From contig NIVC01000736.1 of NCBI GenBank assembly GCA_002269645.1, positions 62,001-126,000 on the forward strand: 64,000 bases of DNA, read 5' to 3'. The stretch comes from Macrostomum lignano. Its lineage: Eukaryota. The number at the start of each line of letters is the position of its first letter. Positions within the stretch are counted from its first letter, which is position 1. A model generated the notes under the pieces. That model was not told where the DNA came from, did not search any database, and worked only from the letters and a program-made list of their open reading frames with translations. Positions 1 through 64,000 of the stretch are shown piece by piece. A program made the translations under genes and the position numbers.

Positions 1-950
1 CGCGGACTTCGTGGGATAGCGATAAGTCCGATCTCAGTCAGAGAGGACGGCCGCCGCCGCATAAAACTCGGAGCCGCGCAGCCAGCCCCAGCCGTGAGAC
101 GGAGGGGACACAAAAGAGGCTGAGGCCAAACTCGATTGAATGTCCGGGCCCACGCGGATAGGCATTTGGAAAGTCCTCTCCCAAGAAGGAATTTTATCGG
201 AAATTTGCGCTAGAATTCCCTTCATTCTAGGAGTTTCCATCGCTCAAAGTCCATTTCTCTTCCCGCTCGGCTCCGATGCTGAGCTGCCGCTGTCCCTGGG
301 TAAGAGGAAGGCTGGGCGTCATTAATTAAAAGAGGGAGCCGAGGCTCACGGCCGCTTTGAATCAGTTCTGTCATTCAGGGCACGTGGCAGCGACAGGGCC
401 GAGTTCCCATGGCCGAGCAGAGCCAGGGTCAGCCCGGATCATCGGTCAAGTCTTGAACCCGATCGGTGGCTCGGAGCTTGGATCTCGAATAACCGTCAGT
501 ACAGCAGCTTGAAGCATTAACCCCCGGATTGCTTAATCGACATTTGTTTATAACAAAAATGGGACGCAGTAAAACAAAACTCCACCGCCACGGGACCGAA
601 TATTTGGACTTTTGCGCGACGATTGGAGTTGGGAGGCAGCCGGTCCTGCCGGTGTCCTCCTCGCGCACTTGCTTGCGGCGGTGCGGTTCGGATAAACAAA
701 CTCGCTTGGCGGCGTGAGAAACAGCCGCATCGCAACTTGCTGCCTTCAAGTGGGGCCGCAGAATGAAACACCACCCGATACCCCTCGGAATCTGGGATCC
801 CCATCTGCACCCGATTCCACCGCCCCGCACGCGTCCCCCACCATTTGTGACATCTTCGCGTTTCCGGATCTGCGCTTTTTATCACCTGTTTTTTGGTTAA
901 ACGATTAACTGTGTTTTTCATTAGCGAAAGGTTCCCTGTGTCCCCTGCGA

Positions 951-3328
951 CTGTGTCTGAGTGACTGTGTCTGAGTGACTGTCTGAGTGACTGTGTCTGA
1001 GTGACTGTGTCTGAGTGACTGTCTGAGTGACTGTGTCTAAGTGACTGTGTCTGAGTGACTGTCTGAGTGACTGCGGCTGAGTGACTGTGTCTGAGTGACT
1101 GTATGAGTAACTGTGTTTGAGTGACTGCGGCTGAGTGACTGTGTCTGAGTGACTGTCTGAGTGACTGCGTCTGAGTGACTGTGTCTGAGTGACTGTCTGA
1201 GTGACTGCGGCTGAGTGACTGTGTCTGAGTGACTGTCTGAGTAACTGTGTTTGAGTGACTGTCTGAGTGACTGTGTCTGAGTGACTGTCTGAGTGACTGT
1301 GTCTGAGTGACTGCGGCTGAGTGACTGTGTCTGAGTGACTGTGTCTGAGTGACTGTGTTTGAGTGACTGCGGCTGAGTGACTGTGTCTGAGTGACTGTCT
1401 GAGTAACTGTGTTTGAGTGACTGCGGCTGAGTGACTGTGTCTGAGTGACTGTCTGAGTAACTGTGTTTGAGTGACTGCGGCTGAGTGACTGTGTCTGAGT
1501 GACTGTGTCTGAGTGACTGTGGCTGAGTGATTGTGTCTGAGTGATTGTGTCTGAGTGACTGTCTGAGTGACTGTGTTTGAGTGACTGCGTCTGAGTGACT
1601 GTGTCTGAGTGACTGTCTGAGTAACTGTGTTTGAGTGACTGCGGCTGAGTGACTGTGTCTGAGTGACTGTCTGAGTAACTGTGTTTGAGTGACTGCGGCT
1701 GAGTGACTGTGTCTGAGTGACTGTGTCTGAGTGACTGTGGCTGAGTGATTGTGTCTGAGTGATTGTGTCTGAGTGACTGTCTGAGTGACTGTGTTTGAGT
1801 GACTGCGGCTGAGTGACTGTGTCTGAGTGACTGTCTGAGTGACTGTGTTTGAGTGACTGCGGCTGAGTGACTGTGTTTGAGTGACTGCGGCTGAGTGACT
1901 GTCTGAGTGACTGCGGCTGAGTGACTGTGTCTGAGTGACTGTGGCTGAGTGATTGTGTCTGAGTGACTGTCTGAGTGACTGTGTTTGAGTGACTGCGGCT
2001 GAGTGACTGTGTCTGAGTGACTGCGGCTGAGTGATTGTGTCTGAGTGACTGCGGCTGAGTGATTGTGTCTGAGTGACTGTCTGAGTGACTGTGTTTGAGT
2101 GACTGCGTCTGAGTGACTGTGTCTGAGTGACTGCGGCTGAGTGATTGTGTCTGAGTGACTGCGGCTGAGTGATTGTGTCTGAGTGACTGCGGCTGAGTGA
2201 TTGTGTCTGAGTGACTGTCTGAGTGACTGTGTTTGAGTGACTGCGGCTGAGTGACTGTGTCTGAGTGACTGCGGCTGAGTGACTGTGTCTGAGTGACTGC
2301 GGCTGAGTGATTGTGTCTGAGTGACTGTCTGAGTGACTGTGTTTGAGTGACTGCGGCTGAGTGACTGTGTCTGAGTGACTGCGGCTGAGTGATTGTGTCT
2401 GAGTGACTGTCTGAGTGACTGTTTTTGAGTGACTGCGGCTGAGTGACTGTGTCTGAGTGACTGTCTGAGTGACTGTCTGAGTGACTGTGGCTGAGTGACT
2501 ATGTCTGAGTGACTATCTGAGTGACTGTCTGAGTGACTGTCTGAGTGACTGTGGCTGAGTGACTGCCTGAGTGACTGTAGCTGAGTGCCTGTCTGAGTGA
2601 CTGTGGCTGAGTGACTATGTCTGAGTGACTATCTGAGTGACTGTCTGAGTCACTGTCTGAGTGACTGTGGCTGAGTGACTGTCTGAGTGACTGTCTGAGT
2701 GACTGTGTCTGAGTGACTATCTGAGTGACTGTCTGAGTGACTGTGTTTGAGTGACTGCGGCTGAGTGACTGTCTGAGTGACTGTAGCTGAGTGACTGTCT
2801 GAGTGACTGGCTGAGTGACTGTGTCTGAGTGACTGTCTGAGTGACTGTGGCTGAGTGACTGTGGCTGAGTGACTGTGTCTGAGTGACTGTGTCTGAGTGA
2901 CTGTGGCTGAGTGACTGCGGCTGAGTGACTGTGTCTGAATGACTGTGTCTGAGTGACTGTCTGAGTGACTGTCTGAGTGACTGTGGCTGAGTGACTATGT
3001 CTGAGTGACTATCTGAGTGACTGTCTGAGTGACTGTGTCTGAGTGACTGCGGCTGAGTGACTGTCTGAGTGACTGTGTTTGAGTGACTGCGGCTGAGTGA
3101 CTGTCTGAGTGACTGTGGCTGAGTGACTGTCTGAGTGACTGGCTGAGTGACTGTGTCTGAGTGACTGTCTGAGTGACTGTCTGAGTGACTGTGGCTGAGT
3201 GACTGTGTCTGAGTGACTGTGTCTGAGTGACTGTGGCTGAGTGACTGTCTGAGTGACTGTGGCTGAGTGACTGTGTCTGAATGACTGTGGCTGAGTGACT
3301 GTGGCTGAGTGAGACTGTGTCTGAGTGA
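951..3328. repeat. Minisatellite array, 10-14-bp units (GAGTGACTGT[GT]CT variants), ~2.4 kb
   Basis: Tandem repeat read directly; variant units (GCGGCT, GTGTTT, GATT) recur in larger blocks. ORF 2995..3354 is an artefact of it. Confidence 0.95.
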
Positions 3329-4176
3329 CCGTCTTCTTTCAATGCCTTTTCCATGAAGTCAAACCTGTCTCATTTACTTTACCACACAGCGAAGCAGCTT
3401 CCACTTCATCTTAATTACGATTCTCTGCCGTCCCGGAGCACCTGTAGAATTTTTTCCTTCTAAGTAAATATTTTTCCACAATTCGGGTTTCTCCTCCGAC
3501 CCGAGAGCTCTCCCCCCCCCCTGGCAGCCGGGGCTGGAGCGACAGCGCATCATTTTCAGACCAGCGGCTATCAGCACCAGCTGGACACCCAGGGCGGGGG
3601 CGGGCAGGCCTGGGGATCCGCTGTGCCAGCAGCTTTCTGCGCAGCTGCACCGGGCGCAGAGGATGCAGCAAGCAAAAAATATTTTGGGGGGACACATTTC
3701 CACCGTTGCGCGCTCTGGAACTCTGGGTGGATACTAAAATGGCTTTCTTCTGCTTTCTCTGCAGCACGCAGTTGCTGCTGCTGCTGCTGCTGCGGCTTTA
3801 CGACGCTGTTTATTTGAAAGTTCGAGGCGCCGCGCGCACTCTTTGGGGTTGTTTGGGGAATCGCAAGGCCTGCCAACTCAGCTTGAAGTCCAGACGCTTC
3901 GGCTCGCTGATCCAGACGCGAAACACTCCCGATTTGCGCTCACATTTCTCTTCTTTTCGTTAAACTTTAAGCAAGTTTTATTGAAAACCCGGGCAGTTTT
4001 AACCTAGAATGGCACGGAGCGGAAGCCGTGTGAAGATCGTTGAAGCGAAAGATACATGAAACTCACAGCATTGCCCAGTCTATTGTAGCCCCTGTTAAGG
4101 CCTTTCCTCTCTTAGCTGCTGCTCATTCTGGGTGTTAAAGTGCTGGGGACTAAATAAGGGTGAGCACACTTTTGCA

Positions 4177-4399
<223 letters not shown>

Positions 4400-4852
4400 T
4401 TTGTGAAGGCCTGTGCTATAATCTTTGATCGCCACTCAGAAGCTCCTAGCGGAATCCGCAAACAGCCGAGTCCCCGACGGTCGGGGATGCCGCCGGGATC
4501 CGGGGTCACGCATAATTGCTGTCCCAGTTCTTCCCAGCGGAGCTTGAAGCTCCGCGATCGCCCCAAGCCCCACTCAATCACGGCATCGCTTCTTCGGCCG
4601 TTTGTTTGCCCCCTCCGGCTGATGTTTTCTTTTTCGGGGTCAGCTGAGGTTGCCTGGGGCTGCGGGAGCTGAGGAGGCTGCAGTCGAATTCTAAGCGTCT
4701 GCCAAAGTCTCAGAGGCCAGCGAAGAACTCAGCAGTGTGTGGGGCAATGTGCACTTGATGACTGAATTTCCAGCCTTAACTTTATAAAACTGAACTTTAA
4801 CTGTGAATATGACTGAAAACTGACTTGTGATTAAAATTACTGCTTATCTTTA

Positions 4853-5190
4853 GACACATTGTAAAGTGCTGCTTATCTATAGACATAATAGACACAATGT
4901 ACAGTGCTAGTCATCTATGGACACAATGTGCTGGTTATCTATAGACGCAATGTACAGTGCTAGTCATCTATGGACACAATGTACAGTGCTGGTTATCTAT
5001 AGACGCAATGTACAGTGCTAGTCATCTATGGACACAATGTGCTGGTTATCTATAGACGCAATGTACAGTGCTAGTCATCTATGGACACAATGTACAGTGC
5101 TGGTTATCTATAGACGCAATGTACAGTGCTGGTTATCTATAGACGCAATGTACAGTGCTGGTTATCTATAGACGCAATGTACAGTGCTGG
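4853..5190. repeat. Minisatellite, ~22-29-bp units (CTATAGACGCAATGTACAGTGCTGGTTAT)
   Basis: Tandem copies with alternating variants, read directly. Confidence 0.85.
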
Positions 5191-5324
5191 TTATCAGCAT
5201 GATTCATAACACAAGCAAACCAAATCCAAGCCGAAAGCAGGACATAAAGAATCAAAATTTCAACGATTCGCATTCTGAAGCAAATGAAGGTACATTTGAA
5301 TGTCAAGCTGTCACCGGCCCGCAG

Positions 5325-8300
5325 GTACTCCTACCAGTTCGGCTGGATGAACAACAAAAAGTTCATCAAGCAGCTGCAGAAGGACAACATTGACTTGGCC
5401 ATCCTGCAGAGCGAAATCGGCTCCGTGAATACGAAGCGGAGAAAAAAGTCGTGAGTGATTTCTTACCGCTGCTGTTGCTTGAGCTGAAATCCATTGTATT
5501 AGCTAATCCATGATTGGCTAGATTAGCAATCCATTGTATTAGCTAATCGATGATTGGCTAGATTAGCAATCCATTGTATTAGCTAATCCATGATTGGCTA
5601 GATTAGCAATCCATTGTATTAGCTAATCCATGATTGGCTAGATTAGCGATCTATTGTATTAGCTAATCCATGGTTGGCTAGATTAGCAATCCATTGTATT
5701 AGCTAATCCATGATTGGCTAGATTAGCAATCCATTGTATTAGCTAATCCATGATTGGCTAGATTAGCAATCCATTGTATTAGCAAATCCATGATTGGCTA
5801 GATTAGCAATCCATTGTATTAGCAAATCCATGATTGGCTAGATTAGCAATCCATTGTATTAGCAAATCCATGATTGGCTAGATTAGCAATCCATTGTATT
5901 AGCAAATCCATGATTGGCTAGATTAGCAATCCATTGTATTAGCTAATCGATGATTGGCTAGATTAGCAATCCAATGTATTAGCTAATCCATGATTGGCTA
6001 GATTAGCAATCCATTGTATTAGCAATCCATGATTGGCTAGATTAGCAATCCATTGTATTAGCAAATCCATGATTGGCTAGATTAGCAATCCATTGTATTA
6101 GCAAATCCATGATTGGCTAGATTAGCAATCCATTGTATTAGCTAATCCATGATTGGCTAGATTAGCAATCCATTGTATTAGCAAATCCATGATTGGCTAG
6201 ATTAGCAATCCATTGTATTAGCAAATCCATGATTGGCTAGATTAGCAATCCATTGTATTAGCTAATCCATGATTGGCTAGATTAGCAATCCATTGTATTA
6301 GCAAATCCATGATTGGCTAGATTAGCAATCCATTGTATTAGCAAATCCATGGTTGGCTAGATTAGCAATCCAATGTATTAGCTAATCCATGATTGGCTAG
6401 ATTAGCAATCCATTGTATTAGCTAATCCATGATTGGCTAGATTAGCAATCCATTGTATTAGCAAATCCATGGTTGGCTAGATTAGCAATCCAATTGCGAA
6501 CAGGCAGCAGCTGCAGGCCCAATATCCCTCATCGATTTGAGGCGGCGTCCCGGCGGGCCAGTTGACAGACAGCCGGTTTGCAGTTTAAAAATAATGGCAC
6601 AGAAACTGAAAGCCTTCAAGACAAGGGGAGATCCGTCTCGGATCCCCGGGGACAGAGAATGATCGACTGGAGCAGATTATGAGTCGCAGGGGCCGGCCTT
6701 TCAGATCCCGGCAGCGGGATAGAGGCGCTGGTAATTAGCTTAGTCTGCAGCGGCAATCGACAGCTAATCTTCTTAAAGCTCAAACTTGTCCCAAAACAAA
6801 CTTTCCCCCTCCATGTGCAGCCCAGTAATCCCCGGAATCGATATCCCTTGGCGTGTTGCAGAGGGCAGCCGGTTTTGGTTACAGAAAAATATTGTATTTT
6901 AGATTTCTAACATATTGCACTACTGACAGTAGGAAAAAGCTAAATTTTCTATGCGTGTTTTGCAAATGGATAGAGTTTGAAGGATGAAATTGTTTATTCA
7001 TTTTTCCTTTGACTCTTTAATGCTTCTGTTGCGTATTCTGCAGCACGCGTAAAATTGGGTTTGTTAATCATGAATGAATTGGATAAAATGGATTGCTAGT
7101 CTAGCCAAAGCACTGAATTAATATAGAAACAGAATGGATTGCTAATCTAGCCAATCATGAATGAAGGAATAGAATTGAATTGCTAATCTAGCTAATCAGT
7201 TATGAATTGGATAAAATGGATTGCTAATCTAGCCAACGTCAAGGATGAATAAAAGAAGTGGATTGCTAAAATGGTGTACTTTTAAAACACATTATTCGGC
7301 TACTGAGCGGATCGGCCGTCTACCAATTGATCGAATTTCGAGCTCGTATGGCAAGGCAGCTAAAAATATCCCATAGCAACCGGAAGGCGGCAGTTCCGCC
7401 CAGCTTTTTAATTCGCGATCGAAGCCTCCCCTGCCGGAGTTTCCCCTGCCAAACCTTTTGTTTTAATCCTGGATTTTCCGTCCGCTCGCCTTTGTGCTCA
7501 AAAGAGGAATCGGCTGCTTTTTTATCGGCCTTTGTGCCCGGGACAATGCGTGTGCGATAATAATAATCATAATCCAATACAATAAACTCACTTTCACTCT
7601 CCCTATCTGAGCAGTGACCTCACAGCTGCTTGTGCTTTTTATTGCCTTTCCTTCATCACTTCTTCTGAATATAAAGGGCGGTGACTGTGAGCAGCTCACT
7701 TGCCGAGCTCGCTTTCGCAAAGGGATCAATCAATGATTGGGGAGCGGGGAAAACCCGCCTCTTTGTCCTCCCTGCCCCCTCCTCCGCAGTAGCAGAATGA
7801 ACAAAAATGCCCCCCCCCACCGCGTCTGTTGCGCGCAAACTGGAAAATTCCATGCCAAAAACAGCCGCCGCCGCCCCAGACTCCGCCTCCGGAGCTCCCT
7901 GCTCGAGTCCTCGTTTCCGTGACAACGCCGCCTCGTCTTCGCTACCTTCGCTGCTAGCTGGGAATTCCCAGGAATCCAGGGGCACACAGAGAGGCCGCCT
8001 CTCCAGCTCCCCCCCTCCCGGAGCCTTTGATGCCTTGATGGAGACGCGAGCTGTCACAGAGCGGCCGCACTTAGTCTGAGTTCGAGACTCTCCCGAGAGC
8101 CGGGGGAACCCAGCGGTAATTAGTCTGGGAAGCTGGCCTGACCTTAGTTCTGCTCCCTCAGGCCTTTCTCTCAGTTCGGCACAATCTCGAGCTAAAAGAG
8201 GACAAATCTGTGTCTGAGTTAAAAAATTGACCACTGAATGTCGCAATTGAGGGATTTAAATACCAAATCCTTTCGATCGAAAGCACCAAATAAAGCGACT

Positions 8301-11300
8301 TGGATTCAAAAGCTATCGAAGCGGTTTAACAAACAACCTATTTTAATCAACAAGCAGCTCATGGTCCCTTCCCTGCTCAAGCCTCCGTCTGGAACTCCTC
8401 AGCTGAGCATCCAATCTCACTGGGCCAATGGGAGCAGGCATTCCGGACAACTCGCTCCCTGCCTTCCCTGATGCTCTCCGCGGGTTGGCACCGGCTGAGG
8501 CTGAAAGGGGGGGGGGGTTGGGAATTGCTTGACCCGGATCAAAAGAGTCCGACTACTGAGCAGTGCGGCCTTCCTAAGACTCGGCCTTATCTGAGCTGAC
8601 AAACTTGGACCCCGAAGGATTTAGAAGCATCGAAAAGCAGGAGAAGCAGACAGAAGCAGACAGAAGCAGACAGAAGCAGACAGAAGCAGACAGAAGCAGA
8701 CAGAAGCAGACAGAAGCAGACAGAAGCAGACAGAAGCAGACAGAAGCAGACAGAAGCAGACAGAAGCAGACAGAAGCAGACAGAAGCAGACAGAAGCAGA
8801 CAGAAGCAGACAGAAGCAGACAGAAGCAGACAGAAGCAGACAGAAGCAGACAGAAGCAGACAGAAGCAGACAGAAGCAGACAGAAGCAGACAGAAGCAGA
8901 CAGAAGCAGACAGAAGCAGACAGAAGCAGACAGAAGCAGACAGAAGCAGACAGAAGCAGACAGAAGCAGACAGAAGCAGACAGAAGCAGACAGAAGCAGA
9001 CAGAAGCAGACAGAAGCAGACAGAAGCAGACAGAAGCAGACAGAAGCAGACAGAAGCAGACAGAAGCAGACAGAAGCAGACAGAAGCAGACAGAAGCAGA
9101 CAGAAGCAGACAGAAGCAGACAGAAGCAGACAGAAGCAGACAGAAGCAGACAGAAGCAGACAGAAGCAGACAGAAGCAGACAGAAGCAGACAGAAGCAGA
9201 CAGAAGCAGACAGAAGCAGACAGAAGCAGACAGAAGCAGACAGAAGCAGACAGAAGCAGACAGAAGCAGTCAAGCTGCCTCGGTTTGGGCGCAGCCGCTA
9301 TCGCCACCGGTCATCCGGTGACGAATCCGATGAATGCGACGACGGAGGAGCCCTTGGCGGCGGGCCACCAGCCAGGCCGCCGCTGCTGTTTGCCGCCGCC
9401 TCCTCCTCGTCAGCTTCATCGTCGCTGCTCAGCCTCCTGTCGCCGACGTTGCCGTCCACGCCTCGGTCGGCGGCGGCAGCTGCAACGGCGGCGGCAAATG
9501 GCGACGCCAGCGGAAGCCTCAGGCGCTCCTCCCGCCACCGGCATTTCAGATGGAAGGAGCGGCTGCTGTACGCAATCCGGTCCAACGTAGTGCAGATCAT
9601 CCTGTGCGCCTTCGTGCTCATCGACGCCGTCATTGTGATCGCCGAGATCATCCTGGAGATCAAGGCCATCACCAGTAAGTAGCCAGGACTATAGGTGCCG
9701 TCTGTGGGGTGTCAGGATATGCTGAGTGCCTGACTGTGGGCTGTCAGGATTTGCTCAGTGCCTGACTGTGGGCTGTCAGGATATGCTGAGTGCCTGGCTG
9801 TGGGCTGTCAGGATTTGCTCAGTGCCTGACTGTGGGCTGTCAGGATATGCTGAGTGCCTGGCTGTGGGCTGTCAGGATTTGCTCAGTGCCTGACTGTGGG
9901 CTGTCAGGATATGCTGAGTGCCTGGCTGTGGGCTGTCAGGATTTGCTCAGTGCCTGACTGTGGGCTGTCAGGATATGCTGAGTGCCTGCCTGTGGGCTGT
10001 CAGGATTTGCTCAGTGCCTGGCTGTGGGCTGTCAGGATTTGCTCAGTGCCTGGCTGTGGGCTGTCAGGATTTGCTCAGTGCCTGGCTGTGGGCTGTCAGG
10101 ATTTGCTCAGTGCCTGGCTGTGGGCTGTCAGGATTTGCTCAGTGCCTGACTGTGGGCTGTCAGGATTTGCTCAGTGCCTGGCTGTGGGCTGTCAGGATTT
10201 GCTCAGTGCCTGGCTGTGGGCTGTCAGGATTTGCTCAGTGCCTGGCTGTGGGCTGTCAGGATTTGCTCAGTGCCTGGCTGTGGGCTGTCAGGATTTGCTC
10301 AGTGCCTGGCTGTGGGCTGTCAGGATTTGCTCAGTGCCTGGCTGTGGGCTGTCAGGATTTGCTCAGTGCCTGGCTGTGGGCTGTCAGGATTTGCTCAGTG
10401 CCTGGCTGTGGGCTGTCAGGATTTGCTCAGTGCCTGGCTGTGGGCTGTCAGGATTTGCTCAGTGCCTGGCTGTGGGCTGTCAGGATATGCTGGGTGGGGT
10501 TTATTCTCCGATTGAAGCCTCCATATTTATTCATCCATCGTTCCTGGAGTCCGATGCATCCATCCGGGATGCACACCGCATCCAGGTTTAATCTGCATGG
10601 GTTTGTGGAAATCTTTGGAATTTGAGATTTACCTGAAAGGGGCTTAGGAAGATGATGGAAGAGGCTGCAAGGACGGAATATTCGAAAATGGCCGAATAGC
10701 GGAGAATTTTGTTGATGATGGAAACTGCTTACGCAGTTTAGGGATTTTCTAAAGGGTTCTCGGAATCTCAGGAATTTAAGCTCAATGCTGTTGATTTTAG
10801 TTATCCCAAAGGATTAGTCAGGGATGAAGACATGTAGAAAACAGATGAGAGTTAGCAGAGCTGAAGCTCGAGTCCATGTGGCTGTGTAACCAATGGATTG
10901 TGGCACCGAGCACTGCATCCCGATACGAGCTATCAGTTGATGCAAAAAACCCTATGGTAGGAGACTCCAATCGGAAATGGAGCTGCTATCCTAGGGATCC
11001 ACCCAAAGCGAGTCGGTCACTTTGTCTCGATGCTATTTCGCTGGGTCGGTTTCACAACTCCAAACTTCTCAAGCTCAAAATTGCCTGAATCCGAAACACC
11101 GGCGCCTCACAAATTTGCGAATTGCAGGCGAGAAGCAGGAGCTCGAGGACGCCTTCGTGCAGACTGCCGGATTCGTCAATCGAACATTCGCCAAGCAGCT
11201 CGGCGAGCGAGGCCTCCTGCTGCCGGCCTTCAGTCCGGAGCTGACGTCGTCGCCTCAGTTTGCCGAGCGCCTGGTGACCAACATGGCCGACGTGCTCCTG

Positions 11301-14300
11301 ACGCTGAGTCAGAACTCCAGCATCTCATGCAACGTGACCTCCTCGGTGGCTGGCGGGCAGCCCGGAGCGAGCTCGCCCAGTCCGTCGGTAGCCGGGTCCC
11401 ACCAGCCGCGGTTGCGTCGACACGTCGCCAGCGACGCCGGCGCCGCCGCCTGGGGTGACACCAACCGGTCGTATTCGTCGGCGACTTCGGCGTTCGCCAA
11501 CTTCCAGCAGGAGTTCAGCCACGCCAAGGTACTGCACGACGTCTCAGCCGTGCTGCACTTCGTCAGCATTGGGATTCTCGGCCTGTTCGTCCTCGAGGTG
11601 GCGCTGAAAATTGTCTGCCTCGGTCGGAACTTTGTGCGAGAGAAGTTCGAGGTGAGTAGATAATTGTACAATGGAATCTGAATCAGACTTGTGTCTTGCA
11701 AAATTGATAGCTCAAATTCTCAGTACTCGCTTTGACATTGAGTTCGTCGAAGAAGGGCATCTAAAAGATTAGTTGAACTTGGACTTCGAGTTTGAAGCTG
11801 CAGGTAAAATCAAAGGCTCCGCAGGCGCACTGCTTAGTGTGTAATTAATTTCCAAACTGCAAGGTTGACTCCTGCTGCCCTTATTAACAAGATGTCAGAA
11901 AGAGAAACTGAGACAACTATCCAGGTGCCACTGAACCGAAGAAGCATAAAAAATAGATTAAAAAAACGCCTTGAAAATATGCTGTCGAAAAATATTATTG
12001 TCCATTTCGTACCTGAAAGCCGTCAGCAGCACGCGTTCCAACTCGCATGGACTGTCTATTTTGGTCCAGAAGGGCTTCGAAGCCGTTGCAGTGAATTAAT
12101 AAGCGGCCTGACAAACCGAACATATTCCCATCCAGCCAACCCCTTGCCTACGCGGATTCAGGCCGCAAAAACAGGCCTCCAATTTCACTACGAGGAAACT
12201 CGAGCCGACTTCAAAGCCAGCAATATTGACTAATATTAGAGGCGGAGGAAATGTTTTCAAAGGTATTTGCATCATGATTTTCGAATTAGGAAATCTGCTT
12301 TCGACGGCAAGTTTGATAACCGGAGGCCGCTCGTCACCCGGGGTGTATTTGTGCCCTCGCGAATGCGCACCGATAACCGGTCCATCTGCGAATGGAGCAC
12401 GTCTGAGTCATTATCGACGATAAAAACAGCTCAAGTGACTCTTTTTAGATCAAAGGGTAGCTTTTGGAAACTGGGTGTCAGCCAGAAAGCAGTAGACGAA
12501 ACGCCGAGTGCCCGTCTGACTTCGCCCAAGAGGTCAATATCAGGGTCCAGAACAGGAGATCGTGTTCAGATTCACTCGGTGCTTCACAGAATTTCAATAC
12601 GTCCTGCTCTTGCGACGTCCACTAGATTGATGCTGCAAGTTCGTGTATTATTATCTTCTACCTACAAAAATTTGGAACAAAAATATTAACAGTACGCTCG
12701 TACACTTAGACAAGGGTTCACAAATTAACAGTGGGACCGAATGAACACTCGAGAGTTAAGCCACCGATCGAGCCCAACCATGGCAATTCCGATAACGCAA
12801 AAGTTGGAAACCATTCGATGCTTAATTTCGTCGAGGCTCATTCTTCAATAAAATGAATGCTTCAGTGCACAAACAGTTAAGTGCGAATTTCCAGGATCTG
12901 AAAAGATCTTCCACACAGATACTTCGAATCAGCCAGCTCAATGAAGCTGCAAAGAGCGCCCTTCGATTCGCACGGAAACTGAAGCTACATTAATGCGAGC
13001 CTTGCTGTTGCACAGCGCGCTGTACAAAGCACTGCACAAATGCGCTCTTTCCTGGTCGGTAATCCGCCGGGACCGAGACAGCCAGATCTGGGATGAGTCA
13101 ATCAATTATTGCGCAGTAGGATGAGGCGCGGAGAAGACGCTGGCAGTGCAGGAACAGGGACGCCCTGTCTGGAATTTGACTCGGGCCCAGCGGCCAGGGG
13201 ACTGGCATGCTGATGAAATATTCACCAGGCAGGACATTCTTGTTCCGCATTTCTCGGCTCGGCTGCGAACTTTAGGCGCACAACCGAGGCGGCTGCGTCT
13301 TTTGCGCACTTTGCCGTTAGATACATTTTAAGAGTTTATCTTTTCCTGATGGTTTCGAGCCCACAAGGAAACGAGATTTTGCGAATTGGGAAGGGAGTCT
13401 TGTAATTCAGTCCATTGAGAGGGCGTCATTTTATAAGGAGAAATTCGAAATGTCTAGTTTTTTTCACACAAGAGATGAAATTCGTTAAACAACAACTAAA
13501 AGCTCAATGCGTTGTTGTTCAAGTCCTTATTGAGAGCAGCGGCACCGGGTTTATCTCTGGGCCTGGACACAAACGTAAGCCGTGCAACCGACCGAATCCG
13601 GGGCGCCGGCATCAGCCAGCAGGCAGTCGACGAAACGCCGAGTGCGCTTCGGTAGGGTGCCTGCAGCGTTAGCAGCAGCACTTCCTGCACCGTCTGTGGA
13701 CACTGCGACTGTGGACACTGCTGATGAGGTGACCTTTCAATTGGAATCGCCGACAGCGCAACAGGTCCCTTGGACGGACCAGCCTGGCATGACGATAGAG
13801 TGCTATCGCTGGGCGTCCTCAACGGCTGAGGACAGGAGGGGCGATATTGGCGTCAATCCGCGTTCTCCCTGGAGCATCCCAGAGGACGTCTTGAAGAAGT
13901 CTGATAGGCCGTCCGATGTCGAAACAGCAGCTTTCGAGTATCGCCATGATGGTAGAGACAGACCAGCCGCTCCGACACATTGACGCTCGGAGCTCCATTG
14001 ACCTGGCGATTGTGTGAAATGCCTTCTTGAAATACTTGAATCGACTGGCGTATCTTGCAGAACTCTTCTGAACTTTCTTTGAAACAAAACACAATAAAAA
14101 TTAAGGAGGTACATTAGGGAGACCCCCAGAAACTTGCGAATATCTAAAGCAATGCATGCAGTTCTGGTTACTAGAAAACTAGATGAACTTCTCTGCAGTA
14201 CAGAGAAAACTTGTTATCAACTTCTCCTGTGTTTGCAAAGTGTGCCTAAGATCTCAAACAGGTAATTTTGCGGATCAACGCGCGGGCTTATAATTAATCG

Positions 14301-17300
14301 AATTGTTATTAAAATTTCGATTTCAGATCGTCGACGCAGTGGTGATCATGATCTCATTTGTGGCGGACATCGTCTTCGTGAAGCTGGAGTCCACGGAAGT
14401 GTCAGTCATGGTCCTGTTCCTGCTCTGGCGAATTGTTCGCGTCATCAATGGTGCGTGACGGGTTCTGTGCAGGATGCTCGCTGCTGGGAGAGGAAAAGCC
14501 AGACATCTGGGTTCTCCCGACACTTGCAGAGCACGGACAATAGCAGGAGTTCGTATTCAGCACTTCTGAGCCCCCCCCCAGCTGCCAATATGGCTATAGA
14601 TGCTAGGCCCCCATCAGTCTCACATTTCTTCTCCTGCCCCAGCAGAGGATCTCCATATTCGCATTATCAGTAAGGCCATTAATAATAGTGCTTACATAAA
14701 AGTTCAGCGACTTTCTAATCCCACAAGTCGAAATCACTCGCAGATGCAGAAGTGCGCAGATATTAACAAGCTTTAGTAAAAGTTATTAAAATGAATTTAA
14801 ATGTAAACTAGCGGGTTTGTAACTGAGTACCTCATCAGAAATTAATCTTCTGAATTAGATTTCCCTATGCACTGCAATTTCGGCATTCCAGGCCAACGCC
14901 CTCAATTATTTACAAAAGGGTCTCTGTCTACGTGTACACTCGCACTACCTCTGTACACTTGATTAAATTGACCAGTATGAGAAGGGCTGAAGTTGGTTAT
15001 TCGACCTGTTTATTGTCTGCCTATACAGTTAAACTGATAAATCTGCATGCATAGAGGGTTACCGCAGTATTCATCTCTATCCGTGGAATCAGTTGACTTT
15101 ATTTTTTTCACGGCAGAAGAGATTGGAAATTATTAGCGAGTGATTAAAAACAAGCCAGTAATGAGTCTTGGCTGAGGCTGCCCTTTTTTTACGAGTTACT
15201 CGACTGCACGGGTCGGCACAGATCGAAGGATCGGGGACTTTTCATCGGGGAATGGACTAGTCGATGGAGAAGTAGAAGGCCCCCATCCCGTACCTTTCCG
15301 ATGCGGCGGGGGGGGGAACTGCTCGGCAACGGATAGAGAAGAAACGCAACGAGACCCACCCGTGGGCAAATGCGAGCAGTCATCTGTGCCAGCCAGTTAT
15401 CGACATTTTCTGGCCTTTGCCTCTGCCTCTCAGTTGAAGCCGCATCGGGCATGTCCTCAGCTCGCCTGTACCTCGTTTGCACGCTTGAATTCAGAAAATT
15501 TCACCGGTGGGCTGGGGAGCTGCGGCCCGACTACAAATTGCATCTCAGCCCAATTTGCCCCAGCCAATCTCTGGCACTTCCTTTCTCCAGTGTCTCTCGA
15601 GGCTCGCATTCCATTCACGTTTCTTTTAGTCAGGGCCTGAGCGACTTTGGTGCACTATTCACTGAGCAGCATTTGAGATTGACAAGGCGAGTTAGAGCTA
15701 AACCATGATCTTACACCTTTAGTGGCCACACGGTGTTAACTGGGTCCTGCGTATCACACTGTGTCACAATAAAGTACACCCGCTGATATAGCATCAAATT
15801 GAATAAGTAATTCCCTGTCAGCTTTGTCTTGTATTGCCAGTCTCCTATAAATTCTGTGTTTAAAATTTCGAATACAAGAGAGCGAATTTACAATCTGTTT
15901 ATACCAGAACGAAACCTGTTTTTGTCGGCAGCAGGGCTGGCCATAGACTTCGGGCCCCCAAGCCCCGGCAGCAGGGCTGGCCATAGACTTCGGGCCCCCA
16001 AACCCCGGCAGCAGGGCTGGCCATAGACTTCGGGCCCCCAAGCCCCGGCAGCCCCGGCAGCAAGCCCCGGCCCGAAGTCTATGGGTTGGCCATAGACTTC
16101 GGGCCTTCAAATCCCGGCAGCAGGGCTGGCCATAGACTTCGGGCCTTCAAACCCCGGCAGCAGGGCTGGCTATAGACTTTGCGCCTTCAAACCCCGGCAG
16201 CAGGGCTGGCCATAGACTTCGGGCCCCCAAACCCCGGCAGCAGGGCTGGCCATAGACTTCGGGCCCCCAAACCCCGGCAGCAGGGCTGGCTATAGACTTC
16301 GGGCCCCAAACCCCGGCAGCAGGGCTGGCCATAGAATTCGGTCTCCCAAAACCCGGCAGCAGGGCTGGCCATAGACTTCGGGCCCCCAAGCCCCGGCAGC
16401 AGGGCTGGCCATAGACTTCGGGCCCCAAGCCCCGGCAGCAGGGCTGGCCATAGACTTCGGGCCCTCAAGCCCCCGTGTTAAAACAAAGCCGCAACACCGT
16501 CCGCAGGCCTGATGATGCACGAGAAGCAGCGTGGCGAGTTCAGAATCCAGCTGCAGAAGCGAGCCAGGCGAATGTCCGAGATGAAGTGTGACACCCTGGA
16601 GACGGAGCGCGACCTGCAGGAGGTGCCATAAAAGCAGGGGGAGTTTCAAAGTCAAATACTACTTAGGGCTGCCAGCTGCCTATTGACAGAAAGCACGAGC
16701 CGCACAGGGCAGGGAGCTCAGATTGGACTGAGGGGGGGGCAGAATGGCTGTCGCAACATGAGGCAGGAATTCTGTACCAGAAATGCGTCTGCAAACAGCG
16801 CGCCCCGAATTCCCCGGGCAAACAGGCTGGGGTAATTAACTACTCAGTCTCCCTATGCCGCCCCTAGTAGCAAAAGTTGAGAAGCGGAATGATCTCGCGG
16901 CCTGGCAGCAGTAGGGGATTAGCCGGGGCGGGACAGGCGGCCGGGGATCAATTAGGGCCCGAGAGTCGAGGCGGCGCGCATGATGGATAACTCGAGCAGA
17001 GAAGCAGCTGCCAGCAAGAGCGCCAACCACAATCTCGCTGTTCACTTTCAGAAGCACATCCTGTTCCTGGAGGAGCTCTGCAGAGAACTGGGCGGCGGGG
17101 AGGAGCAGATTGCCAACTGCAAGCCGCGGTGTGAGTTGCCTCACCTGAGCTGTGAATTCTATTTTTTAACGTCAATCTCCAGCGTGTCAGAAGTGAGGAA
17201 ACTGAGATGATGGGGAGACTGAGATGGGGAGCGAATGCGTGTTAGGGATATGTGGAAATGGAGATCCACAGCCAGAGTGAAAAGAAGAAGAGGGGCTGCA

Positions 17301-19703
17301 AGGGTGACAAAGAGAGAGAGAGAAGTGAAGAGGGACAGCCCCCCTCTCAGCGCTCTTCGTAGCACCAGTTGATGGAGTTCCCAGTGAAAAGTGCAGCCGC
17401 CTCGCCCCACGGCCAGACTGCGGGCTTTCCTTCCGGCGGCGGCCGTCCGTCCGTCCTTTCTGGTCGTCAAGAAGATGATAAATGGCTTTCAAGTGGCAGC
17501 CGGTAGCAGCTCCTGGAGCAGGCAGGCGGATAGAATTCTGAAGTGGGGGCGCGCGCGCGAGCCAAAAGTCCGCGAGCAGTCGTCGCCAGCTTCCTGCGCC
17601 GCGAAGGCCGCCTGTCTGTCAAGGAGGCCTCAGTGGCCGCCTGAGCGCTTTTTGTCCCGTCTATTGGCGGGAATCCAGTGGGGGTTTGGGGAGCATCGGA
17701 ATCCCCAAGCGCCCCGGGGGCTCGAGTCCTGAGCTGAGAGGTCGCTCTTTCTTCGTCTCTTCCGCTGCACTTCGCAGCGCACTGCAGACCCTCAGCCAGA
17801 TAGTTGGGGGGGGGGGCTTCAGCGTGAGCAGACGCGAGAAGTTCATTAGATGGGCCACGTGTTGCGGCCTGCAGAACGCAGGCGGGAATTATTGAGTCAG
17901 ACATTCCATTTTCTAGTCTAAGCTAACTTAATATCTAAATACAAGGATGAGCGAAGAGAACTTTTTTTACGGAAAGTAGCAAAGATTTCAAGTGATTCGG
18001 TAATGGAGATCATCTTCTGTGTCTCTACGTCTGGGATCTAGCGGAATGGGCGACCCACGCTTAACCACTGTGTCTACGGACCACCCTGCAGCCAAGTGTC
18101 TGGGAATCTACGAGTAATAACAATTCTTCTAGGAATTCTAAAGCACTGGTTTCTGAGAAAACTACATTAGTTGTTTCTAAGAGAACTACGGGATTAGTTT
18201 CTAGGAAAACTACATCATTGTTTCCAAGGGTTCGTCGCAACTAAAGCATCGGTTTCTACGACATACTATATAAGAAAATGATTTCCAAGAATCTCATCAT
18301 TGAATATTAGGCATTGGTTTCCGAGAAATAGTTCAACTAGAAACCCTCTGCCGTCCCTCCCGCCCACACAGTCGTAAACATCAGCAAGCGCCAGTCCAAC
18401 AACGCCCTGAAGTCCATGGCCGCCATGTCCGCCGGCATCTTTGGCGGCATCGCCGGGGCGCAGCACCGCCGCTCGCTCAGCGCCCTCACCAACAACCTCG
18501 GCACCCCGCCGAGCACCTCCCGACAGTCCTCTGGCTGGACACCATCGTGGAGGACGCTGCTAACACCGCAGCCTCCACCGCTGCCTCGACAGCGGTGCCT
18601 GTCGACAAGGGCGGCAACTCGACGCCATCGTCGCCTGATGCCGAGCGACCAACGATGAACGGCCGGCCGTCGGGGCAGCGGCAGGGCAAGCGAACTCAAT
18701 TCTGCAGCGCCAGCTCTATGTCGAGGAGGAGTCGCCGCAGGAGGTCGTCGCCGATGCCGATTCGCCCGACGTCGGTAAGGCTGAAGAAGCCCTTGTCGTT
18801 GACGTTGTAGAAAACAACGCCGACGCCGTCGATGCTCCGGACGCTGGTCGTTGCGGCATCGCCGGCGAGATGGCGCCCGCAGTGGCGGAGATCCGCCTAC
18901 AAGACGTCCGGGTGGACAGCGGGCAGTACACCACCACCGGGTCCGACAGCGATGATGAAGAAGATCCCTGGGAGCTGCAGGTGAGCCTGGAGTCTGCGAG
19001 ATCGCACCGCTAGGGACAAATCAAAAAGAGAAATACCTTCCTCAAAATGTACTTCATTTAATACGCAACGCTTCAGTGGCATACCATGGATCCCCGGATA
19101 ATTCTAGAATTTTCCGCCTACTAAGTAAGACGTTTGCCGTCAAAACGTCCGCACCTCCCATGAAGTCTGGAAGGACATGACAGTTGAATGGCTCAGCTTC
19201 AATGACCAGTTGTGCAGAAAAGTGCAAAAAGATAGGTCGATAAAAGTCGCGGTCTCGTAGTTAGAAAAAATTATTTTTCGATGACTAAAAATGAATCAGA
19301 ATACGGACCTTGGGGCGGCGCGATGCTCTGATGTGCCAGCGGCCCAGGCTCGTTCCAAGTGCAGTCGCATTAATTTGGGGCTTAATTGGAATCTCGGTTT
19401 GGCTCTGCTCGTGCAATAAAAGCCCCTGACGGCCAACTCGCAAGACACAGGGAAGTGTACATGCTTAAGGATTAGTAAAGTTGGGGCCGCTGTACACTCC
19501 TGTGTTGAGTGTGTGCCTGTGCGTATGACTGCGTACGTATCCGCGCGCTTGTGTGCCTGCTCAGGGAGTGGCGGAATGGGCAGCAATGCCTCTCGCCGGT
19601 GGTGTGACAATGTTGCTTGAAGTGCGCCAGGGTGTACAGCCCCCTGCCTCTAACTGAGCATCTCTCTGGCCATTCCTAGGAGTACAACTACAAGTTTTGC
19701 TGA
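5325..19703 (+). CDS. HVCN1: Voltage-gated proton channel (Hv family, Hv3-like), spliced. Exons: 5325-5450, 6511-6560, 9270-9674 (possibly from 8625), 11128-11651, 14327-14450, 16507-16622, 17052-17130, 18372-18980, 19680-19703
   Basis: GT-AG exons with matching phases give S1 VQIILCAFVLIDAVIVIAEIILEIK, S2 LHFVSIGILGLFVLEVALK, S3 FEIVDAVVIMISFVADIV, S4 LFLLWRIVRVING and a C-terminal coiled coil, matching human Hv1 helices (D112, H140, F150, E153, D174, D185, W207, R208, R211, N214 equivalents). The 5' end is uncertain (Met in WMNNKKF is a candidate start). Exon 18372-18980 has 1-2 frameshifts. Confidence 0.85.
5490..6493. repeat. Intronic minisatellite, ~40-41-bp unit (CCATTGTATTAGCTAATCCATGATTGGCTAGATTAGCAAT), ~24 copies
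   Basis: Tandem repeat filling the first visible Hv intron. Confidence 0.95.
7060..7270 (-). repeat. Inverted, degenerate copies of the 5490-6493 unit
   Basis: GGATTGCTAATCTAGCCAATCATG near 7137 is the exact reverse complement of part of the unit; several further partial copies. Confidence 0.8.
8641..9269. repeat. (CAGAAGCAGA)n, ~63 near-perfect 10-bp units abutting an Hv exon
   Basis: Read directly; contains no T and no stop codon in any + frame. Confidence 0.97.
9270..9674 (+). CDS. HVCN1: Hv channel exon: N-terminal region and S1 with selectivity-filter Asp
   Basis: Open frame KLPRFGRSRY...VLIDAVIVIAEIILEIKAIT; donor a|gtaagt at 9675. Confidence 0.9.
9695..10492. repeat. Intronic minisatellite, 32-bp unit (GTGCCTGGCTGTGGGCTGTCAGGATTTGCTCA), ~24 copies
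   Basis: Tandem repeat; explains ORFs 9854, 9918 and 10174. Confidence 0.95.
11128..11651 (+). CDS. HVCN1: Hv channel exon: long extracellular S1-S2 loop plus S2
   Basis: Acceptor ttgcag|, donor gag|gtgagt; phase 1 matches the previous exon; ends in the Hv S2 motif ...LEVALKIVCLGRNFVREKFE. Confidence 0.9.
13560..14075 (-). mobile_element. Degenerate, internally deleted RTE-type LINE fragment in an Hv intron
   Basis: YFKKAFHTIAR, YSKAAVSTSDGLSDFFKTSSGMLQG and VQEVLLLTLQAPY match the copy at 23.4-26.6 kb. Confidence 0.8.
14327..14450 (+). CDS. HVCN1: Hv channel exon: S3-S4 voltage sensor (absent from the ORF track)
   Basis: tttcag|IVDAVVIMISFVADIVFVKLESTEVSVMVLFLLWRIVRVIN g|gtgcgt; 124 nt, phase 0 to 1. 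Confidence 0.92.
15925..16472. repeat. Intronic minisatellite, 39-40-bp unit (CAGCAGGGCTGGCCATAGACTTCGGGCCCCCAAACCCCGG)
   Basis: About 13 tandem copies ending just before the 16507 acceptor. Confidence 0.92.
16507..17130 (+). CDS. HVCN1: Hv channel coiled-coil exons (16507-16622, 17052-17130)
   Basis: GLMMHEKQRGEFRIQLQKRARRMSEMKCDTLETERDLQE|KHILFLEELCRELGG; phases consistent, heptad-like pattern. Confidence 0.8.
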
Positions 19704-21361
19704 CAGCCCTTCGATCCCGACGCCTCCGTCGGCCCAGCCGCCATTCTCAGTAATAATTTGTTTATGCATTATTTTTTCTCCTTGGCCATTTTTCACTTTC
19801 TCGAATTGTCTGCACAGCGTGGATTGCACGGTTGCACGGAGATCGGTTTATTAAAACAAAGCTGGACTGTATGGGCGCAAGCCAGACAATTCAGCTCAAA
19901 CACCGTTCCTTACTAAAATACAATGTAATGAAATGCGTAATGTTTGTTTAAATGTGCATAAAAATCCGGAGATTTCCTGTAGCATGCAGTGACCCACACG
20001 GAGCATCGACACACTGAACATTTAATATTCACGCCTGCCAACATATGACATAAATTGGTTTTGATTTTATTGTATCTTTCCTTAGTTTTTTTACTATCCT
20101 TTGTACTTTCGCTATTACATTTTGTTTTATCGAATTTCACCTAACAACATAGTTGCACTATTGACAAGGAAATCATAAAACAAGCAAGTTTATGAGCAGG
20201 AATTTGTTTAACTCAACAATGATAAAATCGTTCGGCGCCAAAGCTAATGCATCCAACAATGCCATGAGTAGTATAGTCGGAAAGCATGCAGATACAAAAT
20301 TCTATGTACTCTTTAGATAAACTGAATTTATATATCTACTTTCAAAACTTTCGTCTTTGGTTCAGTTTGTTTTAGTCTACTTATTGATAAATATTTGGAT
20401 GCACGATTTTACATTAATTGGCTCTGGAATTGTCAATCATTCGGTCGGGTCAAACCAGTTTTTATTCGAACAATTTTCCAGGAAAGCCAGACGCGTTCAA
20501 ACGAACCCACCGGTGGCGGCGGCAGGGAAGGCTACCTGACTGAGTACCTGGCAACAACATAGCCGCCGCATCATTCTGCTTGCTGCTTTTCTAACTTTTT
20601 TAAAATGCTCTCGCACAAAAACACTTGGAAATTTTGTTTGTTATAATTTGCCGCATGACCAGCAATATTTGTCCAGCAGAAACTGATTAATATTTTCAAT
20701 TTCTATATCAATTTCTGTTAATAAAAACTGAAACGTACAGAATAAAAAGTTTTCTGTACATGCAAGTGTTCGCAAAAATAAGGCAGTTAGAAGCATAAAT
20801 TCCTTTTGTACATTTGCATTCTGTTACGAGCTTTGGGAAAGAGTTTTATTAGAAAAGTTCAACACGAAGACGAACCGTATGCTGTACCTAATCTGGATTT
20901 AGTCAGAGTTTAAAAGTTCTCCGCCATCGACTCCATCATTGCCGCACCGGCCTGGTCCGTCCAAGAGACTCAATTATTGACCGATCTGCTTATTGCTGAA
21001 TAATGGTTCCTGCTACAAAACGAATTAAAACTCGCACAGCCTACTCATGTTGTGTACTTTCTCAGTAGTACGAGCTAAATTTATAAAAACTATTAAAATT
21101 ATCACTTCTCTTCACTATTAGATGGACGGCTAGTGTAGAAAGCTTGTGCCAGACTCATAGACTGCACTTGTGCCAGATCATGTATCTAGACTGGGCGCTT
21201 GTGCCAGACTCATGTATCTAGACTCTCCTGTGTCAGTGCAGGCTTGTGTCACTGACAGCTGTTTTTGTCAGGCACACTTTAATTCGTCCCTAAGTTAGCA
21301 TTTATAGGCAACACAATCTATGATTATCAAGAGGTATCAAGGTTATCAAGAGGTAGAGATA

Positions 21362-21505
21362 TTTTTGGACGAAACTAGACACAATTCCACTATCGAGAGT
21401 TCACGCCTCACACACAACTGCCATAGCGTCGAGGCCGGTAGGTCGGTAGGTCGGCTGCTCAAACTTGCTGCTCAACTAGAAATTGTGTCTAGTTTCGTCC
21501 AAAAA
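21362..21505. mobile_element. MITE-like element, 144 bp, perfect 25-bp terminal inverted repeats
   Basis: TTTTTGGACGAAACTAGACACAATT (21362-21386) and its exact reverse complement (21481-21505); an 18-bp copy of the motif recurs at 22414-22431. Confidence 0.7.
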
Positions 21506-21803
21506 CCAATTCAAAACGGCTAGGACACAACTTCCCAGACGGGAATTGTTCACTAAGCGATTCTAGGGATTTGTGTCATAGGCATTTTCCACTTGGCGCA
21601 AGCCAAATAAAGGCCATAGACTAAACGTCTGGAACGAAAAGTTAAGCGGAACAGTCTGAAATTACCATAGACGTAACATGTTAAATGAATTGAAGTTGTG
21701 GTCTTATAAGCTGGAACTCTGCAGCAGAGGATGCATGTTCCTGTTTCTTCCACAGAACTTCTGTAAGTTCTGTGGTTTCTTCTGTTTGCCCTAACCTCTA
21801 CTC

Positions 21804-22190
21804 ATGCCACTCATACGAATGATAAATTGGTCGAATTTGCCGATTGAAAGCATTGACGGCTTGAATGGAAATGAGGTCAACTTTCTCAGCGACTTGAGTA
21901 TGGGTGGACGTGACGAGGCGTATGACGAAGAGTTGATGGAGTTCATCCGATTCATTGAATGCGGTAACGATGATGCTCTGCCACCACTGCCAAGCGAAGA
22001 AGAGGCTTGCCCCGAGGATCCCATGCGGAACAAACCATGCAATTCGGCCGATGTGAGTGTAATTATTGTGGATTCTAGCTCTACTCATCGATTATTGCGG
22101 AACAATTGGTCCACGTTTCATTATGCCCACGTTACGGCCGTTTTCGTATATGTATACAATCTGTTTATTCAGCTTTGTTGTATTGAATAA
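21804..22190 (+). CDS. Possible acidic ORF or exon of unknown function
   Basis: 128 codons, D/E-rich, with a gtgagt donor-like site after ...CNSAD; no recognisable domain. Confidence 0.25.
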   Translation: MPLIRMINWSNLPIESIDGLNGNEVNFLSDLSMGGRDEAYDEELMEFIRFIECGNDDALPPLPSEEEACPEDPMRNKPCNSADVSVIIVDSSSTHRLLRNNWSTFHYAHVTAVFVYVYNLFIQLCCIE

Positions 22191-22782
22191 AAAATATCCT
22201 CGCAAACGCATTGATACAGGAATATACAGATTGCTTATCTGCAAATGGGTATATCCAAATATAACCCGTTGGGAATATCCAAAAATGGTGGGCGGCTTGA
22301 CCATAGACTATTCGCAGATAAGCAATCTGTTGTATTCCTGTTTCGATGCCTGAAAGGCGCGCAAAAATTTACTTAGTTCACAATTTCCGTCGACGCAATC
22401 GTTTGTGGCCCAAACGAAACTAGACACAATTAAATTCGTGTATGCAGCTTCACTATAACCAAGACAGTATTCAGGCCTTAGACAAGAAAGTCTTATCGAC
22501 CTCGCGGACGAGGGAAAATCATTCAGTGCCCTTGGACAAGTCAGGGGCGAGTGCATAACTAACCACCAGCTGGCGCCTAATGATTAATATGTCTATGGCA
22601 TTAACGGACGTAGTTGTCAGCCCCCTGGGCAAAAGGTCCCGGTAAACAGTGTTACCTCGATGGCTTTTGCCATAGACATCAAAAGATTCCCTCTGCGCTC
22701 CTACGCGAACAGGCGTTGACCCCAAGCAAACTTTTTTGCAAGCTAAAGCTAAAGACTTGCAAGCCAAACTAAAATATTCGAA

Positions 22783-23096
22783 ATGAAGACCCAGCTACTC
22801 GTGCTGCTAGTTCTGCTTGTCCTGCTCGCGGTTCTCGGTGAGGTTCGCGGGAATATTGAGCCAAATTTTATTTAATTACATCCTTGGCTTGCTGGTTGGC
22901 AAGACTATTATTAATCAATCGCATACAAAATTCACATACAGGCTGCTCAATCGCGTGCGTTAAAGTGGAGTGCGACAAGAAAGGCAGTATCTGTAAGGAC
23001 AGTGCAGCCTCGTATTGCTGCTCAAAGCGCTGCTCCGGGAAAAGAGTGTTACTGGCTTCTGGCGGGGTGCTTGGCTATTGGAAGAAGTGCGAGTAA
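22783..23096 (+). CDS. Secreted inhibitor-cystine-knot (knottin, conotoxin-like) peptide precursor, 69 aa; exons 22783-22837 and 22942-23096
   Basis: Spliced product MKTQLLVLLVLLVLLAVLG|CSIACVKVECDKKGSICKDSAASYCCSKRCSGKRVLLASGGVLGYWKKCE*; 104-nt phase-1 intron gtgagg...catacag; signal peptide plus C-x6-C-x7-CC-x3-C-x18-C. Confidence 0.85.
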
Positions 23097-23359
23097 TGAC
23101 TGACGGCAACTGTGAGCACAGAATACTGTGACTGTGAGAGTCTTCGGCTGTGGCTCAAGACAGACATTTTGATTGACCAAACTGCGTAATTCCTGTTGCT
23201 TGTTACCTGAATTGGTCTGCATTTCATGCCGTGCCCTGATTGCTTTGGAGCACTTTGACTACTGAGTTAAATACAGCGGCCCTAACTTTATCTATCGTTA
23301 GCCATATACACTTCACTGTGCCTTCAAGGGTGTTAACTACACAAGCAGACTAACTCGTC

Positions 23360-26300
23360 TAAGTAACTAGCTAGCTAGCAGGGCGCGTCAGATGGCGCGC
23401 CGCAGAGCCTGGGAACGAACAAAGTCCGCTCCGTTGGCAGTGTCGGGCGCCCCAGCGTCGCACAACAGGCAGTCCACGAATCGAGGGTTCGGGCCTGACC
23501 CCGCCTGAAGGGACCCTGCAAGGTGAGCAGCAGGACGTCCTGAACAGGTTGGGGGCAGTAGCCCTCGGCCCGGATCACGTGGTTTGCCAGTTGAAGTCGC
23601 CGCCGGCGCATGATGGTGGACGGGCGCTGCAGTTTGGCCCGATCGTACAGGGCCTCGGTCCCGACGCTCTCGTCAGCTCGAAAGGCCGCACGGAGCAGCC
23701 CTGAGTGCGCCGAGTCCAGCTGCCGCTCTAGCGTATCCGTCAGCGTCCACGTCTCGGCGTTGTAGAGCAGGACGGTTTCAACCACCGCCTGCCACAGCCG
23801 AGCCCTCTGGCGGTCGGGCAGCACTTCGGATTGGAGGACGGCTCGGATCGAACGAAAGGCCGCCCAGGCAAGTCCTCTGCGCCGCCGGAGGTCCTCTTCC
23901 ACGTGAGGCACCAGACCGCCGAGGTAGGTGAACCGCTGGCAGCGTGCGAGCCTGGTCGTCTGCCCGTCTGCGACGCGGCACGTCAGGTCCGCTGGGATGT
24001 CGGCCGGCACAGTCAGCACCTCGGTCTTCAGCGTGTTGACAACCAGTCCGACGCTCGATGCCACCTCGACCAGCCTGTCGATCTAGCGCTGGGCGCCTTC
24101 AACGGACGAGGACAGGAGGGCGAGGTCGTCGGCGTAGCCAAGCACGCTTAGGCGCTTTCCGCCGTGGCGGCGACCGATGCGTCTGCGCAGCAGGAAGCGG
24201 TCATTAGCCGAGGGGAGTGCGGTCCGAAGCACCCAGTCCAGCAGCAGCACGAAGAGGAACGGCACAAGCGTGTCGCCATGCAGAACTCCTGATGAAGTGT
24301 CGAACAGGTCAGACAGGCCGTCCGCCGTCACCACAGCAGCTCGAGTATCGCAATACAGCGACATGATAGCGTCGATTAACTGCTGCGGGACCAGGTAGGC
24401 TTCTTCTTCTCCCATTCGGGCGCGCTCGGGCCAGGGCCCATGGCACCGGGCTTCAGACGGCGCCCGCCTTCGGAGGAAGTTCAGCACCGCGACGTAGTTC
24501 TCGAAAACTGCCGCGGGCTCCGGGCTTGCCCCCCAGAGGCGGCAGCGGTGTGGAGTCAGGGCGGGGCAGGAGATCAGCAGATGGGCCGCCGTCTCCTCTC
24601 CATCACCGCAGAAGCGGCAGGTGGGGGCCACGTCAACGCCGATGGCGGCCTGGAAGCCCCGCAGGGCCGGGCAGCGGTCGGCGCCGGCTGGCAAATCAGG
24701 CAAGGTGCCAGGCCAGCGAGCTCGTTCTCGCCGCCTCGGTGGCCGCCGCGTTGTAGGTCTGGTGCCAGCGGGCGAGGCAGTGGCGGCGGACGGCAGCCTG
24801 CGTGGCAGCCAACGGAACGGGCGCGGCGCCTTGTGCCAGCGTGGAGCCTCGTTTGGCGATCTCGTCCAAGGCCTCGTTGCCGAGGATTCCCGCGTGGCCA
24901 GGCACCCACTGCAGGTGGACCGTGGTTCCCCGGGCCGCGAGGTCGGCGAGGCTGGCCCAGACGGCGTCGATCATGGTGGCGCCCGTCGACCCGGAGCCGG
25001 ACGCGAGCGTGGTAAGCGCGCTCAGGGAGTCAAAGCAGATGCGGACCGGCGACAGCTCTTCAGGGTCCGGGGCCGCGAGCACCCACCGAAGGTCTCAGCG
25101 ATGGCCACTAACTCGGCGAGGAAACTGGACGTCACATGGCCAGCAGCGACGCACGGCGTGGTGTTGGGCTCGACCAGGATACCGCTGCCGCCGTCCAGGA
25201 TGCCGTCATTCGCCGCTCCGTCGTTCCAGACCACGGTGCGGGCGGGCGGCAGGGCGGCGAGCGTCTGCTCCGCCGCGGCTCTCCGGGCCGGCAGGTCCCC
25301 CGCGAGGTCGGGGAGGCCAGCTGCAGCCCGAAGGTGACGGAGTCCAGGTCAGCCCAGGGAGGGTGTCGTCGGGACAGCGTAGACGGGCTCTTGCGGGGAG
25401 CCGCCCAGGCCCGCAGCGCTGCAAACGCTGGCCGCCAGCCGCGGGCGCTTTGGAGGCGGCAGCGCGGGCCGACGCTGGCCGCGCAGGCGCGAAGCGGGTT
25501 GTCGGGCGGCAGCCTGAGGGTGCGCTCGTGGAGGAGGTCAGCGTGCATCTCCGCGCGGACTGCCATCGGCGGCAGCCCAGCCTCGCGCTCCAGCACCTCC
25601 GACCTGATGTTCCGCGGACACCCGGTGATGATGCGGTGATGAAGGGACCAGGTAGGCTCGAAGGACGAAAGGGAGCGCGGCTCTCAGCACCGAGTCAAAA
25701 GCCTTTCGAAAGTAAGCGAAGACAATGATCAGCATAGACTGGCGGATGCGCGCCTCCTCGATGACACGGCGGAGTGCAAGGATCTGTGTCACTGTACCGC
25801 GTTGCGGCCGGAATCCATTCTGCTCGTACCGCAGGTACGGGTCTAGCACCGACTGCAGACGATCGAGCAGCAGCCGGTTGAAGAGCTTCGCGGTGCAGGA
25901 CATCAGCGAGATCCCGCGGTGGTCTTCTTTCCAGTGGGAGCGGCGTGTCCAGTGGGAGCGCAAAACTGGCAGGTAGCGGCGACGCGGGCGCGTTCACGAT
26001 GCCGGCGAAGAAGTCGTGCAGTTCATTCCTGCGCTCCTCCGGGGTGTCGCCGGCAGTTTCAGCGCCACGCGCATTTTGCGCCCCGTCAGAGTCCTGACGG
26101 CCGTCCACACTGGGCGGCTCTTCACGTCGGGGCCGGCTGCAGTGATGGACCTGACGGCGTCGTCGACAGCGGCCTGCTGCCGCTCGTCTAGAAGCAAGGA
26201 CTATCCTAGTGATCCTTGTCTAGAAGGCGCTCAAACGCGTCTTCAGCGTCGCCTGTGGGCCGCCAGTTTCTGTGGAGTCGCTCGATGTTGAGCCGCGCCT

Positions 26301-26600
26301 GCCTGATGGTCGGGTCGCTCTGCCAGACAGGCAGTGATTTCTGCGCTGGCCGCATCAGCGGGACCGTCTGGTCCGCAGCGGCTGTAACGGCGGTGCTGAT
26401 GTCGGAATACTCCGCCTCGCGCTGGTCTCCAAGCGTGGCGACGAAGGCACCCGCGAATTGACGCTTCACGCAGGTGTCCAACAGTGCGCGATAGTAGTGC
26501 CGTGGCCGCTGCTTTGGTGGTCGGTAGAGCTGGTCGCGGAGCCGCAAGTCGCAGATCAGGAGGAGTCTGTGGTCTGACCGGGTCTACGAAGTTTGCCTTG
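23360..26600 (-). mobile_element. RTE-clade non-LTR retrotransposon (endonuclease end + RT), decayed, with nested insertions
   Basis: SDHRLL (end of APE), HRGISLMSCTAKLFNRLLLDRL, EQNGFRPQRG, FRKAFDSV, SGVLHGDTLVPFLF, LGYADDLALLS, FTYLGG; frameshifts and deletions; short (CTAG)-type 3' tail near 23360-23375. Confidence 0.9.
24402..25643 (-). mobile_element. 5'-truncated RNase H-containing LINE (I-group-like) inserted in the RTE
   Basis: 15-bp TSD GGGACCAGGTAGGCT at 24387-24401 and 25644-25658; RNase H motifs WNDGAA, AELVAI, CFDSLSAL, LQWVPGHAGILGNEALD; terminal CRFC..ETAAHLLISC knuckle; (GAA)n tail. Confidence 0.9.
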
Positions 26601-26605
26601 CCGGA

Positions 26606-27335
26606 CGTTTGCCGGCCGACGTTTGCCAGTGGGACGTTTGCCAGCCGACGTTTGCCAGCCGATGTTTGCCAGCGGGACCTTTGCCGGCCGACGTTTGCCT
26701 GCGGGACGTTTGCCAGCCGACGTTTGCCTGCGGGACGTTTGCCAGCTGGACATTTGCAGGCGGCAATTGGTTAAATAAGTATGCCCTCTCTAGGCTTGCA
26801 TGTACTTGCATTTGAAAACTGTGGACATAGCACTAATCTAATTCCACCTCGCTCCCTACTACTGCCATTAAATATACAGGTTTTACTAACAAACAACTGT
26901 TCAGGCTTATTGAAGTTATTGCTCTTGTCTGCCTAAATAGAAAGGTAAAAATACAAAAAAGAAATTTCCATCGTCACAGTTGATGTCTATGTATGCCATG
27001 GAATGGCCCTTTCCATCTCAGTGGCCAAACAAACTAGTGTTTACAAGCTAAATATGGGAAAAGATTGAGACATCCATAATGGTATTGCATTAATCTCGCC
27101 CAATACCAAGGACTTGAGTACTTGGTTACTTGAGTAGTCCTTGATATATACTTAACTCAAAAGCCAAACTCTGCTTAACGGAGTTTGGCCATGGCTGGCA
27201 AACGTCGGCTGGCAAACGTCCCGCAGGCAAACATCCCGCAGGCAAACGTACCGCTGGCAAACGTCCCGCAGGCAAACGTCAGCTGGCAAACGTCGGCTGG
27301 CAAACGTCAGCTGGCAAACGTCGGCTGGCACGTCC
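26606..27335. mobile_element. Foldback-like non-autonomous element with inverted arrays of GACGTTTGCC subrepeats
   Basis: Array 26606-26757 and reverse-complement array 27197-27335 flank an AT-rich core; exact ends and TSD not resolved. Confidence 0.6.
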
Positions 27336-28292
27336 TGAGGCGCTGAACGCGTGTTCCGTTGTTGTTGTTGTTGTCGAGTCTAACCGCAATCCCAAGACTT
27401 AAACCGCTGCTGGCGCTGCAACCAAAATGATTAAAATGCCGTCAGCTAAAAGAATAAAGAGGCATGCAACGCCAAGAGGAACTGAAGGAGGTAGCCAAGA
27501 GATCCAGAAAATTAACTGATTGGTCTTGCCCTTGCAGTTTTCATTCCTTTGGGATATTTACTAGATAAATTAATAGTGCAGTACCGTTGCGCAATGTTTG
27601 AATCAGTTGAAAATTCGAGCATCTTCCGACTTCCAACATAGAATTGAATATTGGCCTGGTTGTCACAATGTCACAAAATTACATAAAAGCAGGTGTTAGG
27701 GTGCCCTTCGATTACAAAAATGTATATGCAATGTGGCCCTCCCACCAAATAGCTCCCCCCCCCCACTTTGAAAAATTTTCCGCACCGCTGTCAGATCCTT
27801 AGCATTGAGTAGGACATAATGGATTAGCTGTCACTCCGGGCTAGAGGGTAGGACTAGAACCCTATTCTAGTCTCGAGAACGATAGGCCTATCGGGAGTAA
27901 GTTGTGCCTCACTGAATCACTGCCACATAACCGGCTCTAAAAATAGCTTGGTTTTACTCACGTGGTGTTAGGCATTACGTACCATAGCCATACTAGTCGT
28001 ATGTATGCACTAAGCCTTATTAGATAGTGCAACTTAGGTAGGATACGTTATTTTTTTAAAGCAAGCTTATGTTCCCTTTGAAGTTTAGGGGCTCAAGTAA
28101 ATCTTTGTTTAGCCCGCAAAACAAAAATTAAAATTTTGAATTTGCTGGTTTCCTAGAATTCCTTGCCACATTATACATTAATAATTCTAGGCCCGTAGAC
28201 GGTCTAGTTTTATTAAGAAACTGTTTAAAATTACAATCGGAAATTTACTAAAAGGCAAGAAAATAAAAGGCTTTGCCCCTTAATATATAAAA

Positions 28293-31200
28293 ATGTCAAG
28301 TACAAACTCCGTCTCTGTCGTTGTTTCTGGAAAAATCAAACTACTCAGCAACAAGAAGGTAAGGCATAGCGCATAGGTGGCCGGCCGCCGCCGCCGCGGC
28401 CTACGTTCCAAAGTATTGATATATGTCTTGTAGCTTGAACTAAAGCTTGAACTAAAACAGTTGAAAATTTGCTAGAGATAATAAAGATTAACAAATTGTT
28501 TTTCTTTTTCAACAATTTTTAGATGCAAGACATGTGTTGGTTCAAATCTAGAGTTGTTGCATACCATGTCTCCCCCTCTCTAATAAAAAACCTTTTCCTT
28601 AATGGCATGTATCTATAACTAGTATATATTGTCATATTCAATGAGACCAACGCCTGCAGCACTTTAACCAATATCAACAAAGAGATTGTTAGGCAGCTCC
28701 CATCTTATTCTGCATTCCTACCATCATTTCCCAGTAGACAAATAAATTTAAAGAGAAAGGAATGTCTGCTCAGCAGACAAACTGTTGGCAGACAAACAAC
28801 TGGCACCCAAATAAAAGGAGGAAGAGTCCAGATCAAGAGTATAAAATCCTAAGGCTAAGGAAGGTTTTTAAGTTAGTTGGTTGTGGCTTTTTAAGTTTAA
28901 TAGGCCTAGGCCTAGTCATAGGAATTTTGAACCCTAATATATACCAATCTTTAAGATTAAGGCCAAGAGTTAGTGTCTTACTCATAGCAGTGTCAAACTA
29001 TAACTGATGAATGATTACAAATCAATAGAGGTTGGATAGGATTGAAATCATTGTGCAGGATCAGGATTGGGAAAAAATGTTTGGGATTAGGATTGGGATC
29101 TGGGAATCAGGATCAGGTCTTTAAAATATTACAAACAACATGTGTTAACAAGGTTGAACAAAAAATGTTAGGATCTAGAAATAAAACATAACATAATGAT
29201 GCAAAGTTGTTAAATTTGGTTTATACTATTTGCTTTCTTTATTCCAAAAGTAAAGTGATGGCATTTTAAATTGTCCAGATAGTTTTATACAATACAAATA
29301 AGCATTCTATGTGATATTATATGCTCCAATAAGCTGATAAAAAGTAGAAATTGTGAAAAAAGTTAAAATGAGGGTTAGTATTTTTTCTTTAAAAACATTA
29401 AAATGTGAATGAAATAAAGTACAATATTATAAAAGCAAAGTTTACTATAAACTCTAAATAAAAAGTAGTAAAAAACTAGTTGCAACCTTTAAAGATGAAA
29501 ATACAATTTGAAATTTAGCCAGAAAAAATAAAGATAAGCTGACAAAAGTTTTTCCTAAGTATAGATATAATAAAAGCCAATGACATTTCATTATGGCATG
29601 CCAAATTGAACAAAAGTAATAATATTCCCCAGGCCCCAGTCGTATTAGTTAGTTTTACAGACCCCCACCCCACTTCCCTGCTGCCAAATCAGCAGTATCA
29701 ATAAATAACAACAACAAGGCATTAAATGGTGCTTTGCAAGCTCACTTTCACAAAACATTCAGTCCAATAAAGTTATTTGCTTACTAAAGTGCATTTAGTT
29801 CATTTACTAGAGTGCGGAGGAACTCATGACCAAACACAGTTGCCATCTAAAAAGCCTCTCACATTATTTTGCTGAGATGCTAAGATGAAAGGCAAATGAA
29901 ATGGAGGTGAATGTTTACAAACTTTAGTAAACCTACTATTTACAAACATGTTTTTGGTTGGCTCAATACACGTACAGTACAATACAACAGTGGCTGTCCC
30001 CACCTATTTTCGTGGCTTTCCCCGTGGCAGAGTTCTCCCATGCAAACACATAGGCTTCTATGTTCACTCTTTAGGCCCATGGTTTTCCCATGGAAATTCC
30101 TGCGGCAGAGTCCCCATTTCCCCTACCACTCATGTCATCGGCTTATATATGTTTGGCAAGGAAAAATGCTAATGTGACAAAGCTATTGGAGGAAGGTATT
30201 ACTAATAATTGACAAGTTGGTCAATCTTCCTTATTATGTGTGGCTTAAAATACTTGTAACCTACTCGTATATAACGATTTAGAATCGATACACTCAAAGG
30301 CAAAGCCCTTGTTTACAAGGCTAGGGATAAGGCTTAGACAAAGGCTAAGGCTAGTTTGTTTACAAGGCTAGGAATGTAGTTTTAGTGCCAATTGTACTTT
30401 AGCCTATCATGCAACATTTCTGTCACAATAATAGAATGTTATTACATATGCTACAATTATAATTTTTTATGGTTAATGATATTTCTCTTTCATGAATTCT
30501 TATGAAAAACAGTTTCTCATTTTTTCTTTTTCATTAATTTTAGTGGAAGCAACGGTTTTGTGTGGTAGCCAAAACTGATTTTGCTGGTAAGCCAATTGAG
30601 CACTATTAATTATGTTTTTATCTATTTAACTTTAGTTATTATTAAACTGTATGCAAACTAATCCAGGATCTGTAAAGCTGTTTGTCTATAAAGAGGCATC
30701 CGACTACAAAAAATCAGCTGACCTGTCAGCCCAAGCACCATATGACACTGTCTATGGCCTCGACTCTGTGTCCAGTTCTGACAAATCGCCAGTCATGGCT
30801 GCCATCGTGCTCACCTGCGAGGATCGCCTCGTGCTGCTGGGATTCAACAGCTACAGTGATTTGACATTTTGGCTTGAGAAAATCAGTAACTGCGTTCAAG
30901 GTGAGCTGTTTAATCTCTGTTCATGGCATTGGATTCTCCCAGTAACCCTTGGTTATCACACTGGCCCTCTCTGCCCTTGAATCTCCCAATGACCCCTTGC
31001 TTATCCCACTGACCGTCTCTGCCCTTGAATCTCCCAATGACCCCTTGCTTATCCCAATGACCATTTGCTTATCCCAATCACCCTCTCTGTCCTTGAATCT
31101 CCCAATGACCCCTTGCTTATCCCAATGACCATTTGCTTATCCCAATCACCCTCTCTGTCCTTGAATCTCCCAATGACCCCTTGGTTATCACACTGGCCCT

Positions 31201-33758
31201 CTCTGCCCTTAAATCTCCCAATGAACCCTTGGTTATCCCAATGACCCTCTCTGCCCTTGAATCTCCCAATGACCCTCTCTGCCCTTGAATCTCCCAATGA
31301 CCCTCTCTGCCCTTGAATCTCCCAATGACCCCTTGGTTATCCCAATGACCCCTTGCTTATCCCAATGACCCCTTGGTTATCCCAATGACCCCTTGCTTAT
31401 CCCAATGACCCCTTGCTTATCCCAATGACCCGCCCGCCTTCCCAACCCGCCGGCCCAGACGCCAGCTATCGGGCCAGGTTCATCAAGTGCGAGTCCATCG
31501 GCAAGCCAACCCAGCAGCAGCTGTGTCCATCTGGCGGCGGCGGAGGCCGACTGCACGTGCAGCCGTCCCGGCTGTGCTTCTACTCGGAGCCGGCCGACTC
31601 TCACGGGGGCCTGGCCGTCTGGCCGCTGCAATTTATCAAGCGGTACATGGTTAACGAGGCCATGCGCTGCTTTGTGTTCGAGGGCGACGTTGGCTGCGGG
31701 CAGGGTGAGTAGTTTTTTAAATCTAGATGTCTGTCTTCGAAATCTAGATGTCTGTCTTCGAAATCTAGATGTCTGTCTTCGAAATCTAGATGTCTGTCTT
31801 CGAAATCTAGATGTCTGTCTTCGAAATCTAGATGTCTGTCCTCGAAATCTAGATGTCTGTCCTCGAAATCTAGATGTCTGTCTTCGAAATCTAGATGTCT
31901 GTCTTCAAAATCTAGATGTCTGTCTTTGAAATCTAGATGTCTGTCTTCGAAATCTAGATGTCTGTCTTCGAAATATAGATGTCTGTCCTCGAAATCTAGA
32001 TGTCTGTCCTCGAAATCTAGATGTCTGTTTTTGACATTTGACAGTTCGCGGCATGCAGTATTTCCAATGCGACAGGCGGCACCAGCTGTACCTCGACATG
32101 AAAGCGGCCTGTGTTAGCAAGCCGCTGCCCTCGCTGGCTCAGGGTGAGCTGAGAATTACTCTTATCATTTTGTACTTTTACACTGATTATTGTGTACTTT
32201 TATACTGATCATTGTGTACTTTTATACTGATCGTTGTGTACTTTTATTATGATGATTGTGTACTTTTATTATGATGATTTTGTACTTTTATGCTGATAAT
32301 TGTGTACTTTTATGCTGATAATTGTGTACTTTTATGTTGATCATTGTGTACTTCTATGTTGATCATTTTGGTTTGGCCTCAGATCTCTAACTATGGTAGA
32401 CACCGCTAGCCATTGTGTTGATGTGACTGCACAGCTGGCCACATGCTCGCTAGTGTGTTCCCCCATAATTTCCCCATAATCCTCTTGTCATCCCAACAAC
32501 GCCTTCCTAGGCTGCACTGTCGAGGTCGCCGATCCACGCCGGCCAACCGCTAGCAGCAGCATCGACATCCCGAAGCCGCGAGCCGACAGTCAGCAGCAGC
32601 CGGAACCGGGAACGGGTAACCGGTGTCGGCACCGGTGCGCCAGTCGCAGGCTGTGGGATCTGCAGCGCTGTCGCTGCCGCTGCCACAACCCGGCTGCTGG
32701 CCAAGTGAGCGGCGAGGAGCAGCAGCTGAAGGCGCAGCAGCAGCTCGGCCAGTGGACGGCGGACAGCGGCTACAGCGGCGGCTTGCCCAGTTACTTCACC
32801 TTGTGCACCTTGCTGAAGCCTTGCGGCAGTCGGGATTACTGCAACCTGCCTGCCGGTGTCGGCAGCGCTCCACCAACTGCGGCTGCGGCGATGTCCAAAC
32901 TGAGGCTGGCCAGTCTGACTTGGCGTCGGCGACAGGTTTGTGACTCATATGGTAGCCATGGCAACTGAAAGCCGCGAGACTTTTCATACTGTTGGTTCTG
33001 GCTCTTGAAGCAGACCAATTTTGCTTTTCCACTGCATCCATAAGGAGCGCTGCAGCGGGCTGAATTCGAATTGATAAAATTTGCAGAACTCGCAGCAGGC
33101 GGACCCGCCGGGCCCCGCCAACGGCTACCGGCGGCTGGTCCGCTCCAGCTCCGACCTGTGCGGCTCCGCCAGCAGCTGCTGCAGCTCCTGCGGCTGCCGC
33201 TCGAACTGCCGCGACCCAGCGGCTGACGGCGGCTTCAGCAGCTCTGGCAGCGCCGCCACCTCCGACGACTTTCGCGTGCGCAACCCGCGCCACGGCTTCG
33301 AGTACGTCAGCAGGCAGCGCGTCGCCTCCCTGTCGGCGGCAAGCGGCTGCCATGCGAGTCTGCCGAATCCCGCACCGCTCAGCAAGAAGCCCACCGAAAG
33401 CGCGGCCCGCCGCCCAGCTGACCCGTGCCGGTCGGCGCCCTCAGCGACTTCAGCTGCCGGCGACACCTCGACGCTGCTGTACGCGACGCTGGACCACTCG
33501 GCGGCTGCTGCCCAGCCAGCTCTGGCAATGGCCTCCGCGACCCCGGCGGCTGCTGGCGCTCCCCAGCTGAACTACACGGAGGTTGACCACTGGAAGACCG
33601 GCGCGTTTCGCGAGATCGCGGAGCAACTGGACGGCTCCCGAAGGTTGCAGCAGCAGCAGCACGGCAGATCGAATTCCGGCTCGGCCTCTGGTACTTCCGG
33701 TCACCGTCGGTCGTTTATCCGCATGTTCCAGCGCGGGCACTCATTCAGGCAGGACTGA
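28293..33758 (+). CDS. DOK7: DOK7-like PH-PTB docking protein, 594 aa. Exons: 28293-28358, 30544-30586, 30667-30900, 31459-31704, 32045-32143, 32511-32935, 33087-33758
   Basis: 1785 nt, all phases consistent. SGKIKLLSNKK|WKQRFCVV, LFVYK, VLLGFNS and VWPLQFIKRY..FVFEG..CG align with human DOK7 (EGQVKLRDGKK|WKSRWLVL, LVYK, IMLGFDS, QWKLSDLRRY..FIFEGGTRCG). The first four intron positions match human DOK7 as I recall them. Confidence 0.75.
30960..31432. repeat. Intronic minisatellite (CCCAATGACCCCTTGCTTAT and CTCTCTGCCCTTGAATCT units)
   Basis: Tandem repeat filling DOK7 intron 3. Confidence 0.9.
31718..32028. repeat. Intronic minisatellite, 21-bp unit (AAATCTAGATGTCTGTCTTCG), ~14 copies
   Basis: Fills DOK7 intron 4. 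Confidence 0.93.
32170..32370. repeat. Intronic minisatellite, 21-bp unit (TTGTGTACTTTTATGCTGATA), ~9 copies
   Basis: Fills the 5' half of DOK7 intron 5. Confidence 0.88.
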
Positions 33759-33992
33759 GCGGCAGAGCTGACAGTGAATTGTGCCGCTTGAGCCCCCCGC
33801 AGGGCTGCCTCAGCACTGTCGGCAGTTCTCATTGAGACAATCAGCTTTTGACCTCATCGATCGCGCATGCTCAATGCTTGGTTCGCGAGCTTCAGGCTTT
33901 TCTGTAAATATTGGCCTCAGCTAATCAGCTCCTTCCGTGCAATCGTTTTTTGCTTCTAAAAGAAGCGCTTTGAATTAAATATCTACCTCGCT

Positions 33993-36105
33993 ATTACACC
34001 ATTTTACCCTCGATTTTGAACGGGGAGAACTTCGAGACTGACAAACTCCTCTTCAATATTGACACTCTATGGTCGGGCACTCAAAATCTACAATCAATAT
34101 CGACAGATCAAGCTTCAATTTTGACAAACTCTGGTTCAATTTTGACAATGCACGTTTAGTCAACTTCCCCTGGGAGAATTCGTTAACAAATTAATCCAAT
34201 GAAAGCCTGAACGGGGCTGAAGTGAGCTGTGCAAAATCAGCTTATTCTGACTTTGCTTTTTGGATCTACAAGTATTGATAAAATTTATTTTTCTCCATCG
34301 TTTACACACACAGACTAAAATCGCCTGACTGGTTGGGCTCCAAAGTCTGATTCTATTTTGACAGAGTTGCTTCAAAACTGACACTCTATGGTTTGTGTAC
34401 GCAAAAAGTCCGCTTCATTTTTGACAACTCCGAATCAATATCGAACAGTTTACAATCGATTTTGACTAAGACATTTTTTGAAATAGATTTTGACAATTTT
34501 TACTAAGATTTCTCTCTTGAGTAGGGGGGGGGGGATACTTGGCTATTTGGGAGAAGGGGTACTGGCTGCATGTATCTACGAGTACATGTATAGGAATCTT
34601 TCTATCCAGGTATGCTTGCTATCTGGGTGGATGTTTGCTACCTGGATGATGCTTGCTATCTGCAAGATGCTTGCTAGCTGGGTGGATGCTTGCCATCTGG
34701 GTAGATGCTTCTATCTGGGTGGATGCTTGCTATCTGGGTGGATGCTTGCTATCTGGGTGGATGCTTGCTATCTGGGTGGATGCTTGCTATCTGGGTGGAT
34801 GCTTGCTATCTGGGTGGATGCTTGCTATCTGGGTGGATGCTTGCTATCTGGGTGGATGCTTGCTATCTGGGTGGATGCTTGCTATCTGGGTGGATGCTTG
34901 CTATCTGGGTGGATGCTTGCTATCTGGGTGGATGCTTGCTATCTGGGTGGATGTTTGCTACCTGGATGATGCTTGCTATCTGCAAGATGCTTGCTATCTG
35001 GGTGGATGCTTGCTATCTGGGTGGATGCTTGCTATCTGGGTGGATGCTTGCTATCTGGGTGGATGTTTGCTACCTGGATGATGCTTGCTATCTGCAAGAT
35101 GCTTGCTATCTGGGTGGATGCTTGCTATCTGGGTGGATGCTTGCTATCTGGGTGGATGCTTGCTATCTGGGTGGATGTTTGCTACCTGGATGGATGCTTG
35201 CTATCTGGGTGGATGTTTGCTACCTGGATGATGCTTGCTATCTGCAAGATGCTTGCTATCTGGGTAGATGCTTCTATCTGGGTGGATGCTTGCTATCTGG
35301 GTGGATGCTTGCTATCTGGGTGGATGCTTGCTATCTGGGTGGATGCTTGCTATCTGGGTGGATGCTTGCTATCTGGGTGGATGTTTGCTACCTGGATGAT
35401 GCTTGCTATCTGCAAGATGCTTGCTATCTGGGTGGATGCTTGCTATCTGGGTGGATGCTTGCTATCTGGGTGGATGCTTGCTATCTGGGTGGATGCTTGC
35501 TATCTGGGTGGATGCTTGCTATCTGGGTGGATGCTTGCTGTCTTGGGATGTTAAATGACCGGCCTTTTGCTAGAGTCCCTTGAGAGAGCAGGGACTCTAG
35601 CAAGCATCCCTGGATAGAAAGATTCATCTTAGTCAAAATCGATTGTAAACTGTTCGATGTTGATTCGGAGTTGTCAAAAATGAAGCGGACTTTTTGCGTA
35701 CACAAACCATAGAGTTTCAGTTTTGAAGCAACTCTGTCAGGATGGAATCAGACTTTGGAGCCCAACCAGTCAAGCTATTTTAGTCTGTGTGTGTAAAGGA
35801 TAGAGAAAAATAAATTTTATCAATACTTGTAGATCCAAAAATCAAAGTCAGAATAAGCTGATTTTGCACAGCTCACTTCAGCCCCGTTCGGGCTTTCATT
35901 GGATTAATTTGTTAACGAATTCTCCCAGGAGAAGTTGACTAGACGTGCATTGTCAAAATTGAACCAGAGTTTGTCAAAATTGAGGCTTGATCTGTCGATA
36001 TTGATGGTGGATTTTGAGTGCCCGACCATAGAGTGTCAGTATTGAGGAGGAGTTTGTCGGTTTCGAGGTTCTCCTTGTTCGGAGTCGAGGGTAAAATGGT
36101 GTAAT
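33993..36105. mobile_element. Long-TIR foldback DNA element: 479-bp arms (33993-34471, 35627-36105) around a satellite core
   Basis: Arms align without gaps, 26 mismatches; TA flanks CACC...GGTG (Tc1/mariner-like, inferred). An inner 26-bp inverted repeat (34594-34619 / 35600-35625) brackets the satellite. Confidence 0.85.
34610..35540. repeat. 19-bp minisatellite (GGATGCTTGCTATCTGGGT) inside the foldback element
   Basis: Tandem repeat; explains ORFs 34490-35583. Confidence 0.95.
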
Positions 36106-36647
36106 CATGTCATTCTAGCCTCTACCTCATCTATTTATTTTACTTCATTATGTTCTCAATCATACTACTTGTATTGCCTTTATCAGTAGCAATCATAGTT
36201 TGTTGCTGCTCTGAATTATTTAAACTTGTAAAAAGACAAAATAAAGAAGCTTCCAGCAGGCCATGAAAAGCTTTGCTTGATTTTAAACAGTTTTTACAAT
36301 CGCCTTGAGAAAGTAAACTAAATTGAAAGTTCTAAGAGCTCCTATACTAATAATTTGTATGTAATTATTGCAACCCAAGAAGGCCTTAAAACCAGATCGG
36401 GGGAGGTGGGTGCGCGCGGGGCAGAGAGACGGAGAGGGAGGGGCGCGACCGAGGGAGAGAAAGTACATATGGCACACAAAGTGGACAGAGCCAGGGAGAG
36501 AGCGCAAACGGGGCAGTGCCCGAGCGGTCATTAACCACCGTACGAGGGCAAACGTCGCCCCGAAAGGGGCACTGCTTACAGGTAACAAAACCAAACGTAA
36601 CCAATTACACATGCATACATGTAGACGATTCACGGAGGAAACGTTAC

Positions 36648-36965
36648 TTGTATTGTATTGAGTGCTTTGTATTGAGTCATTGAGCCGCAATGCAAATTAC
36701 AGTCGCAAGAAAGGAGCCTGTTGACATTAATTTCCAAGTTGATCTTGGGCATATAAGCTGTCCAGTTTCATTTGCATGATGTGACAGTTCCTGAGACAAT
36801 TAGACAACTCAGCTAATGATGGCACCCATTTTACAGCTGGGTGAACTGGAGAAAATGTAGAGTTAAGTGTCTTACTAAGGACACAAATTGTTCCGAGTGG
36901 CTCGGGATTCGAACTTCCGACCTTTCAGTCGTGAGTCCGACAACTAACCACTAGGCTACAACCAG
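36648..36965 (-). mobile_element. tRNA-derived SINE with a CORE/Meta-like central domain
   Basis: Minus strand: A box TAGCCTAGTGG, B box GTTCGAATCCC, then GTGTCCTTAGTAAGACACTTAAC...CCCAGCTGTAAAATGGGTGCC and an (AATAC)n tail. The cloverleaf is broken, so it is not a tRNA gene. Confidence 0.75.
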
Positions 36966-37483
36966 CCCCATGGCAGTTGGGAATAATGTAGATATAAATA
37001 GCTCGTACACTAGACAATTGAGCTAGAGAAAAAATGTCCAAAAAGTGCACATCGACAAATCCATACCCATCGCTCGTAAAGTGACGGACGTTTCAATTCA
37101 AAAGACTGTCGCCAGGCCCATGAGCTCGCACACGAATTAACGGGAATTTCGGTGCTCTGGGCTGTTCAATGGATAGCGGGCATCGGGATGCATTGCTAAC
37201 CGAATTACTGACCAGGTATTAAGCAGAGTTTCTACTGTAGTTTTTCACAATGCGCGCAGAAGGCAACGCGGGAAGGCAACTGCGGCGACTCACGGGCCGC
37301 CCGCATCGCCCACGCCGCTTCCCGCAGGCGATTTCTGCTGCTGATCGCCCAGCCCCATCTGCGCCCATCTCCCCTGAGCCCCACCTTGCTGTGCACGCGG
37401 CCTGCAAGCATCTCTGCATGCGGAGAGACCAGCAGGTGAGTTGATGAGGCAGCGCAACGGCTTCCCTTCCAATACACCGCAGT

Positions 37484-38217
37484 GTGCCACATCATCGATG
37501 GACTCGCTGCTGCAGAGAGCTCGCAGCCCCGCTGCTGTGCCGCATTCGCCAATGCCAGAGCCGCCAAGTTCCTCACCTTGAGCAGGAAGCTCATATGCTG
37601 GGTGTGGGCTCGAAGCTGAGGGCCGCCTGGGTGATGAGCGACGATGCGGACGCCAGCAGGAGCAACTTGGTGTGCGGCCAGACGCAGCAGTGGATGTCGG
37701 AGAATGTGGAGTGGAGCAGCGAGGGAGCCAAGCTCGACGGAGTGTCGTCCAAGATGTGGCTGGAGAACGTGGAGCTCGCGAACTACCAGCAGGCTCTCAT
37801 GTGGCTCTTCAGGCTCAAGCGGGAGATCAAGAATGTAGCAATTCTGGAGAGCTACGACTGCACCACCAAGAACTTTGGAGCCGTCTTCTGGGACGACGAA
37901 CCAGCTTCAATCAGCCTGTACTTCAAACCGCACCGGAAACGAACTCGTTTGACCCGAACTCGTTCGTGGAAGTCGGCCTGACGTCGGCGTCTCGCTCGAG
38001 CCGAACATTTTTCTCCAACGGAGGCTTCGTGCCGCCAGGGCAGGTGAATGTGGGAGGCCCGTATCTTGAATCGAGCATTCCCAGCTGCAACTGCCTAAGA
38101 CTGGGATTTCGACATGGCGACTCGCGAATGCTGAACGGCACAGTGCAGGTGGTGGCCGTCATGAACGACTCGATGACCGAGGCTGAGATCCGCAGCTTCT
38201 TCGATCTGGTGCGCTGA
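37484..38217 (+). CDS. Concanavalin A-like/LamG (pentraxin-like) domain protein; one frameshift near 37940; 5' end unresolved
   Basis: KLDGVSSKMWLENV...MWLFRLK...SISLYF in one frame joins LRLGFRHGDSRMLNGTVQVVAVMNDSMTEAEIRSFF* in the next, a LamG-type C-terminal pattern. TATAAATA near 36993. Confidence 0.55.
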
Positions 38218-38544
38218 ACTGCTGGTGAAAACTGGATGAACTGACTGTAAACTGTGAAGGCTATGGATAAATCCTAGTCTAATCCCAGTTATAACCCCAA
38301 TTTTTTATCCCAATAGCTTTAATCCCAGTTGCTTTTATCCCAGTTGCTTTAATCCCACTCGTCCTAACTGCAATTAGTCAGTCAGTAAGCTCAAAAGGCT
38401 ACTTTCCTTAGTGGAACCAAATGCAAATTTGGTTAATTTTATTGACCTGGCAGCCACGAAAATAGACTTCTTTTAGGTTTTACCGCGCTGCAGTTGTCAA
38501 AAACGCGTCCTTAAATAATTTATCGAAGAAGCAGCTTCAGTCAA

Positions 38545-38800
38545 GTCAGAGTGAGTGTAATCAGAGTGAGTGTAATCAGAGTGAGTGTAATCAGAGTGAG
38601 TGTAATCAGAGTGAGTGTAATCAGAGTAAGTGTAATCAGAGTGTGTGTAATCAGAGTGAGTGTAATCAGAGTGAGTGTAATCAGAGTGAGTGTACTCAGA
38701 GTGTGTGTAATCAGAGTGAGTGTAATCAGAGTGAGTGTAATCAGAGTGAGTGTAATCAGAGTGAGTGTAATCAAAGTGAGTGTACTCAGAGTGAGTGTAC
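38545..38800. repeat. 15-bp minisatellite (CAGAGTGAGTGTAAT), ~17 copies
   Basis: Tandem repeat read directly. Confidence 0.93.
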
Positions 38801-38952
38801 ACAATGATCAGCATAAAAATATTCTCAGTTCACCCTGAGCTAGCGAGGGCAGTGGCTTGGCCACAGTCTTCCCAGTGTGATAGTGTGACCGCACCGGGGA
38901 GTCGAACTCCGGAGCCGTGGCTGAAATTCAATTCAAGCTTAGTTTCCTGCAG

Positions 38953-39087
38953 GATTCCCCCATAACCCTCTTGTCATCCCAACAACGCCTTCCCAGGAAT
39001 TCCCCCATAACCCTCTTGTCATTCCAACAACGCCTTCCCAAGAATTTCACCATAACCCGCTTGTCATTCCAACAACGCCTTCCCAGG
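38953..39087 (+). repeat. Three tandem ~45-bp copies of the DOK7 intron-5 3' splice-site region
   Basis: CCCATAACCCTCTTGTCATCCCAACAACGCCTTCCCAG versus 32472-32510 CCCCATAATCCTCTTGTCATCCCAACAACGCCTTCCTAG. Confidence 0.8.
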
Positions 39088-40231
39088 AGGCGCTTGGATT
39101 TCTGCCTCGGTCCACTTTTTATTCTTTTGCGCAACCTTGTAATGTACCTGCGACTTTTGGAGAAAGTTTAGTAGGACTTGCCCTCCGACGATAGGAAAAC
39201 AGGAGCTAATAGTTTTAAATCTCTGAATCGTTTGTTCAAGGCCTATCCTATTTGCCGTATCGCAATACTGTATATTGATTCAATTACAGTACAGACTGAG
39301 CCAATACAGCAAACTGTTGTGTCCGTCCCGAGTGGCTTGATATCCACTATACTAAAAATTGTCTGTCTGTGTGTGTCAGTGTGTGAAATTGAGAAGCGAA
39401 CAATAATGAACATGCACATTTTAGCTTAAAATCAATTGAAGCTGTCAAAGATGGCAATAAGGCTTGATTGTGCATCTGAGCTCCTCACCATCTGAGTCCT
39501 GCTGCCAGCCAGCCTATACATGAAAGAGTACGCAAAACTTAGGGTTTCAGCCATAGACAATACTGCCAGACGAACCCCGGCCACTTTAGGCGCACTGCAA
39601 ATTTGGGGTTTGTACCATAAACTAAAAAAGCAAGACTGGCTGTCATATGGGGTTTGGCCCATAGACAACTACTGTACCGATAGAGTTGGTAAAAAGTGGA
39701 GCCAAAAGTGGAAGTAAACGCTAGAATTTTAAGAAAGAACCTCCATTTAAGACGAAATGCCCGCAAAATTGCAGGAAAAACACAGGCCTTCCGGGGCCCG
39801 AGACCACACTCTCTATTCTGTATCTAACCGCAATATCTATAAGCAGCTGACTGTCATTTTTTGCCGCGAAAAAATGCACGCAAAAATACATGTACACACA
39901 AGGCATATTAAAGGACAACAACCAGTAAGTTACAGTGATTTGTTGTTTTCGGATAGCACACGTACGTTTTCTGGGTCTCTACAACTGCAGACTGAGATCG
40001 AGCCAATCGCGGAAAATGCGTTAAACAACACGGAGAGCGCGGCTACAGTTTTCATGTACTTTTTAGTTTTTCGCCGTTTATCGTGGTTATCCTTGATGTT
40101 TTGCAATTTCTGAAGCAGTTCAGTTTATATATAATATACAAATCAATATATGGTATTATATATTTTTTGTGCGTTATTAACAACACATCATATTATAATT
40201 TTCAATTAACACAATTAGTTTAATATTTCAG

Positions 40232-40309
40232 CTTTAAACCAAGTGAAAAAACTGGCTCAGCTTGAGAAGGAGCAGCTCGGAAAAGCTCTGAAGAGACGGA
40301 ACCAGCGAG
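40232..40309 (+). CDS. Isolated candidate coding exon (LNQVKKLAQLEKEQLGKALKRRNQR), possibly an upstream SMARCC exon
   Basis: tttcag| acceptor, gag|gtacat donor, 78 nt, phase 1-1, helix-like open frame in AT-rich DNA. Confidence 0.4.
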
Positions 40310-41594
40310 GTACATGTAGGCAACGGTAGGCGAAAATGTGAAAGTTTTGTTTTGTTCGAAGTTTTCTGCTTAGGTTGTATTTTTCGGTGCTCCTGCAGTT
40401 GCCGCACTATATAGACATTTGTTGATGGGCAACTAATTTTTTAAACATGTATATGTGCTAGTTTTCCCAGCCTATAGTGTTCGAATGGACACCGTCAAGT
40501 ACATTTACAGAAATTGATCACAATATTGTGTTTTTATAAGATGCGCGTATGAAAAAAAATTAACTAAAATATTTATTTTAGTTGTAAAATTAAAAACTTT
40601 TTTATTTATTAACTCAAAATATACTTGCTGGAACTAAAAAGATTTTAATAATAATCTTTAATTTTATAGTTTGTTTAACTGCGTAAATATGTATTGCTAA
40701 AATTTAACATGACAAAAAGGCAAAATTGTGAAGACTATATTCATTCATTCATCATATAACAAGCGACTAAATAAATTTGTCATGATTTTGTCCTTTCTGA
40801 CTGGGTCCTACCTTTTTTAAGGTTTTGAAAATTAAAATTTCTCCTATACGACTATGTCTATTCATATATATAAGGCATAAGCTAAGAGTCAAGAATAATA
40901 AATAATAATATCCTACTAAGCCTAAGTCAGAGCTCTTAAACTTTGTCTGACTCAGAATATTCCAACTATTATTCTGATTCATAATGCAATTGAATTAAAA
41001 GTTGGAACAATGGTTGGAATTCCAACTCTTATTCCAATTAATCATTAAAGGCAATTGTTATTTTGGACAAATAGCAACATTGTTATTTGTCTGGTCACCA
41101 GACTAATAGCCATTTTGTTATTTGTCTGGTTAAATTGCTACATACAAATGTTCTACTTTAATTTAAAGTTTAAAGTATTTCTTAACTAATTAATATTCTG
41201 GATTTTTAGGAGCTATTTTTTCCTATCTTAATTAATATATTGTTATACTTAGTTAATACACCTAGGATTATTGGGTATATGTATATACAATTAACTTGCT
41301 TAAAAACTTTATTTCCATATTGAATGCATGATTATTGAAACTTCTCATTAAGTTCAGTTTGATTTTCATACCTTCTCATGCCTTATTATCTTCCCTTTGT
41401 TTTGCCTCATAAAAGGGTGTGCAATATTAAAGGGTACAAGCTATATAAGACAAGAAGCAATCAGACTAAGTGTGATTAGACATACACTAGTATAACAATA
41501 TATTAATCAAGATGCAAGTTAGAAACCTTTGAAATCTAAGAAAGATTTATTAAAATATATATAAGTAATAATATCTATTTAACACGTGAATAAC

Positions 41595-42575
41595 TCACGC
41601 CGCATGTTATTCCGTATGTTATTCCACACAGTACTCCGCATGTTATTCCGTACGTTATTCCGCACGTTATTCTGCACATTTTATTCCACACCTTATTTAG
41701 CACATCATTCCGCACGTTATTCCGCATATTATTCGCATGTTATTAGGCATTTTTCCACGATGTTCTGTATAAAATTTACAAGTAATTTTTCCATTTTTGA
41801 TACATTTTAAATGTAAAACAAAAGCCTACATATACATAAACTTGTCGTAATAATTTTCCTGGATTACGAGTACAATGGCATTCGTAAAATTATAATTGAC
41901 TGCAACAATAGAGTACTGCTGTAGTTTGCAGAGTTGTAAGTTGAGTTACAGAGTTGTATGCACAGAGCCGAGGTCGTGAAGAGGTTGAGAAAAGAAGAGA
42001 AGAGTGACTACTTATCAACCATATATAATTAATGAAAGAATCACATCATGCATGTACAAGGTCACTACAGGATGCAAAAAATGTGTTCTTTGATACTAAA
42101 AGAAGTTTACGCTTTAATAAATATTATAAGTCCTAACACCAAATAAAAAACTAATGTACGTGTAGTAAGTAAACCATATTATTGCATTTAGCTAATGGCG
42201 CATTATTTTTACAATTGTATTTTATGCAGATCGTCATACTTATTAAAACTATCTATATCTTCACGTTTTTGACATGGAAATCATGTATTGGACGCGTAAG
42301 TTAGACTAGAGCTAGCTTGGTAGGAAATATGTTAAAAAAGTAGATGTGCGGACTAATGTGCGGAATAAAGTACGGAATAACGTAGAATAAAATTCAGAAT
42401 AGCGTGCGGAATAATATTTGGAATAATGTGCGGAATAACATGCGAATAAAATGCGGAATAACGTGCGGAATAACATGCGTAATAACATGTGGAATACCAT
42501 GCGGAACATGCGGAAAGTGCGGAATAACGTGTGGAATAACATGCGGAATAACATGCATAATAACATGCGGTATAT
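41595..42575. mobile_element. Degenerate foldback element with inverted TTATTCCGCA / TGCGGAATAA subrepeat arrays
   Basis: Arrays at ~41600-41760 and ~42350-42570 are reverse complements; explains the MLFR ORFs. Confidence 0.6.
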
Positions 42576-44374
42576 GTTACACTCATTATTTAACTGGACA
42601 AATAACAGTTGCCATTACTAAATGATTATAGAGTCTAAACTAAGTATCATTCCGACTCTTATTCTAACTAATAATTGGCCAATCCTATGATTCAATCTCG
42701 GGATTAGAAAAATACAGATTTTAAAGCTTTTAGGTTGAAATTTTAAGGCCAAATATGTGCTTAATGTATTTTTGCTTCTAATTTGATTGTTATAGAAATA
42801 ATGATCCTTTTGTAGATGAAAAACAGCATTATATTGTGACATAATTAGTAAGTAGTATGAAAGTACTAAATAGTAGTAATGAAGCTACTCATATATCAAT
42901 ATTTACATTGGAATAAATTTCACATTTAAATTTGTAATTCAAGGTTTAAAAAGGTGCCATAGGACATAAGAAACTTTAACAGAAATTAGTGCAGTATAAT
43001 AAACTAGTTGTAGGCCTAATTATATTTATATTACAACACTTTATAAAAATAAAAACAAAAATTTCGAATTACAATTAAATTACATTTTTTCTTAGAATAA
43101 GTGATCTTATATATATTACTATACTATTAATTGTGTTATATATATATTTATACAAAGTTTTAAATTATTATAAAATATAAACCCTATATATAACATGTCA
43201 CTCATGATATACAACTTCTATTCAAATAAGTAAATTATATGTTTGTTTTCATTCATTTAAGTCCATATTATCCATTCCCATAGATTGCAAAACTAGGACT
43301 TGCATCCCATTTCTTTGCCAAAAAAGTTGTCTGGTCTGCTAGTAGACAAAATGACACAGACACAGAAACAGACCAAATCACAGCATACCTGGATCATGAG
43401 AAGCATATTCTAATATTAAAATTATTTAGGCCTAGGTAATTCAATGCTAATATTAATATAAAAAATGTAATGACAAAATTAATTTTTTTCAATGTTAAGT
43501 TAAGCTTTTATTTTTTTTCTATTTTTTTTTTGTTTATTATAAAAATGGATAAATAAATGTCCAATTAGTATTTTACTAAAATTGTAAAATATAGATATAT
43601 ATCTATTATCTATACTAAAATGTTTTTCTCTATCTGTGTATATCTATATGATTAATTAAAAAAAATAATAGCTAAATCAATTTCTTATCATAGTATTTAT
43701 ATTGTGACTAAGAAATTTCTCAATGCTAAATAGATTAAATATAAAAACATGCTTTTTTGCTAATGTCAAGCAGACATTTCAATTGAAATGCATTAAAAAT
43801 GCTAAAAACCTAACTGACTAACATGTGATTCTAATGTCATTATACCCCATGGTAACTATAATTTCAAAGATCACAAAAGCATCATATTAAATGTAAAATT
43901 AAAAAAGTATTATGTTATGCAAAAAGTATCATATCAAGTACGAAAGAAGCATTATGTAAAATATATAAAAAACAATATCAAATATGATTCCTTTAAGAAT
44001 TGCTAAGCTATTGAGGTTGGCAGGTTACTATAATGCTAACACTTACCTTTGGAGAAAATTGTTAAGAAGTCAAGGTTTTTGAAGTACTTATTAATATGTC
44101 AAGGATTATGGCAGGAATTGCTAAGATGTCCAACTTAAAAGAAATTTCTGAAATGTCAGATTTATAGAAAAATTGTTACTTAAGATATCAATAAAGTATT
44201 TGTTAGCCTACATAGAATGTGTCTTGGATTTTGTAAAAAGTTCTATCTTGACTGTTTTATTGCTTAATAAATGAACTATAGCTTGATTAATCATGATCCT
44301 AGTTATAACTACAAAAAAAGATTAGGTAACATTTTATAGTTTTTGTATCTTACTAAATATAAGGATTCATACAT

Positions 44375-44530
44375 GTGCAACCTTGGGATTCACTTAGCCA
44401 TTTCTATTGGCAACACATACATGTAAGTCGCTATTGGCTAAGAGCAATCACGTGACTACTATTCCATCCAATAGCAACTTACATGTGTGTGTTGCTAATA
44501 GAAATGGCCGGGTGAATCCCAAGGTTGCAC
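44375..44530. mobile_element. 156-bp MITE with ~63-bp imperfect TIRs
   Basis: GTGCAACCTTGGGATTCAC... / ...GTGAATCCCAAGGTTGCAC; 6 mismatches; no TSD found. Confidence 0.7.
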
Positions 44531-45178
44531 CCAAGCCAGGACTACAAAAGTTTCTAGACTATTGTTTGCCCTAAGTACAAATTGTCTGATTTGGCTAAAT
44601 CTATTTATAGCCAGTTTAGCCATAGACAAAATATGTCTTTGAGGTCTGTGTGGACAAGTCTAGCATAGCCTATATAAGAGATAAAGCAAGGTTAAGTATT
44701 AAGAAACTGTTAATACAATTTGAAATTTAGAAAAAAGTGACAAATTGAGTTATCCAAAATATTTTGGAGTTTGGATCTAAGAGAAGTCAGTGCTATTTTA
44801 TCATAGCATGCCAATGATAGAGTGAAATAGCAATGCAGAGCTTTGATTAGGTGCACCTACATAAGGATAAAATAAAAAAATGTGATCTAGAGTCAATAAA
44901 TTTGCTGTTCATGCATAGATATTTCTTTAAAAAAACAGCAATTTAAAAATAGCTCTTTTAGTTTATGTGTTATCTAGAGATTTCCATTTCTCTAAGTGTT
45001 TCCTTCTTGTAGAACCACCTATATGTATATAAAAATTCACAATGGGATAATAAATATGCTAGAAAATTCCGGCATATAACTATAGAGGCCATATTCTAGA
45101 TTATAGTATATGTAAAAACAAGGCCTAGTTATAAAAATATATAAGGTTGGATAGATTTGCATTTACTTTTTTAATATA

Positions 45179-46617
45179 CAAGGGGTGTCCCAAAAGTTCC
45201 TAGAATGTCTAACATAGCTCTTCAATGAAGCCATGAAATTTCACGCCCATGGTGTCAAATGAAAAAAAATTTTTGTCACAAAAAAAGTTAAAATCATGTT
45301 GATATCTTTTTTTATTCAGGAACTGCAGCAAGAAACATGAGCAAAGTTCAGGGGTAGTTACACAATCTCAAAAATCTATGGCAATGATTTTAAACAATAA
45401 AGCACAGAACAGTTCATACCATTGATGAATCCTTGGGGCATGCACCAATTCAAAATTCAAAGCAAATTGTCAAGCTCAACCTGCGGCTTCTCCACATAGT
45501 CCCCATTCAGCTGGACACATCTCTGCCACCTTGCAAGCATGCCGTCAATGGCCTGGGCAACAACAGTTTTGATCCATTGATGGGATGTCTCGCCACACAA
45601 TGTGCAAGGATGGCCAGAGTGTGGCTGATCATTCACAGCAGACTGGCCATCTCTAAAGTGTTCAATCCATCCATAAATGGCAGTTTTTTTCAGGCTGTTC
45701 TCACTGTGGATAGAGAATAAGTGGTTAGAAATCTTGGCTTCACTCCATCCTACTGACCAAGGGGCAAAAACTTGACTTTGTTGACTTTCAAGGCTCTAAA
45801 GAAAACTCATTTTTGCAAAAAATTTCAAGTTGAAAGCAAGCACTTGGTATGAATTATCTGCACTTATGCAAAAGCTCAGATTGGAGGAATATAGCATGCT
45901 GACAAGTATGTCAATGGCTGAAACACGAGTGCAGGTAGCGCACCAGGGTTTTTGCCATAGACACACAAGTTTAAGTGCTTGATTTGCATTCTTATTTGAT
46001 CCAACATGTGTGGCTAAAGTAGACAAGGGTAGAGCTGGGGGTGTGGAGTTAGACTTGAACCATAGACAAAATATACTCGAGCTAGTCTAAACATTCTTGC
46101 ACAATGGAAAGAAGATTATGCTTGTAGTCTATGGCTGTTATGCTAAATATAAAAACATTGCACATTACATTCTTGCACAATTGACATTCCTGCATGGAGT
46201 GCACATGTAAATTCAAGGTGCTTTTACCATAGACACTTGCATTTCTGCATACTATGGCAACTTCCAAAGCATTCTTGCATGCTGGATAAAATAAGAATAG
46301 CTTTATGAGCATTTCTGCTTTTTTCCATAGACACTACCACATCTTTCTGACACATCAATAGAACGAATTCAAAATGAAAATATCCAGAAATGAAGATGAA
46401 ATATTATTTTCATTGATATGTCAGGTTGTGTAACACTACCACTGACCTTTGCACACATTTCTTGCTGCAGCTCCTGAATAAAAAAGATATCAACATGATT
46501 TTCACTTTGTTTTCTTTGTGACAAAATTTCCTTTCATTTGACACCATGGGCATGAAATTTTATGGCTCCATTAAAGAGCTACATTAGACATTCCGGGAAC
46601 TTTTGGTACACCCCTCG
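45179..46617 (-). mobile_element. Internally deleted mariner element with ~160-bp TIRs and TA TSD
   Basis: TA|CAAGGGGTGTCCC...CACCCCTCG|TA. Minus-strand remnant AIYGWIEHFRDGQSAVNDQPHSGHP (HTH) is fused to GMLARWQRCVQLNGDYVEK (C-terminus). Confidence 0.85.
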
Positions 46618-47282
46618 TATATGCACAATATCTAACCAATCTAGATAGGTAATAAAGTGACTAAATGCTACAAAACCAATTAACCAAGTACCAAAAGTTA
46701 TATCATATTATTTGTCACCTTACTAAAATATTTTAGTCAATAATTCTATTGTTTGTTACATTAAATTTTCATTGAATTCAATTAAATTGAAGGGTTAAAG
46801 TTTTAAATATCAATATTTAGTTTTATAATACTATTGAGTATTATATTAGCAAATTAAGTAAAAGTAAATTAAAAAACTTGCTTCTGGCAAAACTTAGTCT
46901 GATCACAAATTAGAAGAATTTTTTTCAACAAAATAGGAAAATAGATCTGAATATACTTTATTTATCAAAGCAAAGCAAAATATTATATTCATATATACTG
47001 TTTATTGAATTAGTGCTGCTAAATATTTTATAATTAATCATAATTCATCATTTTAGCTGATAATATAATAAATTTGTGTTGTTCATGTGAATATATTAAT
47101 TATATTCACATGAGGTTGTTTTGTTTAAGTAGTGTTGTGTTGGCCTTGTTGAAAATGTTATTGTACAAAAGCAAAGTAAAGTGGAAACAACATGCAGCTT
47201 ACTTGACTCCAATTTCTTCTCCAATGGTCAGTTGATAAACCATAAAGTCCGCTTTCCAGCTCGCCGCTGTCCCAGTCACGCC

Positions 47283-50200
47283 ATGAGTCTGCAGCGCAAG
47301 AAGGACACCGCGCCCAGTCAGCGGTTCTTCGAGCACCCGGAGGTGATCGCCGAGTTCGATACGGTCCGCACCTGGCTCACCCGCAATCACAAGAAACTCA
47401 TGCAGACGGAGCCGCCAACCAACAAGAGCCTGGCCTCCATCTGCTACCAGCTGCTCTGCTTCCAGGAGGAGCAGGTCCGCCGCCAGGCAAAGTCGCCGCC
47501 GTATCCGACCCGCCTGCCCGGCCGGCTGTTCCTGGACTTCCAGCCGGGCGGCGCGCTCTGCCAGATGTTCCTGACTGTGTTCCGCTTCAAAGGCGAGCAG
47601 GGCTGGCGCAGGCTGGACTTTCACAAGGCCTCCTGGCTGGAGAAGAATCTGGAAATGCTGGCGCTGATGCGCAAGGAGCTGCTGGACTCCAAGCTGTGGT
47701 CGCTGCCGCGGGTGCACATCAAATCAGACGTGCCCGAGGACATCCGGACTCGCCTGCTGGACATTTGCCAGCGACACGGCCTCGAGCTGGCTGACACCGA
47801 GGACGCCTGCACACACCTGGTGTACGGCCCGGCCAGCGCTGCCCCGGCCGCCGCCGCCCAGCAGCTGCTTGAGGACAAGGTCACCCCGGCCTTCAAGGAG
47901 GGCAAGCACTCGGTGGTGCATTGGAAGGGCACCGTGTCCAGCTATGATGTGTTTTACACTAGCCCCGCTGAGCTGGAGGTTGAGGTAATCAGCATGGGAT
48001 AAATCCCAGCTCAGGCGGATTCTGGGTAAAGAGATTCGCCCATCTCATATGAGATTTCTTTCATCTCATATGAGATTTCCTCTCTATCTGCGATTCGTTC
48101 TTTATGCAAGGACTTGAGATTCCTTCTCCATTTCTGAATGAGATTTCCTCTCCGTTCCGACTATGAGATTCCCTCTCTACCCAGAATAAGAGATTCCCTC
48201 TCCATTCCAAATATGAGATTCCCTCTCCACCCAGAATAAGAGATTCCCTCTCCACCCAGAATATGAGATTCCCTCTCCACCCAGAATATGAGATTCCCTC
48301 TCCACCCAGAATATGAGATTCCCTCTCCATTCCGAATATGAGATTCCCTCTCCATTCCGAATATGAGATTCCCTCTCCACCCAGAATATGAGATTCCCTC
48401 TCCACCCAGAATATGATATTCCCTCTCCACCCAGAATACGAGATTCCCTCTCCATCCCGCATATGAGATTCCCTCTCCATTCTGAACAATATGAGATTTT
48501 CTCTCCATCCAGTGTATGAGATTCTCTCTACCTGAGACACTGAGATTCCCTCTGCCTGAGACACTGAGATTCCCTCTGCCTGAGACACTAGAGTTCCTCT
48601 GCCTGAGACACTAGATTCCCTCTGCCTCAGACACTAAGATCCCTCTGCCTGAGACACTGAGATTCCCTCTGCCTGAGACACTAGATTCCCTCTGCCTGAG
48701 AAACTAGATTCCCTCTGCCTGAGACACTAGATTCCCTCTGTCTGAGACACTAGATTCCCTCTGCCTAAGACACTAGATTCCCTCTGCCTAAGACACTAGA
48801 TTCCCTCTGCCTAAGACACTAGATTCCCTCTGCCTGAGACACTAGATTCCCTCTGCCTGAGACACTAGATCCCTCTGCCTGAGACACTAGATTCCCTCTG
48901 CCTGAGACACTAGATTCCCTCTGCCTGAGACACTAGATTCCCTCTGCCTGAGACACTAGATTCCCTCTGCCTGAGACACTAGATTCCCTCTGCCTGAGAC
49001 ACTAGATCCCTCTGCCTGAGACACTAGATTCACTCTGCCTAAGACACTAGATTTCCTCCGCCTGAGACACTAGATTCCCTCTGCCTAAGACACTAGATTC
49101 CCTCTGCCTGAGACACTAGATTCCCTCTGCCTGAGACACTAGATTCCCTAATCAATCCCACTCCTTCGCCAGGTGACCCGCTGCGTCCCGGACGGTCCCT
49201 GGGAGCTGGACGCCGCTTACCTGTTGACGCTGGACGAGCAGTGCGAGTTCCCGCCGGAGGAGGACTTCCTGGTGGAGTACCAGGAGTTCGCCCGGCGCAC
49301 CGGCCGCAAGCCAGCGGCGCCGCCCCGCTACTACTCGGTTTCCGAGTTCGTGGAGCTCAAGCGGGAGAAGAAAATTCAGAAGCGAAAGCGATCGCCTTCG
49401 CCGCCAGCCTCGTCGACCGGCGCCCAGGCGGTGGCCGCATCGACGCCTTCGTCGAATTCCCGTTCCGGCGTTGGCGGAACCGCCGGTTCCGGCCGGAAGT
49501 CGTCGGCTGCCAACGTCTCGGCGGCGGCGGCAGCTTCCGGCGGCGGCGCTGGCGGCAAGAAGGCGCGCCGGGAGACGGGCGCCTCCGCTGCTGCTTCTGC
49601 GACAGGCAGCCAGCCCTCCGGCGAGCCCATGGACGCGGAAGCGCCCGGCGGCGGGTCCGGCCGCGCTGGCGGCGGCGCCGAGGAGGACGCGGACGCCACA
49701 GCCGCTACGGTCGGCGGCACGGAGGGCGGCGGTGGCGGCAAAGTCGAAGACGGAGAGGATGAGCACGGGCAGGTGAGGTCACACTACTGGTAGTAGTGCA
49801 GACAGCCTGTGAGATTAATTTCCGATCTGTTGCTTACCTGGCAGAGGCAACATGAAGCATTTATTGGGCCTCTTTCACAAGCTCGAAATTTCAAATTTCT
49901 GAGGACACTCGGTCTGCAACAAACAACTGCCGACACAATCTCAGAAATAAACCCCGGTCGTAAGCTAAACCCCAGCCCTAACCTAAACCCCAGCCCCAAC
50001 CTAAACCCCAGCCCTAACCTAAACCCCAGCCCTAACCTAAACTTCACCCTAACCTAAACCCCAGCCCTAACCTAAACCCTAGCCATTTTAGCATTTCTAC
50101 TACTGTTTAGACAGTAAATAGTGTGTTTTGCTAATGTATAGAGGAATTTTGCTGTGGATAATCAACTGCAAAAAGCAATGTATCACAATTGTATTGCATT

Positions 50201-52903
50201 TTTTCTAAAATTTTCAGACTGCCGCTGGCGGTGACGTGACGGTGACTGAGCAGGCGCACGTCATCATCGTGCCCTCCTACGCCACCTGGTTCGACTACAA
50301 CTCCATCCACGCGCTGGAGGAGCGCGGCCTGCCCGAGTTCTTCACCAAGGGCAAACAGAGCAAAACTCCTGAGGCCTACCTGGCCTATCGCAACTTCATG
50401 ATTGACACCTACAGGCTCAACCCGCAGGAGTACCTCACCTTCACTGCCTGCAGGCGGAATTTGCATGGCGACGTGTGCGGCATCCTCAGGGTGCACGCTT
50501 TCCTGGAACAGTGGGGCCTCATCAACTACCAGGTGAGGCTGAACTTGAGTCTGGGCTTGCGTTTGAGCCTTTGTTAGACCCCACAGTAGAGTTTGACTCT
50601 TTGTCCGACCCCACAGTAGAGTTTGAGTCTTTGTCCGGCCCCACAGTAGAGTTTAGGTCTTTGTCCGGCCCCACAGTAGAGTTTAGGTCTTTGTCCGACC
50701 CAACAGTAGAGTTAAAGTCTTTGTCCGACCCCATCCGCACTTGTCAAGTAGAAGCTCGCCGATTTCCCAGGTTGACAACGAAGCCAAGCTCGCCGCTCTG
50801 GGGCCGCCGTCAACCTCGCATTTCCACGTGCTGGCGGACACCCCGGCCGGACTGGCGCCCGTCAACCCGCCATTCAAGCCCGCTCCGCCCTTCCTCAATG
50901 TTGGCGGCGGCAACGGCGGAACCGCTGTCGTCACCAGCGAAGCTTCAGTATCAGCCGCCGCCGCCACCGCCGCGGTGCCCGCCTCAACCGCAGCCTCTAC
51001 GACAACCACAACAGCGACTGTGACCTCCAACGGTCATGGGGTCTCATCTGCGGCTTCCGCTGCGGACAGTCCCGCGGTGTCTGGGGCAGCTGCCAGCGGC
51101 GACTCCCAGCAGGGCAGCGGCACCGGAGTGCCCGGCGGCACGGCGGCGATTCAGTCGCAACAGCAGCAGCAACAGGCGCCGTCGGCTCAGTCGGCAGCGC
51201 AGTCCGCCGCCGGACAAAAGTCCGAGGCGAGCTCGAAGCAGCCGGACAAGCCGCCGGCCAGCCGCAAGTCGGACTGGACTGACCAGGAGACGCTGAGCCT
51301 GCTGGAGGGCCTCGAGCTGTTCAAAGATGACTGGAACCGAGTGGCCGAGCACGTGGGGTCCCGCACCCAGGAGGAGTGCGTGCTGCACTTCCTGAAGCTG
51401 CCGATCGAGGATCCGTTTTTAGAGGGCGCCGAGGAGGCGCTGGGCCCGCTGATCCACCAGCCGATTCCCTTCAGCAAGGCCGGCAACCCCATCATGTGCA
51501 CCGTGGCCTTCCTGGCTGCCACTGTTGATCCCAGGATTGCCAGCGCCGCCACCAAGGCTGCTCTGGACGAGTACGCCAAGATGAGGGACGAGATTCCCAA
51601 CTGCGTGCTCAAGGCTCACCAGCAGAGCGTCGGCGCCAACAAGGAGGCCTCCGCGGCCGCCACCAGCTCGCTGGGCAACGGAGCTCCGCCTGCTGCTGCT
51701 GCTGACAAGTCTGCTGCCTCCGAGGACGCCGCTTCCGCTGCTCTGGCTGCCACGGCTGACGCTGCGCCACCAGCTGCTGTCGCATCCGCCGAGTCCGCCG
51801 GCGACGCCGCCTCTGTCAAGAAGGAAGGCGACGACTCCGGCGGTGCCCCGGCCGCCGCTGCTTCCTCTGAGTCTGTCGCCGCCGCCGCCGCGAAAACGAA
51901 TGGCGACGAGCCGGTGACGACTGATCCCGCTGCAGGTGAAGCCGCCAAGCCCAAGAGTCCTCCGGCTGCTTCCGCAGCTGCTGCTGAGGTTGCCTCAACC
52001 GAAGCCGGCGATAAGGAGCCGGCTGACGCGGCCAATGAGACCAGCGGCCAGCCGCCCGCTGCCGCCGCCGCAGCCCCGGCCGATCCCAAGGAGACGATGA
52101 GCGCCGCTGCCGCGTCCGTTCTGGCCGCCGCTGCTGTCAAAGCCAAGCACCTGGCCCAGGTGGAGGAGAAGAAGATCAAGAGCCTGGTGGCCTCGCTGGT
52201 GGAGACCCAGATGAAGAAGATTGAAACCAAACTGCGCCACTTCCAGGAGCTGGAGGCGCTGATGGACAGAGAGCGGGAAGTGCTGGAAGCCCAGCGACAG
52301 CAGCTGCTGCAGGAGCGCCAGGCCTTCTACCAAGAGATGAACCGCGTGGCCGAGCAGCGCGCTCGCCAGCTGGCCGCTCAAGAAGTCCGCCAGCAGCAGC
52401 AGCAGCAGCAATTGGCTGAGCAGACTGCTCAGGCATCGACTGTTCCAACTTCCGATTCCGCCATGCCTCCGCCGCCACCGCCGCCGCCCCCGACGTCGCA
52501 GCAGCCGGCAACTCCGCAGCCTCCTTCGCTGTCCGCCCAGCCGCAACTGCCGGCCGCCCCGCAGGCTTCGAGTGTCGCCTCGGCTGCCGGAGCTGCGGCC
52601 GGTCCGGCTGTTGAAGCTCCTCAGGGCGCTGAGTCAACCGCCGCCGCTCCTCCGACTCTGTCCGCAGCCCTCGACGAGGCCCCAGCGTCTGCGCCGGCCG
52701 CCGCTTCGGTGACCCCCTCCGGCGATTCTGTGACGTCGCCGGCGGCGCCTCCGCCGCCTTCGTTGGCCTCAGAGGCGCGCGGCGCCGCGCCCTCGGACTC
52801 GGAGATGCCCCCGGTGCCGGACAGGGCGCCAGAGCAGCCGCCTGCCGCTGCCCAGGCGGAGGGGCCGCAGCCAATGGAGACGGACCAGGCCGGGCCGCAG
52901 TAG
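47283..52903 (+). CDS. SMARCC2: SWI/SNF complex subunit SMARCC (BAF155/BAF170, Moira), 1249 aa. Exons: 47283-47984, 49173-49772, 50218-50532, 50771-52903
   Basis: [10 protein letters not shown] and [11 protein letters not shown] (N-terminal module), [17 protein letters not shown]...[54 protein letters not shown], coiled coil [16 protein letters not shown]. All introns phase 0. SMARCC1 versus SMARCC2 cannot be assigned. Confidence 0.95.
48040..49150. repeat. Compound intronic minisatellite (~30-bp GAGATTCCCTCTCCACCCAGAATAT units grading into 22-23-bp CTAGATTCCCTCTGCCTGAGACA units)
   Basis: Fills SMARCC intron 1. Confidence 0.92.
49960..50085. repeat. 18-bp minisatellite (AACCTAAACCCCAGCCCT)
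   Basis: About 6 copies in SMARCC intron 2. Confidence 0.85.
50575..50732. repeat. 30-bp minisatellite (CCCCACAGTAGAGTTTAGGTCTTTGTCCGG)
   Basis: About 5 copies in SMARCC intron 3. Confidence 0.85.
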
Positions 52904-55187
52904 CGGCTTTCCCGTTTTCGGCTTGTGAAACTTTAATTTGAATTTCGATAACAAAACTCTGAACCGAATAATCTGTTAGCCGTATTATTCCCAGTGCTGA
53001 GTTGTCTCCGTGCAAATGTACATATCGTATTGCCGGCACTGGCTGGCCTTGTTGCACCCAGCGCGTTCTGCCTGCACCACCAGCATCGCCGTTTTCATTG
53101 TTTGATATTATAAAAATTTAATAGTTTCTCAATGCTGTTTATTCAACTGTTTATCGTTTGCTTCTGCGTCTGTATCTGTGGCGCTTGTCTGCCGTGCTTG
53201 TTTAGTATATCTGGGCGTGGCGATAGAATCCCCAGCAGTGCAATCCGGTTCCGAGTCTTACTGACCCCCCCCCCCCCTGGTATTCGTTGTAAAGTTCGGC
53301 CGCTGCTACCAATGCTCTATTAGTATTTGTTATAATATTATTATTATTATGCAATCTAGTTACAATGCAGTAAGTTCAACTACAAATCTTTATAGCGCAC
53401 GAGCGTAAGAGTGTTGCATGCACTGATTTTTTTAAAATGTAAAGCAGCTTAATCATTCGCTGTCCGTCATCCCGATTTCTAATATATGCATTATTACTGT
53501 TATAAATGTTATTAATAAATTGCCGTTATTAACCAATTTGTATCAGTCGAATTCTCATCAGTGCGTACATGGCGGGTGGCTGTCTTTTCTGCTGTTTGCT
53601 TTTTTTGTATCGATTGGCTAAAAACTATATGAGCTACAAAGAAGACTGCAAACAGGAGAAGATCTTGTGCTTGGATACGCATTTGGGATTGCAGTAATGA
53701 TGCACCTGTATATTATTACATGCAAGGACTGTGCCTTTAGGCTCCGATCCTGTTACTTAACTCGTTTTGCCTTTTTACCAGTATCCATGGCTTCTATGCA
53801 GATTATTGGGTGATGGACGACTGCATGCCGTGGTCGTGGACTCATATGAGAGGCCGCGGTTAGTTAAAGGCTATGGGCTACATGATACGGCCTATTGATG
53901 TATACATGTACATATATCGCACGCTCATTAACAGCCCCTGTGATGTGCCAGATCACGCTACCACCAATTTCCGACCAAATTTTAATCTCTATTGATTCGA
54001 TCTTAACTTCAGAAGTGCCCTAAGAAGAGGAAGTGTGCTAATCGAGTCTTCTGTGGTGCCAACCAAAAACCGGTGAGGGATCGTGGGTCAAGACCAACCA
54101 AAATGGGGGCCGGAGGGAGCGGGCCTGTATTTTGGCGGAAGTTTACTTTGCCTCTCTGGCGTACCGCGAATGTACATGTACATGTATTCCGAAATTATAG
54201 TCCGCTGCGCAAAAGCATATCTGCATGAAATAATTGCTCCCTTCTGGAATCATTCAATCAATATCTTTTTTCAAGTTTTAAAACAACCTTGAGTCATTGA
54301 CAGGAGCTGAGGCTCTCGAACGATATCTGTAAAAGAAAATTTTCCCCTAGTGTGGAGTAAGTGTAAGTGACGATTCTAACTATTAAATCTGTCTTTATCA
54401 AGTTCTTGGTACGTTTTTCAAAAATATTTTACTATCAGGCAATGCTATGTGGCTGTTTTTTTGCCTATCTTCGAAAAATGATATACTGAATTATAGACCT
54501 TACTCGTAGTGTGGCGCGAACTCAACTTTCAAAAAAATAGAAACCGCCAGTAAGTCCGAGCTCAAAGCAGCCGGACAACGGACAAGCCGCCGGCCGACCG
54601 CAAGTCGGCCACCTTTAGCTTTAGTGGCGCGAGCGAGTGTCGTGTGTCTATGATGTGTTTTTGATCCTGATATTAGCTAATCTGGGCGCTAACAAAAAGG
54701 TTAGATTAAATCTGAGAAAATTGTCACAATCTAGATAATTTGATCAGCATCATACTCTAATAATGTAGGCCGTACTTATTAATTGAATGCATAGATTTTT
54801 ACAAATTATATCCATAGGCGCCCTAGCCTCTAGGCATAGGCTAGGGCCTAGCTACTATGCCTAGTCCTAGCTCCTAGTTATAATATTTTTTTTAAATTAG
54901 GGCCTATAATTTCATTATAAATTATAATTATAATTATTATGTTTTCCTCTTTTATTACACATTGAAATTTTAAGCCTAAGTTGAAATTATCTCTATAATA
55001 TAGTAGTAGGGCCCTAATATAGTTTTATATGACAAAATAAGTTCTCTAGAGGCCTTATGCCTAGGATAGCTCTAGTAATAGTATACTATAACTATATTAT
55101 TCCTACGTTTTTTTAATTTAGGAGACATTTGGACTTGGCTTTGTCTTTTACTATTGGTTTAGGGCCTAGTTTATTGCCAAAAGAATA

Positions 55188-55901
55188 CCATAGTCCAGAT
55201 CATGGCAGGGTGTACGTCAAACTAAAACTTGATGGATCCACAGTTTGTACGCCAATGTACGCCAATTTTTTTCTGCCTTCCCTAACTGTACGCCACTTTT
55301 ACAGGTACAAATTTTCTACTTCAAAACTATTCAATGAAAAGTTGAATAGTTTCCAACTCCAAGATATCAATAGTACACTATATACTAGTAGACCTACTTG
55401 ACTGTGCTTTCAGCTTTACAGAGTTTGACAAAAACTTTAACTTTTAACTTTAGTCTTAACTTTCATCTTAATGCCAGTCAGTTTCAGTTAGAAAATAATC
55501 AGTTAATCAGTTAGCATTAATCAGAAATCAGTTAATAGTTAACAAAAAATGGAGCATATCGCAATTTAAATACAGTTACACCTATGTTATATATATCCCT
55601 GTTATACTGCAAGCAAGTAAAATATATATTATGCCTCTAGCAGCAAGTTTTATTAGAATATTAAAATTATTCAATAAAACAATAGATGGGAATATATTTT
55701 AAATTTTCGTGCAAATTCCTAAAAAATACCAATGTTTATGTACATTACATTGCAAGTTGCAACAGCAACAACGTATACGCCACTCACGCCAATAGGTAGG
55801 GCCCAATTTTTTGGTTGTACGCCAATGTATACCAATAAGGTTAGCAAAGGGTGACTGTATGCCAAATTAATTTGGTGTACAGGCCATGATCCAGACTATG
55901 G
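55188..55901. mobile_element. Non-autonomous hAT-type element, 714 bp, 8-bp TSD
   Basis: TSD AAAGAATA at 55180-55187 and 55902-55909; imperfect TIR CCATAGTC..GATCATGGC; internal TACGCCA subrepeats. Confidence 0.8.
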
Positions 55902-58900
55902 AAAGAATACTTGACTAAATGGTAAATTGATGGCATATATCACAATATACTAACTTAACTGTGACAATTAGGCCTAGGCTTAAGATGACACAGTCTTAGG
56001 ATCAAATGATGAAGACAAAAAACATATAAGCATTACTATGCATTATTGAGCATTATATATATGCTTACTAAGCATTATTATAAGAATTACTATAAGCAGA
56101 CATTAGAGTATGAGACCATCTAAATGGCAGAAAATGACATCAAATAAACTATTATAGAATGGCATTGCTTTCACTAAAGCAGCCCTTTTTGGGGCCACCT
56201 CAATTGACAATCACAAAATAATAGCCTATATCTATATATAAACCCTAGACCTCAGACCTTGTAAATATTATAAGCCCAGGCTTTAAATCTAATTAGGCAA
56301 CTAGGCCTAAGTTTACTTATTTAGTCATAAAATAGCCTAGCTAGGCCTAATTTTAAGTTTGAAAGAGGCCTCAAGTTTTTTCTTATCATTTTTTGGACTT
56401 GGCCTATTAATGTCAAAAAATTAAATAGGCTCCTAAATCCTTAAAGAGGCCTAAATTTTACAAAATATATTAGAAAAATAAGACCTATTAGGCCCTAGTA
56501 TTGCAAATATTATAAAATTATAAAACTAAACTAGCCTATGCCTAAATAAGAATGAACTATATTCAATGTTTATTTGATAAGTAAAATATTTATATATCTA
56601 AGCAAAAAAATTCTTGCAAGTTTGTTTTTTGTTGTTTGCCATTTTTTTAATGTCTATTATCTACTTATGTTTTTTTCAAGGTAGGCCTATTTAGAAAGCT
56701 AGAGCATTTTAATAGATAATAGAACCATTTTGGTATAGCCTTTTAGTTTTAGTTTTTTGCTATATAAGGCCTAAGTGTTAGATGAATATTATGCATTTGC
56801 TTTTTCATATGAAGTCTTAAGGAAACAAAACCCCTCAATTATTGGCCCTATTGGAATAAGTTTTCAGACACTGTGGACAGTGCATCTAGTGCGCCATGGC
56901 AATCATAAAGTGGCCTGGACGGTGCGTCATGACAATCTTCAAATCCTAAGGTGGTATGGACGCCATAGTCAGGAAGGTGGCAGAGTGTGCGCCGGAACAA
57001 ATTTTGGCCTCTCCCAAAATTGTGCGCCGTGCGCCGACACAAAAACCCTCGTGTGCGCCGTTGTGCGCCCGCCACTACCTGCCTTGCGACAATAAAAGAC
57101 ATTTTTTTACAACATAGCAACAATTTTTGTGCGCCAATATACGGGACGGTTACGGGCTATCTATATTATATTATGAGAAATTGAGATCGTTAAACCGAAA
57201 ATAGAAATTTAAAAAATTTTTAATTAAATTTCTAATTTTTAAAACAAAACAAACATAAAAAGTAAGCAAATGGCAAAAACAAAGGTAAAAAGGAAAAGGA
57301 AAATATTTTATTTTATTTTTTATTTTTTGGTAGAATGCAGTGTTACATTAGATAGAACAGTGAATAGTGTACTGTAACAAGTAACGACTTACATCGTTAC
57401 ATGGGATCGCCACAAGGGTAACGCTGCACCGTGCTGCTGACTTTCTCCTGTGCATGCTTCTCATCCTTGTTCAGCAGCGCTGTATGTAGCGCGTGATGTC
57501 CTCCTTGCATCTTACCTGTGAGCTGCTGTGCGTCATGGCGCATGGCGCGCGTAGCGCGCCATGCGCCATGACTATGAGGAAAAAGAAAAAGTGCGCCGGA
57601 CGCCGTCCGCGAAAATACCACTTATTCCAATAGGGATTATTGGTGCAATAGCAAGGCTAATTACAGGCTATTATTTTCATAGTTTGCTATCTAAATTTAA
57701 ATCATTCCAACCTAGAAAATGTCATTTTGTCTATACAAATACTAAGCTACACACACATTATACTGCAAATGGCTAGATTAAATTGACCAATGACTAGCTA
57801 TGCTTGTATAGTAGAATTTAGATAAATATGTATTTTGGGCAGGTTGCCTAGGTAAAAACAGGCATGATTGAAATGCCTGTACATGATGAATATTGATAAA
57901 TCACATGCCACCACAAATGCCTCGCTCAAAGGTTTGATCCATTTTGTCACTCAAAAGCTGAATGCCTTCCTTTGCAATGCCACAAAGTGACTTTAGGGTG
58001 GAAGCAAATGAAAGCCCAGGTGTTAATACAAAAATGGACCAGATCTAGTCCATCTTCTCGGAGGCTGAGCCGGCGGAAATTCTCAAAAATATCCGCAAGT
58101 TGACGGATATCCAACTCAAGGTAGCAGAGCATATAATGACGCAAGTTAACTGCATTGAATTCACACCATGTTTCTTGAGCATGCTCATACTCTGGTATGC
58201 TGCATTTCAATCAATTGAAAAATTGCTCTCAGCTAGGCAGTTGTGTATCACTGAGTACATGACTATCAGAAAGATATTTGTATGGGAATACTCCCTTTGA
58301 AAAATGGACTTCATGGCTTATGTTTGGGAAATGCTCACGCATTCGAGCCATCACTATGCACATATCTTCAGCAAATTTGCAATTAGTTGTGCAATGCTAC
58401 TATGTAAAAACTGCAAGCTGTCGATAAACTGAAGCATAAAGTTTAGTGGCCTCATCTTACTATCCTTTTCATATTCATGGATTTTAACCTGCATTGATAG
58501 GTATGCCTTGGCTGTTTGCGGGATGATGCTGATTTTCCAGCCAGGCATATCACCAAGGGCGGTTGAGAAGATGAGGTGCAGATCATTGCCACGCAAGTTG
58601 TGTAGAACAACTGGTAGAAAGTGGCACTTTAGTCTGGCAAGTTTGTTGCATGAACTGCAGGCAGCACCACGGAACGCACCAGTCAAGTGATCGTGGTCCT
58701 AGTGCTTCTCACTAGAAGAGAGAATACTTTCTTCACAATAGTGGCAGCAAACAGCCTCATTTAATTTTCTAATGTCTGATTCATGTTTAACGGCTGGCTT
58801 ATGACTGAACTCCTTGTTTCAGTCATAGACTTTTCGAGCCAACTGCTCCAGAGACAAAAAATTCCTTGACGCATGCGTGTGCATCAGAACTGCAAAACAG

Positions 58901-59935
58901 AGCTACATCCTCGCAAGGCCTACACAACTGGCTAATTCCCTCTCAGGAGATTGTGTTGTAGCCTGCAGCAGCTGCCACGTGGTCTGTTAGCTTGGTGATT
59001 GATGCATCATCTACAGCAGTAGTTGGAACATTGAGTACTTCAAAGTCGGTGTAGACAACAAAAGGAGGGCTCAGTGTCTTCTCCCTGGACTTGAAGTGCA
59101 GGAAGGAACTTTCTGGCTCAGGCATAATCTCCTTAATGGAGATAAAATGTTGAAGATTACAATGCACTTGGTGTGATTGTAGATATTTTTCGGTTCAAAA
59201 ATTACTTAAGCATTGTTCACACCACTTTCGATTTCAAAAACCCCCTTTGCTGTCAAACAACCGATCGAAGCTTGACACCACACACCAGTGGGCAAGATTG
59301 TTGGTGTCAATCCCATTATTTTCCTGCTCGTCATCCTCTTAACTGCTATCGTCTGAGTCTCTGTGAGACAATGTTGACTGCACCAACATGAGTAGCACAA
59401 TCTTCCGAGATGTTGCCAATTGTGCACTGGGTTGGCGAATCACTGAAGGCTCTGAATTCTTCCATGTTAGAACCATGAAACGAATTTCTTTGTTTCTCTG
59501 CTCAATCGCTTCTAAGTCACTTATTGAGACTGGCAGATTAATACCTGTCAAATCGATTTCCGCCTCCCAGTTTTTAAGTCGACAATCTGTGACCCAACTT
59601 ATTCATGGTAGGATCATCACAATGAAGATAAGCCAAGCAGGCAAAGCAGAAAGTCATTTCCATTACACGGTGGATTAATGAGAGCCTTTTTATTTAGTAG
59701 TACAATAGTCAAGGAAAATTCACTGCATCCACCTGAATAGTATCAAATGCAGTCGGACAATGCACTGCACAGATTGACGTGGTTGAGACCATCAGCAACC
59801 CATCCACTGCCATTAGAATTGTAAACGTCAATTTTGCGCTCAAGCTCAGCAAATTGCTGCATCCACCAGTTCTTAAACTCGCATATGCCATTAAGACATA
59901 CCAGGTGGTGTGCGACGTACTTTTTTTAGCATTAA

Positions 59936-62490
59936 CCCTCGAACGTTGGGAAAAACAATTGTCGGTTTATTATATTTGGGGTCCAATGGACCCCTCTGAG
60001 TTGATGCATGTTAACAATGCTTTATTGATTATTTATTGTTCAAAGCAAAAAACTACCAATACAATGGCAAACGTAATACATTAGTCGCATATTATCTCAA
60101 GAACATAGCAACTGATTCAGGTACTTTCTAAATGAAATCAGGCAATGAAGCTGAGAGAACTGATTAGTATTTGCTAATTACTAATTATTGTAACTGCAGT
60201 GTAACTACATGTATAATGAATAATGTCTTGCAATTCTACGAATATATTGGAACACGAAGGATAAAGCAGAATTTGTCAGTAAATAGCACACGAAAAGAAA
60301 TCTCACTCTGCAGGCTCCCCCATGCATTCGAGGCAGACTGACTGCAGGTGCCCCGAGCAACAGTACCGTTGGCAGGTAGTGCAGCGTGTGCGAGTTTTGC
60401 GATCAGCAGAGTGGCTACACATATGGCATCTTCCCTTTGGCACTGATGCAACTGGGCGCTGAGGATGATTCTGACGTGCTTCTCTCTGGCCAGGCTGTTG
60501 CTTCAGCAGTGCCATTCCAAGTGCTCTCAGAAACAGCCTTCTTCGATGGGGCACTGCACCGTAGCTGTCTGGGAAGACAGCCTGGTGGAGGTAATAGGCG
60601 TTAAGGCATGCAATGTTTAGCACATTGCAAAACACGGCTACATGCCATCGTCGTGACTTGTACTTCACTGAGTAGCACATTGTCATCTGGTCCATCAAGT
60701 CCGTGCCTCCTTTAGTCTTATTGTAGTCCAGAATTGCTTGCGGCTTTCTTGTTGCGTTGTTAGACACCGCGGGACTTCTGTGCTGGCTAGAGAGTAGTAG
60801 TACAAGCTTATTGGGTTTCGCCTTGTAAGCAAGCAGTTGGATCTGATCTTCAGTTGTGTAAACAAACTCAGTTGAGTACAGCTCACGTCCTTGATGGTTT
60901 CGCATCTCCAGTGGCACTTCCCGTCTGTGCAGCCGTATTGAACCTAGCAGCGACATATTCCTTAGCAGTAAATATCTTGCTAGTGCTAGAGAGCAGAAGA
61001 AATTGTCAACGGTCACTCCAATTCCTGATCCTTGTAACCCTTCCGTCAACTTCAAAACGATGTGCTCACCAAGGCTTGCCTCACGCTCTTCCTCGCGGCC
61101 AACATACATATTGATATTCCAGCAGTACCCAGTAGCCACATCGTTTAGGCACCAGAACTTCAGCCCATACTTGGCAGGCTTCTTTGGAATGTACTGTATG
61201 TAGCTGCATCTTCCTCTATAGGGAAACAGCTGTTCGTCTACAGTAACAGCTTCATTAGGAAAGTAACTCTTCTGTGAGTTCTGGACAAGTCCGTCAAGCA
61301 GCAACCTCACAGCGGCAAGCTTATCTCTTTGCAGTCGCGCATTTCGAGTTTCGCGGTTGTCAAATCGCAGAAATCAGCGAATAGTCTTGAAGCGCATCAA
61401 AGACATGGAGTTCTTGAAAACCTTTCTTCCGAATTCCTCACTCCAGAGCTCATCGATGCTCTCCATGCTTCCTTTGAATACTCCGCGAAGAATGTTTAGG
61501 CCAATGAAGGCATTGATTTCCTCTCTGGTAGTTGGATTCCAAGCATTTCCAAGAACTCTCCTAGCTTCGCGGTTGGTCTCTATCACAATTGTGTCAACCA
61601 TGTCATTGTCAAAGATGACGTGGAAAGCCGACTCTTCATCATGAATGCGTGCTGCAGCGTAAGCTGTGATTCCTGGTCTATTGCGCAAGATGTTACAGGC
61701 TGGCCTCTGTCCAGGACATGAAGTTTCATGGTGCCATACTTGACCACTAGGACTGCGATAACTTCTTTCAACATCACCAGCAGCAGCTGCGGCAGCAACA
61801 ATTGATGCTGGCCTTGATGAATCACTAGATGCGTCTTCAACATCGGGCAAATCAATATCTTGTTTGGCTTCAGCAATATCCGAAAGAGCCTCGTCTTCGT
61901 CCGATACTTCAGCGTCAATATGGGCTTCTGGGTGAGCAACTGGTTGGTTCATAATCACTTCAAGAGCTCTAGACTTAGCAGCTCTTACGACCATCGGTCT
62001 AGAAGAAGCCATTTTGCAAATTTTCGCAAATACTTACTAAGTAAATGCTTGGTATAGTAGTTTTCTCTATGAATCAGCTGGAAAATCTTTTGTTATAGAA
62101 TAGCTATTTTCACAAGATTAGGGCAAGAGGGTCCTCCTTATATACCCATCAGCTATATATAGAATATTCTAGAAATAGAAAATATTAGAAAGTTTAGAAA
62201 ATATAATAGTATATTTAGATTGAACCGCCCCAACCGACTTTATGTGTTTCAACTATATAAATATAGAAAATTAGTTACGGGGTCCACTGGACCCCAAGAA
62301 CCCCCAATATAATAAGTTCACTTGGTGAACTGGGCTTATATAAAATAAGAACAACGATGCTTATATGGTTGAATACCTTCAAAAATAATAATTCTCCTAG
62401 CATCTGGTTGTTTTAACATAATACTTAGTATGATTTAATTCTAACTAAAGATACCGTTGGGGTCCAATGGATCCCAAAATCTTTCGAGGG
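59936..62490 (-). mobile_element. piggyBac transposon, 2555 bp, TTAA TSD
   Basis: TTAA|CCCTCGAA...TTCGAGGG|TTAA; subterminal palindrome GGGGTCCANTGGA(C/T)CCC at 59978, 62279 and 62459. Confidence 0.95.
60303..62012 (-). pseudogene. PGBD4: piggyBac (PGBD4-like) transposase, 570 codons, single in-frame TGA at 61374-61376
   Basis: ORFs 61374..62012 and 60303..61310 share one frame; catalytic VDEQL, VDNFF, GGTDLMD; C-terminal Cys-rich domain CHMC..CTTCQRYCCSGH..C..C. Confidence 0.9.
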
Positions 62491-63079
62491 TTAATAGGCA
62501 ATACATCCATTCCAGCTAGTCTAATCATGCGAAAGTTGAGCTTGAGTTGTGTGCAAACAGACTGGCCATCAGAAGAGTCGAGTCGCAATTCAAGCGCCTG
62601 TCCAATGGCGTCTTTGGTCTTACAAAGCAATTCAAACGGATCGCAGGCACAGTCGAAATAAAGTGTAGCACTTGAAAGACATTGTTGTGCGCTGTTGATA
62701 TGATTGCAGATCGGAATGGGATTCCTGATAAATGGATGAGGAAATAAAATATGGTATAGAATTTAAAGCAAAGTGTACTAAATATTCTTGAACAAAGCCA
62801 ATTTTAAATTTTCAGTTTTAAATTTAAAAAATGTACTGTCCTTTTAAGAAGCAAATCCCATGGCGTTTTGATATGATTCAGATAGCTATGGAAATTGGCA
62901 TATCGGTAATCAGTGGATCGGAGCTTGAGAATCCCAACAGTTTGAAATTTGCTCATAGATTTACTCAACTTGGGCGTTTCATTTAAATGAATCATCTGTC
63001 TGATTAGTTGTGGGGATTTCTCAGATTTGTAATCTATTATTCAAATAATTCGCAAACTTTATAGTTAATCTAACTCACT

Positions 63080-64000
63080 GTTGGTCCCAGGTTCAACACT
63101 GAAATTGGCGGACTCTAGCAGCGAGCCCTGTCCTATGGGTTCCCAAACCGAATCCTCCATCAGACAGTAGTCAGTTCGATGGAAATGATTGAAAATCAAG
63201 TCTGGCATGTTTTTTCATCAGCCTTCAAAGCCATTATATGCTTGTATTACGAGCTTTTTATTTTAAAAGAAATTATAAAAATTAGTGAAAACAAATAGAA
63301 ACACTAAAAGCTTTGAACAAAATTGCTTGATAGATAATTAAAAATTATGCATAGAATAACTTGTATTTACTTTCAGCTTGCAAAAAGTTTTGGGGTCCCA
63401 GAAACGACAATAAACAACACGTAAACGGTAGAGCATACTACGACCATATAAGTTTACAGCCGAAAGACCACAATGCTCATTTTAGATAGGATATGCCCCA
63501 TTTCACACCTCTAGTGTATGAGAACATAATCCCTGTAATGAGAGATCCCATTAGCTAATTCGAAACAGTAATTGCTTCAGATAATTGGTTGCATAGCTGC
63601 AATTGAACTATAGCCACTGCACTTCTTGATTTCGTAATAAGCTACATATATTGCATTTGATAGATATCCAAGTCTTTCAGCTAGCTGTTAATTTCTACAC
63701 ATTAAACACTACAAACTATATACAATACACATTTAAAATTGCACATTATCTTTTACCCATGATTACCGCTAATTAGCAATCTACCCATTAAAAAAATTAA
63801 ATGCAAAATTATGAGTTGCTAAGCCGGATTCAAAAGTTACCCCCGAGGTCAACCAAGTATTCCCCCACAACACTGCTAGGAAGGACGAGCTGAATAGACA
63901 CGAAGGCTGCTGCTGCACTCCAGAAGAAGCCGTCTCAGCCGCACCCGTTGTTGCCCCCGCCATTGCTTCCGCATCCATCGTTGATGGTTGAGCAGGGCCA
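63080..64000 (-). CDS. Partial spliced gene running off the window end (candidate exons ~63841-64000 and ~63082-63206)
   Basis: Open frames with good donors (ggg|gtaact, a|gtgagt): ...FLAVLWGNTWLTSG and LIFNHFHRTDYCLMEDSVWEPIG...; the linking exon and product were not identified. Confidence 0.3.

Follow-up and report, generated by a model that had tools for sequence, protein, structure and literature searches.

A locus of the flatworm Macrostomum lignano raises the question of what becomes of a voltage-gated proton channel (Hv) once the first gating arginine (R1) of its S4 helix has been lost. The window analyzed here is a stretch of 64,000 nucleotides of M. lignano DNA (contig NIVC01000736.1), and every feature described below lies on its plus strand. 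An earlier note on this DNA had placed at 14327-14450 an Hv channel with leucine at R1, and had proposed that it is an Hv3-like, possibly leaky channel that would extend a molluscan subfamily to flatworms. This segment forms exon 4 of a gene with seven or more exons, in which it encodes S3-S4 of an Hv-type voltage sensor. The flatworm host, which the note could only suppose, is M. lignano, and the protein P0001 of that species (UniProt A0A1I8I230), which matches from residue 187, is identical to the window translation. A search for the contigs encoding P0001 or the paralogue P0002 gave no match.

The rebuilt gene runs from 5284 to beyond 18541 and encodes at least 435 amino acids; the borders of its seven exons are all canonical (AG/GT), the joins keep the reading frame, and all seven match homologues from other flatworm classes (tblastn). 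Exon 1 (5284..5450) supplies the ATG and an N-terminal family motif (MKVHLNVKLSPARRYSYQFGWMNNKKFIKQLQKDNIDLAILQSEIGSVNTKRRKK-S) and ends in phase 2 at the donor TC^GTGAGT (the caret marks the splice border). The region 5299-5496 is matched by nine flatworm homologues with E down to 9e-9 (tblastn), and the motif is also present ahead of S1 in Lingula (E 3.5e-5), with weaker matches in Tubulanus, P0112 and P0014. Intron 1 (5451..9549) contains a perfect 10-bp repeat in 63 copies (8642-9269). A Ser/Ala-rich open frame that includes this repeat (8600-9549) was rejected as coding, since it lacks an in-frame ATG and, in homologues, exon 1 is spliced past it to 9550. Exon 2 (9550..9674; acceptor tttcAG^, donor A^GTAAGT, phase 1) encodes the S1 helix with its selectivity-filter aspartate, D81, and its acceptor falls at the exact junction ...KKS^WK/RxxLL seen in homologues. 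Intron 2 (9675..11127) carries a 32-bp tandem repeat in 25 copies (9695-10491). Exon 3 (11128..11651; donor GAG^GTGAGT) encodes the extracellular S1-S2 loop of about 140 amino acids, with the sequons NRT, NSS, NVT and NRS, the S2 helix (H241, F251, E254, K258) and the S2-S3 linker to KFE. Its best in-phase acceptor is ttgcgaattgcAG^ at 11126-11127, where the G+C content goes up. Exon 4 (14327..14450), preceded by tttcAG and followed by GTgcgt, translates as IVDAVVIMISFVADIVFVKLESTEVSVMVLFLLWRIVRVIN(G) and contains S3 (D275, S282, D286) and S4 (L304-L305-W306-R307-I-V-R310-V-I-N313). Exon 5 (16507..16622; donor GAG^GTGCCA) encodes the post-S4 helix, (G)LMMHEKQRGEFRIQLQKRARRMSEMKCDTLETERDLQE, with the family signature EFRIxLQKRARR. 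A stop at 16629, after ...DLQEVP, was considered as the C-terminus and is ruled out by exons 6 and 7, which were found through homology. Exon 6 (17052..17130; acceptor tttcAG^, donor T^GTGAGT) reads KHILFLEELCRELGGGEEQIANCKPR and is matched by 11 family members with E down to 2e-6 (tblastn). Exon 7 (18372..18541; acceptor cacAG^) has a firm start and an end that is not fixed; it reads (F)VNISKRQSNNALKSMAAMSAGIFGGIAGAQHRRSLS... and holds a conserved hydrophobic, Gly-rich C-terminal motif (NALKSMAAMSAGIFGGIAGA), and the exon is matched by seven flatworm homologues at E about 3e-5 (tblastn). Beyond about 18540 the coding-looking sequence shifts frame twice, running through three reading frames, so that the model comprises at least 120 residues after S4, with the sequence running on and the 3' end not fixed.

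The product of this gene is a long protein of the Hv family whose voltage-sensing domain comes without a pore domain. The profile built from the family alignment (A1, with the window protein as its first row) matches human Hv1 (5OQK, E 2e-30) and mouse Hv1 (3WKV, E 7e-26) best among solved structures, followed by the voltage sensors of Cav and Nav channels (1e-10; Cav3 3e-10) and Ci-VSP (2e-6). Pfam Ion_trans is matched in its S2-S4 part only (profile positions 32-109 of 241), with the pore region absent, and no pore exons were found in the gene model or by tblastn with homologues. AlphaFold2, run on an alignment of full-length rows, predicts four helices and a long helix running on from S4 (mean pLDDT 88); in the trimmed construct a single unbroken helix extends over residues 126-180, and the 10-residue blocks that span it have pLDDT of 85-98. 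Foldseek gave no match in the PDB at E <= 0.001 (best E 0.19), its top matches, all below significance, being mostly voltage-sensor domains, among them those of SLC9C1, Nav1.7, TPC and CatSper, with Hv1 not listed; we give this search no weight. Canonical Hv1 (human HVCN1; PDB 5OQK, 3WKV) likewise has a four-helix voltage sensor, no pore domain and a helix that continues from S4, and its residues D112, E119, H140, F150, E153, K157, E171, D174, S181, D185, W207, R208, R211 and N214 all have equivalents in the window protein. The two differ at R205, which is leucine here, at the H193 position, which has no histidine (the H140 equivalent is thus the sole one kept of the two histidines that bind Zn2+), in the spacing from S1 Asp to S2 His (160 residues rather than the 28 of human Hv1), and in the at least 120 extra C-terminal residues with family-specific motifs. 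TMEM266 (HVRP1) also has an Hv1-related voltage sensor and a C-terminus that is long and disordered, and its post-S4 coiled coil may have a counterpart in the long helix of the window protein, but it is restricted to vertebrates, keeps all three arginines (RxxRxxR) without the Trp signature, and carries V111 and M185 at the positions of D112 and D185 in Hv1 (PMC6392501). Membership in the TMEM266 group was considered and is ruled out by aspartate at the D112 and D185 positions, the absence of R1 and the flatworm host.

The register of S4 was taken from the family profile on human Hv1 (PDB 5OQK, E = 2e-30), with '..llWRivRvin' over 'LRLWRVARIIN'. In this register L304 (CTG, 14420-14422) occupies the position of human R205, as the earlier note had read it, and the motif is LLWRIVR in place of the RxWRxxR signature: the tryptophan, R2 and R3 are there, and the first arginine is leucine. 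The codons of the gene model also bear out the residues that had been described as kept, namely W306 (TGG, 14426-14428; human W207), R307 (CGA, 14429-14431; R208), R310 (CGC, 14438-14440; R211), N313 (AAT, 14447-14449; N214), D286 (GAC, 14366-14368; D185) and, in exon 2, the S1 aspartate D81 (GAC, 9623-9625; D112), to which D275 (GAC, 14333-14335; D174) can be added. D81 is invariant in the family alignment, and the counter-charge and gasket set of Hv1 (F150, E153, K157, E171, D174, D185, N214) is present as F251, E254, K258, E272, D275, D286 and N313. In the columns of the alignment, D31 (S1), H70, K87, E101, D104, S111, D115, W135, R136, R139 and N142 are invariant. Leu304 is not a sequencing error, because the residue is conserved in the paralogue P0002 and across the family. 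P0002 carries an identical LFLLWRIVRVING; from S2 through the post-S4 helix it differs from the window protein at about 9 of 121 residues, across exon 5 it is identical save one residue, and its S1-S2 loop has diverged. Among the 18 other non-proline sequences in the alignment that lack R1, the position is aliphatic in every case (16 Leu, 1 Ile, 1 Val), and those of them that are named represent cestodes, trematodes, a monogenean, an annelid, a brachiopod, a bryozoan, a nemertean and a bivalve.

The gene belongs to a Spiralia-wide Hv subfamily with an aliphatic residue, almost always leucine, at R1 (L-x-W-R-x-x-R), here called Leu-type; it enlarges a known group by one member and is not a channel of a new kind. 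Common to the members are a large S1-S2 loop that can be glycosylated and the post-S4 motif EFR(I/L)xLQKRARR, together with an N-terminal motif (F.KQL.KDNID...L..EI) and a C-terminal module (L..LC..LG..E..I..CKP) that is followed by the hydrophobic, Gly-rich segment. The window protein bears the signature L(I/V)-x-W-R-x-x-R plus EFR(I/L)xLQKRARR as LLWRIVRVINGLMMHEKQRGEFRIQLQKRARR. Homologues at E <= 1e-3 number 913. The best S4-covering matches are proteins of cestodes, trematodes and a monogenean, followed by those of Owenia, Lingula, Tubulanus and Bugula; P0002-P0012 and P0014-P0016 all have leucine at R1, as does P0013, which has lost the tryptophan. With two S4 columns removed, the window protein scores 120.6 bits against the HMM of non-flatworm Leu-type sequences, versus 98 for both the proline-type and the canonical ones, and its smallest distance (1.12) is to this same group. 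An HMM trained on flatworm C-termini detects, at E < 1e-3, six of eight other Leu-type sequences, 5/25 proline-type and 0/20 canonical. The spacing from S1 Asp to S2 His, 160 in the window protein (D81-H241), has medians of 158 in Leu-type, 140 in proline-type and 30 in canonical sequences. Non-flatworm examples include Eisenia fetida GIUK01058977, Dendrobeatia GJXY01243660, Lingula XM_013530614 (P0018), Owenia P0016, Bugula P0026 and Tubulanus P0020. Like the window gene, they have leucine (isoleucine in Tubulanus) at R1, x-W-R-x-x-R, the S1 aspartate, a large S1-S2 loop, EFRIxLQKRARR after S4, a C-terminal ...C(K/R)P... module with the hydrophobic segment behind it, and an N-terminal D(N/S)(I/V)D..(I/L)..E(I/L). 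They belong to other phyla, whereas the flatworm sequences form their own clade, in which the N-terminal motif is more elaborate (RYxYxxGW...). Several cestode and trematode relatives have T, C, Q or I at the E153 equivalent, S4 of Cichlidogyrus reads LFLRVLR (Trp lost) and that of P0031 reads LLWQ (R2 lost); given these lost Hv residues, the role that the family conserves may be something other than proton conduction. No electrophysiological recordings of any non-proline Leu-type member were found in the searchable literature.

The closest relative of the window gene to have been studied functionally is Hv3 of Aplysia, AcHv3 (LPWRxxR; XP_005094274, P0099). The account of it from which the earlier note argued is accurate: AcHv3 lacks R1, shows a proton-selective leak and has a weak voltage dependence of about 60 mV per e-fold (PMC10911540). 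The likeness to Hv3 holds for some features and fails for others. AcHv3 and other molluscan Hv3 proteins, like the window protein, have leucine at R1, keep the tryptophan, R2, R3, the asparagine and the S1 aspartate, and have a very large S1-S2 loop; their large C-terminus probably has a counterpart in the at least 120 residues after S4 here, and they share the C-terminal module in part, in the 5/25 proline-type detections given above. The proline (xPWRxxR) that is treated as the hallmark of Hv3 (PMC10377628) is, however, replaced by Leu305 in the window gene (LLWR vs LPWR, with about 31% identity), and no flatworm sequence in the alignment has a proline before the S4 tryptophan. The proline-type proteins are without the Leu-type N-terminal motif, and the voltage-sensor core of the window protein is no closer to the proline clade (82 bits, mean distance 1.43) than to canonical Hv1 (85 bits, 1.46). 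The idea that this gene newly carries the subfamily beyond molluscs has been overtaken by a 2023 review, which lists proline-bearing Hv3-type channels in Brachiopoda and Phoronida and large-loop, non-proline Hv proteins in Annelida, Bryozoa and Nemertea, and in whose supplement relatives of the window gene from its own family are printed for Eisenia, Dendrobeatia and Lingula (PMC10377628). The part not described there is the flatworm membership of the Leu-type family; the two flatworm Hv sequences that it prints are of the other, R1-bearing type, and its remaining flatworm entries are given as accession numbers, with the type uncertain (PMC10377628).

A phylogeny had been proposed earlier as a check. 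Neighbor-joining trees recover the flatworm Leu-type clade at 75-81% bootstrap; two of three point trees unite all R1-less sequences in a single clade, at 14-40% bootstrap, a masked tree does not, and with 112-113 columns the deep nodes that would order Leu-type, proline-type and canonical sequences are unsupported. Among nemerteans, Lineus (P0057) has an LPWR-type and Tubulanus (P0020) an ILWR-type protein, which suggests that Leu-type and proline-type channels are old paralogues. The window gene and its Leu-type relatives might be a distinct spiralian subfamily of uncharacterized function, an old paralogue of molluscan Hv3 and not an Hv3 that lacks its proline. The conserved cytoplasmic N-terminal motif that is its own, the conserved hydrophobic, Gly-rich C-terminal segment, which could be a membrane-inserted hairpin, and the presence throughout flatworms, including major parasites of humans and livestock, beside a separate RxWRxxR Hv all argue for this reading, to which we nevertheless give a fairly low probability. 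If it is true, gating could be unlike that of either Hv1 or AcHv3, for instance with a standing proton conductance at the resting potential that is tuned by the extra domains.

The separate flatworm channel is represented in trematodes by S. haematobium XM_012937230 (P0181), S. mekongi P0187 and Fasciola P0195. These proteins belong to the same phylum and superfamily as the window gene and keep the S1 aspartate, but they retain R1 (LFRLWRVIRIVN), are short (270-300 aa), and have a short S1-S2 loop and a long S3-S4 loop. They are the group farthest from the window gene (1.81). An independent loss of R1 from this flatworm channel was considered and rejected, as it joins the flatworm Leu-type clade in 0/200 bootstraps. 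Both types occur in Schistosoma mekongi, Heterobilharzia and Fasciola hepatica; an RxWRxxR Hv of M. lignano was not among the 2 to 15 matches returned per query by a sparse word-index protein search.

The reading that we favor, at a probability of roughly 0.6, is that the window gene encodes a Leu-type Hv channel with the gating of a sensor that has lost R1. The proton path would be the voltage sensor itself, where D81 of S1 would pair with R307 or R310 upon activation. The residues of the hydrophobic gasket (V, F251, V, I) are all intact, as are the counter-charges E88, E254, K258, E272, D275 and D286. Two gating charges are left, and the resting-state salt bridges R1-D112 and R1-D185 cannot form; a shallower conductance-voltage relation and faster gating are therefore to be expected. 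At negative voltage the conducting state would be favored, and the closed channel might leak protons. AcHv3 and the human R205W mutant behave in this way: R205W has a closed-state leak, faster activation and weaker voltage dependence, described as 'comparable to AcHV3' (PMC11853527). By analogy with these two channels, a leaky, weakly voltage-dependent proton conductance of the window protein may reasonably be inferred. The long post-S4 helix makes a dimer probable.

The opposite outcome would be an ordinary proton channel, as steeply voltage-gated as Hv1 (4-6 mV per e-fold), in which leucine at R1 is tolerated, the charge of R2 and R3 suffices and there is no constitutive leak, the peculiarity of AcHv3 being due to its proline or its large domains. 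All other functional residues of Hv1 are kept in the window protein, and the residue before the tryptophan is leucine, not proline. Other neutral substitutions of R205 in human Hv1 reportedly remain voltage-gated. The proline that counts as the Hv3 hallmark (PMC10377628) may itself, standing beside the tryptophan, be a cause of the odd gating of AcHv3. Against this, R205W suffices for leak, faster activation and weaker voltage dependence without any proline (PMC11853527), and the gating charge must fall when one of three charges is gone; an ordinary channel seems unlikely. We consider it more improbable that the protein is a non-conducting voltage sensor or scaffold in the manner of TMEM266, its function carried by the N- and C-terminal modules and not by proton flux. 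Some Lingula isoforms in the family of the window gene bear the NCBI name 'transmembrane protein 266', the modules outside the voltage sensor are strongly conserved, and the E153 equivalent, the tryptophan or R2 is lost in some lineages. Yet TMEM266, with its vertebrate-only distribution, three arginines and non-polar V111/M185 (PMC6392501), is not matched by a window protein that has aspartate at both positions as well as the tryptophan, and AcHv3 conducts protons despite extra domains that are equally large.

That the leucine codon has no functional meaning, the gene being a decaying duplicate or an assembly artefact, is very improbable. The genome of M. lignano is highly duplicated and rich in repeats, the C-terminal tail runs through three frames after about 18540, and the public gene model is short. 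The in-frame exons with canonical borders and their matches in other flatworm classes speak against decay, as do the voltage sensor of P0002, which is nearly unchanged while its loop has diverged, and the leucine that is common to the family. Three HVCN1-like transcripts, one of which might stem from the window gene, have also been reported in the M. lignano transcriptome (PMC3447372).

The interest of this R1-less gene lies in the role of the first gating charge, which Hv channels without R1 can reveal. AcHv3 is the sole R1-less Hv to have been recorded so far, and its proline confounds the interpretation; in the flatworm gene and its relatives R1 is lost without the proline, which provides a natural separation of the two effects. 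M. lignano is a model open to transgenesis and RNAi. Leu-type proteins also occur in Schistosoma, Fasciola, Clonorchis, Hymenolepis and Spirometra, and a constitutive proton conductance in such parasites would bear on the handling of pH in tegument and gut, and possibly on drug targeting. A smaller gain concerns annotation: the public gene model for the locus is a fragment of 129 amino acids, in place of which the seven exons now give at least 435.

The exon at 14327-14450 (forward strand, borders tttcAG/ and /GTgcgt) translates as IVDAVVIMISFVADIVFVKLESTEVSVMVLFLLWRIVRVIN(G) and lacks the first S4 gating arginine (R1, R205 of human Hv1). In the gene model, the R1 position is occupied by L304 (CTG, 14420-14422), followed on the same strand by W306 (14426-14428), R307 (14429-14431), R310 (14438-14440) and N313 (14447-14449); D275 and D286 are the equivalents of D174 and D185, and the S1 aspartate, D81 (GAC, 9623-9625), is encoded in a separate exon from S4. 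The family profile aligns to PDB 5OQK (human Hv1, E 2e-30) with 'llWRivRvin' over 'RLWRVARIIN', which sets the S4 register. The Hv1 functional residues are all kept save R205 and H193. Codons and profile alignment together bear out the claim of the earlier note that R1 is missing from an otherwise retained signature.

The gene was rebuilt on the forward strand by tblastn, with human Hv1 recovering the S1, S2 and S3-S4 exons and flatworm homologues one further N-terminal and two C-terminal exons. Exon 1 (5284-5450) carries the ATG start and an N-terminal motif, exon 2 (9550-9674) S1, exon 3 (11128-11651) the S1-S2 loop and S2, exon 4 (14327-14450) S3 and the R1-less S4, exon 5 (16507-16622) the helix after S4, and exons 6 (17052-17130) and 7 (18372 to at least 18541) a C-terminal module. 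Every exon border has AG/GT and every junction is in frame, giving a predicted protein of at least 435 aa. Its S1 Asp and S2 His are 160 residues apart, and the S1-S2 loop carries four N-glycosylation sequons. The conserved N-terminal motif, RYxYxxGWxxxxxFxKQLxKDNIDxxxLxxEI (5299-5450), lies outside the voltage sensor. The C-terminal module (17052-17130, 18372-18460) reads LxxLCxxLGxxExxIxxCKP, then a hydrophobic Gly-rich segment, NALKS(I/M)AA(L/M)xxGxxGGxxGA, that may associate with the membrane. No published description of either motif was found.

By sequence, the gene very probably (about 0.9) encodes a voltage sensor of the Hv family. The best solved-structure matches of the family profile are Hv1 (2e-30, 7e-26), far above Cav/Nav sensors and Ci-VSP; the Pfam match is limited to the S2-S4 part of Ion_trans. 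AlphaFold2 (pLDDT 88) predicts four helices and a long helix extending from S4, and Foldseek returned no significant match in the PDB. TMEM266, placement with which the earlier note had set against its proposed channel, is excluded: it is restricted to vertebrates, retains three arginines and carries V111 and M185 (PMC6392501).

An exhaustive HMMER search returned 913 homologues. Among 132 aligned representatives, R1 is R in 83, whereas 29 have xPWR (the Hv3 or proline type), and in the remaining 20 L, I or V precedes a non-Pro residue (Leu-type; 18 besides this gene and its paralogue). All best matches spanning S4 (P0002-P0012, P0014-P0016) have Leu at R1, as does P0013, in which the Trp is lost. 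Judged from these homologues, Leu at R1 is a trait of the family and not of this gene alone. Leu-type members occur in cestodes (Rodentolepis and Spirometra/Sparganum, two paralogues each, Hymenolepis and Hydatigera, with Mesocestoides P0164 listed by profile match and not by S4 residues), trematodes (Clonorchis, Schistosoma mekongi, Fasciola, Calicophoron, Heterobilharzia), the monogenean Cichlidogyrus, the annelid Owenia, the brachiopod Lingula, the nemertean Tubulanus, the bryozoan Bugula and the bivalve mollusc Dreissena polymorpha (P0149, VLWR). The S4 of P0013 (Cichlidogyrus casuarinus) reads LFLRVLR; in P0031, from a Logan assembly, it reads LLWQIVR, with R2 (R208) replaced by Gln. The E153 position is T, C, Q or I in several cestode and trematode members.

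The flatworm Leu-type clade has 75-81 % support in neighbour-joining (NJ) trees. In the NJ point tree the 49 R1-less sequences group as a single clade, with support of 34-40 % that falls to 14 % when two S4 columns are masked; the clade was not recovered in the masked NJ tree with extra taxa. When these columns are left out, the score of the predicted protein is 120.6 bits against a non-flatworm Leu-type HMM and 98 against both the proline-type and the canonical (RxWRxxR) HMMs. A C-terminal HMM trained on flatworm sequences only matches 6/8 other Leu-type, 5/25 proline-type and 0/20 canonical proteins. The N-terminal motif is also present in Lingula, Tubulanus and others, and a search of proline-type and canonical proteins did not find it. 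S1-S2 loop length sets R1-less apart from canonical proteins and, like the terminal regions, is evidence on grouping independent of the voltage sensor. On this evidence, assignment of the predicted protein to the non-proline Leu-type group is firm; that this group is sister to molluscan Hv3 is plausible. According to a 2023 review, the S4 proline is confined to molluscs, brachiopods and phoronids (PMC10377628). The nemerteans include both an LPWR-type (P0057, Lineus longissimus) and an ILWR-type protein (P0020, Tubulanus polymorphus), which suggests an earlier origin for the proline type than the review gives, with the two types being separate paralogues.

Flatworms have a second Hv, printed in the review supplement (n=2) as a short protein whose S3-S4 loop is long, different from the Leu-type (PMC10377628); database copies, of the RxWRxxR type, have the S4 region LFRLWRVIRIVN. 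The Leu-type might be a recent derivative of it within flatworms. This was rejected: the RxWRxxR proteins are the most distant group, join the flatworm Leu-type clade in 0/200 bootstraps, and occur alongside it in Schistosoma mekongi, Heterobilharzia and Fasciola hepatica. On this evidence, the Leu-type is an old paralogue.

Aplysia AcHv3 lacks R1, has a proline before the Trp and a 299-aa S1-S2 loop, and shows proton leak with a voltage dependence of ~60 mV per e-fold (PMC10911540). P0099 (Aplysia XP_005094274, 980 aa, the reported AcHv3 length) has S4 LPWRVIRVVN, whereas the present gene is without the proline. The earlier note proposed an Hv3-like channel that would extend Hv3 beyond molluscs if its host is a flatworm. 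The R1-less, Hv3-like architecture and the flatworm host stand, but orthology to Hv3 is not established and the novelty was overstated: the review reports proline-bearing channels in Brachiopoda and Phoronida and large-loop channels without proline in Annelida, Bryozoa and Nemertea, and prints Leu-type members, so the subfamily was already known outside molluscs (PMC10377628). It describes no flatworm Leu-type members, and by sequence the gene is a flatworm addition to a known group. The Leu-type offers a natural test case of R1 loss without proline, and is also found in important parasites.

Protons would pass through the voltage sensor itself, using D81 and either R307 or R310. Two gating charges would remain instead of three, and the salt bridges that R1 makes with D81 and D286 at rest would be missing. 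Gating is expected to be shallower, faster and shifted to the conducting state, possibly with a leak in the closed channel, a prediction by analogy to which we give even odds or slightly less. Human R205W shows leak, quicker activation and weaker voltage dependence (PMC11853527). Caveats are that the AcHv3 proline is absent here and that the E153 equivalent, Trp or R2 is lost in some relatives.

A protein search returned two M. lignano UniProt entries, both labelled 'Voltage-gated hydrogen channel 1'. P0001 (A0A1I8I230, 129 aa) matches the translated window exactly except for its intron read-through, confirming the flatworm host. This public model (11396-14458) begins inside exon 3, continues past the donor of exon 4 until a stop (…VINGA*), and is without S1 and everything after S4. 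The paralogue P0002 has the same S4. Over the stretch from S2 to the end of the post-S4 helix it differs at ~9/121 positions, whereas its S1-S2 loop is unalignable, a pattern indicating that the voltage sensor is under purifying selection. Three HVCN1-like transcripts of M. lignano were listed in a 2012 survey (PMC3447372).

Past the C-terminal motif, coding-like sequence (18372-19013) crosses all three frames, with shifts close to 18540 and 18690, and ends at a strong CAG/GTGAGC donor near 18980; the changes may reflect indels in the assembly, short introns that went unrecognised, or a decaying copy. Introns hold large tandem repeats at 8642-9269 (perfect 10-bp unit, 63 copies), 9695-10491 (32-bp unit, 25 copies) and 15926-16473 (40-bp unit, 14 copies); the first, open in all frames, imitates a long ORF lying 5' of the exon for S1. 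A neighbouring SMARCC/BAF155-like gene (47181-48002 and 50741-52903, forward strand) has SWIRM-assoc_2 (E 5e-47), Myb/SANT, SWIRM-assoc_1 (E 4e-26) and SWIRM-assoc_3 domains. On the reverse strand, 23375-26108 (G+C 68 %) holds non-LTR retrotransposon reverse transcriptase fragments in several ORFs (RVT_1 E 8e-11; zf-RVT weak), and 60303-62012 a piggyBac-type transposase (DDE_Tnp_1_7, E 1e-48 and 7e-16), its frame interrupted, as it is split across two ORFs.

Follow-up and report, generated by a model that had tools for sequence, protein, structure and literature searches.

[quoted passage not shown] Joined in frame, the exons encode a precursor of 69 aa (MKTQLLVLLVLLVLLAVLGCSIACVKVECDKKGSICKDSAASYCCSKRCSGKRVLLASGGVLGYWKKCE) in which a hydrophobic leader is followed by a small Cys-rich domain; the coordinates are collected in Table 1. 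When the gene structure was derived anew, it reproduced the in-frame join across the intron that had been proposed for this locus, and the spliced protein is identical to entries in GenBank (see below). The splice sites are canonical GT..AG (donor TCG/GTGAGG and acceptor ACATACAG/G, the slash marking the junction), there are stops in frame 5′ of the ATG, and the GC contents of exons 1 and 2 are 0.56 and 0.53, respectively, against 0.37 in the intron. The intron interrupts the gene in phase 1 at the boundary between leader and mature peptide, an arrangement that is common among secreted-peptide genes. That the exon for the leader had been missed by the track of open reading frames (ORFs), as the original prediction stated, is correct; the ORF of exon 1 runs to 30 aa, which is below the length cut-off of the track.

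Table 1. Features of the peptide gene, in window coordinates
Feature	Position	Strand	Description
Exon 1	22783..22837	+	55 nt; start ATG at 22783, hydrophobic leader MKTQLLVLLVLLVLLAVL and first base of Gly19; ends in phase 1; predicted secretory signal peptide
Phase-1 intron	22838..22941	+	104 nt; GTGAGG...ACAG; AT-rich, GC 0.37
Exon 2	22942..23096	+	155 nt including TAA; entire mature Cys-rich peptide, G19/C20 to E69
N-terminal extra pair C20-x3-C24 (CSIAC)	22944..22958	+	Candidate cleavage sites between G19 and C20 and between A23 and C24
Six-Cys core C29-x6-C36-x7-C44C45-x3-C49-x18-C68	22971..23090	+	Framework compatible with an inhibitor cystine knot (ICK)
Last loop, 18 residues	23034..23087	+	SGKRVLLASGGVLGYWKK; predicted beta-hairpin, with the tip VLLASGGVLGYW between GKR and KK
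AATACA hexamer	23270..23275	+	Weak poly(A)-signal-like hexamer, the sole one within the 700 nt searched 3′ of the stop

The leader consists of an n-region with K2 and a 14-residue L/V core (L5 to L18; mean Kyte-Doolittle value of 3.77 over residues 5 to 18). By rule of thumb it has the basic n-region, the h-region of 7 to 15 residues, and the small residues at -3 and -1 that mark a signal peptide, and the -3/-1 rule (again a rule of thumb) is satisfied at both V-L-G/C and S-I-A/C. From these features we infer that the leader is cut off as a signal peptide and that the peptide is secreted. Counting G19 to V25 (GCSIACV) as well would lengthen the same hydrophobic stretch to 21 residues (L5 to V25), and it might then serve as an uncleaved type II signal anchor, making the product a small membrane protein that displays its Cys-rich domain on the cell surface. 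We regard this as quite improbable, in that the aliphatic core spans just 14 residues, which is the length of a signal peptide, and is followed by small G, S, and A residues of the sort that are typical of a cleavage region.

Cysteines occupy positions 20, 24, 29, 36, 44, 45, 49, and 68 of the precursor (spacings of 3, 4, 6, 7, 0, 3, and 18). A cut after G19 would leave all eight, an even number, whereas a cut after A23, where the c-region is more canonical, would leave seven and with them an unpaired Cys, either as a free thiol or in a dimer; the Cys count bears out the original prediction on both points. Depending on the cut, the mature peptide would have 46 to 50 residues, with a net charge (K+R-D-E) of +6 and a pI of ca. 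9.0 to 9.2. The C-C-CC-C-C domain, its charge of about +6, the length of the last loop, and the absence of an acidic propeptide from the 69-aa precursor had all been described previously, and each was confirmed from the sequence. By direct reading, the last loop contains 12 uncharged residues in a row (VLLASGGVLGYW), mostly hydrophobic or aromatic, flanked by G-K-R on one side and K-K on the other.

G-K-R is a classical amidation and cleavage motif, and its presence together with several dibasic pairs raises the question of whether the precursor is instead processed in the manner of a prohormone or neuropeptide, with cuts at KR 47-48, GKR 51-53, and KK 31-32 and 66-67 and with Gly51 as the amide donor. 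The products of such processing would be Cys-cross-linked fragments of 2 to 15 residues, unlike known flatworm neuropeptides. Moreover, the precursor lacks both repeated peptide copies and acidic spacers, and dibasic sites within disulfide-locked domains would commonly go unprocessed. A prohormone of this kind is, in our view, very improbable.

Evidence that the gene is real

The protein turned out to be public already. PAA46843.1 and PAA64343.1 (hypothetical proteins BOX15_Mlig004682g1 and BOX15_Mlig004682g3 of M. lignano) are the same protein residue for residue, and PAA85542.1 (BOX15_Mlig004682g2) is identical at 68 of the 69 residues, the exception being V10G. At all three loci in GCA_002269645.1 (L001 to L003), the gene spans 314 nt, which is the two-exon span found here. 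The original description of the gene as unannotated is thus true only of the length-filtered ORF track; the gene model itself is on record as a hypothetical protein, and what is new is the structural and functional hypothesis.

The GenBank annotation of M. lignano represents the “coregenes” part of a transcriptome assembled with genome guidance, for which RNA-seq data were assembled with StringTie, TACO, and TBONE and combined with de novo assembly, ORFs being called by TransDecoder; the “coregenes” filter drops noncoding and repeat-overlapping transcripts (PMC5730564). Since this annotation was built solely from RNA-seq-derived transcripts, a spliced mRNA of the peptide gene is already implied. 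Whether a spliced transcript exists, on which the original prediction had made itself depend, is in this way answered in favor of the gene, albeit indirectly.

We also asked how often such an arrangement would arise by chance. Across all six frames, a relaxed ICK pattern (C3-7C3-8CC1-5C4-20C) has a single match in the 64-kb window, which is the peptide gene, compared with 0.065 occurrences per window in block shuffles. A spliceable leader exon upstream of the Cys-rich ORF (an ATG followed by a basic N terminus and ≥12 hydrophobic core residues, with a GT donor and an AG acceptor in compatible phase) was obtained in 4 of 3,000 shuffles of the upstream 400 nt and at none of 3,411 control positions elsewhere in the window. 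Combined, these rates amount to ca. 1e-4 events per 64-kb window, or about one event per 760-Mb genome. As roughly one chance occurrence is thereby allowed genome-wide, the statistics alone are not decisive; the independent evidence is.

That one expected event, the shortness of the ORF, and surroundings rich in retroelements and satellites are what can be said for a locus without function, that is, a transcribed noncoding locus or spurious transcript whose 69-codon ORF happens to resemble a secreted Cys-rich peptide; in addition, the copies of the gene (described below) are too similar to show selection. Such an accident seems improbable to us. The model was retained by both TransDecoder and the “coregenes” filter, all four copies have an uninterrupted ORF in which the sole exon 2 change is synonymous, and the difference in GC content between exons and intron fits coding sequence. 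A search of the 64-kb window for noncoding RNAs from Rfam gave none. Given the GC contrast, the canonical splice sites, the upstream in-frame stops, the transcript-based annotation, and the low chance expectation, we conclude that this is a real, spliced gene for a leader peptide and a small cationic Cys-rich domain.

Copies of the gene and their surroundings

The gene region in the window is identical to those of L002 and L003 and differs from that of L001 at 4 of 314 nt. Two of these differences are intronic and one is a synonymous change in exon 2; the remaining one, T>G at L001 position 10029 (window position 22811), places V10G in the hydrophobic core of the leader in the g2 copy and is the only amino acid difference among the copies. 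The product of exon 2 has 100% protein identity across the three GenBank copies, and none of the four copies compared has a disrupted ORF. The flanks of the window copy (window positions 12838 to 37950) share 99.1 to 99.3% identity with L002 and L003 and 98.1% with L001, and the indels differ. The window copy may be a fourth copy, or it may stem from a different assembly of the polyploid genome. By this comparison the gene exists as three or four near-identical homeologous copies, a number that fits the hidden polyploidy described for M. lignano (PMC5704211). At a divergence of 4 in 314 nt at most, the copies differ too little for any selection signal to be read from comparing them.

Paralogues, which the original prediction had raised as a subject for searching, did not materialize: neither the window nor the three GenBank loci yielded any to tblastn with the leader and the mature peptide. 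At the GenBank loci there are no annotated genes within 10 kb upstream of the peptide gene, and the next gene downstream, 2.5 kb away in L002, encodes a protein of 594 to 596 aa without Pfam domains.

A degenerate non-LTR retroelement occupies positions 23375 to 26401 on the minus strand, starting ca. 280 nt 3′ of the stop of the peptide gene, and its ORF at 24083 to 24703 has weak Pfam matches to RVT_1 and zf-RVT. The segment from 23758 to 26401 is present in L001 and missing from L002 and L003, which indicates an insertion/deletion polymorphism between homeologous copies. Farther away on the plus strand, large exons at 47181 to 48002 and 50741 to 52903 belong to a SWI/SNF subunit of the SMARCC/BAF155-170 type, with SWIRM-assoc_2, Myb/SANT, SWIRM-assoc_3, and SWIRM-assoc_1 domains (E values down to 5e-47). 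A piggyBac-type transposase lies at 60303 to 62012 on the minus strand (DDE_Tnp_1_7, E = 1e-48); it is split into two ORFs, so this copy is probably broken.

Searches for relatives

A word-indexed search of 5.8e9 proteins returned the M. lignano cluster only, and an exhaustive phmmer search with the mature 50 aa against 1.84e9 (1.84 billion) representatives returned this cluster and two repeat artifacts. The latter were rejected as relatives, both being of low complexity: P0003 is a translated tandem repeat and P0004 is a bacterial repeat protein. Logan and RNA-seq sources are missing from the protein cluster, even where M. lignano is concerned, and for this reason absence from other Macrostomum species cannot be concluded from the databases searched. 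Sequence searches of the PDB gave no match at an E value of ≤10, and the JGI metagenome contigs contained no relative of the peptide. The same was true of viral contigs, which were included with the idea of a baculovirus ctl-like peptide in mind.

Pfam scans with the full precursor and with the mature 50-mer gave nothing significant at an E value of ≤10, and no tachystatin A/B, spider toxin, albumin I, or other knottin family of Pfam was listed at that threshold. With the 42-residue core, one sub-threshold match was obtained, to Conotoxin, which is an ICK family (PF02950; E = 0.26, 12.7 bits versus a cut-off of 25.1). It spans core residues 1 to 23 (window positions 22971 to 23039), i.e., the C-x6-C-x7-CC segment, and as a match driven by the Cys columns it is to be taken as a hint only. 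A Kazal reading of the spacing (x6, x7 ... x3, x18) was also considered and rejected; the 10-residue loop between Cys 3 and 4 is missing, and no Kazal family appeared in the Pfam scans.

By these searches the peptide is a lineage-restricted orphan with no detectable sequence family, and it follows that any knottin fold it adopts would be either convergent or diverged past recognition. Orphan status of this kind, with no homologue outside M. lignano among 1.84e9 representatives, is a typical trait of the fast-evolving reproductive genes of Macrostomum, and it invites the thought that the product, whether or not it is a knottin, has a reproductive or structural job, either as a prostate seminal-fluid peptide or as a component of shell-gland, adhesive, or rhabdite secretions. 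The existence of a single gene with homeologous copies, in place of a toxin-like expansion, would agree with this. Macrostomum reproduction-related genes are reported to evolve rapidly (PMC7336406), and in situ hybridization has revealed putative seminal fluid proteins in M. lignano (PMC5977470). Against a reproductive or structural role, the expression records searched contain no link to an organ, Mlig004682 is missing from the text supplements of PMC7336406 (which may be incomplete), and strong positive charge coupled to a hydrophobic hairpin tip is seen more typically in membrane-active effectors. On balance, we consider such a role somewhat unlikely.

Predicted fold

Loops a, b, c, and d of the core have 6, 7, 0, and 3 residues, all of which are typical of an ICK, whereas loop e has 18, beyond the 4 to 13 residues of the classical range (Pallaghy/Craik consensus). 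The ICK is defined by ca. 30 to 50 residues and three interwoven disulfides, with III-VI passing through the ring formed by I-IV and II-V (PMC5753296), and the peptide has the corresponding Cys order, C-C-CC-C-C, within a core of 41 to 50 aa. Loop b in particular lies within the 2 to 7 residues that are seen in 90% of knottins (PMC10138031).

AlphaFold2 (AF2) was run in single-sequence mode, there being no homologues for an alignment, on two constructs (C20 to E69 and V25 to E69). The best models had mean pLDDT values of 65.4 and 71.2 and pTM values of 0.29 and 0.40, respectively, and in each run the four remaining models had pLDDT values below 56. Both constructs yielded strands at residues 35 to 37 (I35 to K37, containing Cys II), ca. 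47/48 to 55, and ca. 61/64 to 68, again with low confidence. This layout, in which Cys II sits on a short strand and Cys V and VI on a long hairpin, would fit the sheet topology of an ICK, as far as models of such low confidence allow. When the models were compared with the PDB by Foldseek, a method that is weak on mini-proteins, no match had an E value of <1 and there was no knottin among the matches; a comparison with BFVD likewise gave no knottin.

The original prediction had taken the spacing as that of an ICK and had tied the peptide to known knottin families. Of the fold assignment, the Cys order, four of the five loop lengths, and the low-confidence AF2 layout speak in its support, and the 18-residue loop speaks against it. 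The tie to a family has in its favor the sub-threshold Conotoxin match; no Pfam model reached threshold, however, and neither the PDB sequence searches nor Foldseek pointed to a knottin. We therefore put forward an ICK-like fold tentatively, as a possibility that falls a little short of being probable.

The full eight-Cys order, C-C-C-C-CC-C-C, is not unique to the ICK and also fits other four-disulfide folds. It is the order of the WAP four-disulfide core (4-DSC), the center of which, C-x5-C-x5-CC-x3-C, resembles C-x6-C-x7-CC-x3-C in the present peptide, with CC-x3-C common to both, and a fold of that type could confer protease-inhibitor or some other binding activity. The Foldseek result is in keeping with a non-ICK fold, as is the finding that synthetic peptides of the mussel family CRP-I, which has an ICK-type array, initially took up non-knottin pairings, a result that the authors attributed to folding without disulfide isomerase (PMC10138031). 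The CRP-I example makes clear that a Cys array alone does not fix connectivity. Nevertheless, the first two spacings and the last (3, 4, and 18) depart strongly from those of WAP domains, PF00095 gave no match even at an E value of ≤10, and the strand layout predicted by AF2 appears to fit an ICK better. A non-ICK fold is accordingly, to our minds, unlikely. The peptide is best labeled a lineage-restricted, secreted, cationic, cystine-rich peptide that is probably knottin-like.

Discussion

In the present analysis, a hypothetical protein of M. lignano was traced to a two-exon gene whose product shares several features with the knottins: its length (41 to 50 aa), its C-C-CC-C-C order, loops of 6, 7, 0, and 3 residues, its basic character, its predicted secretion, and, at low confidence, its predicted sheet layout. 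It departs from them in having no profile match, an 18-residue last loop, an extra C-x3-C at the N terminus, and no Foldseek match. There is also a likeness to the O-superfamily conotoxins (framework VI/VII, PF02950), whose framework the first loops, C-x6-C-x7-CC-x3-C, resemble and which provided the only Pfam model to surface. However, the flatworm peptide scores far below the cut-off for that family and lacks both a propeptide and the superfamily signal sequence; its last loop has 18 residues instead of a few, and it comes from a nonvenomous flatworm. M. lignano is a diatom grazer and is not known to be a venomous predator.

Tachystatins, the cationic ICK antimicrobial peptides of horseshoe crabs, have ca. 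40 to 45 residues, six Cys, and a beta-hairpin with aromatic and basic residues. The flatworm peptide is likewise cationic, similar in size, and endowed with six core Cys and a (predicted) hairpin with aromatic and basic residues, although it has no tachystatin match in Pfam at an E value of ≤10. Tachystatin B is cited as an ICK antimicrobial peptide (AMP) in the study of CRP-I (PMC10138031).

A parallel case is that of CRP-I in Mytilus, a lineage-restricted C-C-CC-C-C family that was assigned to the knottin fold on the basis of its Cys array and AlphaFold models (PMC10138031). Both are lophotrochozoan, taxonomically restricted, and secreted (by prediction in our case), and both encode the whole mature peptide in the last exon; in both, a fold was proposed from the Cys array and AlphaFold before a function was known. 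The differences lie in the genes. The CRP-I genes form a large and hypervariable multigene family; they have four exons and encode a conserved propeptide and a last loop of 3 to 5 residues. The flatworm gene stands alone except for its homeologous copies, has two exons, and encodes no propeptide. One representative CRP-I peptide had no significant activity in functional assays, and according to the same authors the knottin fold has evolved by convergence in many phyla (PMC10138031).

How might such a peptide work? The leader would direct cotranslational secretion and be cleaved, after which oxidative folding would turn the peptide into a compact mini-protein locked by disulfides. Its six core Cys would pair I-IV, II-V, and III-VI in an ICK-like fold, and the N-terminal C-x3-C would either supply a fourth bridge or be partly lost with the signal peptide. 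The long last loop would stand out as a beta-hairpin, with Lys and Arg encircling its uncharged, hydrophobic tip (VLLASGGVLGYW). A greasy tip above a cationic collar would suit interfacial insertion into anionic membranes, in the manner of membrane-active host-defense peptides, or binding to a channel by way of the membrane, and it is because of this predicted hairpin that we propose an action on membranes or membrane proteins outside the cell, where the peptide would dock. Its likeliest role would be in host defense (as an antimicrobial) or as some other effector in a gland secretion.

The sequence and the transcript-based annotation establish a transcribed, spliced gene for a hydrophobic leader and a basic Cys-rich peptide, and whatever goes beyond this in the proposal is inferred. 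Taken as a whole, a secreted, probably knottin-like, cationic orphan effector peptide is the explanation that we tentatively prefer, while acknowledging that it could quite readily be wrong. The functional step, in which the peptide would be an effector directed at membranes or membrane proteins with host defense as the likeliest purpose, is possible but doubtful. As for the toxin, antimicrobial, or channel functions suggested in the original prediction, these are speculation. An effector role also has the following against it. Toxin and AMP families typically combine a conserved leader with a hypervariable mature part, and no multigene family of that description was found here. The full-text literature and supplements of the M. 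lignano papers searched contain no record of the tissue expression of Mlig004682.

In its most ambitious form, the proposal would make this the first ICK effector of a flatworm: a Macrostomum-restricted knottin of de novo or convergent origin, with a fourth, N-terminal disulfide and a membrane-inserting hairpin, acting as an AMP or as a channel ligand of the gating-modifier type. We think this unlikely in its entirety. The literature searched contained no description of a flatworm knottin, and if both the fold and the extracellular effector role held true, the Platyhelminthes would become a further phylum to have evolved cystine-knot mini-proteins independently, in this instance on a compact scaffold bearing an unusually long, membrane-seeking hairpin. 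Even then, it would be a sequence-orphan knottin with an unusual long loop and not a new kind of system. At present, the peptide is one among the many small, orphan, secreted, Cys-rich proteins of invertebrate genomes, and in practical terms the analysis contributes a functional hypothesis for what GenBank lists as a hypothetical protein. RNAi works in M. lignano. With this, and with the working transgenesis (PMC5730564) and in situ hybridization reported for the species, the function of the peptide is directly testable.

One further observation concerns Cys-rich translations in the window at large. A scan of the window for further Cys-rich ORFs gave only repeats and the Cys-rich tail of the piggyBac element. 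Tandem repeats are unusually dense in the window (949 to 3329, 4176 to 4397, 5488 to 6492, 8642 to 9269, 9695 to 10491, 15926 to 16473, 34612 to 35543, and 48138 to 49149), examples being units of 14 nt (177 copies), 40 nt (25 copies), 10 nt (63 perfect copies), 32 nt (25 copies), and 19 nt (50 copies). Several of these repeats yield long, spurious ORFs, some of which are Cys-rich on translation.

What the first reader, a model, noticed from the sequence alone, without database searches (positions are those of the whole stretch)
33993..36105. Inverted-repeat arms differ by an ADAR-like A-to-G signature
Seen (hand alignment): of 26 arm mismatches, 18 are G on the + strand where the partner arm predicts A (15 right arm, 3 left arm). 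Only 3 are the opposite transition class and 5 are transversions. They cluster (AAAA to GGAG at ~36081, AAAATAG to AGGATGG at ~35739), none has a 5' G neighbour, and only 3 of the 15 right-arm sites are CpG. Established: ADAR hyper-edits long dsRNA and disfavours 5' G. Inference: + strand transcripts reading through from DOK7 (stop 235 bp upstream) fold into a ~480-bp duplex. Either edited RNA reads leaked into the assembly consensus, or edited cDNA was written back into the genome.
Basis: partly seen in the sequence, partly recalled or inferred. Interest (0 to 1): 0.72.

Follow-up and report, generated by a model that had tools for sequence, protein, structure and literature searches.

The report
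One-strand A-to-G hypermutated foldback transposon
A 2.1-kb foldback-type DNA transposon next to a Dok-like gene carries a real, one-strand burst of A-to-G changes that looks like ADAR editing, but this single copy cannot show whether RNA editing, sloppy DNA copying or an assembly error produced it.

Summary
The arms 33993-34471 and 35627-36105 align without gaps and have 26 mismatches: 15 T/G, 3 G/T, 3 C/A and 5 transversions.

The skew is not a regional bias. Other inverted repeats and 11 tandem arrays in the window show no plus-strand A>G excess.

The 14-nt sub-repeats inside the arm polarise 11 of the 15 T/G sites as A>G on the plus strand of the right arm. This is about 1900:1 over C>T in the left arm.

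The changes avoid a 5' G (0/18) and favour a 3' G. Ten of them fill one stem zone, 21-66 nt from the ends, on both arms, where all ten mismatches are G·U-compatible.

The host is a non-coding foldback-like DNA transposon with a 19-bp x 50 satellite core and a candidate 8-bp target duplication. It probably comes from a flatworm-like genome.

So the ADAR-like signature is real in this sequence. RNA involvement is untested. A DNA-only rival, wobble misincorporation during fold-back repair synthesis, fits nearly as well. No other copy of the family could be retrieved, so the decisive comparison is still to be done.

The parts
33982..33989 (.). Candidate 8-bp target-site duplication, left copy (TCTACCTC)
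   Evidence: The same 8-mer lies at 36121-36128. The chance of any shared 8-mer between the two 40-nt flanks is about 3%.
33990..34471 (+). Left arm. The ungapped core is 33993-34471. GCTA (33990-33993, its last base being the first base of the core) pairs with TAGC at 36116-36119. By sub-repeat consensus this arm is the more ancestral one.
34014..34059 (+). Hot zone, left side (stem positions 21-66). It holds 3 plus-strand G-for-A sites (34022, 34023, 34036) and lies opposite 7 right-arm sites.
   Evidence: All 10 mismatches in the zone are G·T type. All three left-arm sites falling in the zone has p=0.0013.
34472..34593 (+). A 122-nt segment present only on the left side of the stem. It includes an 11-G run at 34524-34534.
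34594..34621 (+). Inner short inverted repeat, left half (pairs with 35599-35626)
   Evidence: 27-28 nt, 96% identity.
34612..35543 (+). Central satellite: 19-bp unit ATGCTTGCTATCTGGGTGG, 49.7 copies
35599..35626 (+). Inner short inverted repeat, right half
35627..36105 (+). Right arm. It carries 15 plus-strand G where the left arm predicts A (35659, 35740, 35741, 35744, 35890, 35942, 35984, 36009, 36039, 36046, 36059, 36067, 36081, 36082, 36084).
36039..36084 (+). Hot zone, right side: 7 of 13 plus-strand adenines changed to G
36106..36120 (+). Right terminal extension. It has about 11 extra nt relative to the left end, then TAGC, which pairs with GCTA at 33990-33993.
36121..36128 (.). Candidate target-site duplication, right copy (TCTACCTC)
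33081..33758 (+). Upstream ORF whose stop lies 235 nt before the arm. Its coding status is unverified.
   Evidence: It has no homologues or Pfam domains.
30651..31712 (+). Dok-like PH/PTB-type exons of the upstream plus-strand gene
   Evidence: 53% identity to M. lignano A0A1I8IWN0, E=3e-42.
33974..33979 (+). ATTAAA poly(A)-signal-like hexamer. Its first base lies 16 nt before the element's first base (33990).

Best explanation
The object is a roughly 2.1-kb non-coding, foldback-type DNA transposon (33990-36120). Each 479-bp arm is built from about 11 degenerate copies of a 14-nt motif (TTCAATTTTGACAA), and the arms flank a 19-bp satellite. It sits just downstream of a plus-strand Dok-like gene.

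The plus strand of its stem has undergone a burst of A-to-G substitution: 15 sites in the right arm and 3 in the left. The burst is densest 21-66 nt from the stem base, where a third of the plus-strand adenines on both arms changed. The changes never follow a G and are often followed by a G.

My preferred reading has four steps.
1. A plus-strand transcript, either read-through or 3'UTR of the upstream gene, or made at a former locus of the element, folded into the long hairpin. This step is inferred.
2. ADAR deaminated adenosines in one zone of that hairpin. This step is inferred.
3. The inosine-bearing strand was copied into germline DNA. Possible routes are cDNA-mediated gene conversion, RNA-templated break repair, or direct ADAR action on the DNA strand of an RNA:DNA hybrid. 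This step is inferred.
4. The inosines were then fixed as G. This step is inferred.

Shown here: the pattern itself, its polarity, its sequence context, its confinement to one strand and one stem zone, and the lack of any regional mutational bias.
For: - Mismatch classes are 15/3/3/0 plus 5 transversions.
- Strand asymmetry is 18:3, p=0.0015.
- Polarity: 11 of 15 T/G sites have T as the sub-repeat consensus, Bayes factor about 1900 over the C>T alternative.
- 5' G is depleted (p=0.017) and 3' G is enriched (p=0.0095); together p=0.0011. This matches the published ADAR hyper-editing motif (PMC4365171).
- In the hot zone all 10 mismatches are G·U-compatible on the plus strand. 10 of 30 adenines changed, 0 of 9 with a 5' G (p=0.013). 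The left-arm sites co-localise with the right-arm sites (p=0.0013). That pattern requires the plus strand folded on itself.
- Adenines in a favourable context (5' not G, 3' G) number 28 in the right arm and 14 in the left. This explains part of the arm skew.
- The plus strand is the sense strand of the upstream gene.
- The plus-strand hairpin is 54 kcal/mol more stable than the minus-strand one.
- Controls show no regional A>G bias.
- ADAR1 and ADAR2 are active in planarian flatworms (PMC8797187).
- ADARs can deaminate dA in DNA/RNA hybrids (PMC5389660).
- A reverse-transcriptase fragment lies in the same window.
Against: - There are no RNA data and no DNA reads, so nothing ties the changes to RNA.
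- The element has the anatomy of a cut-and-paste DNA transposon: long terminal repeats, a candidate 8-bp duplication, no poly(A) tail. An RNA-to-DNA step is therefore an added rare event.
- The arm skew of 15:3 is only partly explained by context. Among adenines without a 3' G it is still 8:2.
- 5' U is not favoured over 5' A.
- ATTAAA at 33974 may end most transcripts before the element, and AATAAA at 35809 lies inside the right arm.
- Hits recur at the same motif positions, so the 18 sites are not fully independent.
- This is one locus picked out after the fact.
Confidence: 0.35

Rival explanations
1. DNA-only hypermutation. The right arm is a low-fidelity copy of the left arm, made when a nascent plus strand folded back and used its own left arm as template. 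This could have happened at the birth of the foldback element or during break or gap repair. A proofreading-less polymerase of the Pol eta or Pol iota type inserted G opposite template T. That wobble error gives left T / right G on the same strand. The rarer G:dTTP and C:dATP errors give the minor classes.
For: - The class hierarchy T/G 15 > G/T 3 = C/A 3 > A/C 0 is the usual misincorporation hierarchy.
- The right arm is the derived arm at 11 T/G sites. It is also derived at the polarisable transversion at 34382 and, from my reading of the unit alignment, at 34092.
- 14 of 18 sites sit in WA context, p=0.05, which is the Pol eta motif (PMC6037775).
- Pol eta misincorporates at 1e-2 to 1e-3 and stabilises the T:dGTP wobble pair.
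- Translesion polymerases take part in gap repair after transposon excision in Drosophila (PMC3330096).
- Foldback-primed inverted synthesis at breaks is documented (PMC11724301).
- No RNA step is needed.
Against: - 3' G enrichment is not a known Pol eta feature.
- Four sites have a 5' C, which is not WA.
- A change rate of 10% of template T overall, and 50% in the hot zone, is above the quoted Pol eta range.
- There are no indels across 479 nt and 14 homopolymer runs, although such polymerases also make frameshifts.
- Priming from the inner 28-nt repeat should have copied the 122-nt left-only segment into the right side.
- An in-situ fold-back would not restore the right flank and the duplication. 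The event would have to predate insertion.
- 34022 polarises weakly as a left-arm change.
Confidence: 0.28
2. Assembly or consensus artefact. The G calls are not in the animal's DNA. They could come from systematic long-read base-calling errors in the trailing arm of an inverted repeat, from mis-polishing with reads from other family copies, or from RNA-derived reads entering the consensus.
For: - Nanopore reads lose accuracy inside inverted duplications, in the part that passes the pore after the junction (PMC7229812).
- Base-caller errors depend on the local k-mer, which could mimic recurrent hits at the same motif positions.
Against: - The arms align with zero indels, and 14 homopolymer runs of 4-5 nt have identical lengths. 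Noisy long-read consensus errs mostly by indels.
- Errors of this kind should affect both arms once both read orientations are pooled.
- RNA-seq is not normally used to call a genome consensus.
- The rest of the window shows no similar anomaly.
Confidence: 0.1
3. Selection rather than mutation. The plus-strand transcript works as a long hairpin, for example as an endo-siRNA precursor or a 3'UTR structure. Substitutions that keep pairing as G·U were tolerated, while A·C mismatches were purged.
For: - 18 of 26 mismatches are G·U-compatible on the plus strand, and all 10 in the hot zone are.
- The plus-strand fold is more stable than the minus-strand fold.
Against: - One mismatch in a 479-bp stem is nearly neutral, so a 6:1 filter is implausible.
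- Tolerance predicts C>T as often as A>G and changes spread over both arms. Here at least 12 of 18 are A>G and 15 of 18 lie in one arm.
- It does not explain the 5' G avoidance or the clustering.
- No Rfam family matches.
Confidence: 0.07
4. Ordinary divergence plus post-hoc selection of a striking locus. This may be helped by non-independence, such as concerted changes among sub-repeats or conversion from a diverged family member.
For: - Changes recur at the same motif positions (position 1 three times, position 8 three times, positions 6 and 9 twice each). This lowers the number of independent events.
- Only one locus could be examined.
Against: - Several roughly independent tests are each significant at 0.001-0.02.
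- The local background spectrum is transversion-rich with C>T above A>G.
- Conversion from a diverged copy would bring mixed mismatch types, not 10 of 10 wobble type in one zone.
Confidence: 0.12
5. Opposite polarity. Cytosines on the plus strand of the left arm were deaminated to T in CC context by an AID/APOBEC-like enzyme acting on single-stranded DNA.
For: If C is taken as ancestral, 11 of 18 sites have a 5' C against 29 of 180 in the background, p=0.0001.
Against: - Sub-repeat consensus makes T ancestral at 11 of 15 sites. Under C ancestry, 11 of only 16 eligible cytosines would have had to revert to the motif consensus. The Bayes factor is about 1900 against.
- The CC signal mirrors the 3' G signal seen under A>G polarity.
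Confidence: 0.03

Closest known systems
Foldback-type long-TIR DNA transposons (Drosophila FB, Galileo, Tetris; Tm1 of root-knot nematodes)
   Same: It shares arms of hundreds of bp built from short sub-repeats, a non-coding middle domain with tandem repeats, no transposase ORF, and a candidate 8-bp duplication. Tetris has 8-10 bp duplications (PMC4079207).
   Different: No second copy and no autonomous partner could be found, so mobility and superfamily are unknown. Here the satellite sits between the arms rather than inside them. The one-strand A>G burst does not appear in the foldback-element papers I consulted (full text searched only for Tetris).
ADAR hyper-editing clusters in inverted-repeat transcripts (Alu pairs in human; transposon hairpins in worm and fly UTRs)
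   Same: The changes are A-to-G only and on one strand. G is depleted 5' and enriched 3'. Clusters are dense inside a long, near-perfect duplex, and both arms are affected in one zone (PMC4365171).
   Different: Those clusters are RNA-versus-DNA differences. Here the G's are in the genome sequence itself, comparing arm with arm.
Genomic fossils of edited retroelements (APOBEC G>A and ADAR A>G clusters between retrotransposon copies in mammals; recalled from memory, not checked here)
   Same: Both read a strand-coordinated editing signature from paralogous DNA copies.
   Different: Retroelements pass through RNA and cDNA as a matter of course. This element looks like a DNA transposon, so an RNA route is not built in.
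Pol eta WA-motif A:T mutagenesis (somatic hypermutation, clustered repair-associated mutations)
   Same: It shares strand-biased A>G at WA through the T:dGTP wobble pair (PMC6037775).
   Different: The density here is far higher (10-50% of sites). A 3' G preference is not part of the Pol eta motif as described in PMC6037775. The setting is a germline transposon rather than an immunoglobulin gene.

Membership tests
Foldback-type non-autonomous DNA transposon | Long terminal inverted repeats making up much of the element | tested here: met
   The arms are 479 nt (94.6% complementary) with inner 28-nt and outer 4-nt extensions, in an element of about 2131 nt.
Foldback-type non-autonomous DNA transposon | Arms built of short sub-repeats; non-coding middle domain | tested here: met
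   Each arm has about 11 units of TTCAATTTTGACAA. The core is a 19-bp x 49.7 satellite. Only short or repeat-derived ORFs are present.
Foldback-type non-autonomous DNA transposon | Target-site duplication flanking the termini | tested here: inconclusive
   TCTACCTC occurs at 33982-33989 and 36121-36128. The chance of such a match is about 3%, and the two termini are not perfectly symmetric.
Foldback-type non-autonomous DNA transposon | Multiple dispersed copies in the genome | not testable with these tools
   There is no other copy in the window. Protein, metagenome, prokaryote-genome and viral collections gave nothing real. The source genome is not available.
ADAR hyper-editing cluster | Only A-to-G, all on one strand | tested here: met
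   18 of 21 transitions are plus-strand G-for-A. 12 are polarised by sub-repeats (11 right arm, 1 left arm).
ADAR hyper-editing cluster | G depleted at -1, G enriched at +1 | tested here: met
   0/18 versus 24% (p=0.017) at -1, and 44% versus 17% (p=0.0095) at +1. The motif is as described in PMC4365171.
ADAR hyper-editing cluster | Lies in a long double-stranded RNA-forming region | tested here: met
   The predicted plus-strand hairpin is -839.5 kcal/mol with 471 pairs. This is a prediction only.
ADAR hyper-editing cluster | Seen as an RNA-versus-DNA difference that depends on ADAR | not testable with these tools
   No reads or expression data are available. The G's are in the assembled DNA.
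Pol eta-type WA mutagenesis | Mutated A preceded by A or T | tested here: inconclusive
   14/18 versus 53% of unchanged adenines (149/283), p=0.05. Four sites have a 5' C.
AID/APOBEC-type C>T editing | C is the ancestral base at the changed sites | tested here: not met
   Sub-repeat consensus is T at 11 of 15 sites, Bayes factor about 1900 against C ancestry.
Hairpin-RNA (endo-siRNA) locus or curated structured RNA | Match to a known RNA family, or small RNAs and covariation | tested here: not met
   No relevant Rfam match at E<=1 in 33000-37000; the single hit (Ruegeria trans44 sRNA, 20.5 bits vs gathering 108, E=0.025, 33776-33876 minus strand) lies upstream of the element and far below threshold. 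Small RNAs and orthologues cannot be tested.
DOK7 (label for the upstream gene) | PH plus PTB domains with recognisable homology to Dok-7 | tested here: inconclusive
   There is no Pfam hit and no PDB hit. The best homologues are M. lignano 'PH domain-containing proteins' at 53% and 46% identity. The ORF ending at 33758 has no homologue.

The most novel reading that the evidence does not exclude
The germline DNA of a flatworm-like animal preserves a fossil of ADAR hyper-editing of a DNA-transposon hairpin. Under this reading, inosines made on a folded plus-strand transcript, or made directly on the DNA strand of an RNA:DNA hybrid at a break, were copied into the chromosome. That would be RNA-to-DNA information flow, or natural ADAR editing of DNA, at a locus that is not a retroelement.
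Probability: 0.3. Interest if true: 0.8.

Novelty: new variant of a known kind. Interest (0 to 1): 0.5.

Why it matters
If the A>G burst is an ADAR footprint, RNA editing could occasionally be written into the germline at ordinary loci. That would be a directed source of A>G mutation in hairpin-forming transposons. It would also give a natural example for the claims that ADARs act on DNA:RNA hybrids and that transcripts can template repair.

If it is a polymerase footprint, it records how one arm of a foldback element was made or repaired by very low-fidelity fold-back synthesis. That would bear on how long-TIR elements arise.

Either way, comparing the arms of young inverted repeats is a cheap genome-wide screen for one-strand hypermutation. 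With one locus and no reads, the present case is suggestive only.

Tried and rejected
- **Other copies in the window.** BLAST of the arm and spacer ends, and a motif scan, found none.
- **Other copies through protein databases.** The upstream ORF had no homologues. A concatenated six-frame translation of the arm found nothing among 5.8 billion proteins.
- **Other copies by exact DNA scans.**
  - The terminal 20-mer found nothing in metagenomes.
  - An internal 21-mer gave 3 metagenome hits and 1 prokaryote hit. All were chance matches of 21-24 nt.
  - A 22-mer found nothing in viral contigs.
- **Orthologous loci.** The two Macrostomum lignano homologues are not on record as contigs.
- **Known RNA family.** Rfam gave none.
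- **DOK7 identity.** Pfam and PDB gave no support.
- **Regional transcription- or replication-linked A>G bias.** Rejected, because other inverted repeats and 11 tandem arrays show none.
- **Two independent insertions of a retroelement head to head.** Rejected, because of the shared candidate duplication, the paired termini and the absence of a poly(A) tail.
- **CpG decay.** Rejected, because only 3-4 sites are CpG.
- **C>T polarity (APOBEC-like).** Rejected on sub-repeat polarity.
- **Two-ended gap repair with error-prone initial synthesis.** Rejected, because it predicts T>C rather than A>G on the plus strand of the right arm.
Full report
**1. The observation**

The inverted repeat is real. 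The arms are 33993-34471 and 35627-36105, 479 nt each. They align without a single gap, are 94.6% complementary, and lie 1155 nt apart.

There are 26 mismatches:
- 15 have T in the left arm and G in the right arm on the plus strand.
- 3 have G left and T right.
- 3 have C left and A right.
- 5 are transversions.

The two quoted clusters are present: GGAG at 36081-36084 and AGGATGG at 35739-35745. No changed site follows a G once neighbouring changed sites are set back to A. Three of the right-arm sites are CpG.

**2. Is it more than chance?**

Under any strand-symmetric mutation process, the T/G class has the same expectation as C/A, and G/T has the same expectation as A/C. The observed counts are 15 against 3 (p=0.0075) and 3 against 0. 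Pooled, this is 18 against 3 (p=0.0015).

Taking A>G as the direction gives the following context results:
- 5' G: 0 of 18, against 69 of 283 unchanged adenines (p=0.017).
- 3' G: 8 of 18, against 49 of 283 (p=0.0095).
- Both rules together: p=0.0011.
- Changed sites lie next to each other more often than expected (p=0.03).

Two controls show that the region has no general bias of this kind:
- The other inverted repeats in the window have no plus-strand G·T excess and carry 40-60% transversions.
- Variants within 11 tandem arrays give A>G 10, T>C 9, C>T 23, G>A 13 and 55 transversions.

A single mismatch class is therefore inflated, at this one locus.

**3. Polarity**

However, the arm holds about 11 degenerate copies of a 14-nt motif, TTCAATTTTGACAA, and these act as internal outgroups.
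- Twelve of the 15 T/G sites fall inside units. At 11 of these, T is the majority state at the same position in the other units, and C is seen in 0-2 of them.
- If T is ancestral, 11 of 15 hits fall on a class that makes up 31% of eligible bases.
- If C is ancestral, 11 of only 16 eligible cytosines would have had to revert to the motif consensus.
- The likelihood ratio is about 1900 in favour of T ancestry.

This matters because the opposite polarity gives an even stronger context signal: CC>CT at 11 of 18 sites, p=0.0001. That signal is the mirror image of the 3' G enrichment. The APOBEC-like reading is rejected on polarity, not on context.

**4. A hot zone shared by both arms**

Ten mismatches lie at stem positions 21-66, counted from the termini. 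These correspond to 34014-34059 on the left and 36039-36084 on the right.
- All ten are G·T type on the plus strand, seven in the right arm and three in the left.
- In this zone 10 of 30 plus-strand adenines changed.
- None of the 9 adenines with a 5' G changed, against 10 of the 21 without (p=0.013).
- The chance that all three left-arm sites fall in this zone is 0.0013.

A process that hits the same strand on both arms, in the same stretch of stem, needs that strand folded on itself as RNA or as single-stranded DNA. As a corollary, the plus-strand RNA hairpin is predicted at -839.5 kcal/mol and the minus-strand one at -785.7.

**5. What the object is**

The repeat has this layout:
- It extends inward by a 28-nt pair, 34594-34621 with 35599-35626.
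- It extends outward by GCTA (33990-33993, overlapping the core's first base) with TAGC at 36116-36119, with about 11 extra nt at the right end.
- The 8-mer TCTACCTC flanks both ends, at 33982-33989 and 36121-36128. This is a candidate target-site duplication, with about a 3% chance of occurring by accident.
- Between the arms lie a 122-nt left-only segment with an 11-G run and a 19-bp satellite of 49.7 units.
- There is no credible ORF and no Rfam match.

This is the anatomy of a non-autonomous foldback-type DNA transposon. Tetris, for example, has long arms, a non-coding middle domain and 8-10 bp duplications (PMC4079207).

The window comes from an animal genome. It contains:
- A SMARCC-like gene with SWIRM-associated and Myb domains.
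- A piggyBac-type transposase remnant.
- A reverse-transcriptase fragment.

Exons upstream of the element, on the plus strand, match PH-domain proteins of the flatworm Macrostomum lignano at 53% identity (E=3e-42). The source is therefore probably a flatworm related to macrostomids, but not M. lignano itself.

The DOK7 label is not verified:
- Pfam and PDB give no hits.
- The ORF that ends 235 nt before the arm has no homologue.
- An ATTAAA hexamer starts 16 nt before the element's first base (33990), and AATAAA occurs inside the right arm. Read-through transcription is therefore plausible but not shown.

**6. Mechanisms**

*ADAR-type deamination (preferred, about 0.35).*
Every feature that could be measured fits:
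- The changes are A>G only and on one strand.
- Both arms are affected in one duplex zone.
- G is avoided at -1 and favoured at +1, as in published hyper-editing clusters (PMC4365171).
- Up to half of the adenines changed locally.
- The affected strand is the sense strand of the upstream gene.
- Adenines in a favourable context are twice as common in the right arm (28 against 14), which explains part of the 15:3 skew.

Background that makes the steps possible:
- ADARs are active in planarian flatworms (PMC8797187).
- One route into DNA is conversion by a cDNA of the edited transcript, or RNA-templated break repair. I recall both as established but rare, and did not check them here.
- Another route is direct deamination of dA in an RNA:DNA hybrid. 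This has been shown in vitro (PMC5389660), and ADAR2 is reported at break-associated hybrids (PMC8448848).

The weak link is the transfer into DNA. None of it can be tested here.

*Low-fidelity fold-back DNA synthesis (about 0.28).*
Suppose the right arm was synthesised using the left arm of the same strand as template. Then the commonest polymerase error, G inserted opposite T, gives exactly left T / right G on one strand.
- The class hierarchy 15 > 3 = 3 > 0 is the usual misincorporation order.
- The right arm is the derived arm at nearly all polarisable sites, including two transversions.
- Fourteen of 18 sites are in the Pol eta WA context (p=0.05; PMC6037775).
- Translesion polymerases act in gap repair after transposon excision (PMC3330096).
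- Foldback-primed synthesis at breaks is known (PMC11724301).

Points against it:
- The 3' G preference is not explained.
- The local change rate is very high.
- There are no indels.
- The 122-nt left-only segment should have been copied.
- An in-situ event would not restore the right flank, so the event would have to predate insertion here.

*Lesser rivals.*
- An assembly artefact (about 0.10) is made less likely by the complete lack of indels and by 14 length-matched homopolymer runs. Nanopore reads are, however, known to degrade inside inverted duplications (PMC7229812).
- Selection for a G·U-tolerant RNA hairpin (about 0.07) does not explain the direction, the arm skew or the neighbour rule.
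- Ordinary drift made to look striking by post-hoc choice (about 0.12) is helped by recurrent hits at the same motif positions. It is contradicted by several roughly independent tests and by the local background spectrum.

**7. What could not be done**

The decisive comparison is with other copies of the family, and it failed with every route available:
- There is no copy in the window.
- The protein-indexed collection has no ORF resembling the arm translations.
- Exact DNA scans of metagenome, prokaryote and viral collections gave only chance 21-24-mers.
- The flatworm homologues have no contigs on record.

DNA reads and RNA-seq are not available.

**8. Verdict**

The ADAR reading is partly supported. 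The signature is genuinely ADAR-like, but RNA involvement is unproven and a DNA-only mechanism fits nearly as well.

The element itself is an ordinary kind of transposon. The one-strand A>G burst in its stem is the unusual part. Interest is moderate at 0.5. It would be high if reads and family copies show that the G's are truly in the DNA and arose on the transcribed strand.

Noticed in passing
window 45174-45391 / 46400-46622: A second inverted repeat (about 225 nt, 83% identity) lies upstream of the SMARCC-like gene. It shows the opposite skew on the plus strand: C·A 12 against G·T 5, which is more G·U-compatible on the minus strand. The skew is not significant (p about 0.14).
   Followed up: partly
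window 47181-52903 (+): A SMARCC/BAF155-like gene with SWIRM-associated regions 1-3 and a Myb/SANT domain. It includes an unusually long uninterrupted, Ala/Gln-rich ORF of 720 aa.
   Followed up: partly
window 60303-62012 (-): A piggyBac-type transposase (DDE_Tnp_1_7) is split over two adjacent ORFs. It is either a domesticated or a decaying copy. It is unrelated to the foldback element, whose candidate duplication is 8 bp rather than TTAA.
   Followed up: partly
window 23375-26108 (-): A very GC-rich (68%) non-LTR retrotransposon remnant with RVT_1 and a weak zf-RVT match, broken into several ORFs. It shows that reverse-transcriptase sources exist in this genome.
   Followed up: partly
window 949-3329, 4176-4397, 5488-6492, 8642-9269, 9695-10491, 31719-32028, 38546-38799, 48138-49149: The window is exceptionally rich in mini- and microsatellites. 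One 10-bp unit is repeated 63 times at 100% identity. A 40-bp array at 5488-6492 has a partial inverted copy at 7083-7269.
   Followed up: no
window 34524-34534: An 11-G homopolymer lies inside the 122-nt segment that is present only on the left side of the stem. It could mark an insertion or repair junction.
   Followed up: no
window 35569-35601: A small, perfect 12-bp hairpin (GCTAGAGTCCCT ... AGGGACTCTAGC) lies between the end of the satellite and the inner inverted repeat.
   Followed up: no
window 33974-33979: An ATTAAA poly(A)-signal-like hexamer starts 16 nt before the element's first base (33990). The element may have landed at or next to the upstream gene's original 3' end.
   Followed up: no
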